From Eledone cirrhosa (Eukaryota), in NCBI GenBank assembly GCA_964016885.1, contig CAXHJY010000001.1, forward strand, positions 496,001 through 560,000: a DNA stretch of 64,000 nucleotides, read 5' to 3'. The position numbers were made by a program, and so were the translations under genes. This document shows, one piece after another, positions 1 through 64,000 of this stretch. The stretch's first letter is position 1; each line of letters opens with the position of its first letter. The notes below the pieces were generated by a model, which was given only the letters and a program-made list of their open reading frames with translations, was not told the origin of the DNA and did not search any database.

Positions 1-400
1 TTCATTACATATCTCTACTTAAAGACACTGTCTATGTCATTAAACCTTTCATTACCATATTTCTACTTAAAGACACTGTCTATGTCATTAAACCTTTCAT
101 TACCATATTTCTACTTAAAGACACTGTCTATGTCATTAAACCTTTCATTACCAAGTTCCTACTTAAAGACACTGTCTATGTCATTAAACCTTTCATTACA
201 TATTTCTACTTAAAGACTGTCTATGTAATTAAACCTTTCATTACATATTTCTACTTAAAGACACTGTCTATGTCATTAACATTTTCATTACATATCTCTA
301 CTTAAAGACACTGTCTATGTTATTAACCCTTTCATTACATATCTCTACTTAAAGACACTGTCTATATCATTAACCCTTTCATTACCATATTTCTACTTAA
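1..400. repeat. 47-48 bp minisatellite, ~8 copies, runs off the window start
   Basis: Unit ttaaagacactgtctatgtcattaaacctttcatta(c)catatttctac; aaagacactg recurs at 21, 69, 117 and onward. Confidence 0.95.
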
Positions 401-474
401 TCAAAAAGGTTAATAATTCTAAATATTATATCTTGAAATTGTTCAAACTGTTTACATTACATTTCATATTACAG

Positions 475-612
475 CCTGTCACATTGGTAAATTTGGAGCT
501 AACTGTTAACACACATGCCACTGTGCTGATAATAACAGGTGTAACAAACAGACAGGTATGTGTTCTAGTGGAGGATGTACTGCTGGTTATGAAGGTAGCA
601 ACTGTCAGACAG
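475..612 (+). pseudogene. EGF-module exon 1 (138 nt, phase 1-1) with in-frame TAA at 507-509
   Basis: acag| acceptor and |gtaagt donor; reads CHIGKFGANC*HTCHCADNNRCNKQTGMCSSGGCTAGYEGSNCQT. Confidence 0.85.
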
Positions 613-656
613 GTAAGTGGTGTAGTATAGCTTTGTTTCTAACATGATATATTGAG

Positions 657-768
657 TCAAGATGACAGTAGGTGTAACACACAGCTAGGTGTAACACAGA
701 GACAGGTGTGTGTTTTAGTGGAAAGTGTAGTGCTGGTTATGAAGGTAACACCTGTGAGACAGGTAGAT
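657..768 (+). pseudogene. Intronic partial copy of the 3' half of an EGF exon
   Basis: gagacaggtgtgtgttttagtggaaagtgtagtgctggttatgaaggtaacacctgtgagacaggtag resembles the exon 3' half; a homologous copy follows exon 2 at 2446-2530. Confidence 0.75.
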
Positions 769-789
769 TTAAACTGTTTTGGAGCTACA

Positions 790-950
790 ATCATCATCAT
801 CATCATTTTACGTCTGCTTTCCCCTGCTTACAAGGGTGGGACGGAAACTGATTCTGGCTTGATTTCTACAGCTGGATGCCCTTCCTAACACCAGCCTCAT
901 TTACAGTGAGTATTGGGTGTTTTTTGCCGTGGCACCTCCAGGACCACTTT
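790..950 (-). mobile_element. 3' tail fragment of the RTE-type LINE family
   Basis: (cat)n tail and ttgatttctacagctggatgcccttcctaacacc are shared with the LINE 3' UTR at 22165-22420. Confidence 0.75.
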
Positions 951-969
951 GCAGTGGAATGATATTGAC

Positions 970-1125
970 CCCAGTCCCTATCATCTCATTTCTACAGCTG
1001 AGTAAACTGGAGCAATGTGAAATAAAGTGTCTTGCTCAAGGAAACAACACATCACCCGGTCTGAGAATTGAACTCACAACCTTTCGATTGCAAGGCCAAT
1101 GCTCTAACTTCTAAGCTATGTGCTT
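970..1125 (-). mobile_element. tRNA-derived SINE with a CORE-like segment
   Basis: Reverse strand has a B-box-like gagttcaattc followed by ccttgagcaagacacttt; related copies near 8330-8445, 16550-16680, 18930-19030 and 51890-52020. Confidence 0.65.
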
Positions 1126-1295
1126 ACAATATAAAGGGGATATTATAGCCTCATGAATATATAGTATAACATTGGTATGGAGTGTAGAGAATCGGCAAGT
1201 ATATAGACATAATATCGATGTTACGGAAATCATATAGATTGTATAGATATAGTATGGATTATATATAGTTTAGGTCATACCACTGGAGTATAAAA

Positions 1296-2020
1296 TAATA
1301 TAATAATGAAATTATTGTGTACAGTGCTCAGGTGCACTACAACTCATCAAAGGTGCATGTATAGTACATAGAATAATGTTTAAATGTCAGGAAAAGGAAC
1401 AGTGTATGAGTCATGAAATACATGTGTGCGTGTGTATGGAAGGGGGGACATCAGGTGCAGTGTTGACGAATCTCAGGAAGCATAGAGGTTTTAAAGGATG
1501 CAGTGTCTCGACAGCTAACAACTGATGCAGGTAGTTTATTCCATGGAGGTTTTAAAGGATGCAGTGTCTCGACAGCTAACAACTGATGCAGGTAGTTTAT
1601 TCCATGGAGGTTGTAAAGGATGTAGTGTCTCGACAGCTAACAACTGATGCAAGTAGTTTGTTCCATGGAGGTTGTAAAGGATGTAGTGTCTCGACAGCTA
1701 ACAACTGATGCAGGTAGTTTGTTCCATGGAGGTTTTAAAGGATGCAGTGTCTCGACAGCTAACAACTGATGCAGGTAGTTTGTTCCATGGAGGTTTTAAA
1801 GGATGTAGTGTCTCGACAGCTAACAACTGATGCAGGCAGTTTGTTCCATGGAGGTTTTAAAGGATGCAGTGTCTCGACAGCTAACAACTGATGCAGGTAG
1901 TTTGTTCCATGCTTCAGCAACTCGGAGCTTGAAAAAATGTTTCCGAAAGTCATGGGAGCTGTGCTGTTTTCTGACTTTGTAGGCATATCCATGGGTGTTA
2001 GAAACATGGAAATTAAGATG
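1296..2020 (-). mobile_element. CR1-type LINE 3' fragment containing ~7 tandem copies of a 61-bp unit (~1484-1910)
   Basis: Encodes KQHSSHDFRKHFFKLRVAEAWNKLPASVVSCRDTASFKTSM, matching the ORF end of the LINE at 13968-16309; (ATT)n tail. Confidence 0.9.
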
Positions 2021-2275
2021 ATACAAATATAGTTCAGATGATATAGATATAGTATAGATGACAACGCTATAATATAGATGATAGAATTGTGGTAGCTATC
2101 CCTTTCATCCCAACAGGGTTGATAAAATGAAGTACCAGTCACACACTGGGGTCGATTTAATTGATTTTCTCCTCCCCTAAAATTGCTGGCCTTGTGCCTA
2201 AATCAGAAAGCATTATCTTGTATAGTGTTATATGTTGTTGTTATTGTCATTGTTCTCATATTTTTATTTCCACAG

Positions 2276-2413
2276 TCTGTAGAAATGGAAAATTTGGAGC
2301 CAACTGTGGCAACACATGTCACTGTGTTGACAACAGTAAATGTAACAAACAGACAGGTGTGTGTTCTAGAGGAGGATGTACTGCTGGTTATGAAGGTAGC
2401 AACTGTCAGCCAG
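2276..2413 (+). CDS. EGF-module exon 2 (138 nt, open)
   Basis: cacag| acceptor and |gtaagc donor; CRNGKFGANCGNTCHCVDNSKCNKQTGVCSRGGCTAGYEGSNCQP. Confidence 0.88.
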
Positions 2414-2525
2414 GTAAGCTTTGTTTGCTACTTAATATATTTAGTCAAGATGATAGTAGGTGTAAGACAGAGACAGGTGTGTGTTCCAGTGGAAGGTGTG
2501 TTCCTGGTTATAAGGTATCATCTAT

Positions 2526-5500
2526 CAGACAGGTGTGTTACAGTACATGGTGTGGCCTGGTTATAAGGTAGCACCTGTCAGACAAGTGTGTTACAGTAGA
2601 TGGTGAAGTCCTGGTTATAAGGTAGCACCTGTCAGACAGGTGTGTTACAGTAGATGGTGTGGTCCTGGTTATAAGGTAGCAGCTGTCAGACACGTGTGTT
2701 ACAGTAGATGGTGTGATCCTGGTTATAAGGTATCATCTATCAGACAGGTGTGTTACAGTAGATGGTGTGGTCCTGGTTATAAGGTAGCACCTGTCAGACA
2801 GGTGTGTTACAGTAGATGGTGTGGTCCTGGTTATAAGGTAGCAGCTGTCAGACAGGTGTGTTACAGTAGATGGTGTGGTCCTGGTTATAAAGTAGCACCT
2901 GTCAGACAGGTGTGTTACAGTAGATGGTGTGGTCCTGGTTATAAGGTAGCACCTGTCAGACAGGTGTGTTACAGTAGATGGTGTGGTCCTGGTTATAAGG
3001 TAGCAGCTGTCAGACAGGTGTGTTACAGTAGATGGTGTGGTCCTGGTTATAAAGTAGCACCTGTCAGACAGGTGTGTTACAGTAGATGGTGAAGTCCTGG
3101 TTATAAGGTAGCACCTGTCAGACAGGTGTGTTACAGTAGATGGTGTGGTCCTGGTTATAAGGTAGCAGCTGTCAGACAGGTGTGTTACAGTAGATGGTGT
3201 GGTCCTGGTTATAAAGTAGCACCTGTCAGACAGGTGTGTTACAGTAGATGGTGTGGTCCTGGTTATAAGGTAGCACCTGTCAGACAGGTGTGTTACAGTA
3301 GATGGTGTGGTCCTGGTTATAAGGTAGCACCTGTCAGACAGGTGTGTTACAGTAGATGGTGTGGTCCTGGTTATAAGGTATCATCTATCAGACAGGTGTG
3401 TTACAGTAGATGGTGTGGTCCTGGTTATAAGGTAGCACCTGTCAGACAGGTGTGTTACAGTAGATGGTGAAGTCCTGGTTATAAGGTAGCACCTGTCAGA
3501 CAGGTGTGTTACAGTAGATGGTGTGGTCCTGGTTATAAGGTAGCACCTGTCAGACATGTGTGTTACAGTAGATGGTGTGGTCCTGGTTATAAGGTATCAT
3601 CTATCAGACAGGTGTGTTACAGTAGATGGTGTGGTCCTGGTTATAAGGTATCATCTATCAGACAGGTGTGTTACAGTAGATGGTGTGGTCCTGGTTATAA
3701 GGTAGCAGCTGTCAGACAGGTGTGTTACAGTAGATGGTGTGGTCCTGGTTATAAAGTAGCACCTGTCAGACAGGTGTGTTACAGTAGATGGTGAGGTCCT
3801 GGTTATAAGGTAGCACCTGTCAGACAGGTGTGTTACAGTAGATGGTGTGGTCCTGGTTATAAGGTAGCACCTGTCAGACAGGTGTGTTACAGTAGATGGT
3901 GTGGTCCTGGTTATAAGGTAGCACCTGTCAGACACGTGTGTTACAGTAGATGGTGTGATCCTGGTTATAAGGTATCATCTATCAGACAGGTGTGTTACAG
4001 TAGATGGTGTGGTCCTGGTTATAAGGTAGCACCTGTCAGACAGGTGTGTTACAGTAGATGGTGAAGTCCTGGTTATAAGGTAGCACCTGTCAGACAGGTG
4101 TGTTACAGTAGATTGTGTGGTCCTGGTTATAAGGTAGCAGCTGTCAGACAGGTGTGTTACAGTAGATGGTGTGGTCCTGGTTATAAAGTAGCACCTGTCA
4201 GACAGGTGTGTTACAGTAGATGGTGAAGTCCTGGTTATAAGGTAGCACCTGTCAGACAGGTGTGTTACAGTAGATGGTGTGGTCCTGGTTATAATGTAGC
4301 ACCTGTCAGACAGGTGTGTTACAGTAGATGGTGTGGTCCTGGTTATATGGTAGCAGCTGTCAGACAGGTGTGTTACAGTAGATGGTGTGATCCTGGTTAT
4401 AAGGTAGCACCTGTCAGACAGGTGTGTTACAGTAGATGGTGTGGTCCTGGTTATAAGGTATCATCTATCAGACAGGTGTGTTACAGTAGATGGTGTGGTC
4501 CTGGTTATAATGTAGCACCTGTCAGACAGGCGTGTTACAGTAGATGGTGTGGTCCTGGTTATATGGTAGCAGCTGTCAGACAGGTGTGTTACAGTAGATG
4601 GTGTGGTCCTGGTTATAAGGTAGCACCTGTCAGACAGGTGTGTTACAGTAGATGGTGTGGTCCTGGTTATAATGTAGCACCTGTCAGACAGGTGTGTTAC
4701 AGTAGATGGTGTGGTCCTGGTTATAAGGTAGCACCTGTCAGACAGGTGTGTTACAGTAGATGGTGTGGTCCTGGTTATAAAGTAGCACCTGTCAGACAGG
4801 TGTGTTACAGTAGATGGTGAAGTCCTGGTTATAAGGTAGCACCTGTCAGACAGGTGTGTTACAGTAGATGCTGTGGTCCTGGTTATAATGTAGCACCTGT
4901 CAGACAGGTGTGTTACAGTAGATGGTGTCGTCCTGGTTATATGGTAGCAGCTGTCAGACAGGTGTGTTACAGTAGATGGTGTGATCCTGGTTATAAGGTA
5001 GCACCTGTCAGACAGGTGTGTTACAGTAGATGGTGTGGTCCTGGTTATAAGGTATCATCTATCAGACAGGTGTGTTACAGTAGATGGTGTGGTCCTGGTT
5101 ATAATGTAGCACCTGTCAGACAGGTGTGTTACAGTAGATGGTGTGCTCCTGGTTATATGGTAGCAGCTGTCAGACAGGTGTGTTACAGTAGATGGTGTGG
5201 TCCTGGTTATAAGGTAGCACCTGTCAGACAGGTGTGTTACAGTAGATGGTGTGGTCCTGGTTATAAGGTAGCACCTGTCAGACAGTTGTGTTACAGTAGA
5301 TGGTGTGGTCCTGGTTATAAGGTAGCAGCTGTCAGACAGGTGTGTTACAGTAGATGGTGTGGTCCTGGTTATATGGTAGTACCTGTCAGACAGGCGTGTT
5401 ACAGTAGATGGTGTGGTCCTGGTTATATGGTAGCAGCTGTCAGACAGGTGTGTTACAGTAGATGGTGTGGTCCTGGTTATAAGGTAGCACCTGTCAGACA

Positions 5501-7128
5501 GGTGTGTTACAGTAGATGGTGTGGTCCTGGTTATAAGGTAGCACCTGTCAGACAGTTGTGTTACAGTAGATGGTGTGGTCCTGGTTATAAGGTAGCACCT
5601 GTCAGACAGGTGTGTTACAGTAGATGGTGTGGTCCTGGTTATAAAGTAGCACCTGTCAGACAGGTGTGTTACAGTAGATGGTGAAGTCCTGGTTATAAGG
5701 TAGCACCTGTCAGACAGGTGTGTTACAGTAGATGCTGTGGTCCTGGTTATAATGTAGCACCTGTCAGACAGGTGTGTTACAGTAGATGGTGTCGTCCTGG
5801 TTATATGGTAGCAGCTGTCAGACAGGTGTGTTAGAGTAGATGGTGTGATCCTGGTTATAAGGTAGCACCTGTCAGACAGGTGTGTTACAGTAGATGGTGT
5901 GGTCCTGGTTATAAGGTATCATCTATCAGACAGGTGTGTTACAGTAGATGGTGTGGTCCTGGTTATAATGTAGCACCTGTCAGACAGGTGTGTTACAGTA
6001 GATGGTGTGCTCCTGGTTATATGGTAGCAGCTGTCAGACAGGTGTGTTACAGTAGATGGTGTGGTCCTGGTTATAAGGTAGCACCTGTCAGACAGGTGTG
6101 TTACAGTAGATGGTGTGGTCCTGGTTATAAGGTAGCACCTGTCAGACAGTTGTGTTACAGTAGATGGTGTGGTCCTGGTTATAAGGTAGCAGCTGTCAGA
6201 CAGGTGTGTTACAGTAGATGGTGTGGTCCTGGTTATATGGTAGTACCTGTCAGACAGTTGTGTTACAGTAGATGGTGTGGTCCTGGTTATAAGGTAGCAG
6301 CTGTCAGACAGGTGTGTTACAGTAGATGGTGTGGTCCTGGTTATAAGGTATCATCTATCAGACAAGTGTGTTACAGTAGATAGTGTAGTCCTGGTTATAA
6401 GGTAGCAGCTGTCAGACAGGTGTGTTACAGTAGATGGTGTGGTCCTGGTTATAAGGTATCATCTTTCAGACAGGTGTGTTACAGTAGATGGTGTGGTCCT
6501 GGTTATAAGGTAGCAGCTGTCAGACAGGTGTGTTACAGTAGATGGTGTGGTCCTGGTTATTAGGTAGCACCTGTCAGACAGGTGTGTTACAGTAGATGGT
6601 GTGGTCCTGGTTATAAGGTAGCACATGTCAGACAGGTGTCTTACAGTAGATGCTGTGGTCCTGGTTATAAGGTATCATCTATCAGACAGGTGTGTTACAG
6701 TAGAAGGTGTGGTCCTGGTTATAAGGTAGCAGCTGTCAGACAGGTGTGTTACAGTAGATGGTGTGATCCTGGTTATAAGGTAGCACCTGTCAGACAGGTG
6801 TGTTACAGTAGATGGTGTTGTCCTGGTTATAAGGTATCATCTATCAGACAAGTGTGTTACAGTAGATAGTGTAGTCCTGGTTATAAGGTAGCACCTGTCA
6901 GACAGGTGTGTTACAGTAGATGGTGTGGTCCTGGTTATAAGGTATCATCTGTCAGACAGGTGTGTTACAGTAGATGGTGTGGTCCTGGTTATAAGGTAGC
7001 ACCTGTCAGACACGTGTGTTACAGTAGATGGTGTGGTCCTGGTTATAAGGTATCATCTGTCAGACAGGTGTGTTACAGTAGATGGTGTGGTCCTGGTTAT
7101 AAGGTATCATCTGTCAGACACGTGTGTG
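2526..7128 (+). repeat. 54-bp minisatellite (~85 copies) derived from the EGF exon 3' half
   Basis: Unit cagacaggtgtgttacagtagatggtgtggtcctggttataaggtagcacctgt aligns to the 57-nt exon segment with a 2-nt and a 1-nt deletion. Confidence 0.95.
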
Positions 7129-7354
7129 CTCTTTTGTAGTTCTATTTCTTTAGAAAATCTACCAGACAAATGGATGAATGTCCTCTTCAGTCATGATGAA
7201 ATGTATCCAGTAACATCTGAGAGGTCAGTAGCTCCGATTAAGTTCTGAGTCGGTCTCTGTTGACACATCCCACTCTTGGTTACAGGGGAAGTGAATGTTA
7301 AATGTTCATCATGAGGAAGATGTGAGTAGCAGGGGCAGTAGAGTTACAGATTAA

Positions 7355-7566
7355 CCCTTTAGCATTTACACTACTTCATATACACTATTATATTTTCACA
7401 GTAAAGGCTTTATCTCATATAATTATCTCACATAATATCAAATCTATGAGATTTTGATATTATCTATTTTGAGAACAATACCTTAACATAAGTATGAGCA
7501 GCCAGTTATGGCTGGTTTGAACAGAAAGAATTCAGAGAATTGTGGCCGGTTTAAATTCTAAAGGTT
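7355..7566. mobile_element. piggyBac-like MITE (TTAA-flanked, CCCTTT...AAAGGG ends), right end decayed
   Basis: ttaa|ccctttagcatt start; internal sequence shared with the copies at 12558, 21964 and 63354. Confidence 0.7.
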
Positions 7567-7934
7567 TTAATGGGTTGTGATTTTGAGTTCTTTTTTAAAA
7601 CGGTATTCAAATCCCACCAAAATCAACTTTTTCTGTCATACTTTTGGAGTAGATAGAATAATATAGCAGTGAAATACCATGCAATGGACTAGCATCCTGT
7701 CCAGGTGTGGGGAATACAGTGGACTCTGCTCAGTGTGATACCTACCGACAGTTAGAAGGACTGGGCTGTTGAATATACAAAAACAAAAAAATGTCTAAAG
7801 TGTGTCTCGAGTGCTGAGGGTCATCAGGCCAGTGCTATCTATGGCATGAAGTGACTTAAAATACAAAACTTCCCCTGGACAGGGCACCAGTCCATTCCAA
7901 GGTTAAATCACCAGCTATTACTGGCACTGATCTC

Positions 7935-8127
7935 CAAGCTTCCTGAAATTCGCCAACACTACACCTGATATCCCTCCTCCATACACACGTACATATGTTT
8001 ATCATGACTCATACACTGTTCATTTTCCTGACATTTGTTCATTATTCTATGTGCTTTACATGCACCTTTGATGAGTTATAGTGCACCTGAGCACTGTACA
8101 CAATAATTTCACTATTATTATTATTAT
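7935..8127 (+). mobile_element. CR1-type LINE 3' tail
   Basis: gcttcctgaaattcgccaacactacacctga...gtgcacctgagcactgtacacaataatttc followed by (att)n. Confidence 0.8.
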
Positions 8128-8131
8128 ACTG

Positions 8132-8328
8132 GAGCGGTGGATTGTCAGTATTGGTAGAGAGTCGGACGCCATGCTTTGAAGCATAGAGTTACGTCCCTTT
8201 ATGATCTGAGTTCAAATCCCACCAAGGTTAACTTTGCATTTCATCCTTACGGGGTCGATAAAATATAGTACCAGTAATGTACTGGGCAATTGCTGGCCTT
8301 GTGTCAAAAGTAGAAACAATTATTATTA
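8132..8328 (+). mobile_element. tRNA-derived SINE (~190 bp family)
   Basis: B box gagttcaaatcc followed by ctttgc(a/c)tttcatccttacggggtcgataaaat..agtaccag; at least 9 copies in the window. Confidence 0.8.
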
Positions 8329-8489
8329 TACTGGAGCAACATGAATGGAAATACTTTTGCTCAAGAACACAACACACAACCTAGTTGAGGAATAGAACTC
8401 ACAACATTATGATTGTAAGTCCAACACCCTTACCACAAGGCCACACAAATACACACCAAAATATATATTTGTTATTGATTGATTTGTAG

Positions 8490-8627
8490 GATGTAAGAGA
8501 GGAAAATTTGGACCAAACTGTTGAAACATGTGTCATTGTGCTGACAAGAGTAAATGTAAGCCACAGACTGGTAGCTGCTCTAATGGAGGATGTGCTCCTG
8601 GATATGAAGGTGGCAACTGTCAGACAG
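8490..8627 (+). pseudogene. EGF-module exon 3 (138 nt) with in-frame TGA at 8522-8524
   Basis: tgtag| acceptor and |gtaagt donor; CKRGKFGPNC*NMCHCADKSKCKPQTGSCSNGGCAPGYEGGNCQT. Confidence 0.85.
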
Positions 8628-8641
8628 GTAAGTGGTGTACT

Positions 8642-9875
8642 ATCATCATCATAAATATCATCATTGTTATTATCATCATCATCACCACTACCACCACCAC
8701 TACCACCACCACCACCACTACCACCACCACCACCACTACCACCACCACCAGCTCCACCACTACCCCCACCACCACCACCACTACCACCACCACTACCACA
8801 CCACCACCACTACCACCACTACCACCACTACCCCCACCACCACCACCACTACCACCACCACTACCACACCACCACCACTACCACCACTACCACCACCACC
8901 ATCACCACCACCTCTACCACCACTGCCATTACCACCCCCACACCACTACTACCACAAACACTACCACCACCACCACCACCACTACCATCACCACCACCAC
9001 TACCATCATCACCATCATCACCACCACCACCACTACCACCACTGCCATTACCACCACCACTACCACCACTGCCACTACCACCACCACCACCACTACTACC
9101 ACTACCACCACTACCACCACTGCCACTACCACGACCACCACCACCACCACTACCTCCACTACCAACACCACCACTACCACCACCACTACGACCACCACCA
9201 CCTCCACCACCACCACCACTACCACCTCTGCCACTACCACCACCACCACCACTACCACCACCACCACCACTGCCACTGCCACCACAACTACCACCACCAC
9301 CACCACCACTACAACCACCACCACCACTACCACCACCAACAGTACCACCACCACTACCACCACCACCAATGCCACCACCACTACCACCACCACTACCACT
9401 ACTACCACCACCACCACTACCACCACTGCCACTACCACGACCACCACCACCACCACTACCACCACCACCACTACCACCACTACCACCACCACCACGACCA
9501 CCACCACCACTACCACCACCACCAGCACTACCACCACCACCACTACCACCACCACCACCACTACCACCACCGCCACTACCACCACTACCACCACAACTAC
9601 CACCACCACCACCACTACTACCACCACCACCACCACAACCATCACCAACACTACCACCACCATCACCACTACCACCACTGCCACTACCACTACCACCACT
9701 GCCAGTACCACCACCACCCTACCACCACCACCACTACCACCACCACCACCACTGCCACTACCGCCACTACCACCACATCCACTACCGCCACCACCACCAC
9801 CACATCGACCACCACCACCACCACTACCACCACCACCATCACGACCACCTCCACTACCACCACCACCACCACTAT
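8642..9875. repeat. (CAC/TAC)n trinucleotide microsatellite, ~1.2 kb
   Basis: Continuous accaccact-type repeats. Confidence 0.97.
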
Positions 9876-9924
9876 TGTTGATGATGGTTGCTGTTGTAGT
9901 TATTGATGTTTACTGTTATTCTTG

Positions 9925-11650
9925 TACATTCTCTACATTTCACATCTCACACAATTCACATCTATATTTCACATTATACAATCCACACCTTTACATTTCG
10001 CATATCCTACATTTCACATCACCTACATTTCACATCTCTTACATTTCACATCTCATGCATTTCACATCTCCTACATTTCACATCTCCTACATTTCACATC
10101 TCCTACATTTCACATCTCTTACATTTCACATCTACATTTCACATCTACATTTCACATCTCCTACATTTCACATCTCTTACATTTCACATCTCCTACATTT
10201 CACATCTCCTACATTTCACATCCTTACATTTCACATCTCCTACATTTCACATCTCCTACATTTCACATCTACATTTCACATCTCCTACATTTCACATCAC
10301 CTACATTTCACATCTCTTACATTTCACATCCTTACATTTCACATCTCTTACATTTCACATCTCCTACATTTCACATCTGCTACATTTCACATCTCCTACA
10401 TTTCACATCTCTTACATTTCACATCTCCTACATTTCACATCTCCTACATTTCACATCTCTTACATTTCACATCTCTTACATTTCACATCTCCTACATTTC
10501 ACATCTCTTACATTTCACATCTCCTACAGTTCACATCTCCTACATTTCACATCTCTTACATTTCACATCTCCTACATTTCACATCTCTTACATTTCACAT
10601 CTCCTACAGTTCACATCTCCTACATTTCACATCTCTTACATTTCACATATCTTACATTTCACATCCTTACATTTCACATCACCTACATTTCACATCTCCT
10701 ACATTTCACATCTCTTACATTTCACATCTCCTACATTTCACATCTCTTACATTTCACATCCTTTCATTTCACATCTCCTACATTTCACATCCTTACATTT
10801 CACATCTCCTACATTTCACATCTCCTACATTTCACATCTCTTACATTTCACATCTCCTACAGTTCACATCTCCTACATTTCACATCTCTTACATTTCACA
10901 TATCTTACATTTCACATCCTTACATTTCACATCACCTACATTTCACATCTCCTACATTTCACATCTCTTATATTTCACATCTCCTACATTTCACATCTCT
11001 TACATTTCACATCCTTTCATTTCACATCTCCTACATTTCACATCCTTACATTTCACATCTCCTACATTTCACATCTCTTACATTTCATATCTCTTACATT
11101 TCACATCTCTTACATTTCACATCTCTTACATTTCACATCTCTTACATTTCACATATCTTACATTTCACATCTCCTACATTTCACATCTCCTACATTTCAT
11201 ATCTACTACATTTCACATCTCCTACATTTCACATCCTTACATTTCACATCTCCTACATTTCACATCCTTACATTTCACATCTCCTACATTTCACATCCTT
11301 ACATTTCACATCTCCTACATTTCACATCTCTTACATTTCATATCTCTTACATTTCACATCTCTTACATTTCACATCTCTTACATTTCACATCTCCTACAT
11401 TTCACATCTCCTACATTTCATATCTCCTACATTTCACATCTCCTACATTCCTCATCCCTACATTTCACATCCTTACATTTCACATCTCCTACATTCCTCA
11501 TCCCTACATTCCTCATCCCTACATTTCACATCTCCTACATTCCCCATCCCTACATTTCACACCCACTACATTTCATATCCCTACATTTCACATCCCATAC
11601 ATTTCACAACTCATACATTGTATATCACATACATTTCACATCTCATTCCA
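9925..11650. repeat. ~16-bp minisatellite
   Basis: Unit acatttcacatctc(c/t)t with 13-14 bp variants. Confidence 0.97.
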
Positions 11651-11686
11651 TCTAACTTCTATATTCTTCATATTTAATGTACACAG

Positions 11687-11824
11687 AGTGTAGAAGTGGT
11701 AAATTTGGTGACAACTGTATTAACTCATGTCACTGTGCCAACAACAGCAAGTGTGACCCCATCACAGGTGTATGTTCCAGTGGTGGCTGTGAAGCTGGCT
11801 ATCAAGGTAGCAATTGTCAGACAG
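11687..11824 (+). CDS. EGF-module exon 4 (138 nt, open)
   Basis: acacag| acceptor and |gtgagt donor; CRSGKFGDNCINSCHCANNSKCDPITGVCSSGGCEAGYQGSNCQT. Confidence 0.88.
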
Positions 11825-12557
11825 GTGAGTCATTCAGTAGATCTTCTATGCTATTTGTATGTCTAGGTGAGCATATGGCACTTCAAAGTGAGATTCCAAA
11901 CTTACCAAGGAAAGAGTGACATGAAAAGACCGAGGCTCCTTTGGGGTGCATTTTTGTCAGAGGCCAGTTAAACCTACATAGGTAGAGCTGTAACAACATG
12001 ATAGGCCTGGGGGCCTTATTATTAAAACACCCAGAATATTTCCTATGGAGTGCATCCTTGTAGGGGGCCAACCAAACCTACATAAATGTGAGCTGTAACA
12101 ACAACATGATAGGCATGGTGTCCTTACCATTGAAACACCCAGAATACTTCCTATGGGGTGACAACCTCATAGGAGGCTGACTAACCCTATAAAGGTGCTT
12201 GTTTAAAAAAAATAAAACTTGACTATAAACCAAATGGATACACCATTTTTTCTCTACTTCACTGATACTCTCCCCATGTGCCTTCTCCTCCTGCTTTCCA
12301 CCACTACTATATTGGACTCTGTTCCTCGGAGTATTCTAGGTTCATGCCACCTCCACTCAGACATTTTCAACTGACTCCTCTCTCTTCTTTTCGTCCCACA
12401 TTTTGTATCCACTTGGTGCCACCCTAATTAGTACAACCTCTCAAGAACTGGTGCACCCAGGCCCCTCAGTAAAGTGGTTGGTTACAAGAGGAATACCCAA
12501 CCAGTAAAACCAAGCCAAACCTATGTAAAGCACAAATGTACCAATGTTTTTAATTAA

Positions 12558-12777
12558 CCCTTTCGTGTTCAAACCGGCCCAAACCGGCCAGAATTCTCTA
12601 CCTCTTTCTGTTGATATTGGCTGTAACTGGTCGCTCAAACTGATGTGAAGGTATTGTTCTCAAAATAAATACTTTCAAAATCTCATAGATTCGATATTAT
12701 GTGAGATAATTATGTGAGATAAAGCCTTTACCATGAAAATACAATATTATATATAGAGTAATGTGAATGGTAAAGGG
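12558..12777. mobile_element. piggyBac-like MITE, 220 bp
   Basis: TTAA|CCCTTT ... AAAGGG|TTAA. Confidence 0.8.
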
Positions 12778-13187
12778 TTAATAATGATTTCTTAATTTTG
12801 GAGTAAAGAGAAAGTCAGTTGATTATATCTACCCCAGTATTTAACTGGTACATTATTTTATCAAGCTTGTAAAAATGACATTCAAGTTTGACCTGAGCAA
12901 GATTTGAACTCAGAACTCAGAAGTTCTGCAAAGCATTTCATCCAACAAACACTCCAACAGTTCTTCCCATTTCTTTCCCTTTTACAACAAAAGGATGACA
13001 TTGTTCATCTAGAAAACACACGTGGTGTTTATGAGGCTGTTTGCTGGCAAACAAACTGAATATTAATGATATTATAATACTATTATAACATTATTGTTAT
13101 CCAGTGTATTACTAATAAAGTACCAGTAATACACTGGGATAATTGCTAGCCTTGTGCAAAAAGTAGAAATAATTATTATTGAATCGC

Positions 13188-13385
13188 GAGGGTGGTGGAT
13201 TGGCAGTATCGGTAGAGCGTCGGATGCCATGCTTTGCAGCATAGAGTTATGGTTCTTTACGGTCTGAGTTCAAATCCCGCCAAGGTTAACTTTGCCTTTC
13301 GTCCTTACGGGGTCGATAAAATAAAGTACCAGTAATGCACTGGGGTAATTGCTGGCCTTGTGTCAAAAGTCGAAACAATTCTTAT
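13188..13385 (+). mobile_element. tRNA-derived SINE (parent A of the duplication junction)
   Basis: A-box-like tggcagtatcgg and B box gagttcaaatcc. Confidence 0.8.
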
Positions 13386-13426
13386 TCACTCATGAATAAA
13401 TAATAAATAATAGCTCTATATTTCAG

Positions 13427-13564
13427 AGTGCTCCAGTGGCAAGTTTGGTAAAGATTGTAGCTATAGCTGTCACTGCTATGACAATAGCACGTGTAACCCT
13501 AAATCTGGTACCTGTTCGAGTGGTGGGTGTACACCTGGCTATAAAGGTAACAACTGTCAAACAG
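13427..13564 (+). CDS. EGF-module exon 5 (138 nt, open)
   Basis: tttcag| acceptor and |gtgagt donor; CSSGKFGKDCSYSCHCYDNSTCNPKSGTCSSGGCTPGYKGNNCQT. Confidence 0.88.
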
Positions 13565-13851
13565 GTGAGTGAAATGAAAGAAGCTAATTACTCTGTGCAA
13601 CATATATGAATTCTTGTTTTATCTCTCAAAACTTTAGGTTGTTCTTTATTAGTCATTCCCAAAGTGGGATCCATGGAACCCAAGGGTTCTGCAAAGGAAT
13701 GTCTGGGGTTCCATGAAAAAAAGGTAGAGAAGTATATTTATATTCAAACCATATAAAAATATGAGACTTTGGGATTCCGCCAGAAGTTTCTGAAAAAAAA
13801 AGGGTTTGCTTTTTTTTTTATTAACAAACAATGTTTTTGTTTCTTTGAAAG

Positions 13852-16330
13852 TCTGCCAGAATGGTAGATTTGGCAGCAACTGTGAAGGTATATGTCACTG
13901 TGTAGACAGCAACAAATGTGACTCAGTGACAGGAATATGTTCTGACGGAAGATGTGTTGCTGGTTTTATAATAATAATGAAATTATTGTGTACAGTGCTC
14001 AGGTGCACTACAACTCATCAAAGGTGCATGTATAGTACATAGAATAATGTACAAATGTCAGGAAAATAAACAGTGTATGAGTCATGATATAATAACAATA
14101 ACAATAATGAAATATTGTGCACAGTGCCCAGGTGCCCCACAACCCATCAAAAAAGTGCATGTACAGTACATAGGGCAATGCACAAACATCAGTAAAATGA
14201 ACAGTGCACGAGTCATGATACACACATGTGTGCATGTGTATGGAAGGGGCACATCAGGTGTAGTTTTGGCGTATTTCGGGAAGCATGAGTGTCTTAAAGG
14301 ATGCAGTGTCTCGGCAGCTAACAATTGACGCAGGCAGTTTGTTCCATGCTTCAGCAACTCTGAGCGTGAAAAAATGTCTGCGAAAGTCATGGGAGCTGTG
14401 CTGTTTTCTTATCTTGTAGGCATGTCCACGTGTGTTAGACACATGGAGATCAAAGAGGCGCTCAGGGTTGCAGTTGGCGAGATGGTTAAAAACTTTGTGG
14501 GTATTCACCAAGTCCATTGCCAGACGTCGGAGCTTCAATGAATCCATGCCCAGGGAAGCAAGGCGTTCAGAGTATGGTAGGTGTCTGATGGAGAGTATGC
14601 GCTTGGTTGCACGTCTCTGAACAGTTTCCAGGAGGTCAATGTTCCGAGCAAGATAGGGGTTCCAGACTGATGATGCGAATTCCAAGTGTGGTCGCACCAT
14701 AGCTGTATACAGTTTTAAATAGATGGCTGGAGAGCGGCTAACAAAGATCCTGCTGAGTGATGCCAAGACACCCTCGGCCTTCTTGACAATCTTAGAGACA
14801 TGCTTTGTCCAACGGAAATCGTTGCTGACAGTAATGCCCAGGTCACGTTCACAAGAGGACTTTTTGATGTCAGTGTTGTGGAGGGAGTATGTGGACGCTG
14901 GATTTTTCCTTCCAAAATGCATGGTGGTACACTTGTCCACAGCCAGCTTCAGTTGCCAGTCTGTGATCCATTGCTACATTGTGTCCAGGTCTGATTGTAG
15001 GAAAGAGTTGTAAATTTCAGGATCAGTCCTTTTGATTTCAAGGTACAGCTTGATGTCATCTGCATATTTTAGTACCGTGGCATTCTGTAAGTTGGCATCT
15101 ATGTCATTAATATATGCCACAAACAAAAGAGGACCAAGAACAGATCCCTGTGGTACACCAGATGACATCTCATATGGTGAAGAATGCTGTCCTAGAACCG
15201 TGACTACTTCCTTTCGGCTGAGAATGAAGGATTTCAGCCAGTCGAAAAGATCATCCCTCACACCCATTGCAGAGAGTTTTGCCATAAGTCTTTTGTGTGG
15301 CACAGAATTAAAAGCCTTAGCAAAGTCAAGATAAACAAAATCCACCCATGAGCCGCTGTCAGTGATCCGGGTGATGTCCTCAAGGAACTCGATAAGCTGA
15401 TCACAGCAGCTGGAGTTAGGGATAAATCCAAACTGTGAGGGCCGGATGAGGCTGTGAGAGCTCCAGAAGTTCCAAAGTGTTTCTCTGACACAGGATTCCA
15501 TCAGTTTGGCCATACAGCTAGTAAGACTGACTGGACGATAGTTGACAGGTGACATGCGGTTGCCCTTTTTGAACAGGGGAATGACACTGGCAGTTTTCCA
15601 CTGCTCCGGAGTAGCACCATTGCTGAGACAGTATTGAAAGAAAAAAGAAAGCTGGCGCAAAAGGAAATCCCCGCCACGTTTGAGAAGCAGGTATGTCACA
15701 CCATCAAGACCAGGGGAGGCATAGTTGCGCTTATTCTTAAGGTGACGTCGCAACATTGCAGGTGTAAATTCCATAGTTGTTATGGAATTTGATGTTAGAG
15801 ATGGTGAAGATGGTACATTCTGGTTTTCAACAGTAAAAATACTTGCATAGCACTCAGCAATGAGTTCTGCGCATTCCTTGGGATCGTCAGTGATCTGGCT
15901 TGTGTGGGGATTGCGAAGAGGACCAACTGGAGAGTGAGGTCTCTGCTTTGAATGAACATATTTCCAGAACACCTTACTGTCAGGATTGGTTGCGATGCAC
16001 TGTTCAAATTCAAGCACTGCCTTCTTTGTCACTTGCTTGAGATGGTTAGAAGATTTATTCCACTTTTTTCTGTTGGCATCTGATCTATGCAGTTTATATT
16101 CCCGTTCAGCGTTCCGACGTTCTTTCCTGGCAAGTCGGACCGCTGAAGTTTCCCAGATTGCACTTTTGGGGTGGTTATTTTTCCGCTTCTGTGGCACTGA
16201 TGCTGCACACGCTATCCATATTGAGTCCAGGATGCTCTGGAGTATAGAGTTCACATCTCCAGAGTTATACATCTCATGCCAGTTTGGGCGCTGTAGCTCA
16301 GTGCAGTACAAGGAAGAAACTGCCAAAATG
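13852..16330 (+). pseudogene. EGF-module exon 6, split by a CR1 LINE (exon parts 13852-13967 and 16310-16330)
   Basis: Nearly identical to intact exon 8 up to gctggtttt; resumes as aaggaagaaactgccaaaatg|gtgagt after the LINE. Confidence 0.92.
13968..16309 (-). mobile_element. 5'-truncated CR1-clade non-LTR retrotransposon; RT reading frame broken by one stop (14974-14976)
   Basis: RT motifs YLDFAKAF, SGVPQGSVLGP, YADD; CR1-type C-terminus VRPHLEFASSVWNP, LETVQRRATK, FFTLRVAEAWNKLP; (ATT)n tail. Confidence 0.92.
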
Positions 16331-17057
16331 GTGAGTAAAACTAAATATCGAATTTCCATTCTTTCTTTTTTTTTTATGGGAGTGAGGGGGGGGGCAGATT
16401 TGTAAATTAAAATAAAAGCTGGTGAATTGACAGTATCTTTTTCAATATCTTTTATTCACCTCTTTATAATATGTAAGGACACTGTGTCAGTTGTTTACAG
16501 TTTAAACTAGTTATGAGATCAATGAACTGTCATCTCTATCTAACACTAACACAAGTGGTAAAGCTGTTGGATTTACAATCATAATGTTGTGGGTTTGATT
16601 CCTGGACTTGGATGTGCATTGCGTTCTTAAGCAAAACATTCTTGCGTAGTATACTCAGTTGAAAATGAGTACCAGCAATTGCTGGGGGATTTTAAATTCC
16701 ATCCTGCACAGGACACCTGTCCTGTGCAGGATGGAATTCTGTACTCTCAGTTGCTTCACACCATGGAAACCGAGATAAGCACATTCCACCCTTCTCTCAG
16801 GCATTGCATAACTAGGACTACACTATTTAATGTGTCCTTTCCTTTTTATCATACTAATCTATAATTTGGCTGTTACTTGTTCTGAGTCTAAAGTCTGTCT
16901 CAAGCCTGGATGCTAATCAGGCCAGTGTTTACCTTGGTTTCCATGGTGTTAAATGACTGACAGTAAACAATTCCAGCCTGGACAGGACACCAGTCCATTG
17001 CAGAGAAACCCCCCACCAATTGTTGATACTCATTTCCAACTGAGTATACTGAGTATA

Positions 17058-17252
17058 TAGGCAGTGAATTGGCAGAGTCGTTAGAACATCAGATAGAATG
17101 CTTTGTGGTATTCGTTCCAACTCTCTGCTCTCTGAGTTCAAATCCCGCTGAGGTCAACTTTGCCTTTCATCCTTACGGGGTCGATAAAATAAAGTACCAG
17201 TAATGCACTGGGGTAATTGCTGGCCTTGTGTCAAAAGTCGAAACAATTCTTA
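17058..17252 (+). mobile_element. Chimeric SINE marking a tandem-duplication junction
   Basis: 5' part is identical to the SINE at 18590; 3' part is identical to the SINE at 13188-13385; the switch falls within 17170-17174. Confidence 0.88.
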
Positions 17253-17294
17253 TTCACTCATGAATAAATAATAAATAATAGCTCTATATTTCAG

Positions 17295-17432
17295 AGTGCT
17301 CCAGTGGCAAGTTTGGTAAAGATTGTAGCTATAGCTGTCACTGCTATGACAATAGCACGTGTAACCCTAAATCTGGTACCTGTTCGAGTGGTGGGTGTAC
17401 ACCTGGCTATAAAGGTAACAACTGTCAAACAG
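17295..17432 (+). CDS. EGF-module exon 7 (duplicate of exon 5, open)
   Basis: tttcag| acceptor and |gtgagt donor; same translation as exon 5. Confidence 0.88.
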
Positions 17433-17719
17433 GTGAGTGAAATGAAAGAAGCTAATTACTCTGTGCAACATATATGAATTCTTGTTTTATCTCTCAAAAC
17501 TTTAGGTTGTTCTTTATTAGTCATTCCCAAAGTGGGATCCATGGAACCCAAGGGTTCTGCAAAGGAATGTCTGGGGTTCCATGACAAAAAGGTAGAGAAG
17601 TATATTTATATTCAAACCATATAAAAATATGAGACTTTGGGATTCCGCCAGAAGTTTCTGAAAAAAAAAGGGTTTGCTTTTTTTTTTATTAACAAACAAT
17701 GTTTTTGTTTCTTTGAAAG

Positions 17720-17857
17720 TCTGTCAGAATGGTAGATTTGGCAGCAACTGTGAAGGTATATGTCACTGTGTAGACAGCAACAAATGTGACTCAGTGACAG
17801 GAATATGTTCTGACGGAAGATGTGTTGCTGGTTTTGAAGGAAGAAACTGCCAAAATG
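17720..17857 (+). CDS. EGF-module exon 8 (intact duplicate of exon 6)
   Basis: gaaag| acceptor and |gtgagt donor; CQNGRFGSNCEGICHCVDSNKCDSVTGICSDGRCVAGFEGRNCQN. Confidence 0.88.
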
Positions 17858-19335
17858 GTGAGTAAAACTAAATATCGAATTTCCATTCTTTCTTTTTTAT
17901 GGGAGTGAGGGGGGGGGGGGGGGGGGGGGGGCAGATTTGTAAATTAAAATAAAAGCTGGTGAATTGACAGTATCTTTTTCAATATCTTTTATTCACCTCT
18001 TTATAATATGTAAGGACACTGTGTCAGTTGTTTACAGTTTAAACTAGTTATGAGGTCAATGAACTGTCATCTCTATCTAACACAAGTGGTAAAGCTGTTG
18101 GATTTACAATCATAATGTTGTGGGTTTGATTCCTGGACTTGGATGTGCATTGCGTTCTTAAGCAAAACATTCTTGCGTAGTATACTCAGTTGAAAATGAG
18201 TACCAGCAATTGCTGGGGGATTTTAAATTCCATCCTGCACAGGACACCTGTCCTGTGCAGGATGGAATTCTGTACTCTCAGTTGCTTCACACCATGGAAA
18301 CCGAGATAAGCACATTCCACCCTTCTCTCAGGCATTGCATAACTAGGACTACACTATTTAATGTGTCCTTTCCTTTTTATCATACTAATCTATAATTTGG
18401 CTGTTACTTGTTCTGAGTCTAAAGTCTGTCTCAAGCCTGGATGCTAATCAGGCCAGTGTTTACCTTGGTTTCCATGGTGTTAAGTGACTGACAGTAAACA
18501 ATTCCAGCCTGGACAGGACACCAGTCCATTGCAGAGAAAACTCCCCAGCAATTGTTGATACTCATTTCCAACTGAGTATACTGAGTATATAGGCAGTGAA
18601 TTGGCAGAGTCGTTAGAACATCAGATAGAATGCTTTGTGGTATTCGTTCCAACTCTCTGCTCTCTGAGTTCAAATCCCGCTGAGGTCAACTTTGCCTTTC
18701 ATCCTTTTGATGTCAATAAAAAAGTACCAGTCTAGTACTGGGGTCGATTCTTCTTCTATATCTCTTTCTCATTTCCTCTCTCTCACTTTCTATCTTTCTC
18801 TGGAAGAAATCTGCTGTATTCAGGCCTGGACAGGGATGGGCTCCGCCTGGCTTAAAATACCCAAGAAATGATGTCTGTTAATACGGCACCTCTACGACTC
18901 TGTCAGGAGTTACAGGACCATTCATACATACTGAGTATAATGTTTTGCTCAAGAACATAACACACAACCCAGTCCAAGAATGAAACCCAGAACATGATTG
19001 TAAGTTTAACACCATTTACACTTGTGTTAGTGTTAAATAGAGCATGAAAGTTTATTAGCTTTGTTGCAATTAGTTGAGACACAAAATAACTGGCACAGTG
19101 TCCTTTCCTATTGTAAGAGGTGAATAAAAGAGTTCACACACACATACACATAAACACACACATGCACTCTCACTCTAAAACACACAAACACACTCACACA
19201 CATACTCTTTCACACTCTTAAATGCTCAAATGTACTCACACACTAAAACACACAAACACACTCACATTAAAACACACAAATGCACTCACTCACACACACT
19301 TAAACACAGTAATGTAAATGTTAAATAGATTAAGG

Positions 19336-19628
19336 CAGTCATGGGTAACCTGCAGCCCACAAAGCTTTCTAAATGACTCACCTAAATCACCTAAGTGAAA
19401 TCTTTCTGATTTTTTTACCCCAACTTTTCAGTCGTAATTTATCTTTCTATAATTTTTAACGATTGAGGAAAACAACGTGTACGAATTCTGAAGAAACAAA
19501 TCAAAACAACGTGAGTTATCACCCTTTTTTTTTAATATGGGCACAAATGTAAATTAGCGCTTGCGGCCTCCCTGATGATGAGCCATATCTCATGCAGCCC
19601 GCTTCTCGAAAAAGGTTGCCCATGCCTG
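19336..19628. mobile_element. hAT-like MITE
   Basis: TIRs cagtcatgggtaacct / aggttgcccatgcctg; 8-bp flanks gattaagg / ggttaatg match at 6 of 8. Confidence 0.7.
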
Positions 19629-19859
19629 GGTTAATGGCTGAAACCCTTGCATGAGGTGAGAGGGTGGTTCTTCTCTGGTGACCTTCTCCTGTCCAACTTT
19701 CTTGAGAGTTTCTGACCACATAATACTACATAGTACGGCATAAATACTGTTACAAAATAAAATGCTTATAACTCCTTCAATATTTATTGTACCTAGCTAC
19801 AATTGTGGCACAATGTAATTAATAAAATGTTTATTAACACCATGAAATCTTATTTGATA

Positions 19860-20190
19860 TGCTTTCCTTTTGTTCTCACATCTCGAGATCATCTTTACAT
19901 AGCCTCCTCATGGATCTCTCTGAAATTTCGGCCTCTTTCACCATTTTTCTCATGAATCTTTTTGGCTTACATCTGATTTTCTCATGCATGTATTTGATTA
20001 GTTTTGGTGTTCAGAAGGTGCTAGGACGTCCTGATCTTGGCTTTTGTTGAGGAAGTTTCTTTGAAGTGATCAATGGTCCTTTTTATGAGCATTCTGTTAA
20101 TTTCAAGCTGTTTTCCAGTTATAAAAATCTGAGGTGGAGTCTACTTTTTTTCATGCTGTCCAATTATGAATTTTCCTTTCAATTCTAAGG
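19860..20190 (-). mobile_element. Tc1/mariner transposase relic (DNA-binding region)
   Basis: Reverse strand reads PRSGRPSTF*TPKLIKYMHEKIRCKPKRFMRKMVKEAEISERSMRRLCKDDL; candidate element end caccctg|ta near 20795. Confidence 0.65.
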
Positions 20191-20197
20191 ACATTTA

Positions 20198-20462
20198 AAT
20201 AATAATAATAATGAAATTATTGTGTACACTGCTCAGGTGCATATATAGTACATAGAATAATGTATAAAGGTCAGGAAAGTGAACAGTGTATGAGTCATGA
20301 AATACACACACATGCATGCGTGTGTATGGAAGGGGGATATCAGGTGTAGTGTTGGCGAATTTCAGGAAGCATGGAGGTTTTAAAGGATGTAGTGTCCCAG
20401 TAGCTAACAACTGATGCAGGTAATTTGTTCCATGCTTCAGCAACTCTGAACATGAAAAAATG
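20198..20462 (-). mobile_element. CR1-type LINE 3' fragment; a minus-strand SINE follows at ~20545-20730
   Basis: Same 3' sequence as 13968-14380. Confidence 0.8.
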
Positions 20463-20850
20463 TGCAATGAATCCTTATATAACCCCCAAAAAAGTTAGTA
20501 TATAGTATTAGGTTAATATTTGAGCAATCAGATCAATAATAAAGTAATTATTATTGGTTTCTTATATAAGCATAAGGCCAGAAATTTGTGGGGGGGGGGG
20601 TCTATTAAAGCGCTCCCTGTGTGTGACTGGTACTTTATTTTATCGACCCAGTAAGGATGAAAGGCAAAGTTAATCTGGGCGGGATTTGAACTCAGATCAT
20701 AAAGGGCCGTAACTCTATGCTGCAAAGCATAAAGTAATTAATATTATGACTTAAACTCATTTGATATTTTGTAACAGTATTTATGCTGCACCCTGTATAT
20801 ATTTGTAAAGTAATGTTAGATATTTCTACTTGTTTGTTTTATTTTAACAG

Positions 20851-20988
20851 TGTGTAAAGCTGGTTATTTTGGTGTCCATTGTTCAAATCCCTGTAAATGC
20901 AAGGACAGTGCAAACTGTAACCCTAAAACTGGACACTGTCCAAACAACAAGTGTCTACCTGGTTTTACTGGTCATGACTGCCAAGCTT
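20851..20988 (+). CDS. EGF-module exon 9 (138 nt, open)
   Basis: taacag| acceptor and weak t|gttagt donor; CKAGYFGVHCSNPCKCKDSANCNPKTGHCPNNKCLPGFTGHDCQA. Confidence 0.85.
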
Positions 20989-21028
20989 GTTAGTATGCTT
21001 ATTTTAAACTGTAAATGTTCATTTATTA

Positions 21029-21710
21029 ACAGCGTGCCTCCTGATGTGCCCTGTGTGCCTCTGATGTTCCCAGTCTGCCTCTTGTGTACCTACTCTGCTT
21101 CTGATGTTCCCAGTATGCCTCTTGTATTCCCAGTGTGTCTCTGATGTGCTCAGTGTGCCTCTGATGTGCCAACTGTGCCTCTGATGCTCCCAGTCTGCCT
21201 CTTGTGTTCCCAGTGTGTCTCTGATATACCTAGTGTGCCTCTGATGTGCCAACTGTGCCTCTGATGCTCCCAGTCTGCCTCTTGTGTTCCCAGTGTGTCT
21301 CTGATATACCTAGTGTGCCTCTGATGTACCTACTGTGCTTCTGATGTTCCCAGTCTGCCTCTTGTGTTCCCAGTGTGTCTCTGATATACCTAGTGTGCCT
21401 CGGATGTGCCTACTGTGCTTCTGATGTTCCCAGTGTGCCTCTTGTATTCCCAGTGTGTCTCTGATGTGCCCAGTGAGCCTCTGATGTTCTCAGTATGCCT
21501 CCTATGTACCTAGTGTCCACTGATATTCCAGTGTGCCTCTGATGTTCCCACTGTGCTCCAATGTTCCCAGTATGCCAGTATGCCTCTAATATCCCAGTGT
21601 GCTTCTGGATGTTCACAGTGAGCCATTGTGCCTCTTGAGTACCCACTGTGTCTCTGATGTTCCCACTGTACCTGTGTGCTTCTAATTTTCCAAGTGTGCC
21701 AGTGTTTCTC
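21029..21710. repeat. ~20-bp minisatellite
   Basis: Unit cagtgtgcctctgatgttcc, degenerating toward the 3' end. Confidence 0.9.
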
Positions 21711-21963
21711 TAGCATAGTTTCTATTGTTGGATGCCCTTCCTAACACTACCTCACAGCATGTACTGGGTGCATTTCCTCATGGCACCACCTTTACCACAT
21801 GCCAGGGTGGTCTTGCTACTTTTATCATGGTACCACACTAACACTTTACAGTATGGGCTGGATGCATTTTATCACAGCATCAAACACTTCCATTTTCCAG
21901 TGTAGGCTTGGTGCACTTGATCATGGCACCAGCACTACCACATTTCAACACTGGGGTGTTTAA

Positions 21964-24660
21964 CCCTTTAGCATTTAAACTGGCCATATCTGACCAGAAT
22001 CCTCTCACCTCTTTCTGTTGAAACCGGCCATAACTGGCCACTCATACTGACATTAAGGTATTCTTCTCAAAATAGATAAAATCAAAATCTCATAGATTCG
22101 ACATTATGAGATACTTATGTGAGGTAAAGCCTTTACCATGAAAATACAATAGTATATATAGAGTCATCATCATCATCAACGTTTTACGTCCGTTCTTCCA
22201 CGCTAGCATGGGTTAGACGGGTTGTCCTGTTGTGGGCAGTGTCTGGTCGGCTGACTATGCTTTGCTCATACAGGAACTGATTTGGCTTGATTTCTACAGC
22301 TGGATGCCCTTCCTAACACCAACCTCATTTACAGTGAGTGCTGGGTGCTTTTTCGTGTTGCCTACACGTCCACTTTACAGTGTGGGCTGGGTGCTTTTTG
22401 CCGTGGCACCTCCACGACCACCTTGAAGTGGGGGGTGTGGGGGCTTATTGTCTATATGCATCAGCTTGTACCCATGGGAGGTCGGGTACTCTGTATTTCT
22501 GCGAGACGCCAGAGGTCACGGTCATGTGTCATCGCCTTTGAGAGGTGGAATTGGGTAAGGTCGGTTTTTATCACCTCATCCCAGGTCATCTTGGGTCTCC
22601 CCACTCCGCGGTTTCCATCGACTTCTAGTGCTCTGCACCTTTTTATGCAGCTGTCATCCTTCATACGCATCACATGTCCATACCAACGCAACTGCCTCTC
22701 CTGCACACAGCATTTGATTCCTCTTATGCTCAGTCTCTCTCTCAATTCATTTATGCTTTGTCGTTCGCGTATATTACTGTTACACATCCATCGGAGCATG
22801 CAGGCTTCGTTTCTCTCTAATCTACATAAGTCTTCCACCTTCAGCGCCCAGGTCTCACTACCATGCAACATTGCTGTTCGGATACACGCATCATACAGTC
22901 TGCCTTTCATTTTGAGGGAAAAGCCTTTTGCAGCTAGCAGTGGTAGTAGTTCCCTAAGCTTCTTCCATCCCGTTCTTACCCTAGTTATTGTACTTTCTGA
23001 ACACCCACCTCCGCTGCTAATTCGGTCACCTAGGTAGCAGAAGCTGTCTACTCTTTCTACAGAGCCCTCCGAGAGATTGGTGGTACTTGTTTCCTGTGGC
23101 TTTTTGCTGCGTGCTGTCCCAGCACAGCTGCTGCATGTGAAGCCTACATTCTTAATTAAGCTTCCTGAGATCCCGCTACATCTCTTGTGTACCCATTGTT
23201 TGCATTTGGGGCAGGGAATGGAGTTCCTACCTACACCTTTCCTACATACTGAGCAAGGCCATTTCCCTGAGGGGATCTGGGTTCTGTTTTCTCGTCTACT
23301 TACAAGGACCTGAGTCTTTATCATGTTGACTTTGAGACCCTTTCTTTCTAGTCCCTGCTTCCAAGTTTGGAATTTCTTCTCTAGCTCTACCATAGATTCA
23401 GCTATAAGTGCGAGGTCATCAGCATACAGGAGTTCCCATGGGCATCCAGTCTTAAACTCCTCCGTTATTGCCTGCATGACTATGATGAACAGGAGGGGGC
23501 TAAGAACAGAGCCCTGGTGGACCCCAACCTGTACGCTAAATTCCTCGCTATACTCATTGCTAATCCTAACTTTGCTGACTGCTCCCCTATACATGGCTTG
23601 TACCGCTTTCACAAGCCATTCATCTACTCCTAGTTTTCTAAGAGCCCATCAGATTACAGCACGTGGAACTCTGTCAAAGGCTTTCTCGAGATCGACAAAT
23701 GGCAGGTAGAGTGGCTTGCTTTTAGCTAGGTACTTTTCCTGTACTGCCTCACAAGGAAGAGGGCATCAGTGGTGCCTCTTCCTGGTACAAACCCAAATTG
23801 CATCTCATCTAGTTTCACCCGGTCCCTAATCAACTGTGCTATAACTCTTTCTGTTACTTTCATGACCTGGTCCATCAGCTTTATACCTCTATAGTTTCCT
23901 CTATCTAGTGCATCACCTTTACCTTTGTAGCAGTTGACAATAATGCTACTGCACCAATCTTTTGGTATGACACCTTCTAGTATTACCTGGTTAACAATAC
24001 GTGTGGTTATAGTGTGACCTACAGACCCAGATGCCTTCAGCATCTCAGCAGCTATACCCGATGGACCGGTTGCCTTCCCCATCTTCATATCTTTGATTGC
24101 CTTACTTACTACGCTGCTGCTGACTTGTACTGCTGGCCCCTCTATAGGGTCTACTTGGGGTAGGGTCTCTTCTTCTCATGCTTTCTCCTCATTTAGTAAT
24201 CTATCATAATGACTCTTCCATGCATCTTTCTTCTCAGCACTTGTGAGGGCAAGCTCACCTTTATCATTCCGGATACACTTCTCTCCAATGACATCACAAT
24301 TCTCTCTGACACACTGCCTCGCAATCTTGAACACCTCCTGTTTCTGGTCCTTACATTGCAAAACATGCTTGAATTTTCTATCCTCTGCTTCCCTCCTACC
24401 TAAGTATACTTGTCGCCTAGCTTCCCTCTTGTTCTCTATGTAATTTACCCTGCTCCCCCCGTTCTTCCATTCTTTCCATGCCTGTCTCTTGGCCTTAACT
24501 GCCTCATATACCTTATTGTTCCACCACCAAGTCACTCTCCTCCTGCTTGAGGTCTTACTCCAGCCACAGACCTCATCCGTCGCCTCTAGTAAGTTATTTT
24601 TTAGGAACTCCCAGTTCTCTTCTACATTGAATGTCTATGAGTAATGTAAATGCTAAAGGG
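21964..24660. mobile_element. piggyBac-like MITE split by an RTE LINE (parts 21964-22164 and 24639-24660)
   Basis: ...atatatagagt | LINE | gagtaatgtaaatgctaaaggg; an uninterrupted end is seen at 12740-12781. Confidence 0.75.
22165..24636 (-). mobile_element. 5'-truncated RTE-type LINE with a stop and a frameshift
   Basis: GVHQGSVLSPLLF, LLYADDL, Cys cluster WPCSVCRKGVGRNSIPCPKCKQWVHKRCSG; (GAT)n tail. Confidence 0.92.
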
Positions 24661-24872
24661 TTATATATTGACTTCTTTCAATAACCGGTCACCAATACTG
24701 ACATTAAGGTATTCTTCTCAAAATAAATAATATCATCATCAAAATCTCGTAGATTCCATAATATGTGATAAAGTGTTTACTGTAAAAATACAATAGTATA
24801 TATATATAAAGTAATGTAAATGCTAAAGGGTTAAATTTACTAAATTTCTGTTTGATCCTTTATTTCACCCAG

Positions 24873-25010
24873 TCTGTCCAAGCAATACTTTTGGGTCTAA
24901 CTGTCAAAAGGTTTGTCATTGTGAAGAAAGTAAATACTGCAACAGAACCAATGGTGTTTGTGAAGAGGGCAACGGTGAACCAGGCTATATAGGAACTGAT
25001 TGTCAAACTG
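24873..25010 (+). CDS. EGF-module exon 10 (138 nt, open, Cys7 replaced by Gly)
   Basis: cccag| acceptor and |gttggt donor; CPSNTFGSNCQKVCHCEESKYCNRTNGVCEEGNGEPGYIGTDCQT. Confidence 0.8.
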
Positions 25011-25020
25011 GTTGGTTTAA

Positions 25021-36329: not shown

Positions 36330-39300
36330 ATGAATGTAGGTACCATGAATGTAGGGACCTTAAAAGGCCTCTCAAACGAGGTTGTAGAAATGCTTGAACG
36401 TAAGGAGGTTGATGTCTGCTGCATCCAAGAGACCAGGTGGAGGGGCAGGTCTGCTAGATTCATTGTGGGTAAAAAACGATGCTATAAGCTTTTCTGGGTG
36501 GGAAATGACAATGGGCTAGGTGGGGTAGGAATCATGTTAGCAGAAAAATGGGTGGATAAGATAATAGACGTAAATAGAGTGAATGACAGAATAATTAAAA
36601 TAAGACTTGTTCTAAATAGAACTACTGTGACGATAATATCTGCGTACGCGCCCCAATCCGGACTGCCTGGCGCTATAAAGGACACTTTCTATGAGACACT
36701 GATGCTCACTACCTCCCAAATAACCGACAGTGACTATATAATTATTGCTGGCGACCTAAATGGTCACGTTTGACAACATTGTGACGGCTATGATGAAATC
36801 CATGGAGGCTATGGGTTTGGTACTAGAAATGAGGAAGGTTCCAGAATCCTGGAATTCTGTGACGCAAATAACCTAACAATCTGTAACACTAACTTCAAAA
36901 AACGAGACAATCACCTGATCAGCTATAGATCCGGGGAACACACAAGCCAGGTAGATTATATCCTTACCAGAAGACGTGACAGAGTGACTGTTGTAAACAC
37001 TAAATCCCTCCCCCATGAAGAATGCACCTCCCAACGTAGACTGATAATTAGCGACCTCATAGTCAGGACGAGACGTACTCGACAGCAGAAGAGGACTATC
37101 CTCAAGAGAAAAATATGGAAGCTAAAGGACCCCACAGCCAGAAATAAATTTCAAAGCATATTACTTGATGCTTTCGACAGTAAGGAAGAACATTTAGAGT
37201 CGGACAATATAGAGGAACAGTGGGAATTCCTGAAAGCAAACCTGCTGCTGGCGGCAGATGAAGTCTGTGGCCGGAACAGGCCTATAGGCAGGAGGAGAGT
37301 AACATGGTGGTGGAACAGTAAGGTGGAGGAGTCAATTAAGGCCAAAAAGCAGGCTTGGAAAATATGGCGGGATGGGGGAAGTAGAGAAGACTATCAAGTG
37401 GCCAGGAGGGAAGCTAGGAGACAAGTGTACTTCGCAAGAAGGGAAGCAGAGGAAAGAAAGTTCAAGCATGTTCTACAACGCGAGGACCAAAAACGTGAGG
37501 TGTTCAGGATTGCTAGGCAATGTGTCAAGGAAAACCGTTTTATTGTTGGGGAGAAGTGTGTACTAAATGATGATGGCGTACTCGCCATCACTGACGCTGA
37601 TAAGAAGGTCGCTTGGAAGTGTCACTACGAGAGGCTACTAAATGAGGAGAATAAATGGGAGAAGGATAGTTTCCCCCAGACCGATCCAATAGAGGGACCA
37701 GCAGTGTTAGTTGAAGGTAGTATAATAAGTAAGGCAAGCAAAGATATGAAGACGGGTAAGGCGGCTGGGCCTTCGGAAATAGTTGCTGAGATGCTGAAGG
37801 CCTCTAGAACGGTGGGACACACCATGGTCACCCGGATAGTAAACCAAGTCATACAGAATGGGGTTGTTCCGAAGGACTGGCGTAGCAGCATCATCATTAA
37901 CTGTTACAAGGGTAAAGGAGACGCCCTAGATAGGGGTAATTATAGAGGCATTAAATTAATCGACCAGGTCATGAAGGTCACGGAAAAAGTAATAGCGCAA
38001 CTAATGAGAGAGAGAATCGATCTAGATGAAATGCAGTTCGGGTTTATGTCAGGCAAAAGTACCACAGACGCTCTTTTCATTGTACGACAACTACAGGAGA
38101 AGTACCTAGCTAAAAGTAAACCCCTATACTTAGCCTTTGTCGACTTGGAGAAAGCCTTCGACAGAGTCCCCCGTTCCATTATATGGTGGGCTCTTAGAAA
38201 ACTAGGTGTTGACGAATGGCTTGTGAGAGCTATACAAGCCATGTATAAAGAAACAGTGAGCAAGGTTAGAATTAACAACGAATATAGTGAAGAGTTTAGC
38301 GTAAAAGTTGGTGTCCATCAGGGCTCTGTTCTTAGCCCCCTACTATTCATTATTGCTCTTCAGGCTATAACAGAGGAGTTCAAGACCGGCTGCCCATGGG
38401 AACTCCTATACGCAGATGACCTAACGCTCATAGCTGAATCAATGGCCGAGCTAGAGAAGAAATTCCAAACATGGAAGCACGGCCTAGAATCAAAAGGCCT
38501 TAAAATTAACATGGCTAAGACTAAAGTTCTAGTTTGTAGGAAAGAAAATAAGGCGCCAGTCCCTTCCGGGAAATGGCCATGCTCAGTGTGTAGAAAAGGC
38601 GTAGGTAGAAACTCCATTTTATGTCCCAAATGCAAAGTATGGGTGCATAAAAGATGTAGTGGGATCACAGGTAAGCTAACGAAGAACACAGATTTTACAT
38701 GTGGCCGGTGCTCTGGTGCAATAAGTAGCAGCAAGTGCCCACAAAATACTAGCTCTTTCAACTGCGCAGAAGGTTCTATAGAAATAGTGGACAGCTTCCG
38801 TTACCTGGGTGACAAAATCAGCAGTGGGGGAGGGTGCTCTGAAAGTACAGTAGCTAGAGTCCGAACTGGATGGAAAAAGTTCAGAGAGCTTATACCACTA
38901 TTAGCCGCTAAAGGGTTCTCCCAAAAAATGAAAGGCAGGTTGTATGATGCCTGCATACGAACAGCAATGTTGCATGGCAGTGAGACCTGGGCATTGTGTG
39001 CAGAGGATATACGCAGACTAGAGAGGAACGAAGCTTGCATGCTCCGCTGGATGTGTAATAGTAATATACGCGAACGGCAAAGCATAAACCAACTAAGGAA
39101 AAAATTAGAAATAAGAGGGATCAGATGTTGTTTACTCGAGAGAAGGCTACATTGGTATGGTCGCGTGATGCGCATGAAAGACGACAGCTGTATAGCAAAG
39201 TGCAGGGCAATAAAAATAGACGGTAGCCACGGAGTAGGCAGACCCAGAAAAACCTGGGACGAGCTGATAAATTCCGACCTCACACACTTACACCTCTCCA

Positions 39301-39719
39301 AGACAATGTCACTGGACCGAGAGCTTTGGCGGTACTCAGTAATAGAGAAGACCCGCGTTACCTAAATACAAAGTAAAACCTACTACAGTCAGTAGGCATC
39401 TCTAACAAAATACACCCCCGTCCCACCACCACCACCCCATCCACACCGCCCCTTTCAATGTAAAGTTATGTTGGTGCCACAAAATCCAGGCCGAAACAAA
39501 TGAGGTCGTGTAGGTGTCACGACAAAAAAAACACACAGTCCACGCTGTAATGTGACCGTGTAGGCAACACGGTAAAAACCTCCCAGTCCACACTGTAAAT
39601 GTGGTTGGTGTTAGGAAGGGCATCCAGCTGTAGAAAACCCGCCAGACAGTCCTATGCGAGCAAGACAACCACTCTTGCCTCAAGTGGGAAAACTCCTGTC
39701 CAAACCCATGCAAGCATGA
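36330..39719 (+). mobile_element. Near full-length RTE-type LINE (APE endonuclease + RT) with one in-frame TGA at 36771-36773
   Basis: MNVGTL, CIQETRW, SAYAPQ, GDLNGHV*, DYIL, LLYADDL; the 36285 and 36984 ORFs share a frame and I found no other stop between them. Confidence 0.93.
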
Positions 39720-42037
39720 ACCACAAGGACTGAACCACCTAATGGAGGAGAAGAAGAAGATCAGGTGGGACGTGTTAGGGCTGTGCGAGACCCGCCAGAA
39801 GAAGGAGGAGAATTCCCGATGGCAACATGGATGCGCCGTGAGACTCGGGAAAGCAGAGGATGCCAGATTGGTATAGGGTTTATCGTAAGCAAGGAATGGG
39901 CTTCGAAGGTCGCTTCTTGCCAGTTCATATCGTCACGGATTGGTGTACTGAACGTAAACCTCTCAGGGAAGGCCACCCTCAAGATCATCCAGACCTACGC
40001 TCCCACAAATGCCAGCGACGACGAGGAAGTGGAAGAATTCTATCGCCAGCTAGACAAAGTGCTAACTGTGAAGTCCACTTACACCGTCGTGATGTGAGAC
40101 TTCAACGCAAAGGTCGGACAGGGACGGCAAGGGGAAGAGTATGTAGGAAAATTCGGCCTGGGATATCGAAATGAAAGAGGAGAGTGTCTGGTCACCATGG
40201 CGGAGATGAGACGGCTCTACATCGGAAACAGCCTATTCAGGAAGAATGAGGAGAAAAGATGGACCTGGGTATCGCTAAATTCTGAGCACGGAAACGAGAT
40301 CGACTACATCCTGGTCGACAAGCCACGTATACTGCAGGACGTCTCCGTCATAACGCCATTTAACACTGGCAGTGATCATCGTCTGGTGAGGGCGAAGGTC
40401 GTCATCGATCGGACGAGGGAGAAGAAGGCGCTGCATTTGGCGGCAAAGGGAGAATGCGTCTGGGTCTTCAACGAGGCGCAGCAGCAGGAAGCCATCATGC
40501 AGGAAAAGTGGTGTAAAGGAGACGGCATAGACGCTGACTACGACTCACTGGTAAGGAAACTGAAGGAGTGCTTGAGGAAGGCTAAGGGTGTGTTCCCGAA
40601 GGAGCGGAAGGGAAGAGTCTGGGAGGAAACTATGAAGTTGCTTGAGAAGAGGAAGATTATGAAGAGGACACCTGAAAATCACCTCGAATATTCCCTTCTC
40701 AGCAGAGTGATACGTCAACTGAAGAGAGACTTCGAGGCATACCGGATGGGGAAGCTCCTGAAGGCCGCAGAGGAAAAGAAGAGCCTCAAGAAATGCGAGA
40801 CGGACATGGCAATGTACAGATCGAAGGTGACGACCCTGAAGAACACAGCTGGAGTACCGGTCAGCGACAAGAATGAGATGGAAAAGATTTACGAAGACTT
40901 CTACACCAAGCTCTTCAAGTCTGCCGGGAATGTGCAGCCGTTGCCGTCACTCCAACAGGAAGAAAATGTGCCACCCATCCTTGTCGGTGAGGTCGAAAGA
41001 GCCGTCGGTGTAATGAAAAGCGGAAAGGCGCCAGGGAAAGACGGAATAACATCGGAGGTGTTGAAGTCAGGCGGAGAGCAGCTCTGGAAATCCTCGCCGA
41101 GCGATTCACACACGATCTGGACGAGGGAAGAATACCCTCGCAGTGGAAAGAGTCGAATACCATCCTGCTATAAAAGAAGGGCGATAGAGAAGATCTGAAG
41201 AACTACTGACCCATATTCCTGCTGTCTCACGTGTACAAGCTGTTCACGAAGATAATCCTGAACAGGTTATCACATCATCTGGACGAACCGCAACCGAAAG
41301 AGCAAGCCGGCTTCCAGAAGAACTACAGCACGATGGACCACATATTTACTCTGACACAACTGCTTGAGCAAGCAAAAGAGTACAAGATGCCTCTTTGCGT
41401 CGCGTTCGTAGACTACAAGAAGGCCTTCGAAATAGAGGAGGTGGAGGAATACGTCTACCTAGGACAAGAAGTGAACATGCGCTGAGACATTGAGAGGCTG
41501 ATCTCGCAGAGAGTAAAGGCCGGATGGAAGGCGTTCAGCGGCATAAGGGATGTGCTCAAGGGGAGGTTAGACAAGATCGCCCAAGCCAACTTCTTCAATA
41601 GCACAGTTTTACCTACAAAGTTATATGGCAGTGAAACTTGGGCTACAACGAAGAGAGAAGAGTAGAGGCTGGTAACGGCTCAAAGAGCCATGGAGAGATC
41701 AATGCCAGGAATCTCGTTGAGAGAGCACATCAGGAGCGAAATTCATCAGACAGAAGTCCGGTGTGAGGGACGTCATCGCGCAATATATACGCAGCAAGTT
41801 CAGATGGGCTGGACACGTCGCCCGGTTCACCGATAATCGCTGGACCTGCGCAGTTGCGGAGTGGTACCTGTGCGAGTGGAAGCGACCACTCGGAAGGCCT
41901 CCATGAAGGTGGCAGATCATTTTAGGAATATGATTGGGACTACATGGATGAGGAAAGCACAATCCAGAGAGGAATGGACGGCGTGCTGTGACCAGCGGCG
42001 TCGAATGGACGCCCGACAGACTGGTCGGTCAAGGTGA
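39720..42037 (+). mobile_element. Degenerate RTE-1-like LINE of a second, GC-richer family; RT core deleted near 41430
   Basis: WDVLGLCETR, YAPT, EIDYIL, GSDHRLVR, KAPGKDGI; FVDYKKAF is joined directly to EEVEEYVYLGQ. Confidence 0.88.
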
Positions 42038-42836
42038 TATATATATATAGATACATATATATATATATATATATACATATATTTAATACAATAACAGAGA
42101 AAGCTTTAAGCTAAACTCTGACTGGCTACCATCTCACTCAACAAACATTAGGATATACCTTAGTATAATCCCAATTTTGTGTTTGGGGTGCTAACTATAT
42201 GTATTTTGTGGAAAGCCAGTTGTATTATTTTATATGAGATATAATTAAAATTAAAATATATCTCTCTTTCCAAACAATTGTTTCATTATAAGTTTTCTAC
42301 AAGTTGGGAGAATGTTTCCGGTTTATGTAGAAGCCTACATATTTTTCTGTAAGAACATATGCAGGTGGGCACTTATAAATCATCAGTGGATGCCCTTCAA
42401 ACATTGATATAAGAAAAAATTTCTTACCGCAGTTATTTTTGTGTCAGCTAAGTCGTCCCTTCACGCATCATAATGACCGCCAAATTTGAAATTCCAGCAG
42501 TCCTAGACTGAGGAATTTCACAGCGTCACGAAGCGGAAAAGGGAGGCAATCGCGAAACACAAGAAAGTAAAATAATATACACGTGGGTTAATTAGTTTTT
42601 TTAAAAACAATTTTAATCCTGCGTGTTAAGAACTCAATTAATTTTAAAAAAATAAATGTATGCATGTATTAAGTACGTATATATATATACATATATATAT
42701 ATACATACATATATATATGTATATGTGTGTATATGTATATAGTATATATGTATATATAGGAAGAGGCACATGGCTTGCAAGCAGAGAAAAGCGGACGTAA
42801 AATGATGATGATGATGATGATGATGATATATATATA

Positions 42837-45800
42837 TCTATATATTAATTTGAAGAACGTCAGTATTCCGTGTGTCACAATTCTCGATTATCATTGGTTC
42901 ATAGGTTTCAAACGACTCCGCCCACCCCAACGACGCCAAACTGAAATTAATATGCATAATGCCAATGAGGGAGTGAGAGGGGAGAGTGTGAACGCTGTGT
43001 TCAATAACTATTAACATGTATGCGTGTGTATGTATGTGCGCATATGTTTATGTGTGTGTGCGTGCGTGCAGTGTTCCACAGAAAGTAAAAACTATCAACA
43101 TGTGTGAGTGTGTGCGTGTGTAAGTTTGCGTGCGTGTGCGCGTTTCCATGCGTGTATTTGTGTGACGTTCCACAATCGCCGCGCAGTTTATCTGTCTGTG
43201 TGCCTGTCTGTCATACACAGAGTTGTGAAGGGAGTAAATAGGGACCTTTCTTTACATTGACGGACATCTTTTATATTTATTATTGTGTCATTTTTTTTAC
43301 AATTGCTCCAAATGAATACTGATAAGAAAAGCAATTCGACTTTATCAAACAGTGAACTACAGCGGCGACGGAGTGATGTGATGGTTGAAAAACGAACTGG
43401 CTGAGCATCATCAGCAGGTGGCCAGAATTCAGCAGCAATGGCGTGCTCCGATGGATGAAGAGGAGCTGGCTGAACAGCGCCAGCGCAATACAGAAGTTCA
43501 GGGAATGTGTCGCAAAGTGCTCCTCATTCCAGTAAAGAGGCGAACGAATGATATTAAAAATGGATCATGGCAACCGTGTCACTGTCAGATTGGTGGACGA
43601 GCAGGGTCTCCACATTGTGGAGCATTGCTTTGGTGGCACGAAAAGACGTGGACCACAATGTGCTGTCACAAAGGAGCAGTTCAACTAGAACCTTTGCGAA
43701 TGCCGGATGATGGGGAGTCACCGGAGTTTAAAATACTAAGTATGTGGGGTGATCAATGAGACCGAGGTAGATTACTGCGCAAATATTCGCGGCAAATTAA
43801 CAATTTATTAGCTTTAGCATCGCAGAGAGTTAGTGAGATGTTTGAGAGTGGAGCATGGCAACCGAATGTTGTCATTCAATGCCGTTTGTATCATTGTATC
43901 GGTAATTTAGAAGTTACCCCAGGAGAGAGGCCTTGATTCGCTCAAATTTACATTAACGATCCAAATTATAGTGAATCGGAGGAGGATATCAGGATCGGTT
44001 GGATGAAGTTGCCGGGAAATATAACTGAACTTGAACGGCAAAGGTTAAGTGATTTGATCCGTGATTTGCAATCATGGCTTAGACAGTGTAATCCTTATGT
44101 TATGGATTTCATGTTGGTGGCTGAACTGCAAAATGTTCAGCAACAAACATTGGTGATTAAGGCTGACGCAGTGCCAAGGAATCAACACGAACGGCGATAT
44201 AATGCCCCTGAAGGATTTCGTGAAGTTGCTGTGTTGATGGACGATAAGCCTGGATCGAGAGATATCGCCCTCAATCGCAGAGATGGTGGTCTCAAAACTA
44301 TCAATGAGTCAAATAGGACATACCATCCATTGCATTATGTTCTTTTATTCCCAAAAGGTGAAAATGGATGGAACATGTCTGTTCATTTAGATGATCATGA
44401 GAATCAGCATCAACAGGGAGGTGGCAATAGACACAATAATTCGATTCGCGACTTTTACGCGTTCCATTTGAACGAGAGGAATCAACAGAGAAATGCGCTA
44501 TTTCAAGCCAGCAGATTGTTCCAGGAATACTGTTGTATGGCATACGCAAAGATCGAAAATCAAAGGCTAAATTATATAGCTACACATCAGCAACATATCA
44601 GAGCTGAATTGTATAATAATATACAGGATGCGATAACAGCCGATGATGCCAATTATAAGCAAATTGGTCGACGCATCATTTTGCCATCGTCGTTCATCGG
44701 CGGCCCGAGATATATGAACATTCGCTATCAGGATGCAATGGCTATTGTCAGAAAGTTTGGAAAGCCAGATTTGTTTATAACGGTTACATGCAATCCTGAA
44801 TGGACTGATATTAAGGATGCACTTTTGCCAGGACAACAGCCAAAGGACCGTCCTGATATTGTGGCAAGAGTATTCAAAGGATATCTGAAAAAGATAATGG
44901 ATGATGTGGAAAAAGAGGGAATCTTTGGAGGTATAGTTGCTTTTACATACGTAATTGAATTCCAAAAAAGAGGATTGCCACATGCACATTTGATGATCAT
45001 TTTACATAGACATTGCAAATTGAGATGTGCTGAGGATGTCGACAGCATTGTGTGTGCTGAACTGCCGGAGAATGAGGCACTATGCAACTTGGTGGCAAAG
45101 TCAATGGTGCACAACCAATGCGGAGTGGCAAATTGGAAAGCGCCTTGCATGAAAAATGGCCAATGCAGTAAGCACTTTCCGAAATCTTTTGTCACGAACA
45201 CTTCCTGGAATGATGGGGATGCTCATCCCTCATACAGAAGACGGTCGCCTGCCGATGGCGGTTTGGTCGAAAATGTAAACGGTCGACAGGTTACAAATCA
45301 ATGGGTTGTGCCATACAATCCATATTTGATTATGAAATATCGTTGTCATATTAATGTGGAAATTTGTAGCTCAGTGAAAGCTTGCAAATATCTATTCAAA
45401 TATGTTTACAAAGGTCATGATGGGGCAATGATGAATGTCAGGAATGAGGAAGTGAACCAAGGAGATGAAGTTGGCAGGTTCCAGGATGTTCGCTCGATTG
45501 GATCTAGCGAAGCTTGCTGGAGATTGTTCGATTTTGATCTCAATGAACGCAAACCCAGCGTTCAGAAACTGACGGTTCACTTAGAGAATAGGCAAATGGT
45601 CTGTTTTAAGGACACTAGAAGAGGTGTCGAAAGAATTGCTAACGCACCACCTCCTGAGACGGAATTGACTGAGTGGTTCAAGCATAATAGGGAACATGCT
45701 TTGAACCCGGATCAAAAGCAACTCTACTGCGATTTCCCTTCGCACTATACGTGGGATAAGAAGGGAAAGAAATGGAATGATAGAAAACAAAAGTTGAGAT

Positions 45801-48656
45801 TCATGACTATTGGACGGGTTTGTAATGTCCATCCAGCATCTGGTGATGTGTTTTATCTCCGAATTCTGTTGCATAGTGATTTTTCGAGAGGTAAACAGAG
45901 CTTCGCTGATTTGAAAACAATCAATGGCGTGGAATATAAAAGATACCAGGCTGTGTGTCAGCATCTGGGACTCCTTCAGGATGACGCTGAATGGAACAAC
46001 GCCATGGAAGCTGCAGGAACAACACAGATGCCAGCTCGAATAAGGCAGTTGTTTGTCACTATTCTAGGATTCTGCAATCCTGCCGATCCAAGAGAGTTAT
46101 TTGAACGCCATTGGGGAATTATGGCTGATGATTTTAGGCACCATCTTCAGGTCTATGATGAAAATTTGCTGAAAGCTATTGTTTTGCTCAATATTGAGCA
46201 ACTGCTCGAAGTTCATTTGAAATGTTTAACAGATTTCAATTTACCAATTCCTGATGAAGAAATGCAGCAACGTGTCTTAGCATTGAACATGAGATTGCAG
46301 CTTAGACGGTTGCCACTCGATCGGAGGGAACTATTCCAGTTTGATCCACTGGAACAGCAACGTATTGTGGATGAACGTATGCCAATGTTGACCCAATCTC
46401 ACGGAGAATTGGTCGATGGCACTCTCCACTCGATTTCCACTAATGAGCAACTTTGTGCTTTCATAGATGTTACAGGAGGCACCGGAAAGACATTCTGTTT
46501 CAACACTATGTTATCGGCAGTCAGAGCTCAGAGGAAGATTGCTCTCCCTGTGCCCACCAGGGGCATCGCTGCCACTTTGCTGAGTGGTGGAAGGACCTTC
46601 CACTCATGCTTCAAGGCTCCATTGGCTCCAGATGAGTTGAGTTTCTGTAATATTACAGGACAAAGTGAACTCGCGGGCCTTATACGCAATACGTCTCTGA
46701 TTATTTGGGACAAGGCTCCAATGGCACACAGATATTTGCTGGAGGCATTGGACAGAACTTTGAGAGATATCTGCGGTAGTGACCTGCCATTCAGTGGTAA
46801 GACTATCGTTGTTGGTGGCGATTTCAGACAGGTGCTACCAATTGTTAGGAATGCTCAAAGAGCACAAATTGTCAATGCATGTCTGAAAAAGTCCCCGTTG
46901 TGGCGCCATTTCAGAGTTTTGCGATTACACGATAATATGCGACTTCCTATGTTCGGGCAAAACGAAGAGGCTGAGACATACGGCCGATGGTTGATGCAGT
47001 TGGGAAACGATGAATTGCCACACGCTGGTGATAATCAGACTGTATAAATCCCAGACCATTTGGTCATGCCACTGGACCGCCAAGGCTTGATTGACTGGGT
47101 GTTCCCTAATTTGAATGCTTTTTGGCAGAATATCTCCTGAATATCGGAACGTGTTATTCTAACTCATACGAATGCAACGGTCGCTGAAATAAATTCACAA
47201 GTAGCCGGAATGTTTCCTGGAGAGGAATGGTTGACCGTCAGTGCGGATGCAATGGAGCCTAATCAGCAGAACAGTATGGATGTTCCGACTGAGTATCTGA
47301 ATTCACTTCAAATACCCGGATTTCCCCCATATATTTTGAGGTTGAAAAAGGGTTTGCCGATTATATTGCTTAGAAATATCAATCATAAAATGGGTCTTTG
47401 CAATGGTACCAGATTGATTGTTGAGAGATTGATTAACGGAAGAGTTTTAGAAGCTAAACTCCCAGGCAGAGAGGAATCGGTTCTCATTCCGAGGATCATG
47501 CTGAGACCAAGTGAAGATCTGCTGCCATTTATGTGGCAAAGGAGACAGTTTCCCGTCAATTTGGCCTTCTCCATGACTGTCAACAAGGCACAGGGACAGA
47601 CTTTCAAGCGAGTCGGTGTCTGCTTGAATGATCCAGCCATGGGCAACTGTATGTTGCTGCATCTCGAGTGTGCGATCCTGATGGTATAAAATTTGCAATT
47701 GATACCACTAACAGAGGAACAAACCTAAATATTGTCTATAATGAAGCTTTGAGCTGATGTATGCATATCTTTAATGCTATCAATAAGCGACGTATATGAT
47801 TCGGACATTGGTTTCCTTTCATCTGTATTGTGAGCTTTGGCAGAGTTATCATTTATGTTCAATGTCATTTATTGTCGATAATGAGCAATAAAAACCAACA
47901 AGTATTGGTAGAAATTGCCTTCAAATTTATCGCTTCTGATTGCAGTGGTAATAAAACCTCATCATATGCTGAGTCTGGCAAAAAGTTTGGTGCCTATGGC
48001 CGGCCAGGGCTAGAGTAATATTGAAAAACCATTCTATTTTCGAAGTAGAAGGATCCGCCATTTTGAGTTCAAACCAGGCCACCTCCCCGAGTTGAACTCT
48101 GGGTAATATTGACTGTCTATTACTCAGTGGCTAAGAGCCTGGAAATTACTGAATAAATGTTTGTTGGTTTATTATTATAGCTGACCACTTATAGATAAGC
48201 AGGTTATCCATATCCATATTAATTTGGCATTTGTATAAACCATTTCAAGTAAATAGGGACCTTCTTTACATTGACGGACATCTTTTTTATTAATTATCTA
48301 TATCTATATCTACATATAATATAACAGATTGGAACTTCCATCATCCTTTTGAGAAACGTGGAACAACCACGTCTATGCAATGATACACGTTTTCCAGTCA
48401 GGCCGAAGAGGAACCATCTCCTAGAGGTCACTATTCTAGGTGGGAGCACCTAGAATTGTTCATATACTATGCACAAACCGGACAACGAAGAATCTGGTAT
48501 ATCTGGAAGATTTCTTTTACAGTTTTTTTGTATCACACAGACACCACGGACTCGCCTCACACTGTAACCAGACAAACATCCAATACAGACATTTTCTCTT
48601 TTACCTGTCTTCTCTTATCATCTGTTTACCCGGGCGAAGCTGGGTACGTCAGCTAG
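42837..48656 (+). mobile_element. Helitron with autonomous architecture, inactivated
   Basis: 5' a|TCTATATATTAA; 3' hairpin acccgggcgaagctgggt then CTAG|t; RepHel gene inside. Confidence 0.9.
44003..47756 (+). pseudogene. Helitron RepHel (HUH Rep + Pif1 helicase); long ORF 44003-47047, then stops and a frameshift; disrupted upstream part from ~43310
   Basis: PDLFITVTCNP, VIEFQKRGLPHAH, KYLFKYVYKG, GGTGKT, IIWDKAPM (Walker B E>K), GGDFRQVLP, RRQFPVNLAFSMTVNKAQGQT. Confidence 0.93.
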
Positions 48657-49195
48657 TCTATATATTAATTTCAACAATGTCAATATTCCGTGTGTCATAA
48701 TTCTCGATTATCATTGGTTCATAGGTTTCTAACGACTCCGCCCACCTCAACGACGCCAAACTTAAATTAATATGTATAATGCCAATGAGAGAGTGAGAGG
48801 CGAGAGAGAGGCAAAGTGAACGCTGTGTTGGATACACTATGTATATGTGTCAGTGTAGAGACGTGTGTGTGTGTGATGTGTGTGGAAATAAGAGGGGGAG
48901 TAAAGCAATAACTATTAACATGTGTGCGTGTGTATGTACGTGCGCGTATGTTTATGTATGTGTGCGTGCGTGCAGCGTTCCACAGAAAGTAAAAACTATC
49001 AACATGTGTGAGTGTGTGCGTGTGTAAGTTTGTGTGCGTGTATGTGTGTATACGTGCGGCGTTCCACAATCGCCACGCAGTTTATCTGTCTGTGTGCCTG
49101 TCTGTCAGTCTAACATACAGAGTTGTGAAGGGAGTAAATAGGGACCTTTTCTTTTATCATCTGTTTACCCGGGCGAAGCTGGGTACGTCAGCTCG
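48657..49195 (+). mobile_element. Non-autonomous Helitron derivative, head-to-tail with the large element
   Basis: Starts TCTATATATTAA directly after CTAG; homologous to 42837-43250 plus the 3' hairpin; ends CTCG. Confidence 0.88.
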
Positions 49196-50092
49196 GGAAA
49201 ATAATTTATGCTTTGATTCGTGAAGACGTTCCCTGGCAATGAACGGGAAAAAGAAGATAATACGTCGTTATGTGGAGCGGTGACAACAATTACACGTAAA
49301 GACAAAACCACGTTTATGGTGTAAATGGAGTCGTAGACTAATATTCTATTAAGGAAACTGAATGATGCTCGGCTTCGGAGTCCAGAATAATGTAAATAAA
49401 TTAGTTGAACGAAAATGACAGATGTCATTAAAATCATAAAAGTAATAATAATTAAATATATACATACACACATTTATACACGAGCATATGCGAAAACTCA
49501 CGGCATGCATGCATATACATATACGTACACATAAACAGGCGCACACGGACGTAAACCGGCGCAACACATATACCCGCACACATACGATTATATGCACCAA
49601 ATACACATATAAATATATGTTTGTGTGTGTATATATACATATAATTATAAATACATATATAAATATACACGCATAAATGCGTATAGAACGCACACTCACA
49701 CATACCTACAGGTAAATACACATATGTTCACCAAACGTACATATACCAAAACCCTATGTACACATATACACACATACACACTCATTGATACACATATATA
49801 CACATATACATACATACGTACATATATGTGTGTATATATATATATATATAGAGAGAGAGAGCAGTTGTAATGGGTAATATCGCTGCTATTTCTAGCAGTC
49901 AGTGAGACTACCTAGAGGTTTTCTTATTGATATATAATTGATATTTTATTGAGTGATACTTTCTGATTTACAATGAACTGAAAACGATTGTAACTGTGTC
50001 TGAAGGTATTAAATTATATCAGGGACTTTTAACGTATGACACCGGGAAGAGAGTTGAAACATGCGCAACGATACCGAGTACCTGCTGCCTTC

Positions 50093-50285
50093 ATTGCGGT
50101 GAATTGGCAGTATCGGTAGAGGGTCGGACGCCATGCTTTCCGGCATAGTTACGTCCCTTTACGATCTGAGTTCAAATCCCGCCAAGGTTGACTTTGCCTT
50201 TCATCCTTACGGGGTCGATAAAATAAAGTACCAGTAATGCACTGGGTCTTTGCTGGCCTTGTGCCTAAAGTAGAAACAATTATAA
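50093..50285 (+). mobile_element. tRNA-derived SINE
   Basis: tggcagtatcgg A-box-like and gagttcaaatcc B box. Confidence 0.8.
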
Positions 50286-50771
50286 CTTTAATTAATCTAA
50301 TTATATCTTGTGTAACAATTATATATATATACACAAGTTTATTTCCCCGACATCAGTCTTACACTGTCATATCTATTCTTACTTTACAATTGTGTCTACT
50401 AAGAGTTCCATTACAATCTGTAGTAGTAAAACTACTATTTCACCAGAACATCTGCTATCAGTCATTTATAGACAATATATATATTTTAGACCACATATCA
50501 ACCTAATCTATATATATTTCCTATCAAATCTGTAGCTAAAGATATAAAGTCATCCTCACTACTTCATTCTGACAAGATATCAATTTATGACTAAAGATGA
50601 AGAAGATACACCAACGTTAATGTCGGGAAATAAAGCTGATAACATTGAAACTTCTAATTTGATAACAAAGAGATTATTTCTTTGGTTGTTTAGTAACAAC
50701 TAACAACACAACACATTGATTATATGTGAAGGAGGTAAGTTGACAAAGATTTACTTGAAGTCTATAATAAT

Positions 50772-50936
50772 TGTTTCTACTTTAGGCACAAGACCAGCAA
50801 TTACCCAGTGCATTACTGGTACTTTATTTTATCGACCCCCTAAGGATGAAAGACAAAGTCAACCTCGGCGGGATTTGAACTCAGATCGTAAAGGTACGTA
50901 ACTATGCTGGAAAGCATGGCGTCTGACCCTCTACCG
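50772..50936 (-). mobile_element. 5'-truncated SINE with a 19-bp target-site duplication
   Basis: acttgaagtctataataat at 50753-50771 and 50937-50955. Confidence 0.82.
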
Positions 50937-50955
50937 ACTTGAAGTCTATAATAAT

Positions 50956-51692
50956 GATAGCCACAATTACTAACTGCTATATAGTACATTAGATAATGTA
51001 GTCCTAGGTACACTATGTCTGATAGCCATTATACTGTACATTATATAATGTAGTCCTAGGTACACTATCTGATAGCCACTATACTGTACATTAGACAATG
51101 TAGTCCTAGGTACACTATGTCTGATAGCCACTATACTGTACATTATATAATGTAGTCCTAGATACACTATGTCTGATAGCCACTATACTGTACATTAGAT
51201 AATGTAGTCCTAGGTACACTATGTCTAATAGCTACTATACTGTACATTAGATAATGTAATCCTAGATACACTATGTCTGATAGACACTATACTGTACATT
51301 AGATAATGTAGTCCTAGATACACTATGTCTGATAGCCACTATACTGTACATTAGATAATGTAGTCCGAGGTACACTATGTCTGATAGCCACTATACTGTA
51401 CATTAGATAATGTAGTCCTAGGTACACTATGTCTGATAGACACTATACTGTACATTAGATAATGTAGTCCTAGGTACACTATGTCTGATAGCCATTAATA
51501 CTAATTTCTATACTGTACATTAGATAATGTAGTCCTAGTTACACTATGTCTTATAGCCAGTAATACTAATTTCTATACTGTACATTAGATAATGTAGTCC
51601 TAGATATACTATGTCTTATAGCCACTAATACTAACTACTGTACTGTACATTAGATAATGTAATCCTAGATACACTATGTCTGATAGTCACTA
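50956..51692. repeat. 52-bp minisatellite
   Basis: Unit tatactgtacattagataatgtagtcctaggtacactatgtctgatagccac. Confidence 0.93.
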
Positions 51693-52551
51693 GTATATAC
51701 GTAGTTCTCAGGGAGATTCAGCAAGACGTATGGCATGGCTTCCCTTTGAAATACATGTAGAACCCATCTTATATTATAATGTGTCTGAGTATTTCATTGA
51801 CACGTATACCGTTGACATTCTTCTCAGGGAGATTCAGTGTGACAATTCTATGTAACAACATTTCCACTATAATTATTACAACTTATTATTTTTGCCAGCT
51901 GGGTGAAATAAAACAATGAGAAATAAAGTGTCTTGTTCAAGGCCCCGACGTACAGACCACCCGGTATGGGATTCGAACTCACGAACCATACGTTCATGTA
52001 TTGCGTGCTATCACCGCCTAAATCCGGTTTCCTCCACACAAAATACACCGGAATATTTTCATCCGGATTAATTCAGGAACAAGAATTACGATAAGTCGCT
52101 GAGAGTGATCTCCCTTGGCTGACTTTAAAATCTTTACTTCTTCCATTAGAAATTAATTTGTTTCATGTCCGATTGAAAGACTCTGGAGTTTTTACCTGTC
52201 TTGGGTTTAATTAATGAGGAATTTTGAGGTATTTATAACAATTATTAATTATTTCATTACTGAGATATCATTTGAAGGATTTACTGAAGTTTTTAATTAT
52301 TAATTATTTTATTAGTAACTTAACATGTGGTTCTTGTATAAAATTATGTTGGAAGATTTTAGGAAGAAGATATGTAGCCGGTCTCAGTAAAATAGACTCC
52401 GAGGCTATGTAGCCGGTAAGTGCGTCAAACACCGTGTGTTGCGGCCCTTTATGGTCTGAATTGAGACAATTTAAATTTTTTTCCACCATGAATTGTTAAA
52501 AAACAAGTTAAAATCTTTTAGTTGTCCATTCGTAACGTACGTTACACTTTA

Positions 52552-54955
52552 GTTACATACACACACATCTACTGTGTTACATACATGCATGTACTGTATT
52601 ACATACACACAGATCTACTGTGTTACATACACACAGATCTACTGTGTTACATATACACACACATCTAGTGTGTTACATACACATACATATACTGTTACAT
52701 ACACACATCTACTGTGTTACATCCACACACATCTACTGTGTTATATATACACACATCTACTGTGTTATATATACACATCTACTGTGTTACATACACATCT
52801 ACTGTGTTACATACACACACATCTGTTACATACACACACATCTACTGTGTTATATATACACATCTACTGTGTTACATACACATCTACTGTGTTATATATA
52901 CACATCTACTGTGTTACATATACACACATCTACTGTGTTATATATACACATCTACTGTGTTACATACACATCTACTGTGTTATATATACACACACATCTA
53001 GTGTGTTACATACACATACTGTGTTACACACACACACATCTACTGTGTTACATACACACACATCTGCTGAGTTACATACACACACATCTACTGTGTTACA
53101 TACACACATCTGCTGAGTTACATACACACATCTGTGTTACATACACACACATCTACTATGTTATATATACACATCTACTGTGTTACATACACATCTACTG
53201 TGTTACATACACACATCTACTGTGTTACATATACACACATCTACTGTGTTATATATACACATCTACTGTGTTACATACACATCTACTGTGTTATATATAC
53301 ACACACATCTAGTGTGTTACATACACATACTGTGTTACACACACACACACACATCTACTGTGTTATATATACACACACATCTACTGTGTTATATACACAC
53401 ACACATCTAGTGTGTTACAATCACATACTGTGTTACACACACACACACATCTACTGTGTTCCATACACACACATCTGCTGAGTTACATACACACACATCT
53501 ACTGTGTTACACACACACATCTGCTGAGTTACATACACACATCTGTGTTACATACACACACATCTACTATGTTATATATACACATCTACTGTGTTACATA
53601 CACATCTAATGTGTTACATACACACATCTACTTGTTACATACACACACATCTGCTGAGTTACATACACACACATCTACTGTGTTACACACACACATCTGC
53701 TGTGTTACATACACACATCTACTTGTTACATACACACACATCTGTGTTACATACACACACATCTACTGTGTTATATATACACATCTACTGTGTTACACAT
53801 ACACATCTACGGTGTTATATACACACATCTACTTGTTACATACACACACATCTGTGTTACATACACATCTACTGTGTTATATATACACACACATCTAGTC
53901 TGTTACATACACATACTGTGTTACACACACACACACATCTACTGTGTTACATACACACACATCTGCTGAGTTACATACACACACATCTGCTGAGTTACAT
54001 ACACACACATCTACTGTGTTACACACACACATCTGCTGAGTTACATACACACATCTGTGTTACATACACACACATCCACTATGGTATATATACACATCTA
54101 CTGTGTTACATACACATCTACTGTGTTACATACACACATCTACTTGTTACATACACACACATCTGTGTTACATACACACACATCTACTGTGTTATATATA
54201 CACATCTACTGTGTTACATATACACACATCTACTGTGTTATATATACACTGTGTTACATACACATCTACTGTGTTACATACACATCTACTGTGTTATATA
54301 TACACACACATCTAGTGTGTTACATACACATACTGTGTTACACACACATCTACTGTGTTACATACACACACATCTGCTGAGTTACATACACACACATCTA
54401 CTGTGTTACACACACACACATCTACTGTGTTACACACACACATCTGCTGAGTTACATACACACATCTGTGTTACATAGACACACATCTACTATGTTATAT
54501 ATACACATCTACTGTGTTACATACACACATCTACTGTGTTACATACACACACATCTGTGTTACATACACACACATCTACTGTGTTATATATACACATCTG
54601 TGTTACATACACATCTACTGTGTTATATATACACATCTACTGTGTTACATATACACACATCTACTGTGTTATATATACACATCTACTGTGTTACATACAC
54701 ATCTACTGTGTTATATATACACACACATCTAGTGTGTTACATACACATACATATACTGTGTTACACACACACACACATCTACTGTGTTACATACACACAC
54801 ATCTGCTGAGTTACATACACACACATCTACTGTGTTACACACACACATCTGCTGAGTTACATACACACACATCTACTGGGTTACATACACACACATCTAT
54901 TGTGTTACATACACACACATCTACTGTGTTACACACACACACATCTACACATACA
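52552..54955. repeat. Compound mini/microsatellite (catctactgtgtta + variable (ca)n/(ta)n)
   Basis: Units of ~20-28 bp across 2.4 kb. Confidence 0.95.
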
Positions 54956-55407
54956 TATTTCTAAATAGACACACAATACAAAATAATTATTGCATACACA
55001 CATCTATGTAATGATTGAGGAAGGAATTGCCTGGTGAACAATTTACTAAAATTATTATTTCATTACTAAGATAATGTGTGAATACGCAATTATATGTGTG
55101 TGTGTATATATATATAAACTGTATATATACAGTATATATATAGTATACAAAAGATGTAGTGGGATAATGAGTAGTCTTGGTCATAATAAACTACCGAATC
55201 AATATTTTTGTCACAATTACAACTTTTATTTCGACATATTTCATTAATATATAGTTATATTATTAAGTTAATGTGACCAACACGTTAATTTTATTTAGTC
55301 TCCACATTTTCTTCCATGTTTAACAGATTCTACAGAAAATTGTTAATAAAATACATGTATATTTATTTATACACATGTAGGAGATACGTTTAATGATATG
55401 TATATTA

Positions 55408-55482
55408 CAGTGTCCCCCCAAAATGTATACACACTTACATAGACTGTAGTTGAAGTGTGTATACATTTTTGGGGAGACCCTG
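55408..55482. mobile_element. 75-bp Tc1/mariner-type mini-MITE
   Basis: TA|cagtgtccccccaaaatgtatacacactt ... aagtgtgtatacatttttggggagaccctg|TA. Confidence 0.75.
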
Positions 55483-55742
55483 TATATATTTTATATACAC
55501 ATATATGTTAAAAGAAAAAATATATATATATATATTTATTATTTGTCTGACCCGAATTTTCTTTGTCGTTTTTTTCGGCTGTGCGAATGATTTTAAGCAT
55601 TATCTCAGTGTGTTGGTATTTAAACGTTAGTTATAGCTCTGGTTTATCCAAACTATTGAGCACTTTGATTGTGTTTCATTATTTCATGGGCCGAGATTCC
55701 GATTCTCGATAATTTATTTGTATATATATATATATATAAACA

Positions 55743-56122
55743 CACACCTCTCAAAGGCGATGACACGACCGTGACCTCTGGCGTCACGCAGTAATACAGA
55801 GTACCCGACCTCCCATGGGTTCAAGCTGAAGCATATAGACAATATGCCCCCACACCCTCCCACTGCAAAGTGGTCGTGGAGGTGCCACACAAAAAAAGCA
55901 CCCAGCCCACACTGTAAAGTGGACGTGTGGGCGCCACGGAAAAAAGCACGTAACACTCACTGTAAATGAGGTTGGTGTTAGGAAGGGCATCCGGCTGTAG
56001 AAAAGCCAAAATCAGTTCCTGTATGAGCAAGGCATGGTCAGCCGACCAGACACTGCCCACAACAGGACAACCCGTCTAACCCATGCTAGCATGGAAGAAC
56101 GGACGTAAAACGGTGATGATGA
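55743..56122 (+). mobile_element. RTE LINE 3' end
   Basis: Reverse complement of ~22165-22550; (gat)n tail. Confidence 0.88.
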
Positions 56123-56564
56123 TTTATAAAACTATATTTATTTTATTATACGATATTAACAAATGGAAACTATATTTATAAAACCATATCTATTTCATTA
56201 TACATATTTCAAGGATACCATGTTAAATTATGGTATGCTTTCATCAGACAAAATACAATATATAACAGTTTTATAAATAAATATTGACATACCCTTACAA
56301 AATGCAACCGTTACTTTTGGAAGACTCAGGGATAGTGGAGTTGTTTACTTATATTAGTATTTTTTAAATAAGTCGTTGTGTTACAGATAAGGAAAAAGAC
56401 AGAGAGAGAGAAAAGGGAGAAAGAAAGAAAGAAAACAAGAAAAAAGAAAAAGGAGAGAAAAACGAGAGAGATATATCAAAACACCAGACAGAGAGAAAAA
56501 TAGAGAGATAGAGAGAGGGGGAAAGAACGAAAACATTAAGTCATGTCATATTAAGTTAACTTAA

Positions 56565-57105
56565 CAGAGAGGCGGTTACGCTGGTATGGACATGTGATGC
56601 GTATGAAGGATGACAGCTGCATAAAAAGGTGCAGAGCACTAGAAGTTGATGGAAACCGCGGAGTGGGGAGACCCAAGATGACTTGGGATGAGGTGATAAA
56701 AGCCGACCTTACCCAACTACACCTCTCAAAGTCAATGACACACGACCGTGACTTCTGGCGTCACGCAGTAATACAGGGTACCCGACCTCCCATGGGTACA
56801 TGCTGAAGCATATAAACAATATGCCCCCCCCCCCCCCACCGCAAGGTGGTCGTGGAGGTGCCACGGCAAAAAAGCACCCAGCCCACACTGTAAAGTGGAC
56901 GTGTAGGCGCCACGAAAAAGCACCCAGCACTCACTGTAAATGAGGTTGGTGTTAGGAAGGGCATCCAGCTGTAGAAATCAAGCCAGATCAGTTCCTGTAT
57001 GAGCAAGGCATGGTCAGCCGACCAGACACTGCCCACAACAGGACAACCCGTCTAACCCATGCTAGCGTGGAAGAACGAACGTAAAACGGTGATGATGATG
57101 ATGAT
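56565..57105 (+). mobile_element. RTE LINE 3' end
   Basis: MRMKDDSCIKRCRALEVDGNRGVGRPKMTWDEVI is identical to the 22461-23612 ORF; (gat)n tail. Confidence 0.9.
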
Positions 57106-59089
57106 AACAATTGAGATGAAATGAATAAATAAAATTAGAAATATTAATAATCATGAATGGAATATACATACATAATATGAGAAATTAATCATTGTTTAAC
57201 TATGATTAGATATTTAGTTTAAAAATTGAGATCAATATATTAAAAATTGGAATCTAAACATTAAGAAATCTATATATTGCTAGAGAACTACATATCATAT
57301 AACACGTACACACACGCAAAAATACACATAAATATATATATACACACACTCACAAAATACACACCATATCTAACCACGTATATAATATATACATACAAAG
57401 CATAAATGAATTTTTAATTTAATGTTATCCATCCTTTGTGTTATTAAATAAAATATTTTTTATAACAATTTCTTTTTAATATATATATATAAATATATAA
57501 GATTAGCTGTTATGCATTTATGGCTGTTAGTTATGTCTATCTGCAATCAAATTGTATGGGTATACATGTACATGTACACACACAATTCTTACATATACAT
57601 ATATATACATGTGTGTGCATCCTCGGCCAATTGGTAGATACGCGTCACGCATGCATACATACAGACAGACATATATTCATAAAAATGCATAGAACACATG
57701 TACATGTATGTCAATATACACATATACATATATACTCACATATAGAGAGAAGTATAAATCAATATAGTACATAGTATAATTGAGTACATAAAATACAAAA
57801 GGATTGTTAATATCGTATGTTTATTCCAAATACTTGTTGAGTGCTTTATATCAGTTATAAACATATTTGCTTGTTGTATCCCAACAATTTAAATAGAACT
57901 TTTGCATATTTATTTTATTATATATATTTCAAGGGCGACCAAGTCAATCTTGGTGCTCTTTCATCAGATAAAATACAAAATTTGTTTTATAAATAACGAC
58001 ATACCCATGGAAATCAACCTTAACGGTCGGAAATTCCCTGGATAGGAGAAACTTATTAGGGGTAATTCAAAGTTATGTGTGAATATGCAAATGAATGTAT
58101 GAAAAATTGAAAAAACAACTGTTTATTTAAATTACGCTGGGGAAAGATAGGGAAGAAAGAGAAGAAAGAGAGAGAAAAAATTACTGTTATGAGATAGATA
58201 GAGAGATAGAGAGAAGAAAGACATTTATAGAGGATGAACTCATGTAACGTAAATAAGTATTAAGTTTATATTAATGTTACGTATATTTACTAATTATTGT
58301 TAGAATTCTAATATAATACAATATAATATTTACTATTATAAGTATATAGAAAAATAGATATATAGAAAAAATAAATATATATAAAGACATTGAATAATAA
58401 ATTGAAAATAAATAGATATAAAGTAGAAAATAGGAGAATCAATAGATAGAAGAATAGATATATGAGTGGATAAATGGCTATATCATGTTATAGATAATTG
58501 TTTAAATAAGTTATGAGGGATACTGGTTTATATTTAGTGTAAGTAATTAAATTAACTGAGTTAATAAGATTATTTATATGTTTTTAATGTTTTAAATTAG
58601 GAAGATACTGAAAAACCCAGCTTTGTTTATTTATTAGTTAGTATGAGACCATTTTGACGAAGATATAAATGTTGAAAGATATATTTAGCCAGAATTAGTT
58701 ATTGGTTATAACTCTAATATTAAATAATTAAAAAATATTAAAAATATTAAAATATTAAAAGTTCTGGAAAAAATTTCTGGAAAAATAAAAAAAAAAATGT
58801 TTTTTAATCTCAGAAGATACTCAAAAAACCCTTTTAACAAAATAAAATACTTAAAAAGTACTTAAACTATTTAAAATGTTTAAAAATATTAAAAAAATAT
58901 TTAAAAATATTAAAATATTTTAAATAATCATTAAAAAGTAATTTTTTTAAGAAATAAATAATAATTTTTTAAAATAAGTAATTTTTAAATATATGAGATA
59001 GTTTAGAAGTAAAATAAAAATGAGATATTTTAGAAGTAAACTAAAAAATGGTGTCAAGTCATGTCACCAATTTGATCACTTTGAAGGGT

Positions 59090-60690
59090 GCTTCGGGTCC
59101 CTTCAGTCTTGCCACTAGCACTAGCATGACTACTTTACAGAGTGGGCTAGGGGCCTTCTGTCATGTCTACCTCACAGGGTGGACTGGGTGCTTATTTGTC
59201 ATGTCATCAGCATGACTACCTTGCAGGGAGGGTTAGGTGTTCTTTTGTCATGTTACCTAACAGAGAGGACTTGGTGCTCTTTTGTCATGACACCTGCATG
59301 ACCACCTTACAGGGTTGCCTGAGGGTTTAGCCATTTCAGCAGCATTGGAGGAGAGCATGTTAAGCTTTCCTTACTTGTATACATGGGTTGGTCAAGAGAG
59401 GTGTATCAGATGTGAAAGTGGGGGTGGGGTTGTATGTATGTAGAGTGGGGATTGGAGAGGTAGGTCAGGGTGGTGTACTTAGCTGGTAAGGGGGTGGAGT
59501 GTTAAGATGTGAAAGGGAATAAAATTGGAGCATACTTCAAACCACTAAATGTTGTGTCAACCCGTGCACATGGGAATGCAGGTCTCCTGCAGTACTGTAT
59601 AACGCCAGAGATTTCAATCCTGTGTCATCACCTTTGAGAGGTACAATGGTGTCAGGTCAGTTTTTACCTCCACATCCCAAGCATTCCTAGGTCTTCCTCT
59701 TCCATCAATTTCAAGTGGTCAACCTTTTATACAGCATCTCTACCTTCATACACATCACATGTCCATACCACAGCAATCTCCTCTCCTGCATACTGTATCT
59801 TTTCCCTCTCATGCCCAGGTTCTCTCTCAGTTTATTTACACTTTCCCCTTCATGTATATTAATATTACACATCCATCGGAGAATTCAAGCTTCATTTCTA
59901 TCCAATCTTCTGGGGTCCTCACTGCAATGCAGCATTGCTGTTTATATGCACACATCAATTTGGTGAAACAACCTTTTGTAGCTAGCAGCAGTAGTAACAC
60001 CCTAAACCTCTGCCATCTTGTTCTTACTCTTGTTACTGTACTTTCAGAACACCTACCTCCACTGCTTATTTGATACCCCAGGTAACAGAAACTGTCAACT
60101 GCTTCTATGGAACCCTTTAAATATTTGATAGAGCTTGTCTCCTAAACGTGATTGCTGCTTACTTCTCCAGCGCAGTGAACCAATGTAAAACCTACGTTCT
60201 TAGCTAACTTACCATGTATGTGTGACCATTGGTTTCTGAGTCAAGTTATGGCACCATTGTTTATTAGGCGAGGCACTTCCAAACAGACCATTCATAAAGT
60301 ATGCTGACAAATATATTTTGCAATCTAGGTGAGTTAATTAGAAGTGGAGGGGGCTGCTCTGAAAGATGTATAGCTAGAATAAGGATAGGATGGAAAAAGT
60401 TTAGAGAGCTACTGCAACAGTTGACCACAAAAGGTTTCTCTCTCTCTGTACAAAAGGACAACTGTATGACACATGTGGGTGATATGCAATGATGCATGGT
60501 AACGAAATAAGGGCTGTGACTGCAGAGGTTATGTAGACTGGAGAGATATGAAACAACCATGCTTTGTAGGATATGTTGTGTAAGTGTGAGAGAAAGGGAG
60601 AGCTTGGACAAGTTGAAGAAGAAGCTGGGTTTAAGAGTGAGCTGAAGTGGTGTGTAAGAGAGAAGACTGTGTTTGTACAGACATAAAATG
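59090..60690. mobile_element. Two old RTE fragments in opposite orientation (minus ~59090-60240; plus ~60300-60690)
   Basis: The plus fragment reads SGGGCSERCIARIRIGWKKFRELL; the minus fragment aligns to ~22500-23200. Confidence 0.75.
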
Positions 60691-60809
60691 AAAGGAGAAT
60701 TTCTTAGTAAAACAGGTTTATTCAAAATATTAACAACATTGATGGCACTATTTTAGGTGAGTGACATGGTTTTTATCTAATTGTGTTGCATTAAGTAATC
60801 TTTATAAGA

Positions 60810-61846
60810 GAAAGATGTACCACAGACATCACAGTGATATAGTTCCTCTCCTGTATATGTTAGTGTCTAATTAAACCACAACATTTAGAGAAGGATTTAT
60901 CACAGACATCACAGTGATATGGTTCCTCTCCTGTATGTATATGTTGGTGTCTAGTGAAACCACAACATTTAGAGAAGGATTTATCACAGACATCACAGTG
61001 ATATGGTTCCTCTCCTGTAGATGTTGGTGTCTAGTGAAGCCACAACATTTAGAGAATGATGTACCAAATATATCAAAGTGATATGGCTTCCCAGCTGTAT
61101 GTATATGTGTGTGTGTAGTTAATGTAACATTCAAAGAGAAGGATTTCCCTAAGATGTTACAATGATATGTATTTGTATTCTCATTAATTCACAAATTTGA
61201 GAGAAGGATTTATCACTGATGTCAATGCATTATGATTTCTCTTCTGCATGTATACATTTGTGAGTAGTTAGGCTACTTTTCCCAGAGAATGATATACCAC
61301 AGATATCACAGTGATATGGCTTGTCTCCTGTATGTATACGTTTGTGAGTAGTTAAGGTACCACTTTGAGAGAATGATTTATCACAGATATCACAGTGATA
61401 TGGCTTCTCTTCTCTAACCTTTGTCATCTCACCAGCAATACTAAACACTTTAGATTGTGTTTCACATTTAATCTTCTTTGTCAATTTATTTGGCATAATG
61501 ATTTCTTCTTCAACAGAATATACAGATGTTTTTCTTGTAATATTTTTTATATTATATTTCTTATAAAATATTCTTCTATATTTCCCTCAACTGTGATTTC
61601 AGTTAATATCTGAAGATAATACAAACTTCTGTTTCATCCAAGTTTAGTTAAAATACAAAACCATCTTATAGTGAAGAAAATAAACTCAGTTTTGAGGAAA
61701 TATTTCACAGTAATTGAACTATAGATTTATATAAACAGTGTTATATAAGTTCTGTTTAGAAGGTTTTAGTCTTCAAATGATGATAAATAGAGATGATGTA
61801 TCCAAGATTGAAAATAATAATTTATCCCAATGTCATCTGATATTCT
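60810..61846 (-). pseudogene. Decayed tandem C2H2 zinc-finger gene exon
   Basis: [54 protein letters not shown], then stops and frameshifted fingers; candidate acceptor cttatttcag near 61846. Confidence 0.82.
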
Positions 61847-63091
61847 GAAATAAGAAAGAAACAGTATGAGATAATAGAGAATACTTTAGAAGCAGAGATA
61901 GATTTAACAGTGGAAATGTTATATTTCTATATTGGTAAACTGTAGATATCAACATTCTGTCCAGAGAAATTCTCTCCAATGTAAGCAGTGGTATTCCAGC
62001 ATGCTCTATAAATTATATCCTTCTATCACTTCAGAGGTCTGCTCTATGGCAGTTTAGCAAAAAATGCATTCTTATAGGACTTATAAGAAAGTAACAGTAT
62101 GAGATAATAGAGAATACTTAAAATGCAGGGATAGATTTAACAGTGGAAATTTTACGTTTTCACCATATTTCCTAGCATCAAAGACATTACTTTTTCCCTA
62201 ATATAAGTCCAAAATATCTACCATATGTCCTGGAGGCCGAAGGTTGATTATTATTTTTTTTCAAAAATTGGTCGTCATTGGCACCAGTAAGTACGGTACA
62301 TTGGTAAACTGTAGAAATATACCTGCGTCAGATTTACTTATTCATATAAACTAGCTACACCATCACTATAGCCCCTAGTACAGGGCCCCAAAACTGTGGT
62401 AACCTCGTGAGATGAGTTTGGAGCAGCTGACTGGCTACCCCCTCCTCACAATGGTGCCACCCAGTACCAGGCCCCCCAAAATTATAGTTCCACTGTGAGA
62501 TGAGTTCAGTGCAGCCAACTGGCCTGTCCCTCCTCATAACAGAGCCATCCAGTTCCACACTGTAAACATGGTTGATGTTAGGAAGGGAATCCAGCTGTAA
62601 AATACCCCACCAAATTTACAGACCTCACCTGAGCAAGGTGCGACACATGGCCAACCCTGGCCAGACTTGCCTCCTGGTGTGAATGACCCGTCTAACCCAT
62701 GCAAGAATGGAAAAATGGACGCTAAATGGTGATGATATATACATACACATATATATATATCTCACCCACACTGGACGTGTAGAAGACAGCAAAAAAGCAT
62801 CCAGCCCACACTTGCCTCTAAATGGGACCCGTCTAACACATGCTAGTGTGGAAGATGGACGTTAATTGAAGATGATGATGATGATATATAATTAAATGTT
62901 GTAGTTTGTTTGAAGCATTCTATATAAAATATAACGTTGAAAGAGATAGAAGGCTAAACAATGCAAAATGGACAATAAGATGAGGTAAGGAAAAGTAAAA
63001 GTTACCTGGTAATCTTTGTTTTGTTTTTTTGTTGTTGTTCTTTTATCTGTCCAATATTTCGGGACCTAAAAGTCCTTTCTTCAGGGTTTAA

Positions 63092-63560
63092 GCCTTTAAC
63101 ATTTACATTATTCTATATATACTATTATATTTCCATGGTAATGTCTTTATCTCACATAACATTTACATTACTCTATATATACTATTATATTTCCATGGCA
63201 AAGTCTTTACCTCACATAATATCGAATCTGATATTATTTATATTGAGAACAATACTTTAACATCAGTATGAGTGGCCAGTTACGAGTGGTTTAAAAAGAA
63301 AAAGAGGACAGAACTCTGGCCAGTTATTGCCGGTTTAAATGTTAAAGGGTTAACCCTTTAGCATTCACATTATTTTATATATACTATTATATTTTCATGG
63401 TAAAGGCTTTATCTCACATAATATTGAATCTATCAGATTTTGAAAGTATTTATTTTGAGAACAATACTTTAACATCAGTCTGAGCAACCAGTTACAACGA
63501 GTTTCAACAGAAAGAGGTAGAGAATTCTGGCCAGTTTGGGCTGGTTTGTACACTAAAGGG
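63092..63560. mobile_element. Two tandem piggyBac-like MITEs sharing one TTAA (63350-63353)
   Basis: ...aaaggg TTAA cccttt...; outer TTAA at 63088 and 63561. Confidence 0.8.
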
Positions 63561-63661
63561 TTAAGCAACTTTCAGTGGATAATGTTCCAATTTCCTCTCT
63601 TTGGGATTAATTTTGGATTTTGATTAACATTTTTTCTAAGTTGTTTTCAAGCATTTTATAA

Positions 63662-64000
63662 AATTGATGGAAGCTATGAAGTAGGAAGACCTGGGATGAG
63701 GTGATAATAGCTGACCTGACACAATTGATGGAAGCTATAGAGTAGGAAGACCTGGGATGAGGTGATAAAAGCTGACCTGACACAATTGATGGAAGCTATG
63801 AAGTATGAAGACCTGGGATGAGGTGATAACAGCTGACCTCACACAATTGATGGAAGCTATGGAGTAGGAAGACCTGGGATGAGGTGATAACAGCTGACCT
63901 GACACGATTGATGGAAGCTATAGAGTAGGAAGACCTGGGATGAGGTGATAACAGCTGACCTCACACAATTGATGGAAGCTATAGAGTAGGAAGACCTGGG
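63662..64000 (+). repeat. ~59-61-bp minisatellite derived from the RTE ORF 3' end
   Basis: aattgatggaagctatagagtaggaagacctgggatgaggtgataacagctgacct resembles 56645-56710. Confidence 0.85.

Follow-up and report, generated by a model that had tools for sequence, protein, structure and literature searches.

Two EGF-type exons with a premature stop codon

The window, which is the whole 64,000-nucleotide stretch of Eledone cirrhosa DNA that was analysed, carries EGF-type exons on the forward strand, two of which contain a premature stop codon. Exon A (475..612) and exon B (8490..8627) are both 138 nt long and of phase 1-1, and each has at least 25 copies in the genome, with 97-100% identity among copies of exon A and 98-100% among copies of exon B. 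The TAA at 507..509 and the TGA at 8522..8524 occupy the same codon 11, which lies 32 nt after the exon start. The second Cys immediately precedes both stops, each exon retains its 8 Cys, and the splice sites are catattacag/gtaagt in exon A and tgatttgtag/gtaagt in exon B. A preliminary description of this DNA had reported the position of the stops, the 8 Cys, and the splice sites, and all of these were confirmed. It had also called codon 11 highly variable among the other exons. Nine other exons of the window indeed carry GGC, ATT, AGC, GAA, AGC, GAA, TCA, CAA, and CAG, but this variability lies between exon types, and the codon is nearly fixed among the copies of one exon.

The remaining exons and repeats are also on the forward strand. 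A decayed partial duplicate at 687..765 is a copy of the 3' half of an EGF exon (query positions 68-146 aligned, 86%). An open EGF-type exon at 2276..2413 is followed by a 54-bp tandem repeat in 86 copies (2479..7127), whose unit, on reading the sequence, resembles the 3' end of an EGF exon. Further open EGF-type exons are found at 11687..11824, 17720..17857, and 20851..20988, while those at 13427..13564 and 17295..17432, also open, are the first and second copies in an internal two-exon duplication. The exon at 13852..13967 is truncated after 116 nt and has no donor site, a class of lesion seen 7 times in 6 copies. The exon at 24873..25010 carries a Cys34>Gly change that is common to 2 other copies. 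The last EGF-type exon of the duplicated fragment lies at 27981..28118, and the likeness to the parent gene described below ends at an approximate 3' breakpoint (28350..28930), which corresponds to about 1,745,100 on G000:C22, where the parent continues with more EGF exons and a transmembrane exon.

The parent receptor gene and its duplicated middle

The window is located within a unit of about 135 kb, in which a lectin-EGF-transmembrane receptor gene is represented by its middle alone. The parent gene on G000:C22 gives 54 EGF-like hits, 50 of which are canonical and none of which contains a stop. The first of its coding exons found are an N-terminal EGF-like exon, an EGF exon, and a PF22633-like lectin exon, which are followed by an array of about 50 eight-Cys EGF-type repeats and then, after the last EGF exon, by the exon for a transmembrane segment. 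The lectin exon matches PF22633 with an E-value of 5e-5 and 24.2 bits, which is below the cut-off of 27.8, and it aligns with the lectin region of the proteins P0001 and P0005. A search for the signal-peptide exon of the parent gave no convincing candidate, and the 83 kb past its last EGF exon (C22:1,785,300-1,868,000) yielded no phosphatase exon.

Parent-like sequence in the duplicates extends from C22:1,669,018 to about C22:1,745,100, and the introns are retained and align to the parent at 96-98%. Genome searches scored only the best candidates, so that copy counts are lower bounds. Among these candidates, the N-terminal exon and the last EGF exon of the parent occur at one place each, whereas three middle exons occur at at least 25, 27, and 34 places. 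At least 24 duplicates were counted, 14 of them in one tandem array. The unit showed neither a transmembrane nor a phosphatase exon downstream of its last EGF exon, and no lectin exon was found upstream of the window copy on its contig (C16). At its 5' end, the window copy stops at satellite DNA (C16:444,801). The left part of C16 is mostly satellite, and comparison of its flank with that of the array on C27 was uninformative. One idea is that C16 is the other allele (haplotig) of the C27 array. The C16 and C27 copies are 99-99.95% alike over much of the unit, but their 5' breakpoints differ. A Helitron was considered as the vehicle of the amplicon and rejected, because dispersed copies on C19 do not end at the Helitron's 3' terminus but pass the 3' CTAG (48656) by about 3 kb, to 51692.

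Both stops are private to one copy

Codon 11 of exon A is AAA (Lys) in 24 of 25 genome copies, and TAA is found in the window copy only. Codon 11 of exon B is CGA (Arg) in 23 of 25 copies and CAA in one, and TGA is again limited to the window copy. A check of paralogues had been proposed earlier, and for both exons all 24 remaining copies proved to have a sense codon. This result rules out a shared ancestral stop, which had been one of the explanations offered. Around exon A, the nearest copies differ at 8-9 of 1999 nt, and around exon B at 6-8 of 1441 nt; in both cases the nearest copies carry the sense codon. Since the stops occur in the window copy only, they appear to be young, separate, single-base changes. 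Thus, they are likely two independent and recent mutations, AAA>TAA in exon A and a CpG transition, CGA>TGA, in exon B. Two independent nonsense hits, including CGA>TGA, had already been suggested, but AAA and CGA, rather than CAA/GAA or TCA, were the ancestral codons. The CGA>TGA class is the commonest class of real mutation here, at 0.035 per site compared with 0.0025-0.012 for the others, and the CpG of exon B has mutated on the other strand in another copy (CAA).

Decay of the duplicates

Among 398 exon hits, 335 are in frame and 61 are frameshifted or truncated. A splice dinucleotide is lost in 9 duplicate exons, while many others retain AG/GT and an open frame. Exon variants of the duplicates comprise 38 missense, 8 silent, and 3 nonsense changes, compared with neutral expectations of 35.3, 11.4, and 2.3 (n = 49, limited power). 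The variants therefore fit neutrality, and purifying selection is not seen among these 49 variants, whose power is limited. Four distinct nonsense events were found among the duplicates, at codons 1, 11, 11, and 14, against an expected 2.6 (probability of four or more, 0.27). Earlier lesions of the window copy lie upstream of position 507, namely a TGA at codon 1, an exon with a frameshift, and the loss of a donor.

These findings suggest, with a probability of about 0.86, that the stops are two independent, recent, neutral nonsense mutations in the duplicated and probably non-functional middle of a receptor gene. An internal piece of the parent of about 76 kb (G000:C22 ~1,669,000-1,745,100) would have been copied and joined to about 43 kb of transposon-rich DNA. 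Amplification as a unit of about 100-140 kb would then have given the 24 further copies observed on four contigs; the order of these events is the one we infer from the copies. Since the piece has neither the first coding exon found, nor the last EGF exons, nor the transmembrane exon, it would make no receptor and would be free of selection. Exon decay would have followed, and its products are all observed as frameshifts, splice-site loss, Cys loss, and stops. As judged from sequence, ordinary pseudogene decay is the likely explanation, not an RNA-editing switch.

The shared codon

Given one stop in each of exons A and B, the probability that both hit the same codon is 0.051. Neutral simulations of the whole family put two stops at the same codon in 13% of cases, and in 4% they also fall in the same gene copy (8% if there are four stops). 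The stops make up 2 of the 6 private exon variants of the window copy, where about 5% per change is expected. The agreement in both codon and copy is thus a real though modest coincidence that was picked after the fact. CGA accounts for 24% of the weighted nonsense opportunity of exon B and is its main hot spot, which explains why codon 11 was hit there. The second hit, at codon 11 of exon A, would then be coincidence.

Alternative explanations

The strongest competitor, although improbable, is that one or both stops are consensus errors in C16, a small (810 kb) and repeat-rich contig. Both differences are private single bases, and units 1 and 3 of C16 are the richest in private exon variants, with 6 each compared with at most 3 elsewhere. 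However, the survey took in the whole length of the C16 units but just 50 kb of each other copy, so that the C16 counts are inflated. Contigs assembled from runs X1-X3 have A at 507, and the X1 contig has C at 8522, but these contigs merge about 25 copies and lose rare variants, and therefore absence of the stops is not demonstrable from them. RAD reads were too few to address polymorphism: five reads of X11 at 507 all have A, each with at least 9 other differences, and 8522 is covered by a single read (C), from X11, with no coverage from X12 or X13. Non-repetitive 2-kb tiles of the window copy agree with their C27 counterparts at up to 99.95%. Moreover, the exon B change belongs to the commonest real class, at a CpG that is also mutated in another copy.

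It is quite unlikely that transcription, with transposons as one conceivable promoter source, turns the duplicated units into soluble receptor fragments whose stop exons are skipped, serve as poison exons, or determine how long a truncated product is. An equally doubtful extension holds that the amplified middle fragments are transcribed as a family of secreted decoys for the parent receptor that lack an anchor, and whose EGF arms would vary in length by exon gain, loss, skipping, and private stops, with the codon-11 stops acting as length switches in one member. The 335 in-frame hits of 398, many with AG/GT, are consistent with transcription, and symmetric phase 1-1 exons permit in-frame skipping, including that of broken exons. 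Renewed transcription of gene-fragment duplicates has also been reported for Drosophila (10.64898/2026.08.09.743762). Open frames, however, are expected from youth alone in copies about 1-2% apart, and silent changes are not in excess. The window copy is without the 5' lectin exon, its codon-1 TGA, frameshifted exon, and lost donor all precede 507, and each stop is present in only 1 of 25 copies.

A-to-I editing (UAA>UII, UGA>UGI, read as Trp) or readthrough that gates exons A and B is very improbable. The host is an octopod, in line with the best protein match, and studies of coleoid editing treat stop-loss (UAG>UGG) as a real class (PMC8382921). The genomic stop is nevertheless young and present in 1 of 25 copies per exon, and the product would be Trp and not the ancestral Lys or Arg. 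Trp stands at codon 11 in none of the 335 in-frame exons and in 5 of 1274 motifs from 249 fetched homologues. Local folds are no better than shuffled sequences (z = -0.13 and +2.04), and none of the 25 longest among 1316 inverted repeats overlaps exon A or B. UAA requires two edits, and in the case of UGA the 5' neighbour is G, which ADAR disfavours. The TAA-C and TGA-A contexts are not of the leaky TGA-C type. The preliminary description had proposed editing-gated or readthrough exons, poison exons, and a switch to a truncated secreted form. Since the exons lie in a partial duplicate of the gene, none of these switches is supported. Gated exons would sit in a fragment without the first exon, the last EGF exons, and the transmembrane exon of the parent, and purifying selection is not seen. 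A poison exon would be private and hosted by a gene fragment, not an otherwise complete gene, and a secreted-form switch would lie in a fragment that has neither end of the gene.

Short gene conversion that carried one mutation from exon to exon is just as improbable. Both changes, in a single gene copy, introduce a T directly after AACTGT at matching exon positions, and the array often shows duplicated and mosaic exons. Yet exons A and B are identical here over 7 bases only (AACTGT plus the new T), the flanking bases differ, and neighbouring differences were not transferred; gene conversion seldom yields tracts of so few bases. Selenocysteine was set aside, because one of the stops is TAA and the TGA replaces Arg.

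Significance and comparison with known systems

The stops in themselves matter little, being an instance of pseudogene decay. They do provide a warning that, where stops line up across repeated exons, paralogues must serve as a control before anyone proposes an editing switch. The amplicon is of more interest. It is a young expansion of an internal receptor-gene fragment to roughly 3 Mb, and it will lead astray both the annotation of genes and the mapping of reads in this genome, A>G calls among them. Were the fragments to prove expressed decoys, they would represent a new route to octopus receptor diversification. No description of the locus was found in the titles and abstract openings of the literature, which is not proof that it is undescribed.

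A protein search with a single exon gave no match, and a search with the lectin exon gave one, an unnamed protein of 208 aa (P0121). The best matches looked up from a profile search of representatives were amphioxus and bivalve proteins, none closer than P0001. No single exon exceeds about 70% identity with a named protein, so that the named proteins are regarded as relatives and orthology is not claimed. In its exon order, the parent resembles molluscan receptors with F5/8-type-C (galactose-binding) domains and EGF repeats, which are annotated as MEGF6/10/11-like or receptor-type PTP-like (for example, Octopus sinensis P0001 and P0005); it differs in that a phosphatase exon was not seen within the 83 kb downstream.

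Coleoid stop-loss editing (UAG>UGG; PMC8382921) shares with this locus an in-frame stop with an editable A in otherwise intact coleoid coding sequence. Here, in contrast, the stops are UAA and UGA, belong to one copy out of 25, show no local duplex, and lie in a gene fragment of a family with no Trp at this codon in its in-frame exons. The Drosophila 'tinkering loci' (10.64898/2026.08.09.743762) are likewise gene-fragment duplicates in transposon-rich DNA that spread to new sites, whereas a single fragment of one gene has been block-amplified here. An unprocessed (duplicated) pseudogene fragment in a segmental or tandem amplicon is a further parallel, with introns and splice sites kept, both ends of the parent missing, nonsense, frameshift, and splice lesions, and variants that fit neutrality. 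The present case stands apart from it by its large unit and high copy number, with at least 24 duplicates, 14 of them in one tandem array.

The Two Stop Codons and Their Age

A 138-nt exon for an eight-cysteine EGF-type repeat occurs in eleven copies within the first 28 kb of the window, all of which are phase 1-1; matches to EGF_STAB1-2 and laminin-EGF in Pfam are weak. Exon A (475-612) and exon B (8490-8627) each have a normal acceptor and a gtaagt donor. Exon A carries TAA at 507-509 and exon B carries TGA at 8522-8524; both are codon 11, starting 32 nt into the exon after the second Cys. This agreement between exons with normal splice sites was reported in the preliminary description, and it was confirmed in the window sequence together with the codons listed there for the other EGF-type exons. 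At 13130-17860, a two-exon block is duplicated internally, and the second exon of its first copy ends after 116 nt; contig C23 has three blocks of this kind. The unit of a 54-bp tandem repeat (2479-7127, 86 copies) is similar to the EGF exons at their 3' end, as far as the donor, and by its sequence the repeat appears to be an exon end turned satellite.

The window spans C16:496,001-560,000. Exons A and B each have at least 25 near-identical genomic copies (at least 14 on C20, 6 on C27, 3 on C16, 1 on C22, and 1 on C23), counts that are lower bounds from 40 candidates scored per genome search. At codon 11 of exon A, 24 of 25 copies have AAA, and the window copy alone has TAA. In exon B this codon is CGA in 23 of 25 and CAA in one, with TGA solely in the window copy. 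The comparison of paralogues suggested earlier thus gave a sense codon in 24 of 24 other copies for both exons. In the sequence surrounding exon A, the closest copies show 8-9 differences over 1999 nt; for exon B the figure is 6-8 over 1441 nt. These findings indicate that each stop is a private single-base change less than about 0.4% divergence old and that the two arose from different ancestral codons. Because the ancestral codon was AAA in exon A versus CGA in exon B and each stop is found in one of 25 copies, descent of both from one ancestral stop is ruled out.

The Parent Gene and Its Amplification

The best match of a 13-exon profile was P0001 of Octopus sinensis, which combines a galactose-binding F5/8-type-C domain with EGF repeats, a transmembrane segment, and a tyrosine phosphatase domain. 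This match makes an octopod host likely. The parent receptor gene on C22 is one copy that appears complete on both sides, with an additional N-terminal EGF-like exon at about 1,663,980 and a hydrophobic exon at about 1,788,775, 3' of the last EGF exon. Its 54 EGF-like exon matches contain no stop; 50 are canonical, one is frameshifted, and three are apparently of different length. A long glycine run lies within one repeat (C22:1,761,363). After exon B, the parent has a local series of about 18 EGF exons that closely resemble one another (C22:1,713,000-1,726,000), which most duplicates lack or carry as few, partly broken copies. This series suggests rapid exon-number change in an intact gene.

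The N-terminal exon and the last EGF exon of the parent have one genomic match each, its middle exons have at least 25, 27, and 34, and the C16 units resemble C22 from 1,669,018 to near 1,745,100 (window ~28.4-28.9 kb). It follows that the other 24 copies are probably duplicates of an internal piece of about 76 kb, with breakpoints mapped on C16 and elsewhere judged from the single-copy end exons. Beyond ~28.4-28.9 kb, the window contains reverse-transcriptase elements and a Helitron and yielded neither a transmembrane nor a phosphatase exon. The window copy is shorter than the ~76-kb piece and adjoins satellite at C16:444,801; none of the 27 places matched by the putative lectin exon lies upstream of it on C16. 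Large simple satellite blocks directly adjoin this copy (C16 ~415,000-444,800) and make up most of the stretches sampled further left.

A unit of ~100-140 kb with the middle of the receptor gene was amplified about 24 times, mostly head to tail, and its copies are ~1-2% apart. They lie on C20 (3.5-5.3 Mb), C27 (13.1-15.5 Mb), C16 (445-800 kb), and C23 (~29.0 Mb), and shorter partial copies carrying the last EGF exon occur on C18, C19, and C26.

Mobile Elements

The Helitron (42837-48656) has a 5' TC and a 3' hairpin with CTAG, presumably its ends, and RepHel frames at 43937-47047 and 47141-47689. A short copy with similar ends follows directly (48657-49195), and near-identical solo copies occur on C1, C3, C12, and C22. 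Because it has its own ends and the dispersed copies on C19 run past it, the Helitron is likely a passenger in the amplified unit. Reverse-transcriptase elements lie at 22461-24634 (-), 29271-31281 (-), 33714-35396 (-), and 36216-39365 (+). Two have a C-terminal PHD finger, one has C2H2 fingers, and one, with a GIY-YIG domain, has a 317-nt inverted repeat on either side (33437-33753 / 35366-35682). A 366-aa open frame (40098-41198, +) gave no Pfam match at E 0.01, and it likely belongs to a retroelement, since a reverse-transcriptase-bearing protein aligns across its 3' end in tblastn.

Probable Decay and Coincidence

The exon catalogue covered 50 kb around each of 22 non-C16 copies and all three C16 units in full. 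It comprised 398 exon-like matches, namely 335 full-length in frame, 61 with a frameshift or truncation, and 2 set aside as longer first exons. AG or GT was lost in nine in-frame exons, five distinct changes replaced a Cys (one common to 10 copies), and six exons had stops from four distinct events (codons 1, 11, 11, and 14). In the surveyed stretch, all 25 copies had at least one frameshift or truncation, splice, Cys, or stop lesion; that of the parent is one frameshifted exon. Upstream of position 507, the window copy already shows TGA at codon 1, one frameshifted exon, and loss of a donor. With the parent omitted, 17 exon groups of at least five members (3 small groups skipped) gave 49 distinct variants: 38 missense, 8 silent, and 3 nonsense, against neutral expectations of 35.3, 11.4, and 2.3. 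No sign of purifying selection on the duplicates was found in this small sample.

A total of 623 changes among 36,989 sites in the downstream DNA of three copies provided the mutation spectrum. The CpG>T rate was 0.035 per site and other classes were 0.0025-0.012. Codon 11 received 24% of the nonsense opportunity in exon B (CGA) and 4% in exon A (AAA); given one stop in each, the probability of the same codon was 0.051. When all 57 variants of 20 exon groups were redrawn at random with carriers kept, the mean was 2.6 stops (P of four or more, 0.27). At least two stops fell in some single copy in 45% of runs, two fell at one codon in 13%, and both codon and copy agreed in 4% (8% given four stops). 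The agreement in codon and copy is the main result against decay. It amounts to a modest coincidence, picked out retrospectively in a genome of 3 Gb, and is too weak to require a mechanism.

One or both stops could be assembly errors, given that sequencing-run contigs collapse the copies and RAD reads scarcely cover 507 and 8522, and this is unlikely. ADAR disfavours a 5' G neighbour, as in UGA, and the contexts TAA-C and TGA-A differ from the leaky TGA-C type, both of which speak against A-to-I editing or readthrough as a gate for these exons. Among coleoids, editing that removes a UAG stop is a recognised category (PMC8382921). However, Trp, the expected editing product, stands here in none of 335 exons and in 5 of 1274 motifs from 249 homologues, and the 400-nt and 360-nt sequences around the stops show no more folding than shuffled controls (z -0.13 and +2.04), leaving editing barely plausible. 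Gene conversion between exons A and B is scarcely credible as the source of the second stop, as its tract could be at most 7 bases.

Comparison with Known Systems

Among titles and abstract openings, the literature search turned up no description of this locus. The tinkering loci reported in Drosophila (10.64898/2026.08.09.743762) are the closest parallel for fragments of this kind being put to use again. By this analogy, the amplified fragments might be transcribed as secreted decoys of the parent receptor with the stops as length switches, which is very doubtful. The window's stop exons lack the testable properties of the editing-gated or poison exons proposed earlier. The locus, part of a young amplicon, shares the testable features of an unprocessed pseudogene fragment, and its sequence suggests that it works like one.
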